NCBI GenBank assembly: GCA_045124995.1
Contig: JBGVMY010000005.1
Span: forward strand, 517 to 64,516
Length of the DNA: 64,000 nt
Direction: 5' to 3'
DNA from: Paludibacteraceae bacterium
Lineage (GTDB): Bacteria > Bacteroidota > Bacteroidia > Bacteroidales > Paludibacteraceae
Made by a program: the position numbers and the translations under genes. Positions 1 through 64,000 of this stretch are shown piece after piece (the first letter of the stretch is position 1; the number at the start of each line of letters is the position of its first letter). The notes under the pieces are model-generated. The model saw nothing but the letters and a program-made list of their open reading frames with translations, did not search any database and had not been told where the DNA came from.

Positions 1-27
1 TGGGACTTGAAGAATGGTATAGCGCAT

Positions 28-60
28 AAAAAAACTCACCCAGTCCATAAGGGAACTGGG
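28..60 (-). terminator. rho-independent terminator downstream of ileS
   Basis: The minus strand forms a hairpin (CCCAGTTCC / GGACTGGG, 39-60) followed by a T-run (complement of the A-run at 28-34). Confidence 0.6.
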
Positions 61-118
61 CGAGGATTATGGTATTTTAGAGTAGGATTATTGTCCTACT
101 TCTACTGAGTCTGCTGAT

Positions 119-3100
119 TTACGCTTTCTCCAAGACGCAGTTGACAGTGTAACCGTCCATCTCGAGGGCGGTGCCGTTGGTGAGGTTGTCAGTCAATGTG
201 AGGGAGGTAGCGAGGACTTGCGAAGCGATATACTCGTTGCAGTTGGTGACTGCTGCGGCGATCTCCTCGCGATTCTCCAGTTGCACAGCAATGCGGTCGG
301 TGATTTCCAAACCAGAGGACTTACGGAGGTTTTGAATACGGTTGATGAGTTCGCGCGCGATACCTTCTTCAATCAAAGCAGGTGTTAGTTCGATATCCAA
401 TGCAATGGTAATTACACCGTTGTTGGCTACGAGCCAGCCTGGCATATCCTCGGTGATGATATCCACATCTTCTGCCACGAGCGCGTAGTCACACAAAGTG
501 AAGGTGCCCGCTGCCTCAAACGCTGCGATATCCTCTTGGCTCATTTGGGCAATAGCTGCTGCCAGTTGCTTCATCATACCGCCGACTTTCTTGCCCAATA
601 CCTTGAAGTTAGGTTTGATCTTCTTGACGAGTTTGATCTCGGAATCCTCGGCACGTACGATGACCATCTCCTTGACGTTGACCTCGCTCTTGATAAGGTC
701 CTCTACGCGGAGAAGCGCCTCGAGGGTCTCTTGGTCAGGAGCAGGGATAACGGCTTTCTGAAGCGGTTGGCGCACGTTCTTCTCCGCACGTTTGCGGAGT
801 GAGAGAATCATAGAGGTGGCTTGTTGCGCGAGCGACATACTGCGCTCGAGCTCGAGGTTGATCATTGCCTCGTCAGCTACAGGCCATTGGCTAAGGTGAA
901 CGGTCTCTCCTGTCAAGTCGCGGTAGAGGCGGTCGGCATAGAATGGTGCGTTAGGTGCCATCAATTGTGCCACGGTCTTGAGGCAGGTGTAGAGGGTATA
1001 GTAAGCTGCTTGCTTGTCAGCATCCATCTCACCACCCCAGAAACGCTTGCGGTTGAGGCGCACATACCAGTTGCTGAGGTCGTCTTGCACGAAGTCGGAG
1101 ATAGCACGACCTGCTTTGGTTGGTTCGTATGCCTCGTAGGCTGCGGTCACCTCTTTGATGAGGGAATTGAGTTTGCTCAATACCCATTTGTCAATTTCGG
1201 TGAATGAGGTTAGAGGTGATAGGTTAGAGGTTAAAGGCTCGGGGTTCCAGCCGTCCACATTGGCATAGAGGGCGAAGAAGCCGTAGGTGTTATACAATGT
1301 GCCAAAGAACTTACGGCGAATCTCATCCACACCTTCTGGGTCGAACTTGAGGTTCTCCCATGGGCTAGAGTTGGTGAGCATATACCAACGCACCGCATCC
1401 GCTCCGTACTTATCCAACGCGCCGAATGGATCTACAGCATTACCGAGGCGCTTGGACATCTTGTTGCCGTTCTTGTCGAGCACGAGTCCGTTGCTAATCA
1501 CATTCTTATATGCTACGCTGCCTTCGATCATGGTATGGATAGCATGCAGGGTGAAGAACCAACCACGAGTTTGATCCACACCCTCAGAGATGAAGTCTGC
1601 GGTGCGTGGAACGTCTTGATTCTCAAATGGATAGTGGTTTTGAGCGTAAGGCATAGCACCAGAATCAAACCATACATCAATGAGGTCGAGTTCGCGCTTC
1701 ATTGGCTTGCCGCTTGGAGAGCAAAGCACGATATAGTCCACGTATGGACGATGGAGGTCAATCACGCTTGGGTCGTAGTTCTCTTTGGAGTAGTCGCCTA
1801 CGACGTGTTTCGCGAATGGATTCTCGGTCATGAAGCCTGCCTTGATAGACTTGTCGATCTCCTCCATGAGTTCGGCGATAGAGCCGATGCAGATCTCCTC
1901 TTGTCCGTCTTCGGTGCGCCAGATTGGCAATGGAGTACCCCAGTAGCGTGAACGAGAGAGGTTCCAGTCGTTGAGGTTCTCCAGCCACTTGCCAAAGCGA
2001 CCAGTACCTGTGGACTCTGGTTGCCAGTTGATGGTCTCGTTGAGTGCCATCATCTCCTCGCGTGCTTGGGTAGAACGGATGAACCATGAGTCGAGAGGGT
2101 AGTAGAGGACAGGTTTGTCGGTACGCCAGCAGTGTGGGTAGTTGTGTACATGCTTTTCGATGCGGAAGGCTTTGTTCTCGCCTTTGAGCCAGATACAGAT
2201 GCTCACATCGAGGGTCTCATCTTTCTCGGTGAGAGCAGGGTCGTAGGCGTTTTTCACGAAGCGACCCGCCCATGGCTCGTATGCCTCTACGTCCACTTGA
2301 TTCTTCACAAATTCCTCGTCTAAATCGGCGATATTGAAGAATTTACCCGTCATGTCCACCATTGGGCGTTGCTCGCCTTTCTTGGTGAGGAATACCATAC
2401 CAGGTACACCTGCTTTCTTAGCTACGAAGGCGTCATCCGCACCAAAAGTAGGTGCGATATGCACGATACCTGTACCATCTTCGGTGGTCACATAGTCGCC
2501 GAGGATAATCTTGAATGCACCTTCTCCTGGGTTAGCCCATGGGATAAGTTGCTCGTATTGCATACCCTCGAGGTCGATACCCTTACCGCGCCAAAGGATT
2601 TCAGGTGCTTCGCCGAGTTCCTTACTATAGGCAGCGAGGCGTGCCTCTGCGAGGAGGTAGAGGGCTTCGATCTTGGTATAAGGGTTCTCGCCCTTAACAA
2701 TCACATAATCAATCTTTGGACCTACGCACAATGCGGTGTTGCTTGGGAGGGTCCAAGGGGTGGTTGTCCATGCGAGGGCAAATAATGGAAGGCTATTAGG
2801 CAATGAGGCTATTAGGCTATTAGGCGAGGTTATCCTAAACTGCGCGGTGCAAGTGGTGTCTTTGACATCGCGGTAGCAACCCGGTTGGTTCAACTCGTGC
2901 GACGACAAGCCCGTACCCGCAGCAGGTGAGTAGGGTTGGATAGTGTAGCCTTTGTAGAGGTAGCCTTTGTTGTACAATTGCTTCAGCAACCACCACAATG
3001 TCTCAATGAACTTATTGTCATAGGTGATATAGGGATTATCGAGATCGACCCAATAACCCATTTGTTTCGTCAAATTCGTCCATTCTTGCGTATATTTCAT

Positions 3101-3475
3101 CACCTCGCGGCGGCATGCAGCATTGTATTCGTCCACGCTGATCTTCTTACCGATATCCTCTTTTGTGATACCGAGCAGTTTCTCCACGCCCAACTCCACA
3201 GGCAACCCGTGGGTGTCCCAACCGGCTTTACGCTTGACTTGATACCCCTGCATGGTCTTGAAGCGGCAGAAAGTGTCCTTAATAGTACGAGCCATCACGT
3301 GGTGAATACCTGGCATACCGTTTGCCGAAGGAGGACCCTCGAAGAAAAGGAACGAAGGGTTACCCTCGCGTGTTTCGATACTCTTGAGAAACAAGTCTTC
3401 CTTCTCCCATTGCTCTAGGATGGACTTGCTCACCTCTGCCAAGTTCAGTTGTTTGTACTCGTTAAAATGTTTCAT
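119..3475 (-). CDS. ileS: isoleucine--tRNA ligase
   Basis: 1118-aa ORF with an ATG start. It has class I synthetase motifs (PPSANGMPGIHH, KMSKRLGN) and the long bacteroidete-type IleRS architecture. Confidence 0.97.
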   Translation of the reverse strand: MKHFNEYKQLNLAEVSKSILEQWEKEDLFLKSIETREGNPSFLFFEGPPSANGMPGIHHVMARTIKDTFCRFKTMQGYQVKRKAGWDTHGLPVELGVEKLLGITKEDIGKKISVDEYNAACRREVMKYTQEWTNLTKQMGYWVDLDNPYITYDNKFIETLWWLLKQLYNKGYLYKGYTIQPYSPAAGTGLSSHELNQPGCYRDVKDTTCTAQFRITSPNSLIASLPNSLPLFALAWTTTPWTLPSNTALCVGPKIDYVIVKGENPYTKIEALYLLAEARLAAYSKELGEAPEILWRGKGIDLEGMQYEQLIPWANPGEGAFKIILGDYVTTEDGTGIVHIAPTFGADDAFVAKKAGVPGMVFLTKKGEQRPMVDMTGKFFNIADLDEEFVKNQVDVEAYEPWAGRFVKNAYDPALTEKDETLDVSICIWLKGENKAFRIEKHVHNYPHCWRTDKPVLYYPLDSWFIRSTQAREEMMALNETINWQPESTGTGRFGKWLENLNDWNLSRSRYWGTPLPIWRTEDGQEEICIGSIAELMEEIDKSIKAGFMTENPFAKHVVGDYSKENYDPSVIDLHRPYVDYIVLCSPSGKPMKRELDLIDVWFDSGAMPYAQNHYPFENQDVPRTADFISEGVDQTRGWFFTLHAIHTMIEGSVAYKNVISNGLVLDKNGNKMSKRLGNAVDPFGALDKYGADAVRWYMLTNSSPWENLKFDPEGVDEIRRKFFGTLYNTYGFFALYANVDGWNPEPLTSNLSPLTSFTEIDKWVLSKLNSLIKEVTAAYEAYEPTKAGRAISDFVQDDLSNWYVRLNRKRFWGGEMDADKQAAYYTLYTCLKTVAQLMAPNAPFYADRLYRDLTGETVHLSQWPVADEAMINLELERSMSLAQQATSMILSLRKRAEKNVRQPLQKAVIPAPDQETLEALLRVEDLIKSEVNVKEMVIVRAEDSEIKLVKKIKPNFKVLGKKVGGMMKQLAAAIAQMSQEDIAAFEAAGTFTLCDYALVAEDVDIITEDMPGWLVANNGVITIALDIELTPALIEEGIARELINRIQNLRKSSGLEITDRIAVQLENREEIAAAVTNCNEYIASQVLATSLTLTDNLTNGTALEMDGYTVNCVLEKA
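1207..1237. repeat. 7-bp tandem repeat inside the ileS coding sequence
   Basis: The plus strand reads AGGTTAG AGGTGAT AGGTTAG AGGTTAA AGG. On the coding strand this encodes ..PLTSNLSPLTSF.. Confidence 0.85.
2791..2830. repeat. 8-bp tandem repeat inside the ileS coding sequence
   Basis: The plus strand reads GGCTATTA GGCAATGA GGCTATTA GGCTATTA GGCGAGGT. It encodes ..SPNSLIASLPNSLP.. Confidence 0.85.
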
Positions 3476-3555
3476 ATGTTTATTATGTTATTGTTTATCA
3501 ATAAATTACAAGCCCATACATTGGCGATGCGCAATGTATGTGCAAAAATTCGCTG

Positions 3556-3587
3556 CAAAGGTACAAAAAAAATCGCACATACGCAAA
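3556..3587 (-). promoter_or_regulatory. Bacteroidetes sigma-A type promoter for ileS
   Basis: The minus strand reads TTTGCGTATGTG, a 20-nt spacer, then TAccTTTG (complement of CAAAGGTA at 3556-3563). Confidence 0.7.
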
Positions 3588-3602
3588 CGCGTGTGCGATT
3601 TT
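3569..3602 (-). terminator. terminator-like hairpin that embeds the ileS -33 element
   Basis: 11-bp stem AAAATCGCACA / TGTGCGATTTT with a 12-nt loop. It is followed by a T-run on the minus strand. Confidence 0.5.
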
Positions 3603-3660
3603 CTATTGGTTTTTGTGAGCGGGACTTTCTCCGTAAGTCCCTTGACGCCACTTGCAAAAT

Positions 3661-3712
3661 AAAAAATCCCAAACACACATTTAAGCAAGCTTATGTGCCT
3701 TTGGGCTTTTTT
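3661..3712 (-). terminator. terminator downstream of tRNA-Leu
   Basis: Imperfect 13-bp stem (CCCAAACACACAT at 3668-3680 with ATGTGCCTTTGGG at 3693-3705). A/T runs flank it on both sides. Confidence 0.55.
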
Positions 3713-3719
3713 CTTTCAG

Positions 3720-3805
3720 TACCGCGAGCGGGACTTGAACCCGCACAGCCATCACTGGCCAAAGGATTTTAAGTCCTTCGTGTCTACCGATTCCACCATC
3801 GCGGC
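3720..3805 (-). tRNA. tRNA-Leu (anticodon TAA)
   Basis: The reverse complement folds as a cloverleaf: acceptor GCCGCGA/TCGCGGT, anticodon loop CTTAAAA, a long variable arm, and T-arm GCGGG-TTCAAGT-CCCGC. Confidence 0.9.
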
Positions 3806-3817
3806 CGAAACTGGGCG

Positions 3818-3848
3818 CAAAAGTACTGCTTTTTTTGCATATACGCAA
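3818..3848 (-). promoter_or_regulatory. promoter for tRNA-Leu
   Basis: The minus strand reads CTTGCGTATATGC, a 20-nt spacer, then TActTTTG. The motif lies about 13 nt upstream of the tRNA 5' end. Confidence 0.7.
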
Positions 3849-3895
3849 GAAAAATGCAAGAAAAGTCACATTTTTCGCTAAAAAAGGCAAAAATA

Positions 3896-3927
3896 TTTGG
3901 TCAATCAAAAAAAAAGTACTACCTTTG
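3896..3927 (+). promoter_or_regulatory. promoter for tRNA-Cys (and probably sufB)
   Basis: TTTG (3896-3899), a 20-nt spacer, then TAccTTTG (3920-3927). It is part of a conserved cassette of about 65 bp that is also found at 5796-5862. Confidence 0.7.
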
Positions 3928-3957
3928 CACCCGCTTTCTGAAAAGGACGCATGTTTT

Positions 3958-4031
3958 GGTACCTTGCCCGAGCGGTTAGGGATCGGTCTGCAAAACCGGG
4001 GACGGCGGTTCGAATCCGCCAGGTACCTCCA
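3958..4031 (+). tRNA. tRNA-Cys (anticodon GCA), CCA encoded
   Basis: Acceptor GGTACCT/AGGTACC, U73 discriminator, anticodon loop CTGCAAA, and T-arm GGCGG-TTCGAAT-CCGCC. Confidence 0.9.
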
Positions 4032-4068
4032 AGAAGAGCCGCTCAATTTGAGTGGCTCTTCTTTGTTT
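4032..4068 (+). terminator. hairpin between tRNA-Cys and sufB (terminator or attenuator)
   Basis: Stem of about 12 bp (AGAAGAGCCGCT / AGTGGCTCTTCT) followed by TTGTTT. A second 14-bp palindrome, GCTCGCATGCGAGC, follows at 4074-4089. Confidence 0.55.
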
Positions 4069-4095
4069 AACGAACGCTCGCATGCGAGCTATAGT

Positions 4096-5547
4096 TTGGA
4101 GTTTAAAGGTAAGCTGGTGAAAGAGATAGAAGAAATAACGCAGCAGGAGTATAAGTACGGTTTCACGACGGATGTGGAAACCGAAGTGATTCCTGTGGGC
4201 TTGAACGAGGATGTGATTCGCCTGATCTCGGCTAAGAAACACGAGCCAGAGTGGCTGCTGGAGTTTCGACTCAAAGCATACCGCAAGTGGCTCACCATGC
4301 CGCATCCTAATTGGGCTCACCTGACTATTCCCGAGATTGATTTTCAGGCGATTTCCTATTATGCTGCTCCTAAAACCCATACTGGTGACGAGAAGAAGGA
4401 AATCGATCCCGAACTCATGAAAACTTTCGACAAGTTGGGTATTCCATTGGAGGAACGTGCCGCACTCGCTGGTAATATGGCTGTGGATGCGGTTATGGAC
4501 TCTGTTTCGGTAAAAACAACCTTCCGCGAAACACTAGCAGAGAAGGGTATTATCTTCTGCTCTATTTCTGAGGCTGTGCATGAGTATCCTGAGTTGGTAC
4601 AAAAGTATTTGGGTTCGGTAGTTCCTGCTAGTGATAACTTCTATGCAGCACTTAACTCGGCTGTCTTTTCTGATGGTTCGTTCGTTTATATACCTAAAGG
4701 TGTGCGTTGCCCCATGGAGCTGAGTACCTATTTCCGTATCAATGCGGGTAATACCGGCCAGTTCGAACGTACCTTGTTGGTGGCAGACGAAGGCGCATAT
4801 CTTAGTTATCTAGAGGGTTGTACTGCCCCAATGCGCGATGAGAATCAGCTGCACGCCGCTATTGTGGAGATTGTGGTTCACAAAGATGCTGAGGTGAAAT
4901 ACTCAACTGTTCAGAACTGGTATCCGGGTGATAAAGAGGGTAGAGGTGGTATCTACAACTTTGTGACCAAACGCGGCATTACCCACGAGAATGCTCGCTT
5001 GAGTTGGACACAAGTCGAGACTGGTTCGGCAATCACATGGAAGTATCCAAGTTGTATCTTGAAAGGCGATAATTCGAGTGCGGAATTTTATTCGGTGGCT
5101 GTTACCAATAACTATCAGCAGGCAGATACTGGCACGAAGATGATTCATATAGGTAAGAACACACGCTCGCGTATTATTAGTAAAGGTATATCTGCTGGCA
5201 AGAGCCAAAATGCGTATCGCGGATTGGTGCGCGTGATGCCAAATGCTGAGAATGTGCGCAACTACAGTCAGTGTGATAGTTTGCTGCTGGGTGATAAGTG
5301 TGGTGCGCATACCTTCCCAACCATGCGTATTCAAAATCCGACTGCCATTATTGAGCACGAGGCTACTACGAGCAAGATTAGTGAAGACCAACTCTTCTAC
5401 TGCCAGCAGCGTGGCATTGGTGTAGAGGATGCCGTGGGACTGATTGTCAATGGCTATGCCAAAGAGGTGATGGACAAACTGCCAATGGAGTTTGCGGTAG
5501 AAGCACAAAAATTGTTGCAAGTCAGTTTAGAAGGTTCGGTGGGATAA
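4096..5547 (+). CDS. sufB: Fe-S cluster assembly protein SufB
   Basis: The product carries typical SufB sequence (EYKYGF.., ..[10 protein letters not shown]..). The part of the ORF upstream of about 4095 overlaps tRNA-Cys and its promoter, so the real start must be a non-ATG codon. Candidates are TTG at 4096 and GTG at 4117. The first in-frame ATG lies well inside the conserved region. Confidence 0.9.
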
Positions 5548-5563
5548 ACACCGAACTTTTTTT
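5534..5563 (+). terminator. sufB terminator
   Basis: Stem GTTCGGTG / CACCGAAC spans the stop codon and is followed by TTTTTTT. Confidence 0.7.
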
Positions 5564-5655
5564 ATCCCTATCTTCGGTGTATCTTCAGCGTATCTTCGGC
5601 TGCGGCAGGGGTAGGGAAGTCCTTCGGTAGAGGTATGGCAAGGGTATGGGATTTT
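5563..5655. repeat. 11-bp periodic degenerate tandem array
   Basis: The sequence reads ..TCGGTGTATCT TCAGCGTATCT TCGGCTGCGGC AGGGGTAGGGA AGTCCTTCGGT AGAGGTATGGC AAGGGTATGGG.., with a TA dinucleotide recurring every 11 bp. Confidence 0.7.
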
Positions 5656-5661
5656 ACAAAC

Positions 5662-5686
5662 AAAAAAGCCGCTGAAAAGAGCGGCT
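5662..5686 (-). terminator. terminator downstream of the initiator tRNA
   Basis: Stem AGCCGCT / AGCGGCT, followed by a T-run on the minus strand. Confidence 0.65.
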
Positions 5687-5692
5687 TCTTCT

Positions 5693-5767
<75 letters not shown>

Positions 5768-5795
5768 ATATATCATCTCTTATCGAAATGCGGTG

Positions 5796-5827
5796 CAAAG
5801 GTACTGCTTTTTTTTGACATGACCAAA
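5796..5827 (-). promoter_or_regulatory. promoter for the initiator tRNA
   Basis: The minus strand reads TTTGG, a 20-nt spacer, then TAccTTTG. It uses the same cassette as the tRNA-Cys promoter. Confidence 0.7.
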
Positions 5828-5874
5828 TATTTTTGCACTTTTTAGCGAAAAAAATGATATTTTGCTCAATTTAC

Positions 5875-5905
5875 TTGCATATTTACAAATTTTATCGTAC
5901 CTTTG
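5875..5905 (+). promoter_or_regulatory. promoter for secDF
   Basis: CTTGCAT (TTG at 5875-5877), a 20-nt spacer, then TAccTTTG (5898-5905). The leader is about 140 nt. Confidence 0.65.
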
Positions 5906-6050
5906 CACGCTATTTTGTGCTGATTATCTCCTCGCGTGTGTGAGGGCGTGCGGAAGCGATACGCGCGTACCTCAAAAAAGATTGAGAGGAAATAGTAGCA
6001 GTTGAGATTGCACGAACAAAATTAATAACAAATAAAACTAAATTAAAATT

Positions 6051-9000
6051 ATGCAAAACAAAGGACTAGTTATCACATTGGCAACCTTGCTTGCTTTGGT
6101 GAGTGCGTTCTATTTGTCATTCTCATTTGTGACAAATCACTACGACAACAAAGCCGCAGAGTATGCTCAAGGTGATGATGCAAAAGAGTACCAATACTTG
6201 GACTCTATTGCTGGTGAGAAGGTGTGGTTTGGCTACACGCTGAAAGAGTGCCGCGAGAAAGAGATCAACCTTGGTCTTGACCTCAAGGGTGGTATGAACG
6301 TAACTATGGAAGTGTCTGTACCAGACATTCTCCGTGCATTGAGCGGTTACAACACCACCGAGAACTTTAACCAAGCTATCGCAAAGGCACAAGAGAAACA
6401 AAAAACATCGGGTGCAGATTTCTTGACCCTGTTCTTCGAATCATTCTATGAGCTCGATGCAAATGCTCAATTGGCATCTGTGTTCTCTACATTTGAGCTC
6501 CGCGACAAGGTGAGCTTGAACTCTACTAACCAAGAGGTGGAGAAAGTGGTTCGCGACGAGGTACAAGGCGCTATCGATAACTCATTCAACGTACTTCGTA
6601 CTCGTATCGACCGCTTTGGTGTGGTACAACCAAACATCCAAAAGCTCAGCCAAACTGGTCGTATCTTGATTGAGTTGCCAGGTATCAAAGAGCCAGAGCG
6701 CGTTCGTAAACTCCTCCAAGGTTCTGCTAACCTCGAGTTTTGGGAGACTTATGATTTGTCAGAGATTCTTCCACAACTCTCACAAATCAATAGCGAGTTT
6801 GCTGCACAAAACGCAAGCACCGAGGCTGCTCAAGCTGAGGCCGCTCCTGTACAAGAGGAGGTGAAGGCAGAGGCTGCTGACGAGCTCGATGCATTGGTAG
6901 AGGACTTGGCTGCAGATAGCTTGGCTCAAAGCGAGGCTGATCAACAAGCTGCTTACGAGGAGTATAAGAAGGCTAACCCATTGTTTGCTGCATTGCAACC
7001 AGCAGTTAGCGCAGCAGGTCAACCATTCCAAGGTCCTGTTGTAGGTACTGCTCACTATACCGATACGGCTAAAGTGATGGCTATGCTCAATTCACAAGTA
7101 GCTAAGTCATTGCTTCCACGCGAGTTGCGTCTGTGCTGGACAGTGAAGGCTATCGACGAGGCAGAGTCATTCTATCAATTGGTAGCATTGAAGTCACAAA
7201 CTAGCGGTCGTCCTTCTTTGGAGGGTGATGTGATCACCGACGCTCGTGCTGACTTCGGTCAAACATCTGCATACGCCAACGTAAGCATGACCATGAACGC
7301 TGAGGGTGCACGCGACTGGCAACGCATCACTCGCGACAATATCGGCAAATCTATCGCTATCGTACTCGATGGCTATGTATATAGCTTCCCAACCGTACAA
7401 AACGAGATCGCTGGTGGTAGCTCACAAATCACTGGTAACTTCACCGTAGAAGAGGCTAAGGACTTGGCTAACACCTTGAACTCAGGTAAGATGCCAGCTC
7501 CTGCTCGTATCATCCAAGAGGACGTGGTTGGTCCATCACTTGGTAAAGAGGCTATTAGCGCAGGTCTTTGGAGCTTCGTATTGGGCTTTATCCTCATCAT
7601 GCTCTACATGATTTGCTACTATGGCTTTACTGCAGGTATGATTGCTAACATCGCATTGCTCTGCAACGTATTCTTGTTGGCAGGTATCTTGTCATCATTC
7701 TCAGCAGTATTGACCTTGCCTGGTATCGCCGGTATCGTATTGACCATGGGTATGGCTGTGGATGCTAACGTGCTTATCTACGAGCGTATCCGCGAGGAGC
7801 GTCGTGCAGGTAAGAACTTGCGCAAAGCTATCGAGGATGGTTTCTCTGGTGCTATCTCTGCCATCGTTGACTCAAACGTAACTTCGTTCTTGACTGGTGC
7901 AATCTTGGCAATCTTCGGTACAGGTCCTATCAAGGGCTTCGCTGTAACCTATATGATTGGTATCATCTCTTCTTTCTTGACCGCTGTGTTTGTTTGCCGC
8001 ATGTTGCTCGAGGCATACGCTAAGAAAGAGAACGCAAAAGAGTTGAACTTCACTACTAAGTTGATGCAAAACTTCTTGCAAAACACCAAGGTGAACTTCA
8101 TCGGTGCGCGCAAGGTGACTTACATCGTTTCTGGTGCAATCATCGTATTGGGTGCTTTGGCACTTAACCCACACTTCTTTGGTAAATTGAATTTGGGTAT
8201 CGACTTCTCTGGTGGTCGCAACTATATCATCCGTTTCGCTCAAGATGTGAATACCGAGGAGGTAAATGCTTCTTTGGATAATGTGTTTATGGCAGCTAAG
8301 GCTGAGCTCGGTGACGAGGAGAACTTCGCGCTCAATGTAATCACTATCGGTGAGGCTAACCAAGTGCGTGTTTCTACCAACTACCTCATCAACGACAACG
8401 CTGAGGATGTAGAGGAGACTATTGAGACATTGCTCTATGAGGGTTGCAAACCATTCTTGGCTGAGGATATTACTTTTGACGCGTTCAAATCTACCGAGTT
8501 GAACCCAGAGATTGGTATCATGCAATCACAAAAGGTAGGTCCTGCTATTGCTGATGATATTACCCAATCTGCTATTTGGGCAGTGTTGGCAGCGTTGTTG
8601 GGTATCTTCCTCTATGTGCTTTTGCGTTTCCGCAACTTCGCATTCTCAGTAGGTGCGTTGGTTGGTTTGGCACACGATGCCCTCTTCGTATTGGGTGCAT
8701 ACGCCCTCCTCTGGAAGGTGATGCCATTCTCAATGGAGATTGACCAATCATTTATCGCGGCTATCTTGACCATCATCGGTTACTCTATCAACGATACTGT
8801 GGTTGTATTCGACCGCGTACGTGAGTATAAGGGTCTGTATCCAAAACGCGAACTCATGCTCAATATGAACAACGCGTTGAACGATACCTTGAGCCGTACA
8901 TTCTCAACCTCTATGTCTACTTTCGTGGTATTGCTCGCAATCTTCTGCTTCGGTGGTGAGACTATCCGTGGTTTCGTATTCGCATTGATGTTGGGTGTGA

Positions 9001-9104
9001 TCATTGGTACATATTCTACTCTTGCAGTAGCTACTCCTCTTGCTTATGATATCCAAGAGGCTATGCGTCGCCGCAAAGAGAAAAAGGCAGAGTTGAAGAA
9101 GTAA
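6051..9104 (+). CDS. secDF: protein translocase subunit SecDF (fused)
   Basis: 1017 aa with two blocks of six transmembrane segments and periplasmic domains, which is the usual bacteroidete SecD-SecF fusion. It also has an Ala/Glu-rich low-complexity insert. Confidence 0.95.
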   Translation: MQNKGLVITLATLLALVSAFYLSFSFVTNHYDNKAAEYAQGDDAKEYQYLDSIAGEKVWFGYTLKECREKEINLGLDLKGGMNVTMEVSVPDILRALSGYNTTENFNQAIAKAQEKQKTSGADFLTLFFESFYELDANAQLASVFSTFELRDKVSLNSTNQEVEKVVRDEVQGAIDNSFNVLRTRIDRFGVVQPNIQKLSQTGRILIELPGIKEPERVRKLLQGSANLEFWETYDLSEILPQLSQINSEFAAQNASTEAAQAEAAPVQEEVKAEAADELDALVEDLAADSLAQSEADQQAAYEEYKKANPLFAALQPAVSAAGQPFQGPVVGTAHYTDTAKVMAMLNSQVAKSLLPRELRLCWTVKAIDEAESFYQLVALKSQTSGRPSLEGDVITDARADFGQTSAYANVSMTMNAEGARDWQRITRDNIGKSIAIVLDGYVYSFPTVQNEIAGGSSQITGNFTVEEAKDLANTLNSGKMPAPARIIQEDVVGPSLGKEAISAGLWSFVLGFILIMLYMICYYGFTAGMIANIALLCNVFLLAGILSSFSAVLTLPGIAGIVLTMGMAVDANVLIYERIREERRAGKNLRKAIEDGFSGAISAIVDSNVTSFLTGAILAIFGTGPIKGFAVTYMIGIISSFLTAVFVCRMLLEAYAKKENAKELNFTTKLMQNFLQNTKVNFIGARKVTYIVSGAIIVLGALALNPHFFGKLNLGIDFSGGRNYIIRFAQDVNTEEVNASLDNVFMAAKAELGDEENFALNVITIGEANQVRVSTNYLINDNAEDVEETIETLLYEGCKPFLAEDITFDAFKSTELNPEIGIMQSQKVGPAIADDITQSAIWAVLAALLGIFLYVLLRFRNFAFSVGALVGLAHDALFVLGAYALLWKVMPFSMEIDQSFIAAILTIIGYSINDTVVVFDRVREYKGLYPKRELMLNMNNALNDTLSRTFSTSMSTFVVLLAIFCFGGETIRGFVFALMLGVIIGTYSTLAVATPLAYDIQEAMRRRKEKKAELKK

Positions 9105-9150
9105 TCTGCCCTGTACACGCATACATGCGCATGCGCGCAAATAAATAAGG

Positions 9151-9179
9151 TACTGCCCGGCATCCGTCGGGCAGTATTT
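9151..9179 (+). terminator. secDF terminator
   Basis: 9-bp stem TACTGCCCG / CGGGCAGTA followed by TTT. Confidence 0.6.
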
Positions 9180-9184
9180 CGATA

Positions 9185-9219
9185 AAACATTAAACACTAA
9201 ACACGAAACACTAAACTAC
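9185..9219. repeat. 7-bp tandem repeat abutting the clpP start codon
   Basis: AAACATT AAACACT AAACACG AAACACT AAACTAC AA-ATG. Confidence 0.85.
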
Positions 9220-9221
9220 AA

Positions 9222-9884
9222 ATGAACGATTTTCTAAAATTTGCCACCTCGCGTGGCATGAACTCGATGCATGTGGAGAATGCCATGAACGCATCGGCTA
9301 GCTACATCAGTCCTTCGATTCTGGAGGAGCGTCAGTTGAATGTCACACAGATGGACGTGTTCTCGCGTCTGATGATGGATCGTATCATCTTTCTTGGTAC
9401 TGAGGTGAACGACTATACCGCCAATGTGATCCAAGCGCAGTTGCTCTATCTAGATTCTGTAGATTCGGAGCGTGATATTAATATCTACCTGAACACTCCT
9501 GGTGGTTCGGTATATGCGGGCTTGGGTATCTATGATACGATGCAGTTTATTCACTCGCGTGTGGCTACAATCTGTACGGGTATGGCTGCTTCGATGGGTG
9601 CCGTATTGCTGGTGGCAGGCGAGAAGGGCATGCGTGCTGCGTTGCCTCATAGCCGCGTGATGATTCACCAGCCATTGGGTGGTATTCAAGGACAGGCATC
9701 GGATATCGAGATTACTGCACGAGAGATTCTCAAACTCAAAGATGAACTCTATCAGATTATCTCCGACCACTCGGGTCAAACTGTAGAGAAGATTCGCCAA
9801 GATGCTGATCGCGACTATTGGATGACTGCTGAAGAGGCACTCAACTATGGTATGATTGATAAGGTATATCGCCGAGAGAAGTAA
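9222..9884 (+). CDS. clpP: ATP-dependent Clp protease proteolytic subunit
   Basis: 220 aa with the ClpP signature regions (..[12 protein letters not shown].., ..[10 protein letters not shown]..). Confidence 0.97.
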
Positions 9885-9893
9885 AAGGGTATT

Positions 9894-11138
9894 ATGGTAA
9901 AGAAGAAAGAACAATGCTCTTTTTGCGGTCGTGAGATGCCGCATATGTTTCGCGGTGATGATGGTTGCCTCATCTGCCACGACTGTATTGAGGCGGGTCA
10001 TAAGATGATCCGTGAGATGAAGCAGTATCTGGAGGAGGAGACTGACGTCAAGGGATTGGAAATCAGTACATTGCCCAAACCAGCAGAGATCAAGGCGTTT
10101 TTGGACCAATATGTGATTGGTCAGGATGATGCCAAGCGCTATCTGTCGGTGGCGGTGTATAATCACTACAAGCGTGTCTTGCAACCTCGCACAGAGGGTG
10201 GTGTGGAGATTGAGAAATCGAATATCATCCTCGTAGGTTCAACAGGTACGGGTAAGACCCTCTTGGCTCGCACGATTGCTAAGTTGCTGAAGGTGCCTTT
10301 CACCATTGTGGATGCCACCGTGCTGACTGAGGCAGGTTATGTAGGCGAAGATGTGGAGAGTTTGCTCACACGTCTGCTGCAAGAGGCGGATTACAACGTG
10401 AAGAAAGCCGAGAAAGGTATCGTCTTTATCGATGAGATCGACAAGATTGCTCGCAAATCGGATAACCCAAGTATCACACGCGATGTGTCGGGCGAGGGTG
10501 TGCAACAAGGTTTGCTGAAGTTGCTTGAGGGATCGGTGGTGAATGTGCCACCTCAAGGCGGTCGCAAGCATCCAGAGCAGGAGTTTATTCATGTGAATAC
10601 ACAGAATATCCTCTTTATCTGCGGTGGTGCATTTGATGGTATTGAGCGCAAGATTGCTCAACGCCTCAACACTCAGGTGGTGGGTTTTGATGCTAGCAAG
10701 AAATCGCAAAAGATAGACAAGAGCGACCTGCTGCAATATATTGCTCCGCAGGATTTGAAATCTTTTGGTTTGATTCCTGAGATCATCGGTCGCTTGCCAA
10801 TCCTTACTTATCTCAAACCACTGGACCGTGATGCCTTGCGCAATATCCTTACCGAGCCCAATAATGCCATCACTAAGCAGTATCAGAAACTGATTGAGAT
10901 GGATGGTTTCCAACTCACTTTTGCACCTGATATGCTGGATTATATCGTGGATAAGGCGATTGAGTACAAGTTGGGTGCCCGTGGTTTGCGTGGCTTGATG
11001 GAGACGGTGATGATGGATGTAATGTTTGATTTACCCTCTTCCAAGAGTCGCAAAAAGACGTTTGAAGTCACCAGAGAGTATGCCGCTCAACGTATTGAGA
11101 AAGCCAATATTCACCAACTCTCTTTGAGTGGAGAGTAA
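9894..11138 (+). CDS. clpX: ATP-dependent Clp protease ATP-binding subunit ClpX
   Basis: N-terminal C4 zinc finger (CSFCG..CHDC), Walker A GSTGTGKT and an IGF-type loop region. Confidence 0.97.
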
Positions 11139-11162
11139 ATAGCGATTTGTATACCCTTGGTA

Positions 11163-11170
11163 TACCTTTG
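11163..11170 (+). promoter_or_regulatory. -7 promoter element upstream of the pullulanase gene
   Basis: TAccTTTG lies inside the tandem GTATACCCTTG GTATACCTTTG. No well-spaced -33 TTG is visible. Confidence 0.4.
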
Positions 11171-11196
11171 GTATAGGAATAACACACAAAAACGAT

Positions 11197-13188
11197 ATGA
11201 AAAAAGTACTTATTATGATGACTCTTGCAGCTACAATGATAGGCTGCTGTGCTAAAAAGCCTCATTATGAGAGCGTGAATGATTACCCTGTGAAGCAAGG
11301 TTCGCTCGATGAGATGACCTATTCGCCAGAGAAAACGATCTTCTCTGTGTGGAGCCCTAATGCAGATACCGTATATCTGAATTTGTATGCAGATGCTACC
11401 ACAGTGGAGCCATTGCAAACGCTGACCATGTGCCGTCAACAGGATGGTAGTTGGACCAAGACTGTCATAGGTGATCTCAATGGTCAGTTCTACACTTTCC
11501 AAATCGTTGAGCCAAGTTCTCGTTGGACTTTGCACGAGACCCCAGGTATCTTTGCTAAGGCGGTAGGTGTGAACGGTCGTCGTGCTGCAGTGATTGACCT
11601 TGCAGCTACCAACCCAGAGGGTTGGAATGAGGATGTGCGTCCTGCTTTTGCTGGCGCGAAGGATGCAATCGTCTATGAGATGCACCACCGCGATATGTCG
11701 ATTCACCCAACATCAGGTGTAGCTAACAAGGGTAAGTTTCTCTCTTGGACCGAGCATGGAACCAAAACTGCTGAGGGTTTGGCTACAGGTATTGACCACC
11801 TGTTGGAGTTGGGCGTGACCCACGTACAGATTCTGCCTTCGTACGATTACGGATCAGTGGATGAGACTCGCTTGAGCGATAATCGCTACAACTGGGGTTA
11901 TGATCCAGTCAACTACAATGCACCTGATGGTGGCTATAGTACCAACCCATACGACCCTGCTACACGTATTCGTGAGATGAAGCAGATGATTCAAGCCTTG
12001 CACAAAGCAGGCATCCGCGTAATCATGGATGTGGTGTATAACCATACGTTCAACGTGGAGAACAGCAACTTTACCCAAACAGCACCCGACTATTTCTATC
12101 GCCTTCACGAGAATGGCGAGTTGGGTAATGCGTCGGGTTGTGGCAACGAGACTGCTAGTGAGCGTGCGATGATGCGTAAGTTTATCATTGAGTCTTGCCG
12201 CTACTGGATTGAGGAGTACCATATGGATGGTTTCCGCTTCGACTTGATGGGCATCCATGATGTGGAGACGATGAACCAAGTGCGTGCGATGATGGACAGC
12301 ATCGATCCATCGCTCTTGCTCTATGGCGAGGGTTGGGCTGCAGGTGGTCCTCTTTACCCAGCAGAGGAACTCTGTATGAAGGCCAATATGCAAAAGTTGC
12401 CTAATATTGGTGCGTTCTGCGACGATATGCGTGATGCTTTGCGTGGTCCATTCTCGGATAATCACAAGGGTGCTTTCTTGGCAGGCGAAAAGGGTCATGA
12501 GGAGAGTATCAAGTTTGGTATTGTAGGTTGTATTGCTCACCCAGAGGTGGATATGGAGCAAGTCAACTACTCTAAACAACCATGGACTAGCCAACCTACT
12601 CAATCGATCAACTATGTGTCGTGCCACGACGATATGATGCTCACCGACCGTCTTAAAGCCACTATGAAACTTCGTCCAGGTGAGTTGCAAAAGCTGAGCA
12701 AACTGGCTCAAACAGCTGTCTTGACCTCACAAGGTATGCCATTCTTGTGGTGTGGCGAGGAGATTGCACGTGATAAGAAAGGTGTGCACAACTCGTATTG
12801 CAGTCCTGATGATATCAATGCTATTGACTGGTCGTTGAAGGCAAAGAATATGGATCTATTCCGCTACTATCAAGGTCTAATCGCATTGCGCAAAGCGCAC
12901 CCTGCGTTCCACATGGGCGATGCAGAGTTGGTTCGCCAAAACGTACATTTCTTGCCTGTGGCAGATGGTGTGGTGGCATATCAGCTGAATGGCGAAGCTG
13001 TAGGCGATAGTTGGAAGACGATCGTGGTGATTCTGAATGCACAAACCAAGACGGCCCAAGTGGCATTGCCAGAGGGTAGATTCCGCTTTGCGTGTGTGGA
13101 TGGTGAATGTCCATACTATGGCGAGCGTATCGCAGAAGCTACTGTGCGTGTAGCACCTCAATCAGCTGCTATTCTCTATCTCGACTAA
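11197..13188 (+). CDS. pulA: type I pullulanase (GH13), lipoprotein
   Basis: Lipoprotein signal (..ATMIGCC) and GH13 catalytic blocks YNWGYDP, DVVYNHT, GFRFDLMG, YGEGW and YVSCHDD. Confidence 0.9.
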   Translation: MKKVLIMMTLAATMIGCCAKKPHYESVNDYPVKQGSLDEMTYSPEKTIFSVWSPNADTVYLNLYADATTVEPLQTLTMCRQQDGSWTKTVIGDLNGQFYTFQIVEPSSRWTLHETPGIFAKAVGVNGRRAAVIDLAATNPEGWNEDVRPAFAGAKDAIVYEMHHRDMSIHPTSGVANKGKFLSWTEHGTKTAEGLATGIDHLLELGVTHVQILPSYDYGSVDETRLSDNRYNWGYDPVNYNAPDGGYSTNPYDPATRIREMKQMIQALHKAGIRVIMDVVYNHTFNVENSNFTQTAPDYFYRLHENGELGNASGCGNETASERAMMRKFIIESCRYWIEEYHMDGFRFDLMGIHDVETMNQVRAMMDSIDPSLLLYGEGWAAGGPLYPAEELCMKANMQKLPNIGAFCDDMRDALRGPFSDNHKGAFLAGEKGHEESIKFGIVGCIAHPEVDMEQVNYSKQPWTSQPTQSINYVSCHDDMMLTDRLKATMKLRPGELQKLSKLAQTAVLTSQGMPFLWCGEEIARDKKGVHNSYCSPDDINAIDWSLKAKNMDLFRYYQGLIALRKAHPAFHMGDAELVRQNVHFLPVADGVVAYQLNGEAVGDSWKTIVVILNAQTKTAQVALPEGRFRFACVDGECPYYGERIAEATVRVAPQSAAILYLD

Positions 13189-13192
13189 CAAC

Positions 13193-13258
13193 TTATTCAC
13201 CGCTTATCCTCCGCTTATCCACCCGATAATGTGCTGAGGATGGTGGGTAAAAGATACA
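13193..13258. repeat. 11-bp periodic degenerate tandem array
   Basis: TTATTCACCGC TTATCCTCCGC TTATCCACCCG ATAATGTGCTG AGGATGGTGGG TAAAAGATACA. Confidence 0.75.
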
Positions 13259-13264
13259 ACAAAA

Positions 13265-13284
13265 GGGACTGCTCGAGCAGTCCC
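13265..13284. terminator. bidirectional terminator (pullulanase / rpoD)
   Basis: Perfect 20-bp palindrome GGGACTGCTCGAGCAGTCCC, flanked by AAAA and TTTATT, between convergent genes. Confidence 0.7.
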
Positions 13285-13318
13285 TTTATTATGTCTTGCA
13301 GGTATGTCCTTTCGTGTG

Positions 13319-14179
13319 TTATCCTAAGTAAGTCTTTAGGATTTTGCTGCGGCTGCTGGATTTGAGTCGGCGAATAGCTTTCTCCTTAATCTGGCGTACA
13401 CGCTCACGGGTGAGGTGCAGTTCGATGCCGATCTCCTCCAAGGTCTTCTCTGGTACGCCAATACCAAAGAACTTGCGGATGATGTCTGCTTCGCGTGGGG
13501 TGAGAGTAGCCAATGCGCGATCAATCTCGCGTGAGAGTGACTCATTGATCAAGGTGTGGTCGGCATTAGGAGAATCTTCGTTGACCATCACATCAATCAG
13601 ACTATTGTCCTCGCCCTCTACAAATGGTGCATCTACGCTCACTTGGCGGCCTGACATCTTCAGTGTGTCGGCAATCTTATCCACAGGTATGTCCAACAAC
13701 TCTGCCAACTCCTCCGCACTAGGTTTGCGCTCGAACTCTTGCTCGAAACGTTGGTAAGCCTTGTTGATCTTGTTGAGAGAACCTACTTGGTTAAGAGGGA
13801 GGCGCACAATACGCGCTTGCTCAGCCAAGGCTTGAAGAATAGACTGGCGAATCCACCAAACTGCATAAGAGATAAATTTGAATCCGCGTGTTTCGTCAAA
13901 CTTTTCTGCTGCCTTGATAAGGCCAAGATTGCCTTCGTCAATAAGGTCAGGAAGGCTCAATCCTTGATTCTGATACTGTTTTGCTACGGAAACAACGAAA
14001 CGAAGATTCGCTTTTACGAGTTTCTCCAATGCTGCGCGATCACCATGACGGATCATACGCGCCAACTCTACTTCTTCATCCACCGGAATCAATGGCTCGC
14101 GACCAATCTCCTGCAAATACTTGTCGAGAGACGCCGACTCACGGTTTGTAATGGATTTTGTGATTTTTAACTGACGCAT
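13319..14179 (-). CDS. rpoD: RNA polymerase primary sigma factor (short bacteroidete RpoD)
   Basis: 286 aa with sigma-70 regions 2-4 (..[10 protein letters not shown].., ..[13 protein letters not shown]..). Confidence 0.95.
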
Positions 14180-14187
14180 GTAGTACA

Positions 14188-14215
14188 GTTAATAATTAAT
14201 AGTTAATAGTTAATA
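14188..14215. repeat. 7-bp tandem repeat just upstream of the rpoD start
   Basis: GTTAATA ATTAATA GTTAATA GTTAATA on the plus strand, which is ATTAACT-type units on the coding strand. Confidence 0.85.
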
Positions 14216-14234
14216 TCATAAGGCAATTGCCTTG

Positions 14235-14308
14235 TGATCCGGTCGGGATTCGAACCCGAGACCCACAGCTTAGAAGGCTGTTGCTCTATCCAGCTGAGCT
14301 ACCAGACC
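14235..14308 (-). tRNA. tRNA-Arg (anticodon TCT)
   Basis: The reverse complement has acceptor GGTCTGG, D-arm GCTC-AGCTGGATA-GAGC, anticodon arm ACAGC-CTTCTAA-GCTGT and T-arm TCGGG-TTCGAAT-CCCGA. Confidence 0.9.
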
Positions 14309-14334
14309 CTCGTCGGAATTGGCTTGCGAGAAAG

Positions 14335-14443
14335 AAATGCGCCCTGCGCATTTGGCTCGCCGCCATTCCTCCTCCTTAAATGTGTCGTTTTTAAGGTGCT
14401 TACGCACAAAACTACCCATGTAGGCACACAAAATAGTGCCTAC
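14335..14443 (-). other. structured leader of about 145 nt between the promoter and tRNA-Arg
   Basis: Three hairpins: 14335-14353 (8 bp, AAATGCGC/GCGCATTT), 14374-14396 (7 bp, CCTTAAA/TTTAAGG) and 14420-14443 (8 bp, GTAGGCAC/GTGCCTAC). Confidence 0.5.
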
Positions 14444-14459
14444 AAAGGCAATTTGGGCG

Positions 14460-14491
14460 CAAAGGTACTGCTTTTTTGGGAGTTATGCAAA
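14460..14491 (-). promoter_or_regulatory. promoter for tRNA-Arg (and probably rpoD)
   Basis: The minus strand reads TTTGCATAAC, a 20-nt spacer, then TAccTTTG (AAAAAAGCAGTACCTTTGCGCC). Confidence 0.7.
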
Positions 14492-14492
14492 T

Positions 14493-14517
14493 AATTTTGC
14501 AAAAATCTGCAAAATTA
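14493..14517 (-). terminator. hairpin downstream of trxA that abuts the next promoter's -33
   Basis: 8-bp stem AATTTTGC / GCAAAATT with an 8-nt loop. Confidence 0.45.
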
Positions 14518-14529
14518 TTGCAATTTTTC

Positions 14530-14844
14530 TTACAAAAGATCCTCAAACAGTTTTTGCAAATCAGGTTTGCGGATCGCACCCACTTGGCGATGAACCAACT
14601 CACCACCCTTGAAGAACAAGATGGTAGGGATGTTCATGATGCCATATGCAGCACAGGTGTCATCGTTCTCATCCACATTCACTTTGCCTGCGATGATACG
14701 ATCTGCATACTCTTCTGCCAATTCATCGAAAATTGGAGCAATCATCTTACATGGGCCACACCATGGTGCCCAGAAATCTACTACGAGGGGTTTGCCCTCT
14801 GCTAACAACTCTTGAAAGTTAGCATCTGTAATCTCTTTAGCCAT
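14530..14844 (-). CDS. trxA: thioredoxin
   Basis: 104 aa with the WCGPC active site. Confidence 0.95.
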   Translation of the reverse strand: MAKEITDANFQELLAEGKPLVVDFWAPWCGPCKMIAPIFDELAEEYADRIIAGKVNVDENDDTCAAYGIMNIPTILFFKGGELVHRQVGAIRKPDLQKLFEDLL

Positions 14845-14848
14845 AATC

Positions 14849-17137
14849 TTATATTTTTATTTGTTTGTTTTCTAATTCACCTGCCAACATTTTATCGGTC
14901 AGCGGGTCTTCGATCATTGTTTGTATAGCTCGTTTGAGTGGTCGTGCGCCATACTGCTTGTCGCGTGCTAGGCGCAGTATCTCGTCGCGAGTCTTATCGG
15001 TGAGTTCGAAACTATAGCCCATAGCCTCCAAACGTGCTTGCAAAGGGCGCAGTTCGAGCCACAATATCTGTGCCAAAGCCTCATCATTGAGTGCGTGAAA
15101 GACGATAATGTCATCTAATCGATTCACAAACTCGGGTGGGAAGGTGCGTTGCAATGCCTTGATCAGTGTGCGCTCGGATGCCTTATCGTCCAGATTATCA
15201 ACACCAAAGCCAATGCCTGCGCCGAAATCGTTCAACTGACGTGTACCTACATTGCTGGTGAGGATGATGATGGTGTTTTTGAAATCCACCACATGTCCCT
15301 GACGATCTGTCAGTCGGCCTTCGTCCATGACTTGCAACAAGACGTTGAAGATGTCAGGGTGTGCCTTCTCGATCTCGTCAAACAGCACAATCGAGTAGGG
15401 CTTGCGTCGAACTGCCTCGGTGAGTTTGCCACCATCCTCGTGGGCTACATATCCCGGAGGTGCGCCTACCAACAGACTGACGGTGTGCTTCTCCATATAT
15501 TCCGACATGTCGAAACGGATGATTGCATTTCGGCTGCCGAACATCTCCTCTGCCAAGCATTGTGCTAGGTGTGTCTTGCCTACGCCCGTAGGTCCGAGTA
15601 GGAAGAAGGTGCCGATAGGTTTGCGTGGATCGCGCAAGCCCATACGCGAGCGCTGGATGGCTTTTACGACTTTCTTGACCGCTTCATCTTGTCCTATCAC
15701 GCGCTGCTGCAGGGTGCTAGCCATCTGGCGCAATTGTTCGCCTTCGGCTTGTGCTACGCGTTGCACTGGTACGCCCGACATCTGGCTTACCACACGTGCT
15801 ACGTCTGCCTCGGTGACCTCTCGCCTAATCGCCTCTTCGCCTGTTGTGTCGTCGCCCTCTTGTCTTGCTATTTTCTCGCCTAAACAAGCGCCAACTTCGT
15901 CCATAGCGTCGATGGCTTTGTCGGGGAACTGGCGGTCGGTGATGTATCTATCTGTAAGGTTTACGCACGCGCGTAGAGCCTCTTGGGTGTAGCGAACATG
16001 GTGGAACTGTCCGTAGGTTTCGCTCAGTCGGGTGAGGATGGTATAGGTCTCATCGGGAGTGGTAGGTTGTACGGTCACCTTCTGGAAACGACGCTCCAAA
16101 GCACCATCTTTCTCGATGCTCGTGCGGTATTCGTTGATGGTGGTTGCACCGATACATTGTACCTCGCCACGCGCCAATGCGGGCTTGAGGATATTGGCTG
16201 CGTCCAACGAACCTTGGGCATTGCCAGCACCCATGAGGGTGTGGATCTCATCCACAAAGAGGATGATCTCTGGGTGGTCATGTAGCTCCTTGATGACAGT
16301 CTTGATACGCTCCTCAAACTGACCACGATAGGTGGTGCCTGCCACCATCGAGGCGATGTCTAGCGAGATGATGCGTTTGCCCTCCAGCGCAGGTATCTCT
16401 TTGGCAGCGATACGCAGGGCTAGTCCCTCTACGATAGCCGACTTGCCTACACCTGGTTCGCCGATGAGGATTGGGTTGTTCTTCTTGCGGCGCGAAAGGA
16501 TTTGTATCACGCGTTCGATCTCTATCTGACGACCAATGACGGGATCGAGTTCGCCGTTTTTGGCTTGTGCGGTAAGGTCACGACCATATTTGGTGAGGGC
16601 AGGCGTATCGGTTTTGCCTTTTTGCTTCTTGCTGCTGCCCATGTCGGGTCCAAAGATATGGATGGTGGTCTCGCGTTCTTGTGGATGTTCGTCCATGGTC
16701 AGTTCGCCTTGTGGTAGTGGGTCTGGCTTTGGATATAGACGCTCGATGCACTCATAATCAATGCCGTGTTGCTGCTCGAGGTACATGGCAGGGAAGTTGA
16801 TACGATCGCGTAGCAGACCCATGAGCAGGTGTACCGAGCCACATGTCTCGGCTTGGTAGTTGCGTGCTTCAATGCCAGTGAGGCGAATCACACGTTCGCT
16901 GGCGCGTGATAGTTTTTGTGTCTGGGTAGTCTCTGTTTGGCGTAAACGCTCATCCAATTTGCGTTTGCACTCCACAGGGTCCATGCCTGCTTGCATCAGC
17001 AGTTCGAAGGCTTTGCCTGCACCCAGACGCAAGATACCCAATAGGAAGTGGTCGGGCATGATCTCAGGATTGCCCAGGCGACCTGCTTCTTCGCGGGCGT
17101 AGGTGAGGATTGTATGTAAATTTGGTGTTTGTTGCAT
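14849..17137 (-). CDS. clpC: ClpA/ClpC-type AAA+ unfoldase
   Basis: Clp_N repeat, two Walker A sites ([18 protein letters not shown]), a short inter-domain linker with no ClpB M-domain, and an IGF loop (GAGIGFG). I chose the internal ATG at 17135-17137 as the start because it removes the overlap with the upstream gene. Confidence 0.88.
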
Positions 17138-17163
17138 GTATGGTGTATAGTGTATAGGCGGGG

Positions 17164-19191
17164 TTATTTGTAAAAGTGCCATGCTAGTCCTGCGCGGAAC
17201 ATGTCAGGTGCCATCGGATAACCGGGCATGGCGAAGTATTGTTTGTTCATAAATGATGCGTTGAAGTGCTGGTACTGTGCGAAGAGCTTGAGTCGGATAT
17301 GCTTCACGTAGAAGTTGGCATATACGTTCATCACAGGGTAGTTGCCTACTTTCTCTTGGTCTTGTACGCAGAATTGTCCGAGTGCGGGGTTGAGCAATGG
17401 GGCATAGTATTTGGTAAAGAATCGCATGTCCACACCGATCTGCACGTCGAGGGCTTTCACCCAAGTGTCGTGGTAGTAGAGGTTGTTGTATAGGGTCAGT
17501 GTAGGCAGTGGCAGGTATGCCGATGAACTATGCTGGTACACGATGCTATTGTCGAGGTTTACCCATGGGGTGGTGATGTTGAGCTGCAAGTCGGCGGCTA
17601 GTACCTGGATACTACCATCCGTCTGCTGTGGCAGACCTTGGTTGTCGAAGTAGATATAGTTGGTGATGTTCTCAAACGACACATTTAGTCGTGGTTTGAC
17701 CCATTGGGTAGGGTAAGCGATTTCGCCACCGACATAGAATCGGTAGGTCTTTTTGAAATCGTTGTCCCATTGATAGTGGTTGCTGCGGTAGTGTTGTAGG
17801 TAGAAATCGGGTGTCTCGTTCTTGATGTATGCGCTAGCCGCCAGTGTCATAGAGTCTTTGCCAAGGCGGAAGCCTGCATCGAGATGACCATTCACCTGAA
17901 ACTCGCCAATCTTGTGACCCACCAAGCAGATGTTGCCGTCAAAACCGTAGTGGATATACTTACCTTGGTTCTTGTAGAGGGCTGCACCGATATAGGTGTT
18001 GTTGGTCCATCGTTCGCCAAATAATGTGTCGGGTACGGCATGAAAAGCCGTGTCGGGGTATAGTCCCACAGCGTTGCCAAATAGGTTGCTGCCTGCTGTT
18101 GGTAGGGTGACAGCCTGTCCGATAGGCGCCATATGGCGTTGCGACTCGTTCATGGCATAGACCATTGCGCCGAAGTGCAACCAAGTGTTGAACTCCTCTT
18201 CGAAAGTGACCGAGAGGGTGTTGCGGATAGTCAAGCATGCAGCGGTATCGTTGGTTATGGAGTTGCTGCGGTAGCGATTAGGGTAGAAGCCTTGACGGGG
18301 ATTCTTCTCTACATATTTCTTGGTGGCATCGGTGGTCTCAAACACATGTCGGAAGGTAGTGACAGGCACATACTCGATCTTGATGGAGTCTTTCTTGACC
18401 CATTTGCCTTCTTCGTCACGTTCGCGGTAGGTGACTTTGCGTTCACGCTCCACGCAGATGCTGTAGTAGTGGTTGAGATAGCCCGATAGGTAGCGCAGCT
18501 TGGACATACCTTGCATCTTCACGGGCATGTCTTGAGGCTTGAGGTTGCCTTGTAGGTCGCTTGGGTTGAGCAAACCGCCGTTCTCGAAGTTGCTGAGCGT
18601 GTTCCATGTGAAAGCCCCTTGCAGCGAGTAGTGGTCGCCGTTGAAGCTACCAAACACGGAGCCAAACACGGTCTTACCCTCTTGCGAGTCGAATCGACCG
18701 TAGGAGTTGAGATAGTTGATCGTCATGCCTAGGTTGGTACGGCGGCTCACGTTGCCAGTAAACATGAAGCTGATGTCGTTTTGGTCGAGGTCGGAGACGA
18801 AGCCCTTTTTGTAGCCGACGGAGGAGTAAGGTGTGGTGGTGTGGTAATACTTTACATCTTGTGGCGCAATGATATAAGGTGCGTAAGCGTCGGCAAAGAT
18901 GAAGTCCACTTTTCGTTGGCGGTCGAAGTAGATACGCGATTGGACGGGCGAGATCAGGTTGGCGTTGGTGATATTGGAGATGGAATAGTCGTTGAGCACA
19001 TCGCGCATAGGCAGGTGCATGTACGAGGTATCTACCGTAGGCAGGGTGTCTGCAATGCCAGTCCATGGGGCGAGTTGCCAAGTACGCATGACGGTAGGCA
19101 CTGCTTGTTCAGCGGCTTGCATAGCCACGCCGCCGCATAAAACGATTATGCATAGGCAGAATATACGCAATATGTGTGTAGTTTTACGCAA
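17164..19191 (-). CDS. outer-membrane beta-barrel protein, putative porin family
   Basis: 675 aa with a signal peptide (..LCGGVAMQA/AEQ), alternating aromatic beta-strand patterns and a C-terminal ..LAWHFYK. The start is TTG at 19189-19191. An alternative ATG at 19122 would remove the signal peptide. Confidence 0.7.
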   Translation of the reverse strand: MRKTTHILRIFCLCIIVLCGGVAMQAAEQAVPTVMRTWQLAPWTGIADTLPTVDTSYMHLPMRDVLNDYSISNITNANLISPVQSRIYFDRQRKVDFIFADAYAPYIIAPQDVKYYHTTTPYSSVGYKKGFVSDLDQNDISFMFTGNVSRRTNLGMTINYLNSYGRFDSQEGKTVFGSVFGSFNGDHYSLQGAFTWNTLSNFENGGLLNPSDLQGNLKPQDMPVKMQGMSKLRYLSGYLNHYYSICVERERKVTYRERDEEGKWVKKDSIKIEYVPVTTFRHVFETTDATKKYVEKNPRQGFYPNRYRSNSITNDTAACLTIRNTLSVTFEEEFNTWLHFGAMVYAMNESQRHMAPIGQAVTLPTAGSNLFGNAVGLYPDTAFHAVPDTLFGERWTNNTYIGAALYKNQGKYIHYGFDGNICLVGHKIGEFQVNGHLDAGFRLGKDSMTLAASAYIKNETPDFYLQHYRSNHYQWDNDFKKTYRFYVGGEIAYPTQWVKPRLNVSFENITNYIYFDNQGLPQQTDGSIQVLAADLQLNITTPWVNLDNSIVYQHSSSAYLPLPTLTLYNNLYYHDTWVKALDVQIGVDMRFFTKYYAPLLNPALGQFCVQDQEKVGNYPVMNVYANFYVKHIRLKLFAQYQHFNASFMNKQYFAMPGYPMAPDMFRAGLAWHFYK

Positions 19192-19281
19192 TGTGTCTAA
19201 TATCTAACTTCCAACAGCCGTTAGGCGGTCTATAATCTAATTTTGCTTATACCGATACTTCCCCAATTTATAATTGGGGTG

Positions 19282-19312
19282 CAAAGATAGTAAAATATTT
19301 TGAGTTGTGCAA
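19282..19312 (-). promoter_or_regulatory. promoter for the porin-clpC-trxA operon
   Basis: The minus strand reads CTTGCAC, a 20-nt spacer, then TAtcTTTG. The palindrome CCCCAATT-TAT-AATTGGGG (19261-19279) follows it. Confidence 0.65.
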
Positions 19313-19369
19313 GAAAAATAGTTTTCTGAGTGAAATTTTCTAGAATTTATATATTTCTTAATACCAAGT

Positions 19370-19760
19370 ATTGGTTTTCCCTTGCCGCGGCAGAGAGTTG
19401 ATTGCCGCGGAATGTTGTTGGTTCAAAGTTGTTGAAGTTGTTGATTTTTATATTCTTTTGCCGCGAGCAATGTTGGCGAAGCTTTCACGGGGTCCCCACG
19501 AAATAATCGTTCAACCGAAGGGAGATAAGAACTTCGTGAGTGAGTGCGGGTGAAGAATGTCCGGTGGACATTCGATAGTGAGCGCCTGTCGTAACTCCTA
19601 CGGCAGGAGTTAAGCGAACGGGAGAACAACCGGAGACATTGGCACTTCTAACTCGCCAAGCGAGTTCTGTGCGCTTCAATTGCCGAACGCGAAGTCTCTG
19701 TTGTCGTAAAATAGGGGTGCTCCGCGCGTAGGAGTTTCAATCTCTCACATTTTCCTAGAA
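19370..19760. other. GC-rich non-coding segment with multiple local hairpins (candidate structured RNA or gene relic)
   Basis: No convincing ORF is present. Hairpins lie at 19385-19410 (CCGCGGC/GCCGCGG), 19555-19573 (GAATGTCC/GGACATTC), 19592-19612 (TAACTCCT/AGGAGTTA) and 19650-19666 (AACTCGC/GCGAGTT). TTGCCGCG occurs three times. Confidence 0.35.
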
Positions 19761-19764
19761 AGTT

Positions 19765-19841
19765 ACGCAGAATACACGCACTATTCACGGACAATAGACG
19801 CACTATTCACGCACAATAAACGGACAATAAGCGCACAATTC
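19765..19841. repeat. 11-bp tandem array (7 units)
   Basis: ACGCAGAATAC ACGCACTATTC ACGGACAATAG ACGCACTATTC ACGCACAATAA ACGGACAATAA GCGCACAATTC. Confidence 0.85.
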
Positions 19842-19935
19842 ACCACCTTCAGCTAAGACAGAATGAAGCTTTGAATGATTGATGATTAATCCCCCTTCTT
19901 TTCGCATATATGTGTTAACAACCATTTCTACGCAC

Positions 19936-19997
19936 GCTAACAAGATACCATATATCTGCCTGATAGCTAATACCTTAAAAAACGTATGCGCTAACAA
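19936..19997 (+). promoter_or_regulatory. pair of GCTAACAA motifs upstream of the island regulator gene
   Basis: GCTAACAAG at 19936 and GCTAACAAATG at 19990, 54 bp apart. Both lie upstream of the -33 element at 20033. Confidence 0.45.
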
Positions 19998-20032
19998 ATG
20001 TGTTTTTGCACCTTATCATATACCCCTTCTAC

Positions 20033-20063
20033 TTGCATATCTCAAAAAATTATAGTAACTTTG
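20033..20063 (+). promoter_or_regulatory. promoter of the island regulator gene
   Basis: CTTGCAT (TTG at 20033-20035), a 20-nt spacer, then TAacTTTG (20056-20063). The ATG is only 8 nt downstream of the motif, so the mRNA would be nearly leaderless. Confidence 0.6.
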
Positions 20064-20071
20064 CACGCGAT

Positions 20072-21535
20072 ATGAGATTTTCGTTAACATATCTATTCCG
20101 TCAGGTATGCAGATTGGTCTGCATGCTAGGTCTGGTATGTGGCTTCGCATCCTGCCGCTGGCACGAAGCAAAAGGGGTTATTATCACAGCAGATAGCTTG
20201 GATCAGACAGAGCATGTGATTTATGACGACACTGCAGCGCTAGGCAGAGCCATCCGCAGCTTGGACAATCCCTTTGGCAGATTGCTGATGCCGAATACGC
20301 TCGGCAAAGCGTATTACTATATGGGCAGAAATTTGGAAGATTGCTACATGCAAGTATCCGATGCTGCCAAATGCTATATCGAAGCAGACCGTTTGCAGAT
20401 TGACGACCCCATTTACCGCGGACGCGTGAATGTCTGTATGGGATATCTCTGCAAGCAATACAACTATGATAACTTAGCACTAGTTTTTTATGAACGTGCT
20501 GGCGTTGATTTTAAGGGGAATAGCGAATGGTATTATGCCCAAACATTGTTAGATCAAAGTGAGTTTAGGATTAATCTAAAGGATTATACCTTTGCAGATA
20601 CTTTATTGCAGATAGCACAATCGTATCAATTGGATAGTAGTTATCAAGCACGCTATTATGAAACACGTGGACTTTATTTCTATGCACAACAGCAATACGA
20701 CTCTGCGTTGGTTTATCTTGATAAAGGATTAGATTATTGGCAGAGTGATAGTGAAAAGTGTTTCACTTATTTAAAAATCATGCAAGTATATTATGATTTG
20801 AATGAATTACAGCAAGCTATTCCTTATGCTAAATTAATTCTTTCTGTTTCGAATAATCCCAACTATATTTCGAATGCATACTATTGTTTGATGCAGAGTG
20901 CAGAAAAAGACGGAAATATTACGTTAGTATCAAGTTATGCATCTTCTCGCGAAGACATGAGCCGCCTGCTTGAACAACAAAAAGAAGACTATACCCAAGC
21001 AGTTACAATAATTGAGAATTATAATCATACTCCTCACCCATGGCGATGGGTATGGATTACGCTGACAAGCATACTAATCGTTTGCATCCTCCTTGCTTTG
21101 GGCGCAACTGTATATCATCAACGCGCACATGTGGCTTATCAGCAACTCGATCAACTCTCTATCCATATGGAAAATCAAGAAGCGCGTCTAAATCAAGAGT
21201 TGTATTATCGCCAATTTGCAGAAAAATTATCAAATATCGTTGATAGGTATCATACCCCACACAAGCGCTGGAAAGAATATACGATTCTCAAACGCGATCT
21301 TAATCCATGGTTACATCTATGGCTACGCCAATTGGATACACTTCCTCTATCAGACCGCGAAAAAGTCTATTGTACAATCAGTCTCGTATATTCTCATATG
21401 ACGGATACAGAAATAGCCGAACACCTCTGTTATGACAAACATGGTATTCGTATTTTTAAACAACGAATAGCAAAAAAAATAGGCACAACAGCGGCTTGTT
21501 TGCTTGATTACTTACGCAATTTGCCACTAAGCTAA
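20072..21535 (+). CDS. membrane-tethered TPR-like / LuxR(GerE)-type HTH transcriptional regulator
   Basis: Lipoprotein-like signal (..LVCGFASC), about six TPR-like repeats and one TM helix (WRWVWITLTSILIVCILLALGATVY). A coiled coil follows, then a C-terminal HTH (LSDREKVY..TDTEIAEHL..IRIFKQRIAKKIG). The upstream GTG-initiated extension (from 20000) would cover the gene's own promoter. An alternative ATG lies at 20123. Confidence 0.75.
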   Translation: MRFSLTYLFRQVCRLVCMLGLVCGFASCRWHEAKGVIITADSLDQTEHVIYDDTAALGRAIRSLDNPFGRLLMPNTLGKAYYYMGRNLEDCYMQVSDAAKCYIEADRLQIDDPIYRGRVNVCMGYLCKQYNYDNLALVFYERAGVDFKGNSEWYYAQTLLDQSEFRINLKDYTFADTLLQIAQSYQLDSSYQARYYETRGLYFYAQQQYDSALVYLDKGLDYWQSDSEKCFTYLKIMQVYYDLNELQQAIPYAKLILSVSNNPNYISNAYYCLMQSAEKDGNITLVSSYASSREDMSRLLEQQKEDYTQAVTIIENYNHTPHPWRWVWITLTSILIVCILLALGATVYHQRAHVAYQQLDQLSIHMENQEARLNQELYYRQFAEKLSNIVDRYHTPHKRWKEYTILKRDLNPWLHLWLRQLDTLPLSDREKVYCTISLVYSHMTDTEIAEHLCYDKHGIRIFKQRIAKKIGTTAACLLDYLRNLPLS

Positions 21536-21556
21536 CTACCTCTATTTTCGTAGGGT

Positions 21557-21620
21557 GCTAACAAGTACTATTCTATCTAATTGATAATCAGAGCAGTACC
21601 CCCCCCTATAGTGCTAACAA
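21557..21620 (+). promoter_or_regulatory. second pair of GCTAACAA motifs, upstream of the secreted-protein/protease operon
   Basis: GCTAACAAG at 21557 and GCTAACAAATG at 21613, 56 bp apart. The proximal copy ends 13 nt before the -33 TTG. Confidence 0.45.
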
Positions 21621-21633
21621 ATGCTCTAAACTA

Positions 21634-21664
21634 TTGTGTGCTTCATAATATTGTTGTAATTTTG
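21634..21664 (+). promoter_or_regulatory. promoter of the 21702-26214 operon
   Basis: TTG (21634-21636), a 20-nt spacer, then TAatTTTG (21657-21664). Confidence 0.6.
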
Positions 21665-21701
21665 CAGTCGAAATGAATTAACTGTAAAAAACATCAATAT
21701 T

Positions 21702-22076
21702 ATGAAAAAGATTCTTATTCTCGCATTGTTTGTACTAGGTATGTACAATGCATCCGCGTTCGCCATGGCGCAAGAAATTCTCTTAACAGAAATGTATTCT
21801 ATGTTGCCCTTCGATGATCCAAAGCGTGATACCCTGGGCAGTAGACCAGGACCAAATCGATTCCAAGCCTCCATTGACGGCAATCAATTAAATATTGATA
21901 CGGGCACAGACGCACCCGCATACGCGGAAGTAATTGACCCTGAAACAGGTGAGATCATTGCCGAAGAAGAGTTCACAGGCGAGACAACGATGTCAATTCC
22001 TGAAGAAGGCGACTACGAAGTATATATCTATACTGAATCAGGTACAGTAATGGTTGGTGAGTTTAGTGTGGGATAA
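21702..22076 (+). CDS. small secreted beta-sandwich protein, DUF3244-like
   Basis: Signal peptide MKKILILALFVLGMYNASAFA. The C-terminal pattern ..QASIDGNQLNI..AEVIDPETGEII..GDYEVYIYTESGTVMVGEFSV resembles DUF3244 and T9SS CTD-like folds. I recognised it by eye only. Confidence 0.55.
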   Translation: MKKILILALFVLGMYNASAFAMAQEILLTEMYSMLPFDDPKRDTLGSRPGPNRFQASIDGNQLNIDTGTDAPAYAEVIDPETGEIIAEEEFTGETTMSIPEEGDYEVYIYTESGTVMVGEFSVG

Positions 22077-22183
22077 TTTCATAAGAGAAAATTGTACCTA
22101 AATACCCAACCAAACCACGCGACTCTCCGCCATTACTTTTTATTAATTAATAATTATCTATTAACTTTTAAAACATTTATCCT

Positions 22184-23059
22184 ATGAAAAAGTTTTATTT
22201 TATTCTGCTATCTGCCATTATATTTGGCGTAGTCATTGTTGCATGCACATCGCAAGGTGATGAATGTGCTCCAATATCTGGGATAGAGAGCCAATTACAA
22301 GACAATGAACCTGCCAATACCGAGTCGGATTGGGCAGCGTTTAATCAAGCGTTGGACTCGTTGAATGCAAAGTATGCTCGTATCCAAAAAACAGGCAAAC
22401 AATATACTTCTGTCTTGCCGATTAGTCCTGTTGCTGATGCGGATGCAGGAGGTGCAGTAATCGGACATGAAATCCTTAGAAGATTCCCCAATGGTAGTGT
22501 TCAGGTAGAAGAAGTGGTAGTAGTATATAGTGTGATGTATTCATTCGAAGAACATAAGGAGCGTACCGAAATAGACACTACTACGACGTTATTTCCAGCC
22601 CCTCGTACTAATCCATATACATACCCAATATATCCCCCACATTCTATTCCAGTACTGCTCACGAATACGCCTTGCGCAGAATATGGTTTAAATCATAATA
22701 TTATTATAGAGCAGTTGTTGAATGTTGATGGTGTCTATGAAATGTCTCGACAGCAATTGTTAAATGCGATTATTAGCATATACAATCGAGAAATATCATT
22801 AATATCTAGACAAACAGGTAATTGGATTCTCGAACATAGTTCATCGGAATATCTTCCTGAAATAGATACTGAAGTTCAGCAAACCAACGGTCATTTTGCT
22901 ATTTCGATTGCTCGTCTAGATATAACAATGAGGCGCAATTATACAGATGACTATTTAGAAAGGGTTAATGCTTCTACATTAAGCAATCGCATCAAGGATT
23001 TACTGAAAACGTATGCGAGTGTAATGTATTATAGTAGCTCTTTGTGGGTAGCGGAATAA
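22184..23059 (+). CDS. lipoprotein of unknown function
   Basis: 291 aa with lipobox ..VVIVAC-TSQ. I could not recognise any family. Confidence 0.7.
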   Translation: MKKFYFILLSAIIFGVVIVACTSQGDECAPISGIESQLQDNEPANTESDWAAFNQALDSLNAKYARIQKTGKQYTSVLPISPVADADAGGAVIGHEILRRFPNGSVQVEEVVVVYSVMYSFEEHKERTEIDTTTTLFPAPRTNPYTYPIYPPHSIPVLLTNTPCAEYGLNHNIIIEQLLNVDGVYEMSRQQLLNAIISIYNREISLISRQTGNWILEHSSSEYLPEIDTEVQQTNGHFAISIARLDITMRRNYTDDYLERVNASTLSNRIKDLLKTYASVMYYSSSLWVAE

Positions 23060-23067
23060 AAATCATA

Positions 23068-23100
23068 CTAAGGGAATCGCAAAAATGCTGGTTCCCTTAG
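23068..23100 (+). terminator. intra-operon hairpin (possible attenuator or partial terminator)
   Basis: 9-bp stem CTAAGGGAA / TTCCCTTAG with a 15-nt loop, followed by AT-rich sequence but no clean T-run. Confidence 0.4.
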
Positions 23101-23146
23101 TAAATATTATTAACACAAAATATTAACCTTTTAAATTAATTGCATT

Positions 23147-23644
23147 ATGAGAAAAATTTTCTTTGTGCTAGTTTGCTCATTCATCGCATTAGGATGGATG
23201 GGATGTGAAATGGAAACTCCAACAAGTCTTCGTTTGTCAAGAAACAAAACTGCAGATGGAAGTGATTCTAGCAATCAATGTGAATTTCCATACTTAAACT
23301 TTCAGAAATTTTTTGCAGTTGAGGTTGATTCGGCTGCGTCTTGCTGTGGTATTGATAGCTTTGCAATCAAATCGCCATGGATGCAAGAACGTATAAATAC
23401 TTTCCTTGCGGATAGTGCACGTCTCAAGGAAGAATTGTACACGTCGCTGCAATTTGACTATTTCACTGATACTCTTGGGACGGATTATATTCTTGAAAAC
23501 AAATTTATCTTGCGTAATTGTGAGGGTACATTGCTTGTTGATTTTGAGGATAATGATAGTATCATAAACGCTATTTATTATAATGATCATTTACCTATTT
23601 ATACGCTTGCTTTTATTGAAATAGGATTGATACCAAATATTTGA
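23147..23644 (+). CDS. lipoprotein of unknown function
   Basis: 165 aa with lipobox ..LGWMGC-EME and several Cys residues. I could not recognise any family. Confidence 0.7.
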   Translation: MRKIFFVLVCSFIALGWMGCEMETPTSLRLSRNKTADGSDSSNQCEFPYLNFQKFFAVEVDSAASCCGIDSFAIKSPWMQERINTFLADSARLKEELYTSLQFDYFTDTLGTDYILENKFILRNCEGTLLVDFEDNDSIINAIYYNDHLPIYTLAFIEIGLIPNI

Positions 23645-23694
23645 GAATATTTTACTTCTTGATAATATAATCGAAGAATAAAACCACTAATAGT

Positions 23695-26214
23695 ATGAAA
23701 AAGTTTGTATTTATTTTTGTAGCATGTTTTATCAATCTTGCTACATTTGCTGATCCTGCGTGTACAGATTCTCTTTACGTTATTCAACCTAATGGGGATA
23801 CACTATGGACGTATTTGTGCGGTGATGAGTTTTACCATTGGCGCTCTACCATTGATGGACATGTAATTATGCGTGACTCAAACAATTACTATCGCTATGC
23901 TATTGTAGAAGCTGATTCGCTGCAAATCTCAGCTATAACGGCTCATAACATTGAGGAGCGTAGTATAGCGGAGCGAGAGTTTGTAAATACCAATAGTATG
24001 CTAGTTAAACAATTTATACATTCTGCGATTCAGGAGATTGATAAGACCATTGAACCAGAAGAAACATCTATGCAACCTCCACGTCAAGGAGTGGCAAATA
24101 ATACCACAGAAAGGGAACCCGTTGTTGGAACTAGGAAGATTTTGACTATCTTGATTGATTTTAAGGATTATTCATTCACTCGAACTCGAGCGGAATTCGA
24201 TAGTCTGATGAATCAAGAATACGGTGCGGTCGGTCTCAATACTGGAAGTGTACGCCAATATTACCGAGAAAACTCTTATGGACAATTAGATGTAATATCT
24301 ACCGTTGTCGGTCCTTTTAGAGCAGATAAGAAGCGTAGCGAGTATTCTTGGAAACATACTGGTAACAAATTAGAGGGGAGACGAGAGATTCGAGAATTAG
24401 TTCGTGAAGCCATTAACCATGCAAAGGATTATGTTGATTTCTCCACATTAGATGGCGATGGTGATGGAGAGGTAGATTGCATCCATGTTGTATTCGCAGG
24501 TGAAGGACTATCCAGTGGAAGTACTGATTCGTATATTTGGCCGCATAATTCAGAACTGCTTATTGCAGTTGAGCATGACAATGTAAAAGCAAAAAAATTT
24601 ATGATCACTTCAGAACTTTATAAACAAGGTCAAATAGCTACAATCGGTACCATTTGCCATGAGTTCGGTCATATTCTAGGAGCACCTGACTTTTATGACT
24701 TGCGTTATACTGATGCTGATGCCGATCAGTGTTTTTGCGCTATAGGAAAGTACGATGTAATGAGTCGTGGCTATAATAATAATAATGGTCGTACCCCTGC
24801 TCACCACAATCCTTATACTAAGTGTTATATCTTTGGCTGGGACACACCTAAAACTATTTCAAGTGAAACAAAAGAATATACGGTTTCTTCTAGTACCAAC
24901 GATGCAGGAAATATCTATCGTATTGATACACAAACAGACGATGAGTTTTTCCTACTAGAACATCGCAGTTACCATAGTTTTGATCAGTACATTCCTAATT
25001 GGGGTTTATTAATTTATCATGCTCATAAAGATTTAAAAACAGCAATAGATAATGATGAAGACATCAATTACACCCACCCACTAAAACTATATTTGGTAAA
25101 CGCTTCTGCGGATTCGAATCCTAATAATTCTCTTGATTCCTATGGAAAGATTAGTACACCGCGTGCTTTCCCAGGGAATCAGCTTGATAAAACCATGTTT
25201 ACAAGTACAACTATTCCAAGTGCCAAAGCATGGAACGGTAGTGATTTAGGAGTCAATTTATATTTTATTCGCAGAACAACCGCAACTGATATCAAGTTCA
25301 CAGTCAATCCACAAATTCAAGGTCCATCACAATTATGCGGTACACAAGATTACTATGTGGTAAGTAATGTTCCTTCTAGTGATACTGTGGAGTGGAGTTA
25401 TTCTACTGATATCTCAGAATCTATGATGTTTCCTGCATTGCTTTTTAATGACGGAAGAGAGGGAGGGCGTGTTACTATTCAACGAGGAAATACACCACAG
25501 ATATCTGGACCAATTATACCAGAGGATACAACAATGCAAATGGCTTCTTATGGTCTAAACAATCATTTTGCTCAATTCCCAGAAATTGATTTACCAACGG
25601 AACCTTATGTTGGTACTGCAACTTTGCACGTAAATGTCAAGGGTGGGAATGGACAGTATCAGCTGGAAAAAGAAATTGTGCTACCTGAATTTGCGACGCC
25701 TTCGTTACTTGCGCAAGGGTCTTACTTTTGGCGTGTCAATGAAAGTCGTACATTACTAGAAGAATCTTGTAATGAAATTAACTCTGAATATATTAAGTGG
25801 TATGTTCGATACCCTAATGCAGAAACGGAAGTTGAATTTACAGGACGTAGCATTACGTTAACTCCTACAGAAATGGGAGAGATGACAGTGCGTATTGTTA
25901 ATGATTGCGGATGTGAAACTAGCAATGAGACTACTTATACATATTCAGTATACAATATAAGACCTCTATCATACCCTAATCCCAATACTACTCCGACATT
26001 GCCAGTTAACTTTGAAATTGAACGATTTGGTCAAACAGACGAATTCTATAATCTAGATTTGTGGCATCAAACATATGGTCGTGTACGTCATAAGGTTACA
26101 AATGAGTCAAATGTCAATATCCCTGTGGGTGACTTGCCAGAAGGTTGGTATCAGATTGTTCTATCATTAGATGGCCAAATCTTGGATTCTGGTAGTGTAT
26201 ATATCCAACATTAA
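23695..26214 (+). CDS. M6 (immune inhibitor A-like) zinc metalloprotease with T9SS C-terminal sorting domain
   Basis: 839 aa with a signal peptide, the N-terminal ..QPNGDTL..GDEFYHW.. block and the zinc motif HEFGHILGAPDFYD. The C-terminus (..NIPVGDLPEGWYQIVLSLDGQILDSGSVYIQH) is typical of Por/T9SS sorting domains. Confidence 0.8.
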   Translation: MKKFVFIFVACFINLATFADPACTDSLYVIQPNGDTLWTYLCGDEFYHWRSTIDGHVIMRDSNNYYRYAIVEADSLQISAITAHNIEERSIAEREFVNTNSMLVKQFIHSAIQEIDKTIEPEETSMQPPRQGVANNTTEREPVVGTRKILTILIDFKDYSFTRTRAEFDSLMNQEYGAVGLNTGSVRQYYRENSYGQLDVISTVVGPFRADKKRSEYSWKHTGNKLEGRREIRELVREAINHAKDYVDFSTLDGDGDGEVDCIHVVFAGEGLSSGSTDSYIWPHNSELLIAVEHDNVKAKKFMITSELYKQGQIATIGTICHEFGHILGAPDFYDLRYTDADADQCFCAIGKYDVMSRGYNNNNGRTPAHHNPYTKCYIFGWDTPKTISSETKEYTVSSSTNDAGNIYRIDTQTDDEFFLLEHRSYHSFDQYIPNWGLLIYHAHKDLKTAIDNDEDINYTHPLKLYLVNASADSNPNNSLDSYGKISTPRAFPGNQLDKTMFTSTTIPSAKAWNGSDLGVNLYFIRRTTATDIKFTVNPQIQGPSQLCGTQDYYVVSNVPSSDTVEWSYSTDISESMMFPALLFNDGREGGRVTIQRGNTPQISGPIIPEDTTMQMASYGLNNHFAQFPEIDLPTEPYVGTATLHVNVKGGNGQYQLEKEIVLPEFATPSLLAQGSYFWRVNESRTLLEESCNEINSEYIKWYVRYPNAETEVEFTGRSITLTPTEMGEMTVRIVNDCGCETSNETTYTYSVYNIRPLSYPNPNTTPTLPVNFEIERFGQTDEFYNLDLWHQTYGRVRHKVTNESNVNIPVGDLPEGWYQIVLSLDGQILDSGSVYIQH

Positions 26215-26242
26215 GTCTATCTATTCTGCTTAATATATTTCC

Positions 26243-26278
26243 CCTCACCCTTTTCCACGTGAATTGGGTGAGGTTTTT
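26243..26278 (+). terminator. terminator of the island operon
   Basis: 8-bp stem CCTCACCC / GGGTGAGG followed by TTTTT. Confidence 0.65.
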
Positions 26279-26290
26279 GTATTGAGATGT

Positions 26291-26298
26291 GCTAACAA
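26291..26298 (+). promoter_or_regulatory. fifth GCTAACAA motif, downstream of the island operon
   Basis: GTGCTAACAAATGCACCTT, in the same orientation as the other four copies. No gene on the plus strand lies downstream of it. Confidence 0.35.
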
Positions 26299-26321
26299 AT
26301 GCACCTTGCTCTTGCATAAAC

Positions 26322-26355
26322 AAAAGAGTGTGCCCACCGTGTGGCACACCCTTTT
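26322..26355. terminator. bidirectional terminator (GH57 side)
   Basis: Stem GTGTGCC / GGCACAC flanked by AAAAG and CTTTTG. Confidence 0.6.
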
Positions 26356-26359
26356 GAGT

Positions 26360-26401
26360 GGATATCGGTTACCGGATAATGGGTAATGGATATCGGATTA
26401 T
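26360..26401. repeat. 7-bp tandem repeat overlapping the GH57 stop codon
   Basis: GGATATC GGTTACC GGATAAT GGGTAAT GGATATC GGATTAT. Confidence 0.8.
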
Positions 26402-27729
26402 TTCTCTGCTTTCTTAGCGCAGGATTTCTTTGGAGCGGCTTTCTTAACCTCTTTCTTGGCCTCTTTTTTAGCCTCCTTGAGTTGTTTCTCGAGGCGCTCG
26501 ATCTCCTTCTCTTGGTTTTGGATGGTCTTGAGCAACTCGTTCAACTCCTCGTTCTCGATGGTGGTAGGATATTGCTCCTCAACACGTTGGAGGAAGTCAG
26601 AAAGGATATTCATATAGTTGATGAACGCATCGTATGCTGACTCAAACTGGGTGGCACCTTGGTCGATATGGTTCATGAAGTGCAAGTAGTTGATGTCCTG
26701 CAAGATGAGCCAGTCGCGCTTGAGTTGTTTATCTTGGCAAAGGTGTACACGTTCAGCCACAGCGTAGAGCTTGTTTAAAGCCTCTTGTTGGAGGTCGTTA
26801 CCATTGTATGTGCTGAGGTCCTTGGCCTCGCCAGCCCATGTGAGTGGGTGAGCTGCTACAATAGCATCGTTGGCTGCGAACTTCTTAGCCACTTCACTTG
26901 GGGTCATAAAGCCCATGCCTTGTTCCATAGCAAAATAAGGTAACGCTTTGAGGAAATCGAAGATGCCAGTCTCAGCGCTTTGACGCATACCGAAAGTTTC
27001 GGCGCCTACCCAGATATTCGCCACTTGCTCTTCTTCTGGCAAGTTAGCCATGCCAATAGCATACGCCTCGGCGTTCATTGGGAAATTGTGCCAAGCAGGG
27101 TCAGAGAAATGGAAAGCCAACTCATCGCTGAGGTTGGTGTTGCGTAGCAAAACTTTGAGTTTAGGAGCTGCACTGCTGTTGTAAACATAGTTAGGACTCT
27201 TCCAACTGAGGATATGTTTTGCACCCTCGGTCATGACGGTCTTGAAGCCCATCTGGTGAAGTTGGATGGCAATCTCGTCAGAGTATAGGAGTTCGGTAAG
27301 GCAAGCAGTAGTCGACTCAACGCCGAGGAGTTTCTCAACTTGCTTTTGTTGAGCTAGGAGTTGCTCTGCAGCTTCGGTGTCGCTATATACATTAGCCAAA
27401 GAGTAAGCGTAAGGTGTGACAACGAACTCGACGCACTTGGTCTCAGCCAACTCCTTAAGCATATCAATCATCTCTGGAGCGAATTGCTCGAACATCTCAA
27501 GCATAATACCTGAAACGCTCATGGCGCAGTGGAAACGGCCCTTAGAGAGACGAATCATCTCGGCAATAGTTTGGCAGAGAGGCATGTAGGAAGTGTGGAT
27601 AAGCGATGCTACATGGTCCTCGGTTTGCATGTCGTCGTAGTAGTAATGGTCTTGACCAATCTCAAAAAAACGATAGCGCTTCAATGTGTATGGCGCGTGC
27701 ATTTGAAAGCAAAAACAAATATTTTTCAT
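26398..27729 (-). CDS. GH57 family alpha-glucan-active glycoside hydrolase (alpha-amylase-like)
   Basis: The N-terminus (MKNICFCFQMHAPYTLKRYRF..) and the overall pattern match bacteroidete GH57 enzymes. The Lys-rich C-terminal tail is encoded by 12-bp tandem units. Confidence 0.85.
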   Translation of the reverse strand: MKNICFCFQMHAPYTLKRYRFFEIGQDHYYYDDMQTEDHVASLIHTSYMPLCQTIAEMIRLSKGRFHCAMSVSGIMLEMFEQFAPEMIDMLKELAETKCVEFVVTPYAYSLANVYSDTEAAEQLLAQQKQVEKLLGVESTTACLTELLYSDEIAIQLHQMGFKTVMTEGAKHILSWKSPNYVYNSSAAPKLKVLLRNTNLSDELAFHFSDPAWHNFPMNAEAYAIGMANLPEEEQVANIWVGAETFGMRQSAETGIFDFLKALPYFAMEQGMGFMTPSEVAKKFAANDAIVAAHPLTWAGEAKDLSTYNGNDLQQEALNKLYAVAERVHLCQDKQLKRDWLILQDINYLHFMNHIDQGATQFESAYDAFINYMNILSDFLQRVEEQYPTTIENEELNELLKTIQNQEKEIERLEKQLKEAKKEAKKEVKKAAPKKSCAKKAEK

Positions 27730-27730
27730 G

Positions 27731-27779
27731 ACTGTTTACTAATTGATAGTTGATAATTAATAGTTAATAATTAATATTT
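27731..27779. repeat. 7-bp tandem repeat abutting the GH57 start codon
   Basis: ACTGTTT ACTAATT GATAGTT GATAATT AATAGTT AATAATT AATATTT on the plus strand. Confidence 0.85.
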
Positions 27780-27785
27780 TTTGGG

Positions 27786-29045
27786 TTAGGAACCGCTGAT
27801 GACCATATCATAGATACGACGCACTTTGAGTCCTACATCATACCACTTAATGTTGTTCACCTCGTCGCGACCCAATTCACGCAGTGATTTGTACATAGCA
27901 GGGTACTTGACAATCGCATAGATTGCATCTGCCATTGCGTCGATATCCCAATAATCGGTTTTGATAACATGGGAGAGGATCTCTGCACAACCTGATTGGT
28001 GCGAGATGATAGATGGACAACCTACCTGCATGGCCTCTAGAGGTGAAATACCGAATGGCTCGCTGACACTAGGCATGATATACACATCGGAGTCAGCTAA
28101 GACTTCTTGCACTTGGCGTCCGCGCATGAAACCAGGGAAGTGGAATTTATCTGCAATACCGCGTTGTGCTGCAAGGTCGATCATCTTGTTCATCATATCG
28201 CCGCTACCCGCCATAACGAAACGTACACCATCGGTCTTAGCCAAGACGCGTGCTGCGGCTTCGACGAAGTATTCAGGACCTTTCTGCATGGTGATACGAC
28301 CGAGGAAGGTGACAAGTTTGTCTTTGCGCTCGTGTTTGACGAATTCATCGGGATTAGCCAAAGGCTCAACAGCATTGTGCACGGTGCTGACCTTGTGAGC
28401 AGGTTGACCGTATTTCTCGATGACGGTGCGGCGAGTGAGCTCGCTCACGCACATGATATGATCGGCCTCGTCCATACCGCGTTTCTCGATGGCATAGACG
28501 GTAGGGTTGACGTTACCGCGGCTGCGGTCGAAGTCGGTGGCGTGTACGTGGATAACCAATGGTTTGCCAGAGATTTGCTTAGCAAAAACGCCTGATGGAT
28601 AGGTCAGCCAATCGTGGCTGTGGATGATATCAAAATCGAGCGCATGTGCCAGTACACTAGCTACAGCCTCGTAGTTGCCAATCTCCTCGAGGAGGTTGTC
28701 TGGATAACGGCCAGAGAAACCTACACAACCCAAGTCATCGGTGCCGATGCGCGAGTAGTCGTAGTGGATATTGTTGCGCAGATGATAGTACTCCTCAGGT
28801 GACATCTTGCCTTCCATGCGCTGACGCACATAGTCATAGTCATTATCTTTATATACTACGGGTACACTGTTGGCGCCGATAATCTTCAAGAAGGATTGGT
28901 CCTCATCGCCCCATGGCTTAGGGATGACAAAGGTGATCTGCATATCCTCTTGCTGCGCCATGCCGCGCGTTAAACCGTAGCTTGCTGTTCCGAGTCCGCC
29001 CAAGATATGTGGGGGGAACTCCCAACCAAACATCAATGCTTTCAT
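27786..29045 (-). CDS. GT4-family glycosyltransferase, glycogen synthase-like
   Basis: 419 aa with the N-terminal ..GGLGTASYGL.. block and the C-terminal E..SEPFGISPLEAM motif of retaining GT-B enzymes. It sits in the glycogen cluster. Confidence 0.85.
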   Translation of the reverse strand: MKALMFGWEFPPHILGGLGTASYGLTRGMAQQEDMQITFVIPKPWGDEDQSFLKIIGANSVPVVYKDNDYDYVRQRMEGKMSPEEYYHLRNNIHYDYSRIGTDDLGCVGFSGRYPDNLLEEIGNYEAVASVLAHALDFDIIHSHDWLTYPSGVFAKQISGKPLVIHVHATDFDRSRGNVNPTVYAIEKRGMDEADHIMCVSELTRRTVIEKYGQPAHKVSTVHNAVEPLANPDEFVKHERKDKLVTFLGRITMQKGPEYFVEAAARVLAKTDGVRFVMAGSGDMMNKMIDLAAQRGIADKFHFPGFMRGRQVQEVLADSDVYIMPSVSEPFGISPLEAMQVGCPSIISHQSGCAEILSHVIKTDYWDIDAMADAIYAIVKYPAMYKSLRELGRDEVNNIKWYDVGLKVRRIYDMVISGS

Positions 29046-30982
29046 TTCTCTTCGTATTGTTTAAGGGTGTTACATACTTCTATCACGCTGGCCACGCTAG
29101 GTGCGTAACTCATGCCGCCGTGTCCGCGGAATGGTGGGTTGCCGTCGTAGAGCTCGTTCAAGGTGCCGATACAGAGCTCACTCATCTCGGCTTCGTAACC
29201 GGTCAAGAGGCGGCGAATGAAGTTCTCGCCAGAGTGTTGATATACCTTGAGGTAAGCAATGGCATATGCGGCGATGGTCCAAGGCCATACAGGACCGTTG
29301 TGGAAGTTGCGGTCGCGCTCCAATTGACCACCGATATACTCAGGACGATAGTCACCGCTCTTAGGCGAGATGGTACGCAGGCCCTTAGGCGTGTACAACT
29401 CCTTGGTACAGATATCCACCACCGCTTTGCGTTGGCGTTTGTCGAGTGGTGAGTATGGCAAGGATGCTGCGATAATCTGATTAGGACGCACCTCCTTGTT
29501 GTGGTAGTCGCCCTCTACATAATCGTCGAGATAAACGCCGTTCCAGAAGGTCTTGATGAAACTATCCTTGGTGATCTCGGCTTGATACTCCATGAGGTCG
29601 GCAATCTGCTCTTTGCCCAGGCAACGTTGGATATCCGCGGTGAAGAGGCGCGCATTGTACCAGAGGGCGTTGATCTCTACCACATAACCCATACGTGGGG
29701 TGATAGGACGACCGTTCTCTACGGCGTTCATCCAAGTAGCAGGACGCTCCTTGCCGTCCACCCAAACGAGGCCGTTGTTGTGCAAGAAGAGACGTGGGTG
29801 CTGTTGGCGGCGGATGAAGAGCATGATGTCGATAACCAATTGGCCATATAGGCGAGTAGCCTCCTCAAGCGAGGTGTATTGCGCATACTCCTGAATAGCG
29901 TGGATGAACCATAAGAGTGCATCAGGCTCGTCCATGCCCACAAGCTTGTGTGGCTGGCCGTTCATAAATGCACGGATCTCCTCTACGGCTGTGTTGTCCA
30001 CGATATACTTCCAGTATTCGGGACGGCCAATGCCCATTGTACAAGCAGGCATAGCGATGAACTCCTCGCGAGCCGAAGCCTTGAACCATGGGTAACCAGC
30101 TAGCAAGTAGCACTTGTCTCCTTCGCGTTTGTAGAACTGTTGCGCAGCAATCTTTAGGCTGCTGAACATGTCGTTACGAGCTTCGCGACGATCTAGTTCT
30201 TTCTTCCAAAGGGTCTTGAGCGTTTTAGTGTTTACCTCGCTAATACCCGCGGAGAAGATGACACTCTCGCCTTTCTTCATAGGAACTTCGAACCATCCTG
30301 GCACCAGTTGATCCTCCTTGAAGTCGAAGCCGCGTTCCTCCTCTTTGTAGTACTGGATGTCTTTGTACCATGCTGGAGCGTGGGTGTACTCGGCCTTCTT
30401 GCTGCATTGCATGAAGAGCTCAGGATAAGCGCTGTACATGCGGTTAGCGCGTCCGTTCTCCACTTCGCGCATCTCGGTGCTGGCCTGGGCGTTCTCCTTG
30501 GCCAACTCGTGCACGCTGCGGAAAGCCAAATAAGGCTTTAGGCGCAAGGTGGTGGCTGAGTGCGCCTCGACCAAGGTGTACTTGATGAGTACGCGGGGTT
30601 CGAAACTAACAAGCATGCGCTCTTTGGTCAGAATGACACCACCTACGCGGTAGGTGGTCTTGCTAATCACTTCACAATCAAACTCACGAATGTACTTGTG
30701 TCCGTTAGGCGAGAAATTGTTCCAGCCATACTTGTGCAGACCCAAGTTGAATTCTGCACCGTGTTGGATCACGGTCTCATCCAAACTGCCGAGCAACACA
30801 TAATTGTCCTCTGGCAGTTCGCCACTCAAGGGCAATACCAATTGCCCATGATACTTACGCGTGTTGCAGTCAATCAGTGTGGTGGAGTTGTACGCCCCCG
30901 CACGATTGGTGCGAATCATCTCTTTGCTCAAACTGCGTTCCAGATTGATTAGCAAAGTCTTGTCGAAATTTAGATAACTCAT
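29042..30982 (-). CDS. glycogen debranching enzyme (amylo-alpha-1,6-glucosidase family)
   Basis: 646 aa. The N-terminal debranching-enzyme domain and the C-terminal (alpha/alpha)6 GDE-type region were recognised by eye. Its start overlaps the GT4 gene by 4 nt (ATGA). Confidence 0.8.
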   Translation of the reverse strand: MSYLNFDKTLLINLERSLSKEMIRTNRAGAYNSTTLIDCNTRKYHGQLVLPLSGELPEDNYVLLGSLDETVIQHGAEFNLGLHKYGWNNFSPNGHKYIREFDCEVISKTTYRVGGVILTKERMLVSFEPRVLIKYTLVEAHSATTLRLKPYLAFRSVHELAKENAQASTEMREVENGRANRMYSAYPELFMQCSKKAEYTHAPAWYKDIQYYKEEERGFDFKEDQLVPGWFEVPMKKGESVIFSAGISEVNTKTLKTLWKKELDRREARNDMFSSLKIAAQQFYKREGDKCYLLAGYPWFKASAREEFIAMPACTMGIGRPEYWKYIVDNTAVEEIRAFMNGQPHKLVGMDEPDALLWFIHAIQEYAQYTSLEEATRLYGQLVIDIMLFIRRQQHPRLFLHNNGLVWVDGKERPATWMNAVENGRPITPRMGYVVEINALWYNARLFTADIQRCLGKEQIADLMEYQAEITKDSFIKTFWNGVYLDDYVEGDYHNKEVRPNQIIAASLPYSPLDKRQRKAVVDICTKELYTPKGLRTISPKSGDYRPEYIGGQLERDRNFHNGPVWPWTIAAYAIAYLKVYQHSGENFIRRLLTGYEAEMSELCIGTLNELYDGNPPFRGHGGMSYAPSVASVIEVCNTLKQYEEK

Positions 30983-30994
30983 ATGTTGTTGGTA

Positions 30995-32137
30995 TTAGTT
31001 ATATTTGCCTTCGAATTTTACTTCTGCATCCATGAAGAACTGACGAATCTGCTGTTCGGCATCACGTTTGCAAATCAGCAATACGCCTTCTGATTCAGCC
31101 ACGATGCAGTCTTCTAATCCTTGGATCACCGCGAGGTGCCCCTTAGGGAGGGTCACGACATTGCCGTGGCTATCGTAGTAGATGGCCTCCGAGTGGAGCG
31201 TCACGTTGGCTTGCTCGTCCTTGCTGCTCAGCTCGTACAGCGATCCCCATGTACCGAGGTCGCTCCAGCCAAAATCGCTAGGCATGACGTAGACATTTCT
31301 TGCCTTCTCCATCACACCATAGTCGATGGAAATGCTGGGGCAAGTAGGAAACATGTCTTGGATAAAGGCCTCTTCGTCGGCTGTACCCATCAGCTGTTCG
31401 CCTTCTGCAAACTTGCTAGCTATCTCAGGTAGGAACTCGCGGAATGCAGCACGGATGGTTTGCAGATTCCAGATGAAAATACCTGAGTTCCACAAGAAAT
31501 CACCACTCTCCAAGAATACCTTAGCCAACTCCAAGTTGGGCTTCTCAGTAAACGCTTTCACCTTGCATATCGCACCATTGGCAGCATTCTCCTCTTGATA
31601 CTTCATGCTCTCCATTTGGATGTATCCATAACCCGTCTCAGGACGAGTGGGCTTCATGCCCAAGGTGAGCAGTGCGTCATGATTCTGGATAAAAGCAAAT
31701 CCCTGCTCGATGGTTTGGCGGAACTTTTCCTCCTGCAATATGAGATGATCGCTAGGCGCCACCACGATGTTGACCTGCTCGTTGTCCGATTTTCGCTTTC
31801 TGATCTCCGCTTCGATACGTGCCACAGCGTATGCAATACATGGCGCCGTGTTTCGGCGAGCAGGCTCGCAGAGTATCTGCTCGGGACTCAAGTCGGGAAT
31901 TTGCTCCAATACTTGGTCGCGGTATAGCACGTTGGTGACAATTAAGATATTCTCTATCGGCACTATCGGACGAAAACGGTCGATAGTCATTTGTAGCAGA
32001 CTACGACCTGTACCGAAGAAGTCCAAGAACTGTTTGGGCTTTTCATTACGACTAAATGGCCAAAAACGACTTCCTACACCGCCTGCCATTATCACGCAAT
32101 AGTTGTTTTGGTTCATGTTATTATGTTTTAGGGTCAT
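30995..32137 (-). CDS. manC: mannose-1-phosphate guanylyltransferase
   Basis: NTP-transferase N-terminus ..YCVIMAGGVGSRFWPFSR... An alternative start lies at 32116 (MNQNNYC..). Confidence 0.85.
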   Translation of the reverse strand: MTLKHNNMNQNNYCVIMAGGVGSRFWPFSRNEKPKQFLDFFGTGRSLLQMTIDRFRPIVPIENILIVTNVLYRDQVLEQIPDLSPEQILCEPARRNTAPCIAYAVARIEAEIRKRKSDNEQVNIVVAPSDHLILQEEKFRQTIEQGFAFIQNHDALLTLGMKPTRPETGYGYIQMESMKYQEENAANGAICKVKAFTEKPNLELAKVFLESGDFLWNSGIFIWNLQTIRAAFREFLPEIASKFAEGEQLMGTADEEAFIQDMFPTCPSISIDYGVMEKARNVYVMPSDFGWSDLGTWGSLYELSSKDEQANVTLHSEAIYYDSHGNVVTLPKGHLAVIQGLEDCIVAESEGVLLICKRDAEQQIRQFFMDAEVKFEGKYN

Positions 32138-32175
32138 TATTACGATTGATTTGTTGATTCGCTTTCAAAATCTCG

Positions 32176-32206
32176 CAAAGATACTACTTTTTTTTCACAT
32201 ACGCAA
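32176..32206 (-). promoter_or_regulatory. promoter for the manC-glycogen operon
   Basis: The minus strand reads CTTGCGTATGTG, a 20-nt spacer, then TAtcTTTG. Confidence 0.65.
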
Positions 32207-32253
32207 GCGTACGCGCAAATCTTTTGAAAAAAAATGCACTTTTCTGCTAAAAA

Positions 32254-32285
32254 TTTGTGCATCTGCATTTTTTTTTGTACCTTTG
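32254..32285 (+). promoter_or_regulatory. promoter for the gldD operon
   Basis: TTTG (32254-32257), a 20-nt spacer, then TAccTTTG (32278-32285). Confidence 0.65.
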
Positions 32286-32308
32286 CGTGCCAATATACGT
32301 TTTTTGTG

Positions 32309-32881
32309 ATGAAGCGAAGATTATACATACCGATTTTGGTTTTGTTTTTGGGTTTGGTGGCCTGTCAGCGTGTTGTTGCGCCCAAGCCTTATGGCTATTT
32401 TCGTATAGCTATACCCGATGCGGCATACACATGGTATGCGCCAGCGCATTACCCCTATGCCTTTTTGCTGTCGGATAATGCGGTGGTGGAATCCCGAACG
32501 GGAAAAGATGAGCAATATTGGATTGATATCCATTATCCTTCGCTCAACACCACGATCCATTGCACCTATAAGCCCATTCATGGCAACCTGCGTGCGCTGT
32601 CGCGTGACATGCAGGAGTTTTTGTTTGGTCACTCGCGCGTGGCATCTGCCATACCTGAGCAGGAGTATGCCAATCCAGAGCAGCATGTTTGGGGGGTGTT
32701 TTATGAGTTGCGGGGTGATGTGGCTTCGCCTATTCAGTTTGTTTTAACCGATTCCACCGATCATTTCTTCCGTGGTTCGGTGTATTGTAATACTGTGCCT
32801 AATCAAGATTCGCTGGCGCCGATCTATGATTATATGCGCCACGATGTTCGCATACTAATTGAATCGATTCAATGGCAATAA
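32309..32881 (+). CDS. gldD: gliding-motility/T9SS-associated lipoprotein GldD
   Basis: Lipobox ..LGLVAC, the ..PKPYGYFRI.. block, then ..YANPEQHVWGVFYEL.GDVASPIQFVLTDS..H..G..Y...PN.DSLAP..Y, which matches the GldD pattern. The start is the internal ATG after the promoter. Confidence 0.7.
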   Translation: MKRRLYIPILVLFLGLVACQRVVAPKPYGYFRIAIPDAAYTWYAPAHYPYAFLLSDNAVVESRTGKDEQYWIDIHYPSLNTTIHCTYKPIHGNLRALSRDMQEFLFGHSRVASAIPEQEYANPEQHVWGVFYELRGDVASPIQFVLTDSTDHFFRGSVYCNTVPNQDSLAPIYDYMRHDVRILIESIQWQ

Positions 32882-33600
32882 TTCAGCACATATTATCTGC
32901 TCAAGCTCAATTGCGTAAGTTGTTGGTCTTGCTGATTGATCCAGAGAAGCAGGCGTCTATGGAGGCGTTGCGCCCTTATCTGTCGCTGCCTGATATGATC
33001 TTTGTAGGTGGTAGTACGGGGGAGTATTCTGACTCTTGTGTCACGCAGTTGCGCCAATATACGGATCGTCCTATCTTGCTTTTTCCTGGTAATATTGCGC
33101 AGTTTACTCCAGAGGCTGATGCGTTGCTCTTTTTGACGCTGCTCAATGCGCGTGTGCCAGAAGTGCTGATCTTGCCGCATATTCAGGTAGCAAAGCAGGT
33201 GTTACAATCGGGCATTGAATCTATACCGATGGGGTATATATTGGTGGATGGAGCACGCAAAAGTAGCGTTGAAATCGCCACGAATTGCAGCCCTATCCCT
33301 CAGAGCGAGATTGATAATATTGTCTCTACGGCTATAGCTGGTCAGTTGTTGGGTAAGCAGTTGATCTATCTCGAAGCGGGTAGTGGAGCGCATGCCCCTG
33401 TGGCAGTAGACGTTATTCGTGCTGTGCGCACGCAGTTGGAGGTACCCCTGATTGTGGGTGGTGGTATTCGTACGCCAGAGGCAATGCTGGCCGCGTATGA
33501 GGCTGGCGCAGATATTGTGGTAATTGGAAATCATTTTGAGCAAAACCCCGATGAAATCGGCGATTTTGTTCGAATTAAGCGAGAGAGATATGGAGAATGA
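32872..33600 (+). CDS. geranylgeranylglyceryl/heptaprenylglyceryl phosphate synthase family protein (PcrB-like)
   Basis: TIM-barrel motifs ..FVGGSTG.., ..YLEAGSGA.. and ..LIVGGGIRT... It overlaps the gldD stop by 10 nt. Confidence 0.8.
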   Translation: MAIIQHILSAQAQLRKLLVLLIDPEKQASMEALRPYLSLPDMIFVGGSTGEYSDSCVTQLRQYTDRPILLFPGNIAQFTPEADALLFLTLLNARVPEVLILPHIQVAKQVLQSGIESIPMGYILVDGARKSSVEIATNCSPIPQSEIDNIVSTAIAGQLLGKQLIYLEAGSGAHAPVAVDVIRAVRTQLEVPLIVGGGIRTPEAMLAAYEAGADIVVIGNHFEQNPDEIGDFVRIKRERYGE

Positions 33601-34030
33601 TGCTCGATATATGCATATGGCGTTGGCTGAAGCGCAGAAGGCATATGCCATGGGTGAAGTGCCTGTGGGATGCGTGATTGTGGCAGATGGTCAGGTGGTA
33701 GGACGTGGGCATAACCTCACCGAGACGCTGGCAGATGTGACGGCTCATGCCGAGATGCAGGCGATCACAGCGGCTGCGAATACTCTGGGTGGTAAGTATC
33801 TTACACAATGCACGCTATATGTGACAGTCGAACCATGTGTGATGTGTGCAGGTGCTATCGGTTGGGCACAAGTAAAACGTGTAGTGTATGGAGCAGCTGA
33901 TGAGAAACGTGGATTCACCGTGTTTGCTCCGAAAGCCTTGCATCCAAAATGTACGATTTCATCGGGAGTTTTAGAACCCGAGTGCCGCGAACTGATGCAG
34001 TCGTTTTTTACGATGAAGCGGAATAAGTAG
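33590..34030 (+). CDS. tadA: tRNA adenosine(34) deaminase
   Basis: CDA zinc motifs HAEMQAI and PCVMCAGA. The ATG at 33590 overlaps the upstream stop (ATGGAGAATGA). Confidence 0.9.
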   Translation: MENDARYMHMALAEAQKAYAMGEVPVGCVIVADGQVVGRGHNLTETLADVTAHAEMQAITAAANTLGGKYLTQCTLYVTVEPCVMCAGAIGWAQVKRVVYGAADEKRGFTVFAPKALHPKCTISSGVLEPECRELMQSFFTMKRNK

Positions 34031-34038
34031 GTTGAAGA

Positions 34039-34071
34039 TTTGGACATTAGGTTAAAGGAATAATAAATTTG
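34039..34071 (+). promoter_or_regulatory. possible internal promoter for the 7TM-HD gene
   Basis: TTTG (34039-34042), a 21-nt spacer, then TAaaTTTG (34064-34071). Confidence 0.45.
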
Positions 34072-34087
34072 CAAAATAATTCGAGTT

Positions 34088-35986
34088 ATGAAACAATCAC
34101 TCAGAACAACTCTTCAGGTTTTTTCTCTCGCGGCATTGGCAGCGTTGGCGATCTATCTGGCTCCCAAGTATAGTAACCCCTTTAAGTATCACTTTGAGGT
34201 GGGTCAGCCTTGGGCGTACGGCCTAGTGACGGCAGAAGCTAACTTTGCCATCTACAAGACAGATGCACAATTGGCCGCAGAGCAGCAACAGGTGTTGCGC
34301 GACTATGCGCCCTGCTATGTGGCTGATTCGATGGCGTTGCAGAGTAATATCTATGTGCTACCATTGGTTGAGATAGAGCGTTTGCAGGCATTGGGATGTA
34401 CTAGGGTGTCGGTCTTGTACAATCGCGTGGCAACGCAAGTGCCTGTGGCAGACCTCCATACTCCGAAGGAGGCGTATGAGTTGACGCATCAAAATATGGT
34501 GCCGAACCTCCGATATGACTCGATTACATCGGAACATATGCGTCAAAACTTGCTATCTTCTATCTCGCTCACACAGGGTATGGTGCAGGCCGGAGAGAAA
34601 ATTATTGATACGGGTGAGATTGTGTCGGAGCATACTTATCAGATATTGGAGTCGTTGCGTCGTACGATAGAGGAACGCAATATCTCGAATCGTCAGTCGT
34701 TGACTTCGACCATTGGAGTGGGGTTGTATATTGTGATTTTGATTTTGCTATTCGGTTTGTATCTCTATACCTATCGTCGCAAATTGCTGGATAATCTCCG
34801 CCATGTGTTGTTTTTTGCCATCCTAATGGCGCTATTGATTACTACGGCATTTTTGGTGTTGCGCCATGTGTCGATAGGGTATATATTCCTATTGCCGTTT
34901 GCGTGGGTGCCTATTATTACGCGTGTGTTTTATGACTCGCGTACAGCTATTTTTATTCATCTGATCACGGTGCTGATAGTGTCTATCGCTGCGCCTGCAC
35001 CATATGTGTTTGTGTTGTTGCAAGTTATCACAGGAGTAGTGGCGGTGATTAGTTTGCGTGATATGACTCAACGTGCTCAGTTGGCACAAACGGCATTGTT
35101 TATATTCCTGACATACAGCATAGTATATACTGCTACTACTATGTTGGTGACAGGTAATATCATGAATGTGGAGTATCGCTACTATATCTACTTCTTAATC
35201 AATGCAGTATTGGTGATTTGTGCGTATGGTTTGATTTTCCTCTTTGAGCGCACATTCGGATTGGTGAGCAATATCACCTTGGTGGAATTGACCAATGTGA
35301 ACTCTAATCTCATGTTGGAGTTTGCGGAGAAGGCACCAGGTACTTTCCAACACTCGTTGCAGGTGAGTAACCTGGCCACCGAAGCAGCCAAGCGTATTGG
35401 TGCAAAGGTATTGTTGGTACGTACAGGAGCACTCTATCACGATATAGGCAAAATGGCGCACCCTGAATATTTTATTGAGAATCAAACGGGTGTTAATCCG
35501 TTGCAAGCGATGCCATATGCCGAGGCAGCGAAGGTGATTATCAATCATGTGGAGGAGGGTGAGCGCATTGCGCGTAAGCATCATTTGCCCGAACTCATCG
35601 TGCATTTTATTCGTTCGCACCATGGTACTTCGGTGACACGCTATTTCTATAATATGGCGGTGAATGCGGCTAAAACTGCAGGAGGAACGGCTGCGGATGT
35701 GAATAAAGCCGATTTCTCTTATCCTGGTCCTAAACCATCTACCAAGGAAGCAGCTATCCTGATGATGGCAGACGCTATTGAGGCGCGTTCGCGTTCGCTA
35801 AGCGAGTTGACTGAGCAGTCGATTGCCGAAATGGTGGATCAGATGATAGACCTGCAAGTGGCAGATGGTCAGTTCTCGGAAACAGTGCTTTCTTTTAAGG
35901 ACTTGGAGGATATACGTGCGGTCTTCAAACAGAAACTCACAGAGATTAATCACCATCGTATTGTATATCCCGAATTAAAAGCATAA
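34088..35986 (+). CDS. 7TM receptor with intracellular HD/HDIG phosphohydrolase domain
   Basis: 632 aa with an extracellular N-terminal domain, about seven TM helices and an HD domain (..HSLQVSNLA..LYHDIGK..SHHG). Confidence 0.85.
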   Translation: MKQSLRTTLQVFSLAALAALAIYLAPKYSNPFKYHFEVGQPWAYGLVTAEANFAIYKTDAQLAAEQQQVLRDYAPCYVADSMALQSNIYVLPLVEIERLQALGCTRVSVLYNRVATQVPVADLHTPKEAYELTHQNMVPNLRYDSITSEHMRQNLLSSISLTQGMVQAGEKIIDTGEIVSEHTYQILESLRRTIEERNISNRQSLTSTIGVGLYIVILILLFGLYLYTYRRKLLDNLRHVLFFAILMALLITTAFLVLRHVSIGYIFLLPFAWVPIITRVFYDSRTAIFIHLITVLIVSIAAPAPYVFVLLQVITGVVAVISLRDMTQRAQLAQTALFIFLTYSIVYTATTMLVTGNIMNVEYRYYIYFLINAVLVICAYGLIFLFERTFGLVSNITLVELTNVNSNLMLEFAEKAPGTFQHSLQVSNLATEAAKRIGAKVLLVRTGALYHDIGKMAHPEYFIENQTGVNPLQAMPYAEAAKVIINHVEEGERIARKHHLPELIVHFIRSHHGTSVTRYFYNMAVNAAKTAGGTAADVNKADFSYPGPKPSTKEAAILMMADAIEARSRSLSELTEQSIAEMVDQMIDLQVADGQFSETVLSFKDLEDIRAVFKQKLTEINHHRIVYPELKA

Positions 35987-35987
35987 T

Positions 35988-36947
35988 ATGAAGCATCAAC
36001 TATATCTTGCCCCAATGGAGGATGTCACGGATCCTGCTTTTCGCCTGCTCTGCAAGCGATTTGGTGCGGCACGTGTATATACCGAGTTTGTGAATGCAGA
36101 TGCGCTGGTGCGCGATGTGGCATCAACTACGCGCAAGTTGCAAATTAGCGATGAGGAGCGTCCGGTGGCTATTCAGATCTATGGTCGAGACCCTGAGAGT
36201 ATGGCGGATGCAGCACGCATCGTGGAGCAAGCAAAGCCCGATTTTATCGATATTAACTTTGGTTGTCCAGTCAAAAAGGTGGCAGGCAAAGGAGCTGGTG
36301 CAGGTTTGTTGAAGGATATACCTAAGATGCTGGATATTACCCGTGCGGTGGTGAAAGCGGTGAATACCCCTGTGACAGTGAAGACGCGTCTGGGTTGGGA
36401 TGATAACAATCGTATTATTACCGAGATTGCTGAGCCATTGCAAGATTGTGGTATTAGGGAATTGGCGATTCATGGTCGTACACGTAGTCAGATGTACCGC
36501 GGAGATGCCGATTGGTCGTTGATTCGCGAGGTGAAGAACAATCCACGCATCCATATTCCGATTATTGGTAATGGTGATGTTACGACTCCAGAGCAGGCAA
36601 AGAAATGTTTCGATGAATTCGGGGTAGATGCTATTATGGTGGGTCGTGCTACATTTGGTTGTCCTTGGATTTTTGAGGATATGCAGCATTATTTGGCTAC
36701 GGGTGAATTGTTGCCACCACGTACGATGCAGTGGTGTGTGGAGATCTTGAAAGAGCATGTAGAGCGCAGTATAGAGTGGATTGGCGATGAGCGCAAGGGT
36801 ATTGTGCATAGCCGTCGCCATTTTGCGGCTTCGCCAGCGTTCAAGGGGTTGTTTGACTTCCGTCAAACGCGCATCGCGTTGCTTCGTGCCGACACCAAAG
36901 CCGAAGTATTTCAGATCATGGATGATATTGTTGGTAGGTGGGGGTAG
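35988..36947 (+). CDS. dusB: tRNA dihydrouridine synthase
   Basis: ..LAPMEDVTD.., ..DINFGCP.. and ..HGRTR.. motifs. Confidence 0.9.
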   Translation: MKHQLYLAPMEDVTDPAFRLLCKRFGAARVYTEFVNADALVRDVASTTRKLQISDEERPVAIQIYGRDPESMADAARIVEQAKPDFIDINFGCPVKKVAGKGAGAGLLKDIPKMLDITRAVVKAVNTPVTVKTRLGWDDNNRIITEIAEPLQDCGIRELAIHGRTRSQMYRGDADWSLIREVKNNPRIHIPIIGNGDVTTPEQAKKCFDEFGVDAIMVGRATFGCPWIFEDMQHYLATGELLPPRTMQWCVEILKEHVERSIEWIGDERKGIVHSRRHFAASPAFKGLFDFRQTRIALLRADTKAEVFQIMDDIVGRWG

Positions 36948-37000
36948 ATTGTTTGGCTTGATTTTTGTGGGGAATAGAAAAACCTCTAAACAACAAAGCT

Positions 37001-37243
37001 ATGATCGAAACGATTATTACACAAAACGAGATTCAAGCCGTAGAGAACGGTAAATTGGTCGGAAAAATAGAGTTTTCATTGTCAGAAAATCAGCTGTCGA
37101 TCCTACATACCTATGCCTATGAGAGTGGGCGAGGTATAGGAACATTACTAATGAAAAGTGCGTTGAAATGGGCAGAAACCAATCATTACACCGTGAATGC
37201 GGTGTGCTCGTTTGCGCAGCGTTATATGGCATCTAAGTCATAG
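37001..37243 (+). CDS. small GNAT-family N-acetyltransferase (YjdJ-like)
   Basis: 80 aa with ..HTYAYESGRGIGTLLM... The start is taken at the internal ATG. Confidence 0.6.
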   Translation: MIETIITQNEIQAVENGKLVGKIEFSLSENQLSILHTYAYESGRGIGTLLMKSALKWAETNHYTVNAVCSFAQRYMASKS

Positions 37244-37265
37244 TCCGCAGAGCCTATATAGAGGG

Positions 37266-37634
37266 CTACACTACCTCTTTGCCAAATGGGATGACGGAAG
37301 CTAAGGCAAGCTTGAAATGTTGCAGCCCCCAAGGGATTCCCACGATGGTGCAACAGAGGATCAGACCAAACGTTACATGCGTAAGTGCAATCTCCCACCA
37401 GCCAAATAATATCCAAAGGATATTAAACACCACCTGCATGCAGCAAGCATCTTTGCCTGTGGGTACTAGGTCGTGGCCGAAAGGCCAAAGGGCCAACAGC
37501 CCAATCTTAAAGAGCTGTACGCCAAAAGGAATACCAACGATAGTGAGACACATCAATAGCCCTGCGATCCAATATAGGATGGCAGTGAGCAGTCCGCCCA
37601 AGATTAGCCAAACGAGATTACCAAGAAATTTCAT
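37266..37634 (-). CDS. yccF: YccF-domain inner membrane protein
   Basis: Duplicated ..IVGIPFG.. / ..IVGIPWG.. motifs. The ATG at 37634 lies downstream of the promoter element. Confidence 0.8.
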   Translation of the reverse strand: MKFLGNLVWLILGGLLTAILYWIAGLLMCLTIVGIPFGVQLFKIGLLALWPFGHDLVPTGKDACCMQVVFNILWILFGWWEIALTHVTFGLILCCTIVGIPWGLQHFKLALASVIPFGKEVV

Positions 37635-37655
37635 AAAAACACGCAATTTACATCG

Positions 37656-37663
37656 CAAAGGTA
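37656..37663 (-). promoter_or_regulatory. -7 element for yccF
   Basis: The minus strand reads TAccTTTG. The -33 element is unclear. Confidence 0.45.
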
Positions 37664-37735
37664 GTGATAATTTTCCAAATATGGTAAAATGGACTGAGCA
37701 AAGTTGTACTTTTTGCAAGTTTTTCGCGCATGCGC

Positions 37736-37766
37736 TTGCGTATGTGAGAAAAAAGTAGTACTTTTG
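37736..37766 (+). promoter_or_regulatory. promoter for typA-tig..
   Basis: CTTGCGTATGTG (TTG at 37736-37738), a 20-nt spacer, then TActTTTG (37759-37766). Confidence 0.65.
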
Positions 37767-37843
37767 CAGGCTTTTTGATAATTTGCCTCTGTGTGCGCGT
37801 ACGAGAACGCGCGGAGAGAAGGCAGAAAAACAACAAAACGACT

Positions 37844-39643
37844 ATGCAAAAGATACGAAATATAGCTATCATCGCACACGTGGACCACGGCAAAACGACC
37901 TTGGTCGATAAGATGCTGTACACTGCTAATCTCTTCCGCGAGAACGAGCAGAAGGGCGAGTTGATCCTCGACAACAACGAGTTGGAGCGCGAACGCGGTA
38001 TCACCATCTTGGCAAAGAACGTGGCGATTGAGTACAAGGGTTACAAAATCAATGTGATAGACACTCCAGGCCACGCGGACTTTGGTGGTGAGGTAGAGCG
38101 CGTGTTGAACATGGCAGACGGTGTGCTGCTGTTGGTGGATGCCTTCGAAGGTCCTATGCCACAGACACGCTTCGTGCTGCAAAAAGCATTGGAGATGAAC
38201 CTCAAACCTATCGTAGTAATCAACAAAGTTGATAAACTCAACTGCCGTCCAGACGAGGTGCAAGAGGAGGTCTTTGACCTGATGTGCAACTTGGATGCGA
38301 CTGAGGATCAGTTAGACTTCCATACGCTGTATGGCTCTGCCAAGAACGGCTGGATGTCCACCGATTGGCACAATCCAACCACCGACCTCACCGCGCTGAT
38401 GGACGCTATCATCGAGTATATCCCTGCGCCACAAGTATTGGAGGGTACGCCGCAGTTGCTTATCACCAGTCTGGACTACAACCCATACATGGGTCGTATC
38501 GCAGTGGGTCGCGTGCATCGCGGTGCGTTGCGCAATGGTCAGGCTGTGACACTCGCCAAGAAAGATGGCAGCATGGTCAAGACCAAGATCAAAGAGTTGC
38601 ATACCTTCTCGGGCATGGGTCGCGCGAAAGTGGACGAAGTGAAGTCGGGCGACATCTGTGCATTGGTGGGTATTGATGGCTTTGAGATTGGCGATACCAT
38701 CTGCGACATCGAGACACCAGAGGCATTGAAGCCAATCGCTATTGACGAGCCAACGATGTCGATGGTCTTCACCATTAACGACTCGCCATTCTTCGGTCAA
38801 GACGGCAAATATGTGACTTCGCGCCATATCCAAGAGCGTTTGGACAAGGAGCTGGAGAAGAACCTCGCCTTGCGCGTGGAGCGCGGAACGGATGAGAACT
38901 CATGGAACGTATTCGGTCGTGGTGTGCTACACTTGAGCGTGTTGGTAGAGACCATGCGCCGCGAGGGATATGAGTTGCAAGTGGGACAACCACAAGTAAT
39001 CATCAAAGAGATTGATGGTGTGAAGTGCGAGCCTGTAGAGCAGCTGACGGTAAACACACCAGAGGAGTGCTCGGGCAAGATCATCGAATATGTATCCACT
39101 CACAAGGGCGAGATGACCCGCATGGAAATGGTGAACGACCGTGTGCAACTGGAGTTCACAATCCCAAGCCGTGGTATCATCGGTATGCGTACCTATGTGC
39201 TGAACGTATCGGCAGGCGAGGCGATTATGGCGCACCGCTTCTTGGAGTTCCAACCCTACAAGGGCGAGATCGTGAAGCGCAACAATGGTTCGCTCATCGC
39301 GATGGAGTCGGGTACAGCGTATGCGTATGCGCTGGATAAACTGCAAGACCGTGGTCGATTCTTCATCTCACCACAAGACGAGGTGTATGCAGGTCAAGTG
39401 GTAGGCGAGAGCTCGAAAGAGGGTGACATTGTAATCAATGTGACCAAGTCGAAGAAACTGACCAACATGCGAAGCAAGTCGGCGGATGACAAAGCAGTAT
39501 TGCCACCACCAGTAATCTTCTCGTTGGAGGAGGCATTGGAGTATATCAAGGAGGATGAGTATGTAGAGGTAACGCCAAACTTCATGCGTATCCGCAAGAT
39601 TATCCTCGATGAATTGGAGAGAAAACGTGCAAATAAAAACTAA
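37844..39643 (+). CDS. typA: translational GTPase TypA/BipA
   Basis: G-domain motifs [14 protein letters not shown] and NKVD. The start is the internal ATG after the promoter. Confidence 0.95.
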
Positions 39644-39657
39644 TAACAAAATACATT

Positions 39658-40992
39658 ATGCAAATTAATCAATCAGAAATCAAAGACCTCACCGCAGTGA
39701 TCACGATGACCGTGGAGCCTGCAGACTACCAAGAGGCAGTTCAAAAAGAACTTATCAACATTCGTAAGAAAGCAAACATCCCTGGCTTCCGTCCTGGTAT
39801 GGCACCAAAGGGTATGTTGCAAAAGATGTACGGCAAGAGCATCCTCGCAGAGGTGATCAACAAAACCATCGGCGAGAATCTCAACAAGTACATCGATGAG
39901 CAAAAACTCAATCTCCTCGGCGATCCATTGCCAAATGAGGAGCTCACTCCAGAGGTAAACTTCGACACACAAGACACCTTCACTTTCTGCTTTGACATTG
40001 CTGTGGCTCCAGAGTTCGACGCATTGCTCAACGGCAAGAACAAACTCACCCAATACACCATCACCGTTACCGATGAGATGGTAGAGAACCAAGTGCAAAG
40101 CTATGCACAACGCTTTGGCGACTATGTGGACGCTGAGGATGTGCAAGAGGGCGACATCGTAAAGGGTCTCATCACCGAGCAAAAAGAGAACGGTATTGTG
40201 AAGGAGAACGGTATCCTCAACCCACAATACATGAAGGATGCAGAGCAAGCTAAATTGTTTGCTGGTGCAAAGAAGGGCGATATTATCACCTTCAACCCTA
40301 TGAAGGCATTCGGTAGCGAGGTAGAGGTTAGCTCTATGCTCGGTATCAGCAAGGAGGAGGCAAAAGAATTGACCTCTGACTTCACTTTCGAGATTCAAGT
40401 GATTACCCGTCACCAAGCAGCTGCTATTGATGGTGAGTTGTTTGCTAAGGTTTACGGTGAGAACAATGTAGCTGACGAGGCTGACTTCCGCGCACGCATC
40501 AAAGCGGAGATTGAGCAAAACATGGCTGAGGACGCTAAGTACAAGTTCGGTTTGGATGCTAAAGAGGCTGTAATGAAGAAAATGGCTAAGGTTGAGTTCC
40601 CAGAGGCATTCCTCAAACGCTGGGTGAAAGCTACCAACGAGAAGATGACTGAGGAGGAACTCGAGAAAGATTTCCCAGCTATGGTGGACGAGCTCCGTTG
40701 GCACTTGGCGAAAGACCAATTGGCTAAGCACTTCAACATCCAAGTAGAGAAAGAGGATGTAGAGGCATATGCGAAAGAGGTGGCTCGTATGCAATTCATG
40801 CAATACGGTTTGATGCACGTAGAGGATAGCTACTTGGCTAACTACGCAGAGCAAATGCTCAAGGATGAGAAGCAACTCCGTGGTATCGTTGAGCGCGTAG
40901 CTGAGAATAAGATTTATGCTGCACTCAAGGGCGTAGCAAAGATTGAGGAGAAAGAGATCAGCCACGAGGACTTCGGCAAACTCTTCGCGTAA
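39658..40992 (+). CDS. tig: trigger factor
   Basis: 444 aa with the N-terminal ribosome-binding region ..IPGFRPGMAPKG... Confidence 0.9.
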   Translation: MQINQSEIKDLTAVITMTVEPADYQEAVQKELINIRKKANIPGFRPGMAPKGMLQKMYGKSILAEVINKTIGENLNKYIDEQKLNLLGDPLPNEELTPEVNFDTQDTFTFCFDIAVAPEFDALLNGKNKLTQYTITVTDEMVENQVQSYAQRFGDYVDAEDVQEGDIVKGLITEQKENGIVKENGILNPQYMKDAEQAKLFAGAKKGDIITFNPMKAFGSEVEVSSMLGISKEEAKELTSDFTFEIQVITRHQAAAIDGELFAKVYGENNVADEADFRARIKAEIEQNMAEDAKYKFGLDAKEAVMKKMAKVEFPEAFLKRWVKATNEKMTEEELEKDFPAMVDELRWHLAKDQLAKHFNIQVEKEDVEAYAKEVARMQFMQYGLMHVEDSYLANYAEQMLKDEKQLRGIVERVAENKIYAALKGVAKIEEKEISHEDFGKLFA

Positions 40993-41005
40993 ATAAATTG
41001 TAGCG

Positions 41006-42334
41006 ATGCGTATACATTTTATCGCAATAGGTGGTGCCGCCATGCACAATTTGGCTATGGCGGTGGCTACCAAAGCAGGATATGTGGTGACAGGGTCGGA
41101 CGATGAGATCTTCGACCCTGCACGCACACATCTGGAGCAGGCAGGTCTGCTACCAGAGGAAATGGGTTGGCACCCTGAGAAGATAACATCGGACATTGAT
41201 GCTATTATATTAGGTATGCACGCGCGCGAGGACAATCCCGAGTTAGTGCGCGCACGCGAGTTGGGAATCAAGATCTACTCCTTCCCCGAGTACCTCTACG
41301 AGCAGACCAAAGATAAGATACGCATTGTCGTAGGTGGTAGCCATGGCAAGACAACCACCACCTCCATGATTCTCTATGTCTTGCAACACTTGGGCATCGA
41401 AGCCGACTATATGGTAGGTGCTCAGATTGAGGGCTTTGAACGCATGGTGCGCTTGTCCGACACAGCTAAGTATGCGGTGTTTGAGGGCGATGAGTACTTG
41501 ACTTCGCCACTGGATTTGCGCTCAAAATTCTTGTGGTATCACCCTCATGTAGCGATACTCACGGGTATTGCTTGGGATCATATCAATGTATTCCCAACCT
41601 TTGAAGGCTATGTAGATACATTCCGTAAATTCGTCGATGGAATCGAAGAAAATGGCACCTTTATCTACTACAAGCACGACCCCAACCTTTGCCAGATTGC
41701 TACCAACGCACGCGCTGATATCCAACAGTTGCCATACGAGGCATACTGTGGAGAGGTGGCAATGAGGATTTTTGGTCGGCACAATATGGAGAACTTGCAA
41801 GCTGCGGCATTGGCATGCGAGCAGATTGGCGTGAAGACAGAGGATTTCTACCGCACGATTTCTACCTTTACTGGTGCAAGCAATCGTTTGGAATTTATCG
41901 ATGAAATCGGCACAAATGTGGCATACAAGGACTTCGCCCACTCGCCAAGCAAACTCCGTGCAACGGTGAATGCGGTACGCGAACGCTACCCAGAAAAGAC
42001 TTTGGTCGCATGTATGGAGTTGCACACATTCTCTAGTTTGATGGCAGACTTCTTGCCTCAATACGAGGGCTGTATGCAGAATGCGGATGTGGCGTATGTA
42101 TATTTCAATCCAAAGGTTTTGGAGCACAAGAAACTGGCTCCTATCTCTGCGGAAGAGGTACGCAAAGCGTTTGGCACAGAAAATGTAGAGGTGTTTACTG
42201 ACAGCCAACTGCTGCAAGATCGCCTCCGTGCACATAAGTACGAAAATACTGCATTGTTGATGATGACTTCGGGCAATTTTGATGGTATCAACATTCCCGA
42301 TTTTGCTCGACAATTGCTCAACCATACTAAATAA
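41006..42334 (+). CDS. mpl: Mur-ligase family protein, Mpl-like (UDP-MurNAc:tripeptide ligase)
   Basis: ..GGSHGKTTTTSM.. P-loop and the N-terminal MurC/Mpl-type Rossmann domain. Confidence 0.75.
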   Translation: MRIHFIAIGGAAMHNLAMAVATKAGYVVTGSDDEIFDPARTHLEQAGLLPEEMGWHPEKITSDIDAIILGMHAREDNPELVRARELGIKIYSFPEYLYEQTKDKIRIVVGGSHGKTTTTSMILYVLQHLGIEADYMVGAQIEGFERMVRLSDTAKYAVFEGDEYLTSPLDLRSKFLWYHPHVAILTGIAWDHINVFPTFEGYVDTFRKFVDGIEENGTFIYYKHDPNLCQIATNARADIQQLPYEAYCGEVAMRIFGRHNMENLQAAALACEQIGVKTEDFYRTISTFTGASNRLEFIDEIGTNVAYKDFAHSPSKLRATVNAVRERYPEKTLVACMELHTFSSLMADFLPQYEGCMQNADVAYVYFNPKVLEHKKLAPISAEEVRKAFGTENVEVFTDSQLLQDRLRAHKYENTALLMMTSGNFDGINIPDFARQLLNHTK

Positions 42335-42352
42335 TGCTCAAATAACACTCCT

Positions 42353-42784
42353 ATGGACAAACAAACTCAACGTGACTACCTCTATATGCGCATGGCGCGT
42401 ACATGGTCAGAAAACAGCTACTGCGTTCGCCGCAAAGTGGGCGCGATATTGGTAAAGGACCAAATGATTATCTCTGATGGTTACAACGGCACTCCAAGTG
42501 GCTTTGAGAATATCTGCGAGGATGATAACAATGTGTCTAAGCCATACGTTTTGCACGCTGAAGCCAATGCTTTGACCAAGGTAGCACGCAGCAACAATAG
42601 CAGCGAAGGAGCAACTCTGTATGTAACCGCTTCGCCATGTATGGAGTGCGCGAAACTGATTATCCAATCGGGTATCAAACGCGTGGTGTATGGCGAGAAA
42701 TATCGCATCATGGACGGCGTAGAACTTCTGGAGCGTGCAGGTGTGCAAGTGGATTTTATGCCAGATCAAGAGGAAGCTAAATAG
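42353..42784 (+). CDS. comEB: deoxycytidylate (dCMP) deaminase
   Basis: HAEANAL and PCMECAKLI zinc motifs. Confidence 0.9.
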   Translation: MDKQTQRDYLYMRMARTWSENSYCVRRKVGAILVKDQMIISDGYNGTPSGFENICEDDNNVSKPYVLHAEANALTKVARSNNSSEGATLYVTASPCMECAKLIIQSGIKRVVYGEKYRIMDGVELLERAGVQVDFMPDQEEAK

Positions 42785-42850
42785 CTGAAGATAAGCCGAA
42801 GATAAGCTGAGGATAGCTTAGTCAAAGATTAACCAACCCTTAACAAATAA
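42785..42850. repeat. 11-bp periodic tandem array ending at the ctp start
   Basis: CTGAAGATAAG CCGAAGATAAG CTGAGGATAGC TTAGTCAAAGA TTAACCAACCC TTAACAAATAA. Confidence 0.8.
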
Positions 42851-42854
42851 TAGT

Positions 42855-44468
42855 ATGAAAAAGTATTTATTTCCCACATTGACCATTGCCTGTCTGCTGA
42901 TAGGCTTCCTTATTGGAAATGCTGTTTCCAATAAGGTGAATGCGCAACGCTTCTATATTCAAAATGGTCAATTGTTTTCTCAGCCCGAGTCGAAGATTGA
43001 TCAACTATTGCAGTTGATGAACCAAGCTTATGTGGACCCTATCAATGTAGATAGTATCACCGATGATGTGATGATGGAGCTCGTGAAGCGCCTTGACCCA
43101 CACTCTGCGTATATTCCCAAAGAGGATTTGGAGATGGTGAACTCGGAGCTTTCTGCCTCTTTCTCGGGTATTGGCGTACAGTTTTCTATCCAAAATGACA
43201 CTGTTCAAGTAGTATCAGTAATCTCGGGTGGTCCATCAGAGGGCATCGGTGTGTTGGCAGGCGATAAGATCGTGTCGGTTAACGACTCTGTTTTCACGGG
43301 CAAGACCGTGACCAACGAGCGCGTGATGCACGCTTTGCGTGGTCCAGAAGGTACGCAGGTAACTATTGGTGTAGTACGTAGTGGTACTCCTGAGGTATTA
43401 TCCTTTACCATTACTCGTGGTAAGATACCAGTATATTCGGTAGATGCGAAGTTTATTATCGAAGAGAAGGGCGAAAAGATTGGTTTTGTGCGTGTAAATC
43501 GCTTTGGTGAGAACACTTACAACGAGTTTATGGCGGCATTGACTTCGCTCAAGGGACAAGGTGCTACTGCTTATATTGTAGACTTGCGTGAAAACTCAGG
43601 TGGCTATATGGATCAAGCCATCAAGATGGCGAATGAGTTTTTAGAGAAGGGTGACTTGATTGTGTATTCCGAAGGTCGTGCATATCCTCGTTTTGATGCG
43701 AGAGCGAATGGTTCGGGTCGATTCCAACGCGATTCGTTGGTGGTATTAATAGACAATTTCTCAGCTTCTGCCAGCGAAATCTTTGCAGGAGCGATGCAGG
43801 ACAACGACCGTGCGACTATCATCGGACGCCGTTCGTTTGGTAAAGGATTGGTGCAACAGCAGATACCATTTATGGATGGTAGTGCAGTGCGCTTGACGGT
43901 GGCACGTTATTATACACCATCGGGTCGTTGCATCCAGAAGCCATATAAGTTGGGCGAAGGCGAAGACTATGCGATGGACTTGATTGAGCGCTTTGAGCAT
44001 GGTGAGTTTTATTCGGCAGATAGTGTACAAATCGCCGATTCCACCGTGTATTATACCAAGAAAGGTCGTATCGTGAGAGGTGGTGGTGGTATCATGCCAG
44101 ATGTATTTGTGGGTCGTGATACCACATTGTACACTCCATACTTCAATATTGTAGTCAATCGTGCATACACCTATCAGTTTGCGTATCAATATACCGACCG
44201 TCATCGCAAAGAGCTGAGCCAATACAAAGACTGGCAATCGTTGGAGAAACACTTGCTGAAAGCCAATTGGCTGCCTGAGTTTGTAGCATTTGCCAAGGAG
44301 AAAGGGGTAGAGCCAAACCCCGAGCAGTTGGCAAAGTCCAAACCATTGTTGGTGCGATTGGTGAATGCCTATATTGTTCGCAATATCTTGAACGATGAAG
44401 GCTTCTTCCCACTTTTCGAACGCGACGATGATGTGACAAAAGAGGCTGTGAAAGTATTAACTCAATAA
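42855..44468 (+). CDS. ctp: S41 family C-terminal processing peptidase
   Basis: PDZ domain region and the S41 catalytic block ..NSGGY.. / ..SASASEIFAGA.. / ..SFGKGLVQ... Confidence 0.9.
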   Translation: MKKYLFPTLTIACLLIGFLIGNAVSNKVNAQRFYIQNGQLFSQPESKIDQLLQLMNQAYVDPINVDSITDDVMMELVKRLDPHSAYIPKEDLEMVNSELSASFSGIGVQFSIQNDTVQVVSVISGGPSEGIGVLAGDKIVSVNDSVFTGKTVTNERVMHALRGPEGTQVTIGVVRSGTPEVLSFTITRGKIPVYSVDAKFIIEEKGEKIGFVRVNRFGENTYNEFMAALTSLKGQGATAYIVDLRENSGGYMDQAIKMANEFLEKGDLIVYSEGRAYPRFDARANGSGRFQRDSLVVLIDNFSASASEIFAGAMQDNDRATIIGRRSFGKGLVQQQIPFMDGSAVRLTVARYYTPSGRCIQKPYKLGEGEDYAMDLIERFEHGEFYSADSVQIADSTVYYTKKGRIVRGGGGIMPDVFVGRDTTLYTPYFNIVVNRAYTYQFAYQYTDRHRKELSQYKDWQSLEKHLLKANWLPEFVAFAKEKGVEPNPEQLAKSKPLLVRLVNAYIVRNILNDEGFFPLFERDDDVTKEAVKVLTQ

Positions 44469-44515
44469 TAAATCCCCGATTTCAACGTAATAATGAATCC
44501 CCGATTTCAACGCAT
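44466..44515. repeat. 25-bp tandem duplication spanning the yihY start codon
   Basis: TAATAAATCCCCGATTTCAACG (44466-44487) and TAATGAATCCCCGATTTCAACG (44491-44512). The ATG of copy 2 corresponds to ATA in copy 1. Confidence 0.85.
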
Positions 44516-45806
44516 ACGCGAGTTTATCCAGTACGATCTCTGGCGTCAGCCAGATATGACTGTGTATGATCCAAAGAAACGCTTGTGGTATCGCATCTTG
44601 CAAACAATCATCTTAGTGGCACGTGGATTTAAGGATAAAGCATTGAATGTGCGTGCAAATTCATTGTCGTTCTCGTTGTTGTTCGCTTTTGTGCCTATAG
44701 TAGCGGGTGTCTTTGCTATCGCTCGTGGTTTTGGTTTTGAAGAGTTGCTAAAAGAGCGTATCTCAAGCAGTTTTTTAGCAGAAGCGAATATCGCTCCAAC
44801 GATGATAGAGTGGGTAGAACGATATCTGGAAACTGCCCGTGATGGTTTGTTTTTGGGTATCGGTTTGATTGTGCTGATTTGGGCGGTGTATGCATTCTTC
44901 AATATGTTGGAACGCTCGTTTAATACGATTTGGGATGTGAAGCAATCGCGTTCGTTTGGCAGACGATTGACCAATTATATGGTGGTGCTGTTGTTGGTAC
45001 CAATTATGATCATCTTGACATCGGGTATATCTATTTTCTTCAACTCAATGGCTACGATATCACCTGTATGGCAGGCGATTGAACCTATTCGACGTGTATT
45101 GCTGCGATTAGTGCCATTTGTGGTGGCTTCGGGTGTGTTTACATGGATATTCTTCGCAATTCCTAATACGAAGGTGCGTTTTGTGTCGGCAGTGATACCT
45201 GGTGTGCTGATGGGCGTGCTGTTCCAAGTGGTGCAGATGTTTAGCGTATATCTGGTGGTGATGTTTACCCGTATGAGTGTAGTATATGGTGCGTTCTCGG
45301 CTATCCCGTTGATATTGATATGGTTGCACATCACCTGTTGGTTGCTGCTGGTGGGAGCGGAATTGGCATTCGCTATTCAGAATAATGAGATGTTTGCCTA
45401 TGAAAAGGACTTGCAGACAATGTCACGTCGCTATAAAGATTATGTGATGTTGTATTTGTTGTCGGTGATTGTCAAACGTTTTGAGCAAGGTGAGCAGCCA
45501 CAAACAGCGCAAGAGATGGCAGCCCAGAATCAGTTGCCTATTCGCTTGGTACACCAACTATTGACGCGTTTGGAGGAAACGGATATTGTACGTCGTGTGT
45601 ATGTGGAGCAAGAAGAGGATGAAACCTATGTACCAGCAATGGACACGCGTTTGCTGACAGTAGAGATGGTGATAGGTCGTATCTCGGCACAAGGAACAGA
45701 GGAGTTTTTGCAACATACTCCACAAGAGATGCAAGTGTTTTGGCAACGCTATCTACAGATGTGCAAGGATAATCGTGCAGATGATATTTTGGTGGGAGAA
45801 TTATAG
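44493..45806 (+). CDS. YihY/BrkB family membrane protein
   Basis: Six TM helices in the YihY pattern, plus a C-terminal soluble extension. Confidence 0.8.
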   Translation: MNPRFQRIREFIQYDLWRQPDMTVYDPKKRLWYRILQTIILVARGFKDKALNVRANSLSFSLLFAFVPIVAGVFAIARGFGFEELLKERISSSFLAEANIAPTMIEWVERYLETARDGLFLGIGLIVLIWAVYAFFNMLERSFNTIWDVKQSRSFGRRLTNYMVVLLLVPIMIILTSGISIFFNSMATISPVWQAIEPIRRVLLRLVPFVVASGVFTWIFFAIPNTKVRFVSAVIPGVLMGVLFQVVQMFSVYLVVMFTRMSVVYGAFSAIPLILIWLHITCWLLLVGAELAFAIQNNEMFAYEKDLQTMSRRYKDYVMLYLLSVIVKRFEQGEQPQTAQEMAAQNQLPIRLVHQLLTRLEETDIVRRVYVEQEEDETYVPAMDTRLLTVEMVIGRISAQGTEEFLQHTPQEMQVFWQRYLQMCKDNRADDILVGEL

Positions 45807-46400
45807 GTAAATCAGATATCCTGCAACACCCGCTAAGATAATTAGTAGAATAGGGTGTGAGATAATACGGAGTGCGGACTTTAGCCAGTTCGCGCTCTTT
45901 TTTATGAATAGGGGCAATATCGTTAGCAGACACACTATGCCGAAGATTACCCAACTTTTCCAATCAATGAAACTCACCGATGGTTGTCCCATAGGTCGAA
46001 TCAGCAGCAGGGCTGCGGCTGCAATCATACCCAATACCGAAAGGCGCAAAGTGTGCATGGTGCGGGTGAAGTAGATATTGTGCTGAAAGCGGGTACTGAT
46101 GATGAAATATACTTTACAAATGGATAGCATGATAATTAGGCTGGGAATGACTATTGCCGTGGTGGCAAGTAGACTTCCCCACACATTTCCCGTGGCTGTG
46201 TAGCCCACATAAGTGGCGCAGTTGATGCCAATAGGTCCTGGGGTTACTTGGCTAATAGCAAGAATATCTACAAACTCCTCTTGTGTCATCCAACCGTGTA
46301 TCTCTACCTCGTGCTGAATCAGCGAGAAAATCGCCAATCCACCGCCAAAACCGAAGAGGCCGATCTTTAGGAAACTCAGAAACAACTGCAAGTAAATCAT
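45801..46400 (-). CDS. chrA: chromate transporter (CHR) half-size subunit
   Basis: ..LKIGLFGFGGGLA..ISQVTPGP... The ATG at 46400 overlaps the upstream stop (ATGA). Confidence 0.85.
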   Translation of the reverse strand: MIYLQLFLSFLKIGLFGFGGGLAIFSLIQHEVEIHGWMTQEEFVDILAISQVTPGPIGINCATYVGYTATGNVWGSLLATTAIVIPSLIIMLSICKVYFIISTRFQHNIYFTRTMHTLRLSVLGMIAAAALLLIRPMGQPSVSFIDWKSWVIFGIVCLLTILPLFIKKSANWLKSALRIISHPILLIILAGVAGYLIYL

Positions 46401-46939
46401 TTGCCTCTCCTTTCTTTTAGCCAAGTGAATAACAATGTAACAAGTGCGGTCACGAGGATAATCCATACAGGGGATAGACCTCCAAGCCAGATTAGCAGCG
46501 CACCTGCGATAGGGATACTGGCAGTTGCCCAACTAACCTTGGCACTCACTGCCATTCGGCAGAGTGGTGCTGCAATCAAGGCTACTACCGCAGGACGGAT
46601 GCCCTTGAAGATGGCTTCGACGGCAGGCAAGTCTTTGTAGTCTTGGAAGACCATGGCAATTGCCAATATTATGAGGAAAGAAGGCAGTACCGCACCCAGC
46701 ACGGTGGCAATCACACCACGCCATCCGCCAATGCGCCAACCAATAAAAATAGCCGAATTCACCGCAATTAGTCCAGGGGCAGCTTGCGCAAGGGCAATCA
46801 TGTTGAGGAACTCCTCGCGGTCAATCCATCCTTTGCGATCCACTATCTCGCGCTCAATCATAGACAACATCACATAGCCACCTCCGATGGTGAAGGTGCC
46901 AATCTTGAGATATGTCCAGAAGAGTTGGAGATAGAGCAT
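46397..46939 (-). CDS. chrA: chromate transporter (CHR) half-size subunit
   Basis: ..LKIGTFTIGGGYVM..LAQAAPG... It pairs with the downstream half. Confidence 0.85.
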   Translation of the reverse strand: MLYLQLFWTYLKIGTFTIGGGYVMLSMIEREIVDRKGWIDREEFLNMIALAQAAPGLIAVNSAIFIGWRIGGWRGVIATVLGAVLPSFLIILAIAMVFQDYKDLPAVEAIFKGIRPAVVALIAAPLCRMAVSAKVSWATASIPIAGALLIWLGGLSPVWIILVTALVTLLFTWLKERRGK

Positions 46940-46940
46940 T

Positions 46941-46975
46941 GTTTAGTGTTTAGTGAACGCTTCGCTACTGTTTAG
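46941..46975. repeat. 7-bp tandem repeat abutting the chrA start
   Basis: GTTTAGT GTTTAGT GAACGCT.. on the plus strand, which is TAAACAC units on the coding strand. The clpP leader uses the same unit. Confidence 0.75.
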
Positions 46976-47004
46976 AGGACGGTTTCGCCTATTGGACGCC
47001 CTGC

Positions 47005-47046
47005 GGGCTATGGGTTATGGGTTATTGGCAATTGGTTATTGGTTAT
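47005..47046. repeat. 7-bp tandem repeat overlapping the udk 3' end
   Basis: GGGCTAT GGGTTAT GGGTTAT TGGCAAT TGGTTAT TGGTTAT. The last units encode the final codons (..AHNQ) and the stop of udk. Confidence 0.85.
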
Positions 47047-47662
47047 GGGCTTTCTCTTTGAGTTCTTGTTTGATGAACTTCACGAGCATGTTGATGGCAG
47101 CATTGTTGTGTCCACCTTGTGGGATGATAACGTCTGCATAGCGTTTGCATGTCTCGATAAACTGCTCGTGCATAGGTTTGAGGACACGTTGGTAACGCTC
47201 CATGACAGCTTCGATTGTGCGTCCGCGTTCCACAATATCGCGTTGCGCAACACGTATGAGGCGGTCATCGGCATCAGCATCTACGAATATCTTGAGATCC
47301 ATCTGTTGGCGGAGATGGTAGTCGCGCAATGCCATAATACCCTCTACAATGATAATCTCGCGTGGCTCGACATGAATGGTCTCTTTTTGGCGCGAAGATG
47401 TGATATAGTCGTAGATAGGTTGCTCGATGGATTCGCCGTTTTTGAGCATTTCGATATGCTTAGCAAGCAGAGGCCATTCGAAAGCATCAGGGTGGTCAAA
47501 ATTGATGTTTTGACGTTCCTCCGCAGGTACATGACTGCTGTCCTTGTAGTAAGAGTCTTGAGGGATAACAACTACTTCGCCTTTTGGAAGGCGTTCGAGA
47601 AGTTTGCGTACCACGGTTGTTTTTCCTGAGCCGGTACCGCCCGCAATGCCGATGATGAACAT
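47036..47662 (-). CDS. udk: uridine kinase
   Basis: P-loop GIAGGTGSGKTT and the Udk family pattern. Confidence 0.93.
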   Translation of the reverse strand: MFIIGIAGGTGSGKTTVVRKLLERLPKGEVVVIPQDSYYKDSSHVPAEERQNINFDHPDAFEWPLLAKHIEMLKNGESIEQPIYDYITSSRQKETIHVEPREIIIVEGIMALRDYHLRQQMDLKIFVDADADDRLIRVAQRDIVERGRTIEAVMERYQRVLKPMHEQFIETCKRYADVIIPQGGHNNAAINMLVKFIKQELKEKAHNQ

Positions 47663-47671
47663 ATTTTTTGT

Positions 47672-47720
47672 GGTTATAGGACGCCTTAATGGCTATAGGA
47701 CGGCGTTCCGCCTATAGGAG
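47672..47720. repeat. 19-bp periodic repeat in the udk 5' leader
   Basis: TATAGGA occurs at 47675, 47694 and 47713, with GC-rich fillers between copies. Confidence 0.75.
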
Positions 47721-47759
47721 CTTCGCTACAGGGTCCTCGTTGTTTGTTAATATCGGGTG

Positions 47760-47790
47760 CAAAGTTAGTGTTTTTTTTGCAAATACGCAA
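47760..47790 (-). promoter_or_regulatory. promoter for udk-chrA
   Basis: The minus strand reads TTTGCGTATTTGC, a 20-nt spacer, then TAacTTTG. Confidence 0.65.
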
Positions 47791-47807
47791 ATTTTAGCGT
47801 ATCTTTG
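47776..47807 (+). promoter_or_regulatory. divergent promoter toward the ECF sigma gene
   Basis: TTTG (47776-47779), a 20-nt spacer, then TAtcTTTG (47800-47807). Its -33 region overlaps that of the udk promoter. Confidence 0.55.
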
Positions 47808-47904
47808 CAAAATATTTAGAAAAAAGTGAAAAAATGTTGTAGCAAATCAGATAGGAGGTGCGTCTAATGGGCAGATGTAGTCAAAAAAACGCGGCAGGGT
47901 GGCT

Positions 47905-48070
47905 CAAAAGTGGGGTAAAAGTGGGAGGAAAGTAGCGTAAAGGCTCGGTAAAGTATCGGCAATAACTAAGTTATCACTAACTAATCACTAACTTATCACT
48001 AACTAATCACTAACTAACGACGGCTAAATGACGGCTAAACGATAGCATACAAATAGCATACAAACAAAAG
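47905..48070. repeat. 166-bp array of about 15 consecutive 11-bp units
   Basis: CAAAAGTGGGG TAAAAGTGGGA GGAAAGTAGCG TAAAGGCTCGG TAAAGTATCGG CAATAACTAAG TTATCACTAAC TAATCACTAAC TTATCACTAAC TAATCACTAAC TAACGACGGC TAAATGACGGC TAAACGATAGCA TACAAATAGCA TACAAACAAAAG. Confidence 0.9.
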
Positions 48071-48076
48071 AACGAT

Positions 48077-48640
48077 ATGAAACAAACAGAAAAAGAATTT
48101 GCGGCCCTGGTCAAGGAGCAGAAAAGCACGATATATAGTATCTGCTATATGTTCTCCAAAGACAAGGATGAGATAGATGATCTGTTTCAAGAGACATTGA
48201 TCCATCTGTGGCAGGGCTTTGAGAAATTTCGCAACGAGAGTAAAATTGAGACATGGGTGTATCGCGTGACGATGAACACCTGTATCTCAATGGACAGAAA
48301 ACAGAAAAGACGCGGCGAGCGTATTCCGTTGGCGGTGGACATTGACTTGTTCGATGAAAACGACAAAGACATGGAGCAAGTGCAGATGCTTTACAAGCGG
48401 ATTCAGAAACTTGGGTTGTTTGACAGAGCGATAATCATGCTTTGGTTGGAGAACCTAAGTTACGATGAAATCGGGGAAATCGTAGGCATTAGTGCGAAAA
48501 ATGTGTCGGTACGACTGGTGCGTATTCGTGAACAACTTAGGAAAATTAATAGTTACTATTTCGTTGAGAACTATAAACCTTATAAACGATATATATTATG
48601 GATGAATTGCAAGAAATGCGCGAGCAACTGGCTGCGCTGA
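48077..48640 (+). CDS. ECF-type RNA polymerase sigma-70 factor
   Basis: Region 2 (..ETLIHLWQGFEKF..TWVYRVTMNTCI..) and region 4 (..LSYDEIGEIVGISAKNVSVRLVRIR..). Confidence 0.88.
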   Translation: MKQTEKEFAALVKEQKSTIYSICYMFSKDKDEIDDLFQETLIHLWQGFEKFRNESKIETWVYRVTMNTCISMDRKQKRRGERIPLAVDIDLFDENDKDMEQVQMLYKRIQKLGLFDRAIIMLWLENLSYDEIGEIVGISAKNVSVRLVRIREQLRKINSYYFVENYKPYKRYILWMNCKKCASNWLR

Positions 48641-49230
48641 AAGAGAAATTGAATAAGCAGGAGATAGTCAATGAAAGACTTATGCGGGATGTATTGGTGA
48701 AAAAACAAAGAAAAGATGTAATAGGCTCATGGGTTTTGCTGATCTTCTTGGGTAGTGTGCTTGTTTTTATATGGACGATGAAACTTTGTGTGCCAGAGAT
48801 GGATGTGGATTGGTGGCAACTAGGTTATTTGACTATCGCATCTATCTTAATGCTTGTAATTACAATAACACCCGTTTTTATGATTAAGATGAAAGATATT
48901 CGTTCTGGTCAATTATTGGACGTAGCAAAACAAATGAAGCGATCACATACATATATAAATGGTCAAGGGCATAAACTAATGATTTTAATAATCACATTGG
49001 GACTTGTTTTTGATTTTACACCTTCAACGTTCCATGGCGGAAAAGTGGATTGGGTAGGAGTTTGTATGTCTATTGTATGTTTGTTAACTATATTTATTAT
49101 CGGTATAGTTCGTAGGTCACGGGGTAAGAGTTTTTATAGAAATAGATGGGAGAAGGAACTGGAACAAATTGAAGAAATGTCCGATTTAAACGAGGGAAAT
49201 GATAAGGCGGAATCGGAAACGAAAAACTGA
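48598..49230 (+). CDS. membrane protein, candidate anti-sigma partner
   Basis: N-terminal coiled coil (MDELQEMREQLAALKEKL..) followed by four TM helices. It overlaps the sigma gene by 43 nt. Confidence 0.6.
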   Translation: MDELQEMREQLAALKEKLNKQEIVNERLMRDVLVKKQRKDVIGSWVLLIFLGSVLVFIWTMKLCVPEMDVDWWQLGYLTIASILMLVITITPVFMIKMKDIRSGQLLDVAKQMKRSHTYINGQGHKLMILIITLGLVFDFTPSTFHGGKVDWVGVCMSIVCLLTIFIIGIVRRSRGKSFYRNRWEKELEQIEEMSDLNEGNDKAESETKN

Positions 49231-49260
49231 AAAGTGAACACTCGAAGTGGAAAATGATAG

Positions 49261-49298
49261 AAAAAACGCATATCTCTTGCAGAAGTGCGTTTTTTTTT
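49261..49298 (+). terminator. terminator that embeds the -33 of the rsfS promoter
   Basis: 10-bp stem AAAAAACGCA / TGCGTTTTTT with a 15-nt loop, then a T-run. Confidence 0.6.
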
Positions 49299-49307
49299 GT
49301 ACCTTTG
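49277..49307 (+). promoter_or_regulatory. promoter for rsfS-ftsH-M16
   Basis: CTTGCAG (TTG at 49277-49279), a 20-nt spacer, then TAccTTTG (49300-49307). Confidence 0.65.
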
Positions 49308-49402
49308 CACGGATTTTTATACAATGCAGAAATATGCCAAAATGGCAGGCGAGTTGCGTTTGGCAAGGAATTTGTAGGAATAATAGAAAACAAAAATACA
49401 TA

Positions 49403-49768
49403 ATGAAAAAAGAAGTATCAACAAAGAAATTGGTAGAGACGATTGTAGAAGGTATTCAAAATCGTAAGGGACAACGTATCGTGACTGTGGATTTGCGTAA
49501 GTTGAAAGACGCACCTGCGGAGTATTTTATCATTGCTGAAGGTGGTAGTAATACCCAAGTAGTGGCTATTGCAGATGAGGTGGATAGTTTTGTACGCACT
49601 CAAACGCACGTTCACCCATTGGGCATCGACGGACGCGACAACGCAGAGTGGATAGCCATGGACTACGGCACGATATTTGTGCATATCATGCAACGTGAGC
49701 CACGTGCGTACTACGATATTGAGCATCTGTGGGCAGACGGCAAGATCACAGAGATCGCGGATGTGTAA
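49403..49768 (+). CDS. rsfS: ribosome silencing factor
   Basis: 121 aa in the RsfS/iojap pattern (..DYFIIAEG.S..Q..AI..). The start is the internal ATG downstream of the promoter. Confidence 0.88.
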   Translation: MKKEVSTKKLVETIVEGIQNRKGQRIVTVDLRKLKDAPAEYFIIAEGGSNTQVVAIADEVDSFVRTQTHVHPLGIDGRDNAEWIAMDYGTIFVHIMQREPRAYYDIEHLWADGKITEIADV

Positions 49769-49772
49769 TGTT

Positions 49773-49793
49773 GAATTAAGAATTAAGAATTAT
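49773..49793. repeat. 7-bp tandem repeat abutting the ftsH start
   Basis: GAATTAA GAATTAA GAATTAT C-ATG. Confidence 0.8.
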
Positions 49794-49794
49794 C

Positions 49795-51891
49795 ATGGCA
49801 GAACAACAAAAGCCAACACCTAAACAACCAAACAAACAGAATAAGAAGCCAAAGCGTTCGCCGCTGACATGGCTCTATTATGCTGTGATGATCGGTCTGC
49901 TGGTGTTTTTCTTCTTCCCTGTGGGGGGTGAGAAAGGTGCAGACAAGAACTTGAGTTATACCAAGTTTACTGCGTATATCGACAACGATGCTGTAGCATC
50001 GGTCGTGGTGTACGATGATAATAGTGCTGAGGCGAAGATTCGCCCCGAGAGTTATGCCCTTGTGTTTGGTAACCAAGAGGCAGGCGAGGACGTGAAAGGC
50101 AAACTGAAAGCCCAAGTGCCTTCGGTGGAGGAGTTTGCGAAATACATTGATACTGTGAATGTTAGTCGCAAAGAAAATGGCAAAGCGGCGATTGATGTCA
50201 GTTATGCCAAGTCGAAAGACTACTGGTATATGATATTGGTGAATATCTTGCCTATCGCGCTGATTGTGCTGTTCTTCGTATGGATGAGCCGCGGTATGGC
50301 GAACGCAGCAGGCGGCGGTCCTGGCGGTATCTTCAACGTGGGTAAAGCCAAAGCGGAGGTGTTTGACAAGGACAAGAAGAACAAAGTGACCTTCAAGGAT
50401 GTGGCAGGTTTGGCAGGCGCTAAGCAAGAGGTAGAAGAGATTGTTTCGTTCCTCAAGAACCCAACCAAATACACCAACTTGGGCGGTAAGATTCCTAAGG
50501 GAGTGCTGCTGGTAGGCCCTCCAGGAACGGGTAAGACTTTGCTAGCAAAGGCAGTGGCAGGCGAAGCGAATGTGCCATTCTTCTCGATGTCGGGTAGCGA
50601 CTTTGTGGAGATGTTCGTAGGTGTGGGTGCGAGTCGTGTGCGCGATTTGTTCCGTCAAGCGAAGGAGAAGGCCCCTGCGATTATCTTTATTGATGAGATT
50701 GATGCTGTGGGTCGTGCCCGTGGCAGAAATAATATGATGGGTGGTGGCAACGATGAGCGCGAATCTACTTTGAATCAATTGCTTACCGAGATGGACGGTT
50801 TTGGCAGTAACTCGGGCGTGATTATCTTGGCAGCCACCAACCGTGCGGATGTGCTGGATGCCGCATTGCTGCGTGCAGGTCGTTTTGACCGTCAGATACA
50901 TGTGGAGTTGCCAGACTTGCAAGAGCGTAAAGAGATTTTTGGTGTACACTTGGCACCTATCAAGATAGACAAGGATTTGGATATCAATTTCTTGGCAAAG
51001 CAAACACCAGGATTCTCGGGTGCGGATATTGCGAATGTCTGCAACGAGGCAGCGTTGATAGCAGCGCGTAATGACCACAAGAGCGTGAGCAAGCAAGACT
51101 TTATGGATGCGGTGGACCGTATCATTGGCGGTTTGGAACGCAAGAATAAAATTATGACCGAGGAGGAGAAACGTTCAGTAGCGTATCACGAGGCAGGTCA
51201 TGCTACTATCTCTTGGCTCTTGCGCTATGGTAATCCTTTGGTGAAGGTGACTATCGTGCCTCGCGGAATGGCGTTGGGCGCAGCATGGTACTTGCCTGAG
51301 GAGCGACAACTGACTAACAAAGAGCATATTATGGATAACCTCTGTTCGTTGTTGGGCGGTCGTGCTGCGGAAGAAGTGTTCTTGAAGCAGACTTCCACAG
51401 GTGCACTGAACGACTTAGAGCGCGCTACCAAACAAGCATACGCGATGGTGGCATACTATGGTATGTCCGACAAGTTGAAGAACCTCAGTTATTACGATTC
51501 GACGGGCAGATATGATATGGGAATTACTAAACCCTACTCGGAGAAGACAGCGGAAGTGATTGATAATGAGACAAGTGCGATCATTGCCGAGCAGATGGCT
51601 CGTGCGAAGAGGATCCTTGAGGAGAATGCAGAAGGACATAATAAGTTGGCCGAGATGCTGATCGAGAAAGAGGTGATTACTTCGGAGGATGTTGAATCGG
51701 TATTGGGTCCACGTCCTTGGACTAGCCGCACCGATGAAATCATCGAGGCAAATGAGGCGATGAGGCGAGAAGGCGATGAGGCAAAAACCGAGGAGAAACC
51801 AAAGAAGAAACGCGCGCCTCGTAAGAAGAAAGAGGAAACGGAACCAACTACGATAGAAGAACCATCAATTCCTAATAGTGAAACGATCTAA
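49795..51891 (+). CDS. ftsH: ATP-dependent zinc metalloprotease FtsH
   Basis: Walker A GPPGTGKT, the SRH region and zinc motif HEAGHA. It has a Lys/Glu-rich C-terminal tail. Confidence 0.97.
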
Positions 51892-51906
51892 ATAATATAT
51901 AAGGTT

Positions 51907-54705
51907 ATGAAAAAGTTTATTCTTAGCACCCTGGTGCTGGCGTTGTCTCTCAGTATGGCAGCGCAACAACCACAACCACTGCCAATCGACTCGGCAGTAC
52001 GTGTGGGAAAGTTGGATAATGGTCTGACTTATTACATTCGTCACAATGAATATCCTAAACAACGTGCGGAGTTCCATATCGCGCAAGCGGTAGGTGCAAC
52101 TATGGAAGAAGACCACCAAAATGGTTTGGCGCACTTCCTCGAGCACATGGCATTCAACGGAACAGAGCACTTTGAGGGAAAAGGTATCATCGAATATTTC
52201 GAGTCTATCGGTGTGAACTTCGGTGGTAATATCAATGCGTACACTTCGTTGGATGAGACAGTATATCGATTGAGCGAGGTACCAACTGTTCGCGAGGGCA
52301 TTATTGACTCTGCTTTGCTTGTGATGCACGACTGGGCTTGCGGTCTCTCGCTTTTGGAGGATGAGATTGATGCTGAGCGTGGTGTGATCCGCGAAGAGTG
52401 GCGTACTGGCGCACAAGCTAACCGCCGTATGTGGAAGGCTATCAATCCATTGAAATACCCAGGTAGCCAATATGCGAAACGCGATGTGATTGGTGATACC
52501 GCCGTTATCAACAACTTTACCTATGATGCACTTCGCGATTACTACAAGAAATGGTATGGTCCAGATAACCAAGCGATTATCGTAGTGGGTGATATTGATG
52601 TAGATCAAATCGAGCAAAAGATCAAAGCTCTTTGGGCAGATGTACCTGCACGCGTGAACCGCGGTGAGCGTCCATTGTACTCAGTGGATGACAACGCAGA
52701 ACCTATCGTGGCCATCGTGCGCGATAAGGAGGCTCAATACACACGCATTGAGATGGAGTTTAAGAAACCTCAATTGCCAAAGCAATTCCGTTGCACCGAT
52801 ATGGCATATGTACAAAGTCTTGCTCTCGATCTCGTTTGCGAGATGTTCAATAACCGCCTCTCCGAGCTTAGCATGAAGCCAGAAGCTACTTTCGTAGGTG
52901 CTGGTTCATACTACGGTGAGTTGGTAAAAGAGAAAGATGCATTTGTAGCAATCTATCTGGCAAAGCAAGGTCAAGAGGTGGCAGCATACAAGGACCTGCT
53001 CACTCAATTGGAGAAGATGCGTCGCTATGGCTTCACTACTTCGGAGTTAGAGCGTGTGAAGAAAGAGTGCTTGGCAGCTTATGAGAAAGCATACAACGAG
53101 CGTGGTACGGTACGCAATATCAATCGTGCACAAGAGTGCATCCGCCACTATTTGGATGATTCACCTATACCAGGCGAAGAATGGGAGTATCAAATGGTAC
53201 AACAAATCTTGCCTATGTTGGGCGTAGATATGCTCAATCAAATTGCACAAAACTTGGTAACTGATGAGAACTTGATCATCTCTTTCCAAGCTCCAGAAGA
53301 CAAGAGTGTTGTTCTTCCAACCGAGGCAGAGGCAGTGGAGATGTTGGCAGCGGTGAAGAACGAGGAGATTGAGGCTCCTGTGGAGGAGGCTATCCGTGAA
53401 AACTTGGTAGAGACAGCTCCAAAAGCAGGCAAGATCAAAAAGACCAACTATATTGAGAGTTTGGGCGCAACCGAGTGGACACTCTCTAATGGTGTGCGTG
53501 TAGTGGTGAAACCTACTACCTTCAAGCAAGACGAGATTCTCTTCTACGCATTCTCACAAGGTGGTTATTCGTTGGTAGCAACAGCGGATCTTCCTTCAGC
53601 AGCATTGGCTACTGATGTCGTAGAGTTGGGCGGTTTGGCTGATATGAGTGCAACCGACTTGCAAAAAGCATTGACAGGCAAACGCGTATCAGTAAGCCCA
53701 AGTATCAGTGCATATAACGAAAGTGTGAGTGGCTCAAGCACAATTAAGGATTTGGAGACAATGCTCCAACTCAACTACCTCTATTTCACTGCTCCACGCC
53801 GTGATGAGGAGTCTTATCAAACGTTGATAAGTATTTTGAATAGTCAATTGGCAAACCGCGATAAGAATCCTAAAGTGGCATTCTCTGACTCTGTGCAAAT
53901 GATGCAAACTGACCATTCAGATCGTACTATTATTTTCAATAAAGCGATGTTGGATAAGGCGTCTTTGGATAAGGCGTTAGAGGTTTATAAGGCTCGTTTT
54001 GCTAATCCTGCCGACTTCACTTTCTTCTTCGTGGGTAATGTAGATCCTAACGATGAGGCTTTCCAAACACAAGTGCGCACATGGTTAGGCGGATTGAAGA
54101 CAAACAAGAAATTGGAGAAGGCAGCAGATGATAAAGTGCGCGTGGCAATGGGCATCCAAAAGAACTATTTCACTCGCCAAATGGAGACTAAGACCGCAAG
54201 CAACCGTATCCAATATACTTCATACGATATGCCATATACCTTGGCTAACGATTTGAATATGGAGATGATTGGTCGTATTCTCTCGACTCGCTACCTGGAG
54301 TCTATCCGCGAGCGTGAAGGTGGCTCGTATGGCGTAGGTTGTGCTGCTTGGATGAACCGTCACCCAGTACCATATGCACAACTTATCATGCAGTTTGATA
54401 CCGATCCTGAGAAGCAAGAGAAACTGATGAATATCATCCATGAGGAGGTGATGACCATCGTGGAGAATGGTCCTTTGGCAAAAGACCTGAACAAAGAGAA
54501 AGAGTCTATGCTCAAAGACTTTCAAGAGGATTTGGAAAAGAATAGTTATTGGAAATCAGTTCTCTCGATCTACTACAAGAATGGTATTAACTATATCACT
54601 GACTACAAGGCAGCTGTGGAGAATATCACCGCTGAGAGCGTACAAGCAACCTTGAAGAAGTTGGTTGAGGCAGGCAATATGTTTGAGGTAGTCATGCTGC
54701 CATAA
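51907..54705 (+). CDS. M16 family (insulinase-like) zinc peptidase
   Basis: 932 aa with a signal peptide, the inverted zinc motif HFLEH and two M16 halves. Confidence 0.9.
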   Translation: MKKFILSTLVLALSLSMAAQQPQPLPIDSAVRVGKLDNGLTYYIRHNEYPKQRAEFHIAQAVGATMEEDHQNGLAHFLEHMAFNGTEHFEGKGIIEYFESIGVNFGGNINAYTSLDETVYRLSEVPTVREGIIDSALLVMHDWACGLSLLEDEIDAERGVIREEWRTGAQANRRMWKAINPLKYPGSQYAKRDVIGDTAVINNFTYDALRDYYKKWYGPDNQAIIVVGDIDVDQIEQKIKALWADVPARVNRGERPLYSVDDNAEPIVAIVRDKEAQYTRIEMEFKKPQLPKQFRCTDMAYVQSLALDLVCEMFNNRLSELSMKPEATFVGAGSYYGELVKEKDAFVAIYLAKQGQEVAAYKDLLTQLEKMRRYGFTTSELERVKKECLAAYEKAYNERGTVRNINRAQECIRHYLDDSPIPGEEWEYQMVQQILPMLGVDMLNQIAQNLVTDENLIISFQAPEDKSVVLPTEAEAVEMLAAVKNEEIEAPVEEAIRENLVETAPKAGKIKKTNYIESLGATEWTLSNGVRVVVKPTTFKQDEILFYAFSQGGYSLVATADLPSAALATDVVELGGLADMSATDLQKALTGKRVSVSPSISAYNESVSGSSTIKDLETMLQLNYLYFTAPRRDEESYQTLISILNSQLANRDKNPKVAFSDSVQMMQTDHSDRTIIFNKAMLDKASLDKALEVYKARFANPADFTFFFVGNVDPNDEAFQTQVRTWLGGLKTNKKLEKAADDKVRVAMGIQKNYFTRQMETKTASNRIQYTSYDMPYTLANDLNMEMIGRILSTRYLESIREREGGSYGVGCAAWMNRHPVPYAQLIMQFDTDPEKQEKLMNIIHEEVMTIVENGPLAKDLNKEKESMLKDFQEDLEKNSYWKSVLSIYYKNGINYITDYKAAVENITAESVQATLKKLVEAGNMFEVVMLP

Positions 54706-54725
54706 GTAAATTGCCTATCAATGAT

Positions 54726-54759
54726 AAAAAAAAGACTGCTGTAAGGCAGTCTTTTTTTG
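54726..54759. terminator. bidirectional terminator
   Basis: A-run, stem AGACTGC / GCAGTCT, then a T-run, between convergent genes. Confidence 0.7.
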
Positions 54760-54775
54760 TGGCATATATTGCTAA

Positions 54776-55243
54776 TTAGTCCATCTGCTTGAGTAGAGAG
54801 GTGCAACCCTCCATCAAGTCGCGGTAGGTGGCTTCGAAGTCGCCTGTGTACCAAGGGTCTGCCACGTCGCGGTCAAGCAAACGGCGAATCTTAGGTTGGG
54901 GCAGGGAGGCGTCATGCTGCATGATGTCCTCACCCAACACACGGCGGAGGTTACGGATATTATAATCTTCCATGCAGAGAATAGCATCAAACGTCTCGTA
55001 ATCTTCACGAGCGATTTGGCGTGCCGCATGGCGCGTGAAAGGAACATTGTGTGCTGAAAGACAACGTTTTGCAGGTGGGTACATGTCGTTTCCAATCTCC
55101 TCGCGTGAAGTAGCGCAAGAGTCAATCAGGATGGAGTCTAAATTTGATAATCTAATGTCTAAAGCGACAAGATGGCGCATAATCATCTCTGCCATCACGC
55201 TACGGCAGATATTACCGTGACAGATGAAAAGGATTTTGTTCAT
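54776..55243 (-). CDS. low molecular weight protein-tyrosine phosphatase
   Basis: CX5R(S) P-loop ..FICHGNICRS... Confidence 0.88.
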   Translation of the reverse strand: MNKILFICHGNICRSVMAEMIMRHLVALDIRLSNLDSILIDSCATSREEIGNDMYPPAKRCLSAHNVPFTRHAARQIAREDYETFDAILCMEDYNIRNLRRVLGEDIMQHDASLPQPKIRRLLDRDVADPWYTGDFEATYRDLMEGCTSLLKQMD

Positions 55244-55244
55244 A

Positions 55245-55649
55245 TTAATGAGAATCGTTTTTTGCTTTGGGAAGAATAAAGCCCACTACGATGCAACCAA
55301 TCAGTGCCGCTGCGGCCACAATGATACGTAAAGTGGTGCTATGAATGAAAAATATAAGCGAAATACTAACCATTGTCAACATGAGCAAAACAATATAGAT
55401 GCGTTTGCGGGTTGTAATACCTCCTTTTTGTTGATAATCAATGATATACTTTCCTAAAAAAGATTGCAAAAGCCATGCTTGCAAGCGAGTAGAACTCTTG
55501 TAGAAACACCACGAAGCAAGCAATACAAAGGGTGTGGTAGGCAATCCCGGTACTACAATACCAATTGTACCTAACACTACAGCTATACTTCCCGCAAGGA
55601 TAAATAAATAACGTAGGTGGTTTTGCTTTGAAGAATGGTTTGGAGTCAT
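55245..55649 (-). CDS. ybaN: DUF454 (YbaN) family inner membrane protein
   Basis: ..GIVVPGLPTTPFVLLASWCF.. signature and three TM helices. Confidence 0.8.
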   Translation of the reverse strand: MTPNHSSKQNHLRYLFILAGSIAVVLGTIGIVVPGLPTTPFVLLASWCFYKSSTRLQAWLLQSFLGKYIIDYQQKGGITTRKRIYIVLLMLTMVSISLIFFIHSTTLRIIVAAAALIGCIVVGFILPKAKNDSH

Positions 55650-55661
55650 TGAGCGAGTTGC

Positions 55662-56762
55662 CTAATGAGATTGTGTGATGATTTTAGCTGCATTTTTTGG
55701 TGCAGGTTCTAAACCCAAAATATACTGAATAGTATGATATTCATTGATCATTTGTTCGCGATAATGGGTGTCGTTGATTAATCGTCTGAGTTCATGTTCA
55801 ATATTTGTCTGTGTGAAACGCTGACCTACCAATTCTTGTATGACTTCTTTGTTTGGAATGATGTTGACAAGTGTAAAGTGCTTGATGTTGAACATAATAG
55901 GCTTTAATAGCCATTCAAGATATCTGCTACCCGCTACGTAGTAAACAGCTGTCTGTGGACATCCAATTAGAGCCGTTTCCAAGGTGGCTGTACCCGAATT
56001 GACCACAGCTGCCTTGGCTTGTGCGACTGCCATATAAGTATCGCGCGTAAGTTGTTCGTTGGGTTGCAAAAAAGATTGATAAAACGAATCTTTTATACCT
56101 GGTGCAGCAGTCACTACTATTTGATATTGTTTTCCTGCTACATTCCGTGCCGCTTTTAACATCACAGGTAGGCAGTGACTAATTTCGCTAGGGCGAGAGC
56201 CAGGCAGGAGCGCAATAGTGGGTGTAAGGTTTGGAGTGTAGGAGGAGTTAAAACTGCGGATACAATCTGCTGTCGGATTACCGACGTAGTGGCACTTATA
56301 GCCAAATTTAGCATAGAAATCGGGTTCGAAAGGGAAAATACCCAATATTTCGTCGCAGTATTTTGCGATAGAATGTACGCGCCATTTTTTCCATGCCCAA
56401 ATCTTAGGTGGAATATAATACACCACGCGTGTTTTGGGCAAATGCTGTTTGCAGAACTTTGCCATCTTTAGGTTGAATGATGGATAGTCTATCAAAATCA
56501 ACACATCGGGCTCTTGTTCTAATAGTGCCTCTTTTGCGATACGAAAGTTACGTTTAACCTTATCTAGATTTTGCAGTACTGCCACAAAACCCATATATGC
56601 CATATCGCGATAATCAACACGAATATCGCATTCCTCTGCACGCATCTTGTCGCCGCCTAATCCTACGAACGATGCTTGCGAATCTTCTACTCGCAATGCT
56701 TTTATGAGATTGGAAGCATGCAAATCTCCTGACGCTTCACCGGCTATGAGAAAATAGTTCAT
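55662..56762 (-). CDS. lpxB: lipid-A-disaccharide synthase
   Basis: N-terminal ..IAGEASGDLH.. and the LpxB family pattern. Confidence 0.92.
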   Translation of the reverse strand: MNYFLIAGEASGDLHASNLIKALRVEDSQASFVGLGGDKMRAEECDIRVDYRDMAYMGFVAVLQNLDKVKRNFRIAKEALLEQEPDVLILIDYPSFNLKMAKFCKQHLPKTRVVYYIPPKIWAWKKWRVHSIAKYCDEILGIFPFEPDFYAKFGYKCHYVGNPTADCIRSFNSSYTPNLTPTIALLPGSRPSEISHCLPVMLKAARNVAGKQYQIVVTAAPGIKDSFYQSFLQPNEQLTRDTYMAVAQAKAAVVNSGTATLETALIGCPQTAVYYVAGSRYLEWLLKPIMFNIKHFTLVNIIPNKEVIQELVGQRFTQTNIEHELRRLINDTHYREQMINEYHTIQYILGLEPAPKNAAKIITQSH

Positions 56763-56788
56763 ATTTCTCTTGTTTTGTATTCAGAGGA

Positions 56789-57022
56789 TTACGCCATTAG
56801 GGCAATGCTGGCAATGAGATAGGGTAGTGCGCCCAGCAACACTCCTTTAGCTAAACGCCATACTTCGAGAGTATAGAATACAAAAAGGAGTGCTAGATTG
56901 GGAAATATCCCCACTTGCAAAATTTTGCCGAGTATATTGCCCATCAAATCTATATCGAACGCCTCAAATGTGTACCACAAATTGAAGCGCTCAACATATA
57001 CATATCCTACTAAAGCAGGCAA
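56789..57022 (-). CDS. small hydrophobic membrane protein (start uncertain)
   Basis: The only canonical start is TTG at 57020-57022. The frame stays open and hydrophobic (..KYWIGILLGLI..) for 20 more codons upstream, with no ATG, GTG or TTG. Confidence 0.45.
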   Translation of the reverse strand: MPALVGYVYVERFNLWYTFEAFDIDLMGNILGKILQVGIFPNLALLFVFYTLEVWRLAKGVLLGALPYLIASIALMA

Positions 57023-57056
57023 TATTAAGCCGAGTAGGATGCCAATCCAATATTTA

Positions 57057-57815
57057 TCAAATCTCTGCGTAAGCGGTTTGATCTATTGTACATGGATGCA
57101 CACTGACATAGTGGTTGTTCATTGCCCAAATGTCGGTGTCCTCCACTTCGGGTTCGATATTTACAAATTCTCCTGTCAACCAATAGTACTTCTCACCATT
57201 CTCATCTATACGCTCTTCCATCTCTTTTTGCCAGAATCCGCGGCATTGGCGTGTCCAACGCACCCCCTCTAGTGCCCCCACTGGCGCATTGATGTTGTAG
57301 CAAACACCATAAGGTATGCCTTCATCGATGAGATGGAGGGTGAGTTCAAGGATATAAGGTTCAAAATAACTAAAGTCGGCATCTGGATTATGATCGTCAA
57401 TGGAATAACCGATGGATGGAATAGCATGTTCTGCGCCCACAAATACAGCTCCCATAGTGCCCGAGTAGATGACATTAATGGCCGCATTTGAGCCATGGTT
57501 GATACCACTGGCAAGCAGATTGATGCGTGTAGGATCGCCTTCGAACAACACGTCTAATGCCAGTTTTACGCAGTCGCTAGGTGTTCCGTTGGTAGTATAG
57601 ACTGTAGCATTTTTGTGCCACTCTTCTGTGCCCCAATTAGGATCGTCGAGTAGACGAAGATACATGGGTTGTTGTACGCTGATGGCATTGCTCATGCCGC
57701 TTCGTGGCCCATCTGGGGCAACGACTGTCACGTGCCCCAGTTGGGTCAAGATGCGTACGAGTGTGAGGATGCCTTTTGCTCCCCAACCATCATCGTTGGT
57801 AATGAGAATCTCCAT
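57057..57815 (-). CDS. surE: 5'/3'-nucleotidase SurE
   Basis: MEILITNDDGWGAKG.. N-terminus and ..NHGSN... The ATG overlaps the glmM stop by 1 nt (TAATG). Confidence 0.92.
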   Translation of the reverse strand: MEILITNDDGWGAKGILTLVRILTQLGHVTVVAPDGPRSGMSNAISVQQPMYLRLLDDPNWGTEEWHKNATVYTTNGTPSDCVKLALDVLFEGDPTRINLLASGINHGSNAAINVIYSGTMGAVFVGAEHAIPSIGYSIDDHNPDADFSYFEPYILELTLHLIDEGIPYGVCYNINAPVGALEGVRWTRQCRGFWQKEMEERIDENGEKYYWLTGEFVNIEPEVEDTDIWAMNNHYVSVHPCTIDQTAYAEI

Positions 57816-59197
57816 TAGCCTACTACAGCCCAAACGACGTCAATCACTTTCTTAGCCAACTCGTCAGCCTCCTCCATGGTTGCAGCCTCAGAGTAAACGC
57901 GGATGATAGGCTCGGTGTTGGATTTGCGGAGGTGTACCCAACCGTCAGCGAAGTCGATCTTCACACCGTCGCGGTCGTTGATACGCTCACCTGCAAATTT
58001 GCCTTTTACAGCCTCCAATACCTTGTCTACGTCGATTTCTGGAGTGAGATCGATGCGGTTCTTAGAGATGCAATAGTCTGGGAATGTAGCGCGGAGCTCG
58101 CTTACCTTGCAGCCCTTTTGTGCTAAACTGCTGAGGAAGAGTGCGATACCTACCAATGCGTCGCGACCATAGTGGCTTGCTGGATAGATCACACCACCGT
58201 TACCTTCACCACCAATCACAGCATTGGTGCGCTTCATTTCTGTAGTCACATTCACCTCACCTACAGCACTTGCGCTATATGAGCCACCATGTTTTACTGT
58301 CACGTCGCTGAGTGCGCGTGTAGAAGACATATTGCTAACGGTATTACCTGGAGTCTTGCTGAGTACGTAGTCTGCTACAGAAACGAGTGTGTACTCCTCG
58401 CCAAACATCTCACCGTCCTCGCAGATGATTGCCAAGCGATCCACGTCAGGATCCACTACGAAACCTACATCTGCCTTGCCCTCGCGCATGAGGTCAGAGA
58501 TTTGTGTTAAGTTTTGTGGGATTGGCTCTGGGTTGTGTGCAAAATGACCTGTTGGCTCGCAGTTGAGCTCAATGATATTCTTCACACCCAATGCACGAAG
58601 AATAGCTGGGATAGCTACACCACCGATTGAGTTCACACAGTCGATAGCCACGGTATAATTCTTAGCCTCGATAGCTGCTTTGTCCACCAATTCGAGTGCC
58701 ATCACGTCGCGCACGTGGTCTGGCAAGTAATCGCGATGGGTCATCTTTCCGAGGTCATCTACTTCAGCGAAATTGAAGTCCTCTGCCTCAGCTATAGCCA
58801 ATACCTCTTTACCCTCTTGATCATTGAGGAATTCACCTTTCTCGTTGAGGAGTTTGAGGGCGTTCCATTGTTTTGGATTGTGGCTTGCAGTGAGGATGAT
58901 ACCACCAGCTGCTTTCAGACCTGTCACTGCCAACTCGGTAGTTGGAGTGGTAGCCAAACCGATGTTGATCACATCATAGCCCATACCAATCAAGGTGCCG
59001 CATACCAATTGGTCCACCATCTCGCCACTCAAGCGAGCGTCGCGACCTACTACGATTGTCTTGTTGTCTGGAATCATTGCCTTACGTTGAGTAGCGTAAG
59101 CTGCGGTGAAACGCACAACATCCACTGGGCTCAAGCCCTCTGCAACGCGACCACCGATGGTGCCGCGAATGCCTGAAATACTTTTTACAAGTGCCAT
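57815..59197 (-). CDS. glmM: phosphoglucosamine mutase
   Basis: Phosphoserine loop ..TASHNP.. and the four-domain alpha-D-phosphohexomutase pattern. Confidence 0.9.
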   Translation of the reverse strand: MALVKSISGIRGTIGGRVAEGLSPVDVVRFTAAYATQRKAMIPDNKTIVVGRDARLSGEMVDQLVCGTLIGMGYDVINIGLATTPTTELAVTGLKAAGGIILTASHNPKQWNALKLLNEKGEFLNDQEGKEVLAIAEAEDFNFAEVDDLGKMTHRDYLPDHVRDVMALELVDKAAIEAKNYTVAIDCVNSIGGVAIPAILRALGVKNIIELNCEPTGHFAHNPEPIPQNLTQISDLMREGKADVGFVVDPDVDRLAIICEDGEMFGEEYTLVSVADYVLSKTPGNTVSNMSSTRALSDVTVKHGGSYSASAVGEVNVTTEMKRTNAVIGGEGNGGVIYPASHYGRDALVGIALFLSSLAQKGCKVSELRATFPDYCISKNRIDLTPEIDVDKVLEAVKGKFAGERINDRDGVKIDFADGWVHLRKSNTEPIIRVYSEAATMEEADELAKKVIDVVWAVVG

Positions 59198-59201
59198 AAT
59201 A

Positions 59202-59738
59202 TTAGAAACGTTTAATTTTAATTTTCATATCATATCCATAAGGAATTACACTACTATTTTGATCCGAGAAACCTAGTTTACTTGGGCAGATGATCTTGCA
59301 TTCTGCATCAGAGTGCTTCATATACTGCAATGCGATTTGCCAGCCCGTGCAGGATGAACTAGACGAAACCATATATTGCAACTCCACGGGATTGGGGTTA
59401 TCTAATGTGGTCCAATTAGAGATGGTATCAGCATATGCCTCCAATGTGTATTGTCGATAGCGCAACAATACTTTGTCTTTAGCTTCCAACTCTGCAGAAG
59501 CTGTATCGCCGGGATTTACTAGATGGAAATAATAATTGTCATAATCAGGCAATTTCCAATACACATTTTCTTTCCATTCTGTAGGTTCTTCTGTAACAAC
59601 TTGAATACCTTGACGTTGTATGAAATTCTCAATGAGTTTTTGTTCCTCTTTGAGATCGTCAGAATAGGTGTTGTTGTTACATCCTACTAGGATAAATACA
59701 ATGCTCAATAAAAGAGCGGAGAGACTTATTTTTTTCAT
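59202..59738 (-). CDS. lipoprotein of unknown function (possibly DUF4827-like)
   Basis: Lipobox ..FILVGC-NNN at the internal ATG. It overlaps the upstream stop (ATGA). Confidence 0.7.
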   Translation of the reverse strand: MKKISLSALLLSIVFILVGCNNNTYSDDLKEEQKLIENFIQRQGIQVVTEEPTEWKENVYWKLPDYDNYYFHLVNPGDTASAELEAKDKVLLRYRQYTLEAYADTISNWTTLDNPNPVELQYMVSSSSSCTGWQIALQYMKHSDAECKIICPSKLGFSDQNSSVIPYGYDMKIKIKRF

Positions 59739-60256
59739 TCTTCGATAGTTGTCAATGTTATTATTAAGTTCGAATATGGTTTTATCAACGATGTTCCTTC
59801 TGCTCCGTAGGCGGTGTACCATGGGGCTATGATGCGCATTTCTTCGCCGAGTCCCATTTGCCTTAGGCTACGATTGATGGCGATGGGCAAATCACTTGAA
59901 CCGATAGCAAAGTAGTCCTCTATATCTGCCAGTAGTTCGCCATTTAATTCGCATATCTGTATGTGCGTCAGTACTTTATCGCCTTTTTGCAATGTGTCTT
60001 TGTATAGGTTTTTAGTTTTAGTATACCAAAAGCCAAATTCGTCAATTGCATATGTCAGTGAGTCGTTTTGTGTCCAGCTGCTACATTCTCTGTCTGCGGC
60101 ACTAGCCATTTGCATGTTGAATGTCATTTGTGCCATTAGGGCTGAATCGGGCTCCTGTTTCTCGCTCAAGCGATGTACCTTTTGTGGCTGTTGGGTGCAA
60201 CTCACCAATGCATAACTCATAACCAACAACCAATAGCCAATAACTTTTTGCATCAT
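59735..60256 (-). CDS. lipoprotein with degenerate FKBP-type PPIase-like domain (GldI-like)
   Basis: Lipobox ..YALVSC-TQQ. The C-terminal ..GDKV..ELNGELL..G....P.......MG.GE..RIIAPW..AYG.. pattern resembles FKBP domains. Confidence 0.55.
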   Translation of the reverse strand: MMQKVIGYWLLVMSYALVSCTQQPQKVHRLSEKQEPDSALMAQMTFNMQMASAADRECSSWTQNDSLTYAIDEFGFWYTKTKNLYKDTLQKGDKVLTHIQICELNGELLADIEDYFAIGSSDLPIAINRSLRQMGLGEEMRIIAPWYTAYGAEGTSLIKPYSNLIITLTTIEE

Positions 60257-61128
60257 TTTGCAATACGAATCAAGTATTGTCCGTAAGATGTTTTTTCCAT
60301 TTCTTTACCTAGCGCACGGAGGTCATCTGTACTGATCCAACCATTACGCCATGCAATCTCTTCGATGCAACTCACATAGAATCCTTGACGATTTTGGATA
60401 GTTGCGATAAAGTTGCCTGCGTCCAGCAAACTATCGCAATTACCTGTGTCTAACCACGCGAAACCGCGCTCAAACAATTTGACCTGTAGTTTGCCTTCTT
60501 GTAGATAAACTTTGTTCAGATCAGTGATTTCATACTCGCCGCGCGCACTAGGCTCCAATAGTGCTGCTTTGTCGCAAACAGTTGAGTCATAGAAGTATAA
60601 ACCTGGAATAGCATAGTTGCTCTTAGGCACTTTTGGTTTCTCTTCGAGCGACAACACCTTGCCTGTCTCATCAAATTCCACTACGCCATATGCGGTTGGG
60701 TCTTGTACTTCATAACCGAAGATACATGCACCATAATTGCCACTTTCTACTTGGTGTACTGCATCGCGCAACATCTGACCGAAGTGTTGACCATAGAACA
60801 TATTATCGCCCAAAATCAAGCATCCTGGTTCACCGTTCAAAAACTCTTTGCCAAGTACAAACGCTTGTGCCAAACCATTAGGCACATACTGTATTTTATA
60901 CTCAAAATGCATGCCGATACGGCTACCGTCGCCCAAAAGTTCCTCAAACATTGGCAAATCGCGTGGAGTTGAGATGATCAACACTTCGCGAATACCGGCC
61001 TTCATCAGTGCAGACAATGGATAGTAAATCATTGGTTTGTCATACACAGGCATGATTTGTTTGCTGATGGCTTTGCTCAGCGGATACAATCGGGTGGCGC
61101 TACCGCCTGCCAAAATAATACCTTTCAT
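60253..61128 (-). CDS. rfbA: glucose-1-phosphate thymidylyltransferase
   Basis: MKGIILAGGSATRLYPL... The ATG at 61128 is preferred over 61140, because 61140 would be almost leaderless relative to the promoter. Confidence 0.93.
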   Translation of the reverse strand: MKGIILAGGSATRLYPLSKAISKQIMPVYDKPMIYYPLSALMKAGIREVLIISTPRDLPMFEELLGDGSRIGMHFEYKIQYVPNGLAQAFVLGKEFLNGEPGCLILGDNMFYGQHFGQMLRDAVHQVESGNYGACIFGYEVQDPTAYGVVEFDETGKVLSLEEKPKVPKSNYAIPGLYFYDSTVCDKAALLEPSARGEYEITDLNKVYLQEGKLQVKLFERGFAWLDTGNCDSLLDAGNFIATIQNRQGFYVSCIEEIAWRNGWISTDDLRALGKEMEKTSYGQYLIRIAK

Positions 61129-61148
61129 ATTTTTACACATTTAGCGCA

Positions 61149-61179
61149 CAAAGGTACAACAAAAAATGCACATTTGCAA
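61149..61179 (-). promoter_or_regulatory. promoter for the rfbA..PTP operon
   Basis: The minus strand reads CTTGCAAATGTG, a 20-nt spacer, then TAccTTTG. Confidence 0.65.
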
Positions 61180-61226
61180 GAAAATTGCGCGAAAGTTTAC
61201 TTTCAAGTGCAATTTTCTTGCAAATG
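61171..61226 (-). terminator. large hairpin downstream of ridA that embeds the rfbA -33
   Basis: Perfect 18-bp arms CATTTGCAAGAAAATTGC (61171-61188) and GCAATTTTCTTGCAAATG (61209-61226), plus an inner 6-bp stem GAAAGT/ACTTTC. A T-run follows on the minus strand. Confidence 0.6.
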
Positions 61227-61257
61227 GGTTGCATAAAGCGTCTGTAGCTTCTGGGGG

Positions 61258-61635
61258 TTATAATACTGCGATCACTTCTATTTCCACCAAACCGCCTTTG
61301 GGCAATGCTGCTACGGCTACTGCCGAACGTGCAGGGAATGGTGCTTCGAACAACGTAGAATACACCTCGTTCAATACTGCAAAGTTTGCCATGTCAGTCA
61401 AGAATACTGTTGTTTTGATCACATGGCTTGCGTCTGTATTTGCTGCTTTCAAGATTGCTGCCACATTCTTTACGGCTTGCTCTGCTTGACTGCGAAAGTC
61501 CTCGCCAGCGAACTCGCCAGTTGCGGGATTAATGCCCAATTGTCCACTTGCAAACAACATTCCGTTCGCGATAACTGCCTGACTATAAGCACCAATAGCA
61601 GCAGGTGCTTCTTGTGTTGAAATAATCTCTTTCAT
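61258..61635 (-). CDS. ridA: RidA family reactive-intermediate deaminase
   Basis: ..APAAIGAYSQA.. and ..RSAVAVAALPKG..VEIE.. motifs. The start is probably MKEII.., with an alternative at 61650. Confidence 0.9.
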   Translation of the reverse strand: MKEIISTQEAPAAIGAYSQAVIANGMLFASGQLGINPATGEFAGEDFRSQAEQAVKNVAAILKAANTDASHVIKTTVFLTDMANFAVLNEVYSTLFEAPFPARSAVAVAALPKGGLVEIEVIAVL

Positions 61636-61655
61636 ATTGTGATTTATCATTTAGT

Positions 61656-63437
61656 TCATTCTACTGTTACGGGCAATACGCCTACTGCTTCAATCTCGCC
61701 TGTCAGTACTTTGGCTGCGGCTTTTTGGTTGCTTTCGCTATCTTTGTATGCCACCAGCACGCCTCCTAGGTTGTTTAGCCATGGCAGGTTGCTCAAACCA
61801 TAAGGGCTGCCATAGTGCACCAATATTGGTTGGTATTTCTTTACCAAACTTTCCATTGCTTTCACGTGATCTTCTGCGATCAAGTCTTTGCGAGAGCGTC
61901 CGCGAGGGTCGTGGCATGCTAAAATCACAGCATCATATTCTTTCAATTGTTTCTCAACCAATGCAATCTCTTTTGCATTACTTTTCTTGTCAAGGGCAAA
62001 ATAGTGCACTTCGCCGTTGCCACCTGCCAATTTTCCATTTTTCAGTAGGTGTTGGTACATGAGTGTAGTAGAATCCACCATTCCAGTTTCTGGATTATAG
62101 CCAGAAAGTCCTTCGATGTCGCCATACTCGCGATGCATAGGAATATGTTTGGCGTTGTATGCTACGTACGCAATTTTTTTGGTCATATCTAGAGGTACGA
62201 TTCCTAACTTATTGTCCATCAATGTCATACTTTGATCGGCCATTTCTTGAACCAATGCCATATGTTCTGGTTTCTTTACGCGCTCTGCAATGCCTGTTGT
62301 GTCAACGATTGGGTTGTAGTTGCGTTCCAACATGCCAAACTTCGCTTTCATGCGCAAGGTTTTCTTTACACGCTCATCCAGGTCTGCTAAATCGCACTCG
62401 CCGCTATTCATTGCCTCTTCTAGGCGATCGATGGATGCGATGATGTCGCCTGGTTTTAGCAAGATATCCACACCTGCTTTGTATGCTGCCAACGCGATCT
62501 CAGCCGACTCCATGTTTTCGCTCACACCTTTCATGGTCAAAGCATCCGTAACAATCATTCCTTTGAATCCGAGTTCGTTCTTAAGTAACTCAGTTACAAT
62601 AGGATAAGATATTGATGAAACGGCGCTATCCAATGCTGGTATGTGCAAGTGACCCATCATGACCATCTCTACGCCATGCTTGATTTGGTCGCGGAATGGG
62701 AACAACTCCAGTGAGTCTAAACGCTCGCGACTAAATGGTAATACTGGCAATCCTTTGTGCGAATCCACTTCGGTGTCGCCGTGACCTGGAAAGTGTTTTG
62801 AGCATGCGATGATGCCGCCATCTTGCATGCCTTTCATGTAGGCACGACCATATTGGGTCACTTTGTCGCGATCTTCGCCAAACGAACGAGCATGAATCAC
62901 TGGGTTCTTCGGATTGACGTTGATATCTACCACAGGGGCATAGTTGATATGGATATTCACCATCTTGCATTGCTCGGCCACCGCCAAACCCATCTCGTAA
63001 ATCAGTGAGTCTGATGGCAATGCGCCCAATTGCATCTGTTGTGGGAAGAATGGGAACTCGCTAAAACGCATCGATGGGCCCCATTCACCGTCAATTGAAA
63101 CGATCAACGGAATTTTTGACATCTGTTGCAATTCGTTCATGCGATTTAGGTAGCGAGGCAGACTGTCTTGGATAACGAGCAAACCGCCAATACCTTCGAT
63201 GCCGACTAAGGTGTCTGTCATCAATGCATGTCCAGCGGAGAAGATATAGCTATCTGTTTGTGAAACGATCAGCTGAGCCACCTTTTCGCGTGTACTCATT
63301 TTCTTGAGTGTGCGCTCTACTTGACGCTCTATGCGGTTGGCTGCACGCTCTTCGCTCTTACCGAACCATACAACACTAAAGATAAACGTGAGCATCAGCA
63401 ATATGCTCAATGATTCTCGGATTGCTTTGTTTTTCAT
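61656..63437 (-). CDS. GH3 family glycoside hydrolase (beta-N-acetylhexosaminidase-like) with C-terminal domain
   Basis: Signal anchor and the GH3 N-terminal domain with ..KHFPGHGDT.. and ..GMIVTDAL... Confidence 0.85.
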   Translation of the reverse strand: MKNKAIRESLSILLMLTFIFSVVWFGKSEERAANRIERQVERTLKKMSTREKVAQLIVSQTDSYIFSAGHALMTDTLVGIEGIGGLLVIQDSLPRYLNRMNELQQMSKIPLIVSIDGEWGPSMRFSEFPFFPQQMQLGALPSDSLIYEMGLAVAEQCKMVNIHINYAPVVDINVNPKNPVIHARSFGEDRDKVTQYGRAYMKGMQDGGIIACSKHFPGHGDTEVDSHKGLPVLPFSRERLDSLELFPFRDQIKHGVEMVMMGHLHIPALDSAVSSISYPIVTELLKNELGFKGMIVTDALTMKGVSENMESAEIALAAYKAGVDILLKPGDIIASIDRLEEAMNSGECDLADLDERVKKTLRMKAKFGMLERNYNPIVDTTGIAERVKKPEHMALVQEMADQSMTLMDNKLGIVPLDMTKKIAYVAYNAKHIPMHREYGDIEGLSGYNPETGMVDSTTLMYQHLLKNGKLAGGNGEVHYFALDKKSNAKEIALVEKQLKEYDAVILACHDPRGRSRKDLIAEDHVKAMESLVKKYQPILVHYGSPYGLSNLPWLNNLGGVLVAYKDSESNQKAAAKVLTGEIEAVGVLPVTVE

Positions 63438-63487
63438 GATAATTTATGATTGTTTATTAAAATTACATACTTTTCCAATTTCGCATG

Positions 63488-63518
63488 CAAAGTTACTACA
63501 TTTTTTTCACTTGTGCAA
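63488..63518 (-). promoter_or_regulatory. promoter for GH3-ridA
   Basis: The minus strand reads TTTGCAC, a 20-nt spacer, then TAacTTTG. Confidence 0.65.
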
Positions 63519-63561
63519 ATATTTTTTGCATTTCCTCTTGTCGTTTCCCTGTCAATTAGCC

Positions 63562-63682
63562 GTTGATAGTCAGTGATTAGTTAGTGATTAGTTAGTGATT
63601 AGTTAGTTATTAGTTAGTGATTGGTTAGTGATTAATTAGTGATTGCCGATACTTTACCGATATTTTACCTAGTTCTTGCGGA
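63562..63682. repeat. 121-bp array of 11 consecutive 11-bp units, inverted homolog of 47938-48014
   Basis: GTTGATAGTCA GTGATTAGTTA (x3) GTTATTAGTTA GTGATTGGTTA GTGATTAATTA GTGATTGCCGA TACTTTACCGA TATTTTACCTA GTTCTTGCGGA. Confidence 0.9.
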
Positions 63683-63875
63683 CTTACGCGCGCGCGTACC
63701 TAGTATATAATATATAATGTGTACACGCACGCGCAAAATCCTTATAGATCGTGTCTGTTGGACATATAAGAATACTCCGATTCAACTGACTATAAAAAAC
63801 ATGAAAAATGCCACAATTGATAATCAGTCACTTATGTAGAAAGTGATGTTTTATAGCATTTTTCTTGCTTAAAAA

Positions 63876-63907
63876 TTTGGTCAGTTCAGAAAAAAGCAGT
63901 ACCTTTG
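63876..63907 (+). promoter_or_regulatory. strong promoter cassette at the window edge
   Basis: TTTGG (63876-63880), a 20-nt spacer, then TAccTTTG (63900-63907). The cassette (AAAAAAGCAGTACCTTTGCAGCC) is the same as for the tRNA genes. Confidence 0.6.
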
Positions 63908-63921
63908 CAGCCGATTTCGCA

Positions 63922-64000
63922 ATGAACGCAAGTGAGCGACTACTGACTGCGAAACTGCTAAAAAATGTAATGCTGAAAATCAGCCACTTACAAAGAAAAG
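63922..64000 (+). CDS. possible 5' end of a gene running off the window
   Basis: ATG at 63922 is open to the window end (MNASERLLTAKLLKNVMLKISHLQRK..). It could instead be the leader of a stable RNA. Confidence 0.25.
   Translation, partial: MNASERLLTAKLLKNVMLKISHLQRK

Follow-up and report, generated by a model that had tools for sequence, protein, structure and literature searches.

An inserted island in a Paludibacteraceae genome joins a recurrent pair of genes, for a predicted regulator and a small secreted protein, to an exchangeable protease cassette

What is a run of five AT-rich genes doing between a porin gene and a GH57 gene in the genome of a Paludibacteraceae bacterium? The original prediction, drawn from a 64,000-nucleotide stretch of this genome (the window), was an accessory island whose regulator responds to an envelope signal and controls a secreted protease. 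The five same-strand open reading frames it described, A to E, were all found on the plus strand, with the coordinates given below for each gene. GC content per kb is 0.35-0.40 over 20-26 kb and 0.44-0.53 in either flank, and GC3 is 0.27-0.40 in A-E versus 0.57-0.65 in the ClpC, porin, GH57 and GT genes, so that the proposed AT-rich character holds at both levels. The foreign base composition of the segment is also listed in favour of a rival account, chance assembly or defence, to which we return below.

The porin-GH57 junction was compared in 80 species-level relatives retrieved via GH57. The two genes are immediate neighbours in 63-65 of these genomes, separated by a median of 111 bp (range 10-526 bp), and none of these adjacent junctions carries homologues of A-E; the AT-rich stretch is therefore an inserted accessory island. 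When positions 19192-26397 were compared by blastn with the empty sites found in related species, matches were limited to 19246-19320 on the porin side, an intergenic segment outside the island that contains a hairpin (CCCCAATTTATAATTGGGG, 19261-19279). Since this conservation stops at 19320, the insertion spans approximately 19321-26298. On the left it reaches slightly beyond the start first proposed, 19936. The outermost part, 19321..19718, is a variable filler that separates the porin promoter from the island's conserved left arm and contains a hairpin (CCGCGGCA...TGCCGCGG) at 19385-19410. It is partly common to locus L085 (up to 19482), and short fragments of it reappear 5' of other A-family genes (L101 and L132). 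The filler has no Rfam match, and its fold z-scores are -1.4 and -2.4. On the GH57 side, terminator-like hairpins occur at 26243-26278 and 26328-26349.

Gene A (20072..21535, plus strand) encodes a predicted transmembrane one-component regulator of 487 residues. Its lipoprotein-type signal, with a cysteine (Cys28) nearly invariant in the family, is followed by a predicted periplasmic TPR domain (approximately aa 60-300), one transmembrane helix assigned by hydropathy (aa 327-348, 21050-21115), two long helices forming a coiled region, and a C-terminal LuxR/GerE-type helix-turn-helix (HTH) domain (aa 428-482, 21353-21517). As a single sequence, A gives no significant match to GerE or TPR models; the HTH was recognised from family profiles and a structure model. 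A has more than 1194 homologues; among 76 family members scanned, 38 match TPR_12, nine DUF6377 and seven GerE, and the family profile matches TPR proteins (E 2e-15) and the EvgA HTH (E 6.5e-4) in the PDB. The AlphaFold2 (AF2) model of aa 367-487 has a pLDDT of 91.4. LuxR-type DNA-binding domains make up most of the 50 Foldseek matches listed for it and occupy the entire top of that list; one is the C-terminal domain of DosR (TM 0.77, rmsd 1.6 Å); the E-values are weak (0.4-2), with probabilities up to 0.99. By these profiles and the model, A has the predicted architecture of lipobox, TPR repeats, a single transmembrane helix and a LuxR-type HTH.

Gene B (21702..22076, plus strand) encodes a secreted beta-sandwich protein of 124 residues. 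PF11589 (DUF3244) scores 23.7-24.7 bits on B, against a gathering score of 25, and the B family profile matches PDB 3SD2, annotated 'DUF3244 family', over residues 36-122 (E 1e-5). At the profile level B is a DUF3244 protein, as had been suspected. On metagenome contigs, a B homologue lies immediately 3' of 35 of 47 A genes, the remaining 12 being without B, and A-B pairs occur at other chromosomal sites (L090, L095 and L097). Several of the pairs on metagenome contigs are followed by non-protease cargo. Together with the absence of B beside 12 A genes, this indicates that the core is not protease-specific. A and B with their upstream DNA form the constant core, in which B is A's near-constant partner.

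The DNA ahead of both genes is conserved as well. The region upstream of A (19719..20071, plus strand), with which the left arm starts, contains an 11-bp tandem array (ACGCACAATAA, 6.8 copies, 19765-19839, detected by TRF) and, besides G[CT]TAACAA motifs (19914, 19936, 19990), a -7 box (TAACTTTG, 20056-20063). Positions 19690-20075 align with their counterparts in four island-bearing loci at a mean column identity of 92%, with invariant columns from approximately 19708 and blastn matches from 19719. The copy number of the array differs between the aligned loci, and L101 and L136 have the same array 5' of their A genes. The A-B intergenic region (21536..21701, plus strand), the putative promoter and operator of B, could be aligned across eight loci whose A proteins are as little as 45% identical. 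It contains two G[CT]TAACAA sites (21557-21564 and 21613-21620), a near-palindrome (TTGATAATCA, 21581-21590) and a -7 box (TAATTTTG, 21657-21664). Across 37 metagenomic A-B intergenic regions, the near-palindrome is present with at most one mismatch in 26 and absent from 11, the -7 box is present in 33, and the G[CT]TAACAA repeats are kept in ten, all closer relatives. In the window, GCTAACAA occurs seven times versus 2.3 expected, five of the seven copies being in island intergenic DNA on the plus strand. These conserved, operator-like motifs are candidate sites through which A might control the genes from B onwards. Within the island's intergenic DNA, the Bacteroidetes-type -7 box TAnnTTTG is found only 5' of A (20056) and B (21657), consistent with the proposal that B-E form one operon with one promoter.

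That the five genes form a single self-contained unit is contradicted by comparison with closely related strains. In blastn alignments with L081-L083 and L087, similarity is absent exactly between 22083 and 26211, and both arms and flanks align. The left arm (19719-22083) comprises A, B and their upstream DNA; the right arm (26211..26298, plus strand) contains an intrinsic terminator (CCTCACCC-N15-GGGTGAGGTTTTT, 26243-26278); the cargo cassette between them (22084..26210, plus strand) holds C, D and E in this genome. In its place, L081-L083 and L087 carry S8 subtilases and unrelated small proteins. L087 has flanks 97.8% and 92.8% identical, an A-B arm 84% identical and an unrelated S8 cassette; in L081-L083 the flanks are 82-86% and 92% identical, the A-B arm is 95% identical and the unrelated cassette holds two S8 genes. 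The right arm is 86-95% identical in these loci despite the different cassette. L085 has the same cassette as our genome, at approximately 89%. Cassettes are therefore interchangeable at one site between near-identical strains, and C-D-E is one of several.

The catalytic component of the present cassette is E (23695..26214, plus strand), a secreted M6 (InhA-like) zinc metalloprotease of 839 residues. A signal peptide (aa 1-19) and an N-terminal region precede the catalytic domain (aa 151-442, 24145-25020), which carries HEFGHILGAPD at aa 322; it is followed by a PKD-like domain (approximately aa 539-573) and a divergent type IX secretion system (T9SS) C-terminal domain (CTD) of type A (approximately aa 759-839, 25969-26211). 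The M6 assignment agrees with the original prediction: TIGR03296 scores 190.7 bits (cut-off 110.8), PF05547 69 bits (cut-off 22), and the InhA structure 4YU5 is matched with E 6e-9. The predicted CTD is sub-threshold in E alone (PF18962, 15 bits versus 27; TIGR04183, 11 bits versus 23) and becomes clear only at the family level, where 19 of 20 C-termini homologous to that of E match PF18962, and the profile built from these C-termini finds the mirolase CTD 8QB1 (E 1.5e-15).

Genes C and D had at first been placed in no recognisable family, but both belong to recurring families. C (22184..23059, plus strand) encodes a 291-residue lipoprotein (signal ...VIVAC) without a match in Pfam, NCBIfam or the PDB. 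Homologues stand directly after B in L085 (94%), L144 (E 3e-58) and L150; L150 has a second copy, and L156 and L168 have further relatives. In the C-D spacer, sequence inspection revealed a stem-loop (CTAAGGGAA-N15-TTCCCTTAG, 23068..23100, plus strand) that might serve as an attenuator or for RNA processing. D (23147..23644, plus strand) encodes a 165-residue lipoprotein of an M6-linked family with 24 homologues, none of them named. The signal/lipobox (MRKIxFxxxCSFIALGWMGC) is invariant, the mature part is divergent, and a core (IDSxxxCCGxDSFxIKSPWMQERIN) is conserved. A family member lies immediately 5' of an M6 protease gene in L085, L097, L076, L098/L099 and L127; the pairing holds in every M6 locus with upstream genes checked, whether A-B is present or absent. 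D-family paralogues have multiplied in L076. D is only 56% identical to its L085 orthologue, versus 80-94% for A, B, C and E. In our genome D and E are separated by 50 bp without overlap; the sister S8 cassettes have a small lipoprotein ORF that extends 4 bp into the start of the S8 gene.

The combination of genes, at first thought to have no described function, is not entirely without precedent. In Tannerella forsythia, small outer-membrane lipoprotein inhibitors, the potempins, are encoded immediately 5' of T9SS peptidases (KLIKK peptidases) of disparate families; their signal peptides are conserved, and their mature parts divergent (PMC9890683). The KLIKK peptidases are proposed to act on host and bacterial competitors, and the potempins to protect the cell that makes them. 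The D-E pair, a lipoprotein gene directly 5' of a T9SS peptidase gene, parallels these peptidase/inhibitor pairs, which are so far described only in this gum pathogen. In sequence, the D profile matches neither potempins nor any other inhibitor. The proposed structure prediction of D yielded an alpha+beta model of only moderate confidence (AF2 pLDDT 69, core 70-92), in contrast to the potempin-like beta-barrel, and the fold search was negative, with no Foldseek match, none in the PDB and no known inhibitor fold. From its genomic linkage, we infer that D may be the cognate inhibitor of E or a partner.

On balance, we favour the reading that uncultured Paludibacteraceae of the gut and rumen exchange a widespread and undescribed module horizontally and that the island is one copy of it, with an A-B core, swappable cargo, an operon controlled by A, and D guarding E. 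The lipoprotein-type signal of A would place its TPR domain in the periplasm, with one helix across the inner membrane and the HTH in the cytoplasm. An envelope or extracellular cue may be sensed by the TPR domain, possibly through interaction with B. The HTH would then act 5' of B, where the near-palindrome TTGATAATCA is one candidate site and the G[CT]TAACAA repeats are others, and switch on B-C-D-E and perhaps A itself. E would be exported by Sec and then, via its CTD, by the T9SS, and D would bind it in the periplasm or at the outer membrane, most likely as its cognate inhibitor or guardian. Recombination between the conserved arms would exchange the cassette, so that closely related strains would acquire different secreted proteases, M6 or S8, under one sensor. 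The idea of an envelope-sensing regulator wired to a secreted protease is strengthened by the recurrence of A-B with secreted cargo across many contigs and by the conserved operator-like motifs 5' of B.

The same genes might instead serve nutrient acquisition in the style of a polysaccharide utilization locus (PUL), with a SusR- or DUF6377-like A sensing periplasmic peptides or protein breakdown products and inducing E together with B, C and D for substrate capture and processing; D would then be a substrate-binding or anchoring partner, not an inhibitor. The DUF6377 matches in 9 of 76 A-family members fit this account, as do two papers describing DUF6377 proteins near carbohydrate-utilisation genes: one, within a PUL, lists only a DUF6377 domain-containing protein, and the other describes such a protein on an Alistipes fosmid as a predicted membrane-associated transcriptional regulator. 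Export signals on all cargo proteins, cargo not restricted to proteases, and a fold of D that is not inhibitor-like point in the same direction. Nevertheless, SusC/SusD or transporter genes are absent beside the module in every locus examined, and a small, fast-evolving lipoprotein is strictly paired with each protease family (D with M6, another with S8), which suits co-evolution of inhibitor and enzyme better than generic substrate binding. Cassette replacement at the strain level would also be unusual for core nutrition, and we consider this account possible but rather unlikely.

The exchange of different protease cassettes between conserved arms of near-identical strains would suit a system of polymorphic antagonism, in which the protease leaving through the T9SS acts as an effector on rival bacteria or on defence proteins of the host, D (perhaps also C) is a self-protecting immunity factor, and cassette swaps reflect an arms race. 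The hypervariability of D relative to its neighbours, the multiplied paralogues in L076, the location of modules in variable regions adjoining AbiE and Kiwa genes, and the role proposed for KLIKK/potempin pairs in attack and self-protection are compatible with it. However, there was no sign of a toxin-type domain or a classic orphan immunity array, M6 and S8 belong to the general secreted proteases, and no evidence points to target cells; we judge it improbable as a separate explanation, and it overlaps heavily with the favoured module, from which it differs mainly in biological purpose. Some copies adjoin AbiEi/AbiEii, KwaA/KwaB and VapE-like genes, which, with the foreign composition, might suggest a module for defence against phages or a set of unrelated, horizontally acquired genes brought together by chance and without functional unity. 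Export signals on all five proteins and the lack of a real PADLOC match count against defence, and A-B (35/47) and D-M6 adjacency, which recur in many independent settings together with conserved motifs between the genes, argue against chance assembly, making this disfavoured reading very improbable.

At the right end of the island lies an orphan remnant. The right arm ends with a GCTAACAA motif (26291-26298) that is part of an overlapping, degenerate orphan copy of the A promoter region (26288..26320, plus strand). L081 and L083 have a longer copy of this remnant, with a 53-bp match to 19911-19963, and tandem modules of the kind seen in L097 would explain its presence.

All five plus-strand genes of the original prediction were found where it had placed them: the predicted transmembrane TPR-LuxR regulator A (20072-21535), the DUF3244 protein B (21702-22076), the lipoproteins C (22184-23059) and D (23147-23644), and the M6 protease E (23695-26214). 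In public collections the five proteins are named 'hypothetical protein' at most. The impression of an AT-rich accessory island is borne out both by composition and by comparison with related genomes. GC content per kb is 0.35-0.40 within 20-26 kb, compared to 0.44-0.53 on both flanks, and third-position GC is 0.27-0.40 in A-E, against 0.57-0.65 in the genes for ClpC, the Porin_10 protein, GH57 and the glycosyltransferase. When the GH57 protein was used to scan genomes, 80 species-level relatives were obtained, every one an uncultured gut or rumen member of the Paludibacteraceae or Bacteroidales. The gene order glycosyltransferase-GH57-porin-ClpC is kept in 63-65 of the 80, with a GH57-porin spacing of 10-526 bp (median 111), and none of these 63-65 has homologues of A-E at the GH57-porin junction. 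Only positions 19246-19320 on the porin side are common to the empty sites, which identifies the segment from about 19321 to 26298 as an insertion. No integrase or transposase gene lies within the island. A target-site duplication was likewise not seen, the empty sites of relatives matching the island ends nowhere except at the porin-side hairpin, and a search for further copies of any module protein elsewhere in the window found none.

The same insertion site holds different genes in close relatives (loci or contigs retrieved for comparison are given L-numbers). L085 carries A-B-C-D-M6, as in the window. In L081-L084, A-B is followed by proteins of 111, 334 and 138 amino acids, an S8 protease, a 193-residue protein and a second S8 protease; in L087 (GCA_045123775.1), by proteins of 118, 416, 135, 128 and 120 amino acids and an S8 protease. 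DNA similarity between the window and L081-L083 or L087 extends over 19719-22083, just past the stop codon of B (22076), and picks up again at 26211, where E has its stop codon, with a right arm of 88 bp that holds the conserved terminator. Identity is discordant from region to region. L087 is 97.8% identical to the window in the left flank and 92.8% in the right flank, with 84% in the A-B arm, while L081-L083 show 82-86%, 92% and 95%, respectively. Arm and cassette have therefore both been exchanged by recombination among lineages. The five genes, originally thought to form one self-contained unit, are instead a constant A-B core with a replaceable cassette. A repeat at the right end of the island was considered as an att site and rejected; the sequence duplicates the A promoter region in degenerate form, and this copy is longer in L081 and L083. 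Two modules lie in tandem in L097, and an arrangement of this kind would explain the promoter remnant.

The proposed architecture of A, with a lipobox, TPR repeats, one transmembrane helix and a LuxR-type helix-turn-helix (HTH) domain, is upheld by family profiles and an AF2 model, although not by models run against the single sequence. A alone gives no significant match to TPR or GerE models (TPR_12 is sub-threshold at 16 bits), and PF00196 (GerE) matches neither the whole protein nor its C-terminal 119 residues; the only single-sequence HTH signal is a weak match to the C-terminus of FimZ (E 0.15). The family is large; an initial search yielded more than 1,194 relatives, and at 50% identity there are 298 clusters. 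When 76 diverse full-length members were scanned, 38 matched TPR_12, seven GerE (best 2.8e-5) and two sigma-70 region 4. DUF6377 (PF19904) is matched by nine distant members of the 76 (best 3.3e-5) but not by A itself. Compared with known structures, the family profile finds TPR proteins at E 2e-15 and the LuxR-type HTH of EvgA at E 6.5e-4. In the AF2 model of residues 367-487 (pLDDT 91.4), a pair of long helices leads into a four-helix bundle. Foldseek listed 50 matches for it; LuxR/GerE DNA-binding domains fill the whole top of this list and account for most of its entries, among them RhlR, SdiA, VpsT, DosR, NarL, RcsB and EvgA. The fit to the C-terminal domain of DosR has a TM-score of 0.77 and an rmsd of 1.6 Å; Foldseek probabilities reach 0.99, with E-values that are weak for a domain so small. 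Cys28 is nearly invariant in a lipobox context across the family, and A has one strongly hydrophobic segment (residues 327-348), which together place the TPR region outside and the HTH domain inside. The A-family genes of L167 (6147-7596) and L170 (2-823) are split across frames, with B and the cargo downstream intact; they are probably pseudogenes, and such frameshift-broken copies indicate that the family turns over.

B scores 23.7-24.7 bits against PF11589 (DUF3244), just under the gathering score of 25. The suspected family is confirmed by a profile built from six B orthologues, which aligns with the DUF3244 structure 3SD2 along nearly all of the mature protein (E 1e-5). The idea that B is a free-standing mimic of the C-terminal T9SS sorting domain (CTD) was rejected, as hhalign against a CTD profile gave a probability below 1%.

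E passes both curated protease models, with 190.7 bits against TIGR03296 (cut-off 110.8) and 69.1 bits against PF05547 (cut-off 22). It contains the zinc motif HEFGHILGAPD at residues 322-332 (HEXXH with the downstream G..D) and resembles the InhA crystal structure 4YU5 (E 6e-9), as expected of the M6/InhA-like zinc protease that had been proposed. The sorting domain assigned to its last 80 or so residues is supported by family homology, whereas the sequence of E itself stays below the model cut-offs, at 15-15.8 bits for PF18962 (gathering score 27) and 11 for TIGR04183 (23), with the sub-threshold match at the very C-terminus. Full-length homologues of E are numerous, and among 20 of their C-termini that were aligned, about 90 residues each, 19 match PF18962 (best E 2e-10). 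A profile of these tails also matches the CTD of mirolase, a Tannerella KLIKK peptidase (8QB1; E 1.5e-15), and the CTD of a Flavobacterium johnsoniae cargo protein (8GLK_D; E 1.3e-3). By homology, then, the T9SS tail of E is real, yet divergent in the window copy, and E would be exported by this route. It ends in ...SGSVYIQH, and its distant homologues in ...LIINKK or ...LIVK. E shares the M6 catalytic domain with its HEFGHxxGxxD motif with InhA, a Sec-secreted Bacillus enzyme without a T9SS domain; in contrast to InhA, it has an added PKD-like module and T9SS CTD and comes with a dedicated lipoprotein.

This lipoprotein is D. Wherever the genes upstream of an M6 protease were checked, by all-versus-all BLASTP, a member of the D family lay directly 5' of it. 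Such members occur in L085, with 56% identity to D, in L097, with 37% across the aligned stretch, in L076, as three paralogues, and in L098 and L099; a further one, in L127, was detected with an HMM. In L076, L098 and L099 the D-M6 pair occurs without any A-B, on the other side of GH57. In this more distant lineage, a D-like lipoprotein and an M6 protease are inserted between the glycosyltransferase and GH57 genes (L076 6065-9683, L098 9429-12559, L099 1577-4707). D carries its lipobox cysteine at position 20, and its gene ends 50 bp before the start of E. Across 24 database homologues the signal and lipobox are almost invariant and a core is conserved, while the remainder diverges. D of the window shares 56% identity with its L085 counterpart, against 80% for A, 90% for B, 94% for C and 85% for E. 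Sequence relatives of C and of D were sought in Pfam, NCBIfam and the PDB, and none was found for either. The AF2 model of D is an alpha+beta fold of moderate confidence (pLDDT 69, core 70-92). The fold search that had been proposed for D was run with this model, and its best PDB match had an E-value of 0.45 and a TM-score below 0.3. C-family genes directly follow B in L085, L144 and L150; further relatives are a second copy in L150 and genes in L156 and L168.

The S8 cassettes have a small-lipoprotein family of their own directly 5' of the protease, and its reading frame and the start of the protease gene often share 4 bp. Examples are L087 13704-14908, L090 13393-13764, L095 12295-12771 and L106 2651-3082. 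Members share an invariant G-x-W near the mature N-terminus, which we take to be a lipocalin-like signature. A comparison with the PDB found no sequence match and no potempin; these lipoproteins are candidate S8 inhibitors. Usually the first gene after B in S8 cassettes encodes a member of a secreted family of 334-439 residues without a Pfam assignment (L081 8390-9394, L087 12391-13641, L090 12069-13388 and many of L100-L179). Its highly conserved C-terminus, ...GADFVFADDYxLRPLSEVxAFIxENxHLPEIxSAxEMQENGVS..., ends in a coiled coil.

The module is mobile and widely distributed, and the A-B pair recurs well beyond this site. In 80 metagenome loci fetched with the A alignment, whose reading frames were scanned with HMMs built for the analysis, B lies directly downstream of A in 35 of the 47 A genes with room for it. 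Downstream sequence of 6 kb or more is available in 15 loci, of which eight encode an S8 protease and the rest other exported proteins, some with CTD-like ends; L103 and L105 show the order A-B-M6. Pairs that are more distantly related occupy different places on the chromosome. The one in L090 adjoins AbiEi/AbiEii and KwaA/KwaB (Kiwa), with a VapE-like gene downstream. That of L095, from the same metagenome-assembled genome as L004, in which the GH57-porin site is empty, adjoins AbiEii. In L093 the pair lies among housekeeping genes and B is decayed. A-B modules seem to settle in variable, defence-island-like regions. The neighbouring intervals are L090 7154-9565 and 16319-17808 and L095 9144-9785, and in L150 and L158 the open reading frames that follow the module look AbiE-like by eye.

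The intergenic regions of the island contain conserved motifs. The 64-kb window contains seven copies of GCTAACAA where 2.3 would be expected, and five of the seven are on the plus strand in the three intergenic regions of the island. The sites are paired at 54-56 bp, one pair 5' of A and one 5' of B. An alignment of A-B spacers from eight loci, with A identity down to 45%, keeps two G[CT]TAACAA sites, a -33 TTG, the -7 box TAATTTTG and the near-palindrome TTGATAATCA (21581-21590 in the window), with TTGATAATCAA in several other loci. Metagenomic A-B spacers have the near-palindrome with at most one mismatch in 26 of 37 cases and the -7 box in 33 of 37; only 10 of the 37 contain the G[CT]TAACA pair. 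As sequence features, the conserved motifs are plausible operators for a dimeric LuxR-type HTH. Intergenic -7 boxes of the island precede A and B only, which agrees with the single promoter proposed for B-E and is consistent with B-C-D-E forming one operon.

The best-supported reading of these data is that A and B control a strain-variable cassette of exported proteins: A would act as a transmembrane one-component regulator, with B as its DUF3244 partner. Within the cassette, the genetic analogy with potempins suggests that D is probably a guardian or inhibitor of the T9SS M6 protease E. A rival explanation is a nutrient-sensing circuit of the kind associated with polysaccharide utilization loci (PULs), in which C and D would be binding proteins. 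In the literature, the DUF6377 domain found in distant relatives of A figures by name only in one PUL gene list, and elsewhere as a predicted membrane-associated regulator. A resembles the SusR-like/DUF6377 proteins of Bacteroidota in combining a periplasmic sensor, a single transmembrane helix and a cytoplasmic DNA-binding domain in one polypeptide. In contrast to SusR-like systems, the genes next to A, and putatively under its control, encode secreted proteases and lipoproteins rather than Sus-like uptake functions. A second rival, a polymorphic antagonism system, would work by the same mechanism as the A-B-controlled cassette and differ from it in purpose. Either a defence system or a chance assembly of genes is disfavoured by the export signals, by the recurrence statistics and by a negative PADLOC scan, whose sole match was a weak SLATT-type one (E 1e-3) on the transmembrane and coiled region of A.

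A further proposal, which we consider improbable, is that A and B form a periplasm-sensing circuit with exchangeable output and possibly feedback, in which the ligand of the A TPR domain would be B or a fragment of B set free at the cell surface by the cassette protease. It is compatible with the tight linkage and co-conservation of A and B, the predicted periplasmic TPR domain and the extracellular protease cargo. If it were true, the protease cassette of each strain would be both controlled by the signal and shaping it. The circuit would then stand as a membrane-tethered, Gram-negative counterpart to RRNPP-type (TPR-HTH) peptide signalling in Firmicutes, with coupling to KLIKK/potempin-like pairs of protease and guardian.

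Membrane-spanning one-component regulators with a small exported partner encoded next door are known from Vibrio as ToxR/ToxS and VtrA/VtrC. B is likewise a small exported neighbour of A, and by analogy the two may be partners. The orientation is opposite to that of ToxR, as the HTH of A is C-terminal and of LuxR type, whereas ToxR has an N-terminal winged helix. A further difference is that B belongs to the DUF3244 beta-sandwich proteins. In Porphyromonas gingivalis, the PorA-PorXY-SigP system uses a small exported protein to relay envelope or T9SS status to a membrane-bound regulator (PMC7712824). The likeness to B is again one of analogy, since PorA bears a genuine CTD and signals via a two-component system, while B lacks similarity to the CTD profile.

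The potempins of Tannerella forsythia are small outer-membrane lipoprotein inhibitors, with conserved signal peptides and divergent mature parts, whose genes lie immediately 5' of those for T9SS peptidases of disparate families; the KLIKK/potempin system is stated to be absent from other bacteria (PMC9890683). As in that system (PMC9890683, PMC4404884), the peptidases here belong to disparate families with related T9SS CTDs (M6, and S8 in sister cassettes). A small same-strand lipoprotein gene lies 5' of the peptidase in D-E and likewise in L085, L097, L076, L098 and L127. The D family also combines a conserved signal with a divergent mature part, and both systems are accessory and strain-variable. 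The 4-bp overlap between small gene and protease seen in Tannerella occurs here only in S8 cassettes; D and E, with a 50-bp gap, lie outside the stop-start overlap or spacing of at most 5 bp that serves as criterion there. None of the six KLIKK enzymes is an M6 protease, nor does E have the C-terminal K-L-I-K-K. Potempins adopt a five-stranded OB or an up-and-down eight-stranded beta-barrel, in contrast to the alpha+beta model of D, which is of moderate confidence. Homology between D and the potempins finds no support, as both the PDB profile search and Foldseek were negative, the latter with this same model, and what remains is a genetic analogy. The hosts here are gut or rumen Paludibacteraceae, and the pairs stand behind a dedicated TPR-LuxR transmembrane regulator and a DUF3244 protein; in the 2015 KLIKK paper, a term search turned up no regulator.

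No function had been described for this gene combination as far as the original prediction was aware, and the literature searched contained no paper on it. If the analogy holds, our data extend KLIKK/potempin-like pairs to M6 proteases and to gut Paludibacteraceae. An arrangement presented as unique to a periodontal pathogen would then reflect an organising principle that, our comparison suggests, is widespread in uncultured gut and rumen members of this family. Two features go beyond the reports on Tannerella, namely the dedicated transmembrane TPR-LuxR regulator with a DUF3244 partner and the replacement of the protease and lipoprotein set as a cassette between otherwise near-identical strains. 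Should D-type lipoproteins inhibit M6 enzymes, they would constitute a new class of metalloprotease inhibitor. The A family is essentially unnamed in public databases, and many genes would gain an annotation in one step from a testable role. DUF3244 appears in the literature in gene lists only, and the locus provides its first concrete functional context.

Several smaller features accompany the module. About 230 bp 5' of A, at 19765-19839, lies a tandem array of the 11-bp unit ACGCACAATAA with 6.8 copies, one helical turn per unit. Its copy number varies among loci, and it recurs 5' of A in L101 and L136 and at the module end in L106. The array may serve for binding in the manner of iterons. 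The -7 box (TAnnTTTG) ends 8-9 nt before the ATG of A in the window (20056-20074) and in two of three distant loci (L093 and L095; the L090 extract ends at the motif), implying a leaderless or near-leaderless regulator mRNA, unlike that of B, whose leader is about 30 nt. In the C-D spacer, a 9-bp stem with a 15-nt loop at 23068-23100 (CTAAGGGAA...TTCCCTTAG) may attenuate or process the operon transcript. A structured RNA at 19321-20071 was rejected, since Rfam (E up to 0.1) and ARAGORN returned nothing and the fold z-scores of -1.4 and -2.4 are unremarkable. The filler that separates the conserved left arm from the porin promoter (19321-19718) is a patchwork with a GC-rich hairpin at 19385-19410 (CCGCGGCA-N8-TGCCGCGG). 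Short fragments of it reappear 5' of other genes of the A family, in L101 and L132, and L010 has one such fragment. Elsewhere in the window, the kb bins at 48001-50000, 55001-56000 and 63001-64000 have a low GC content (0.39-0.41 against the usual 0.44-0.53) and may represent further accessory segments.
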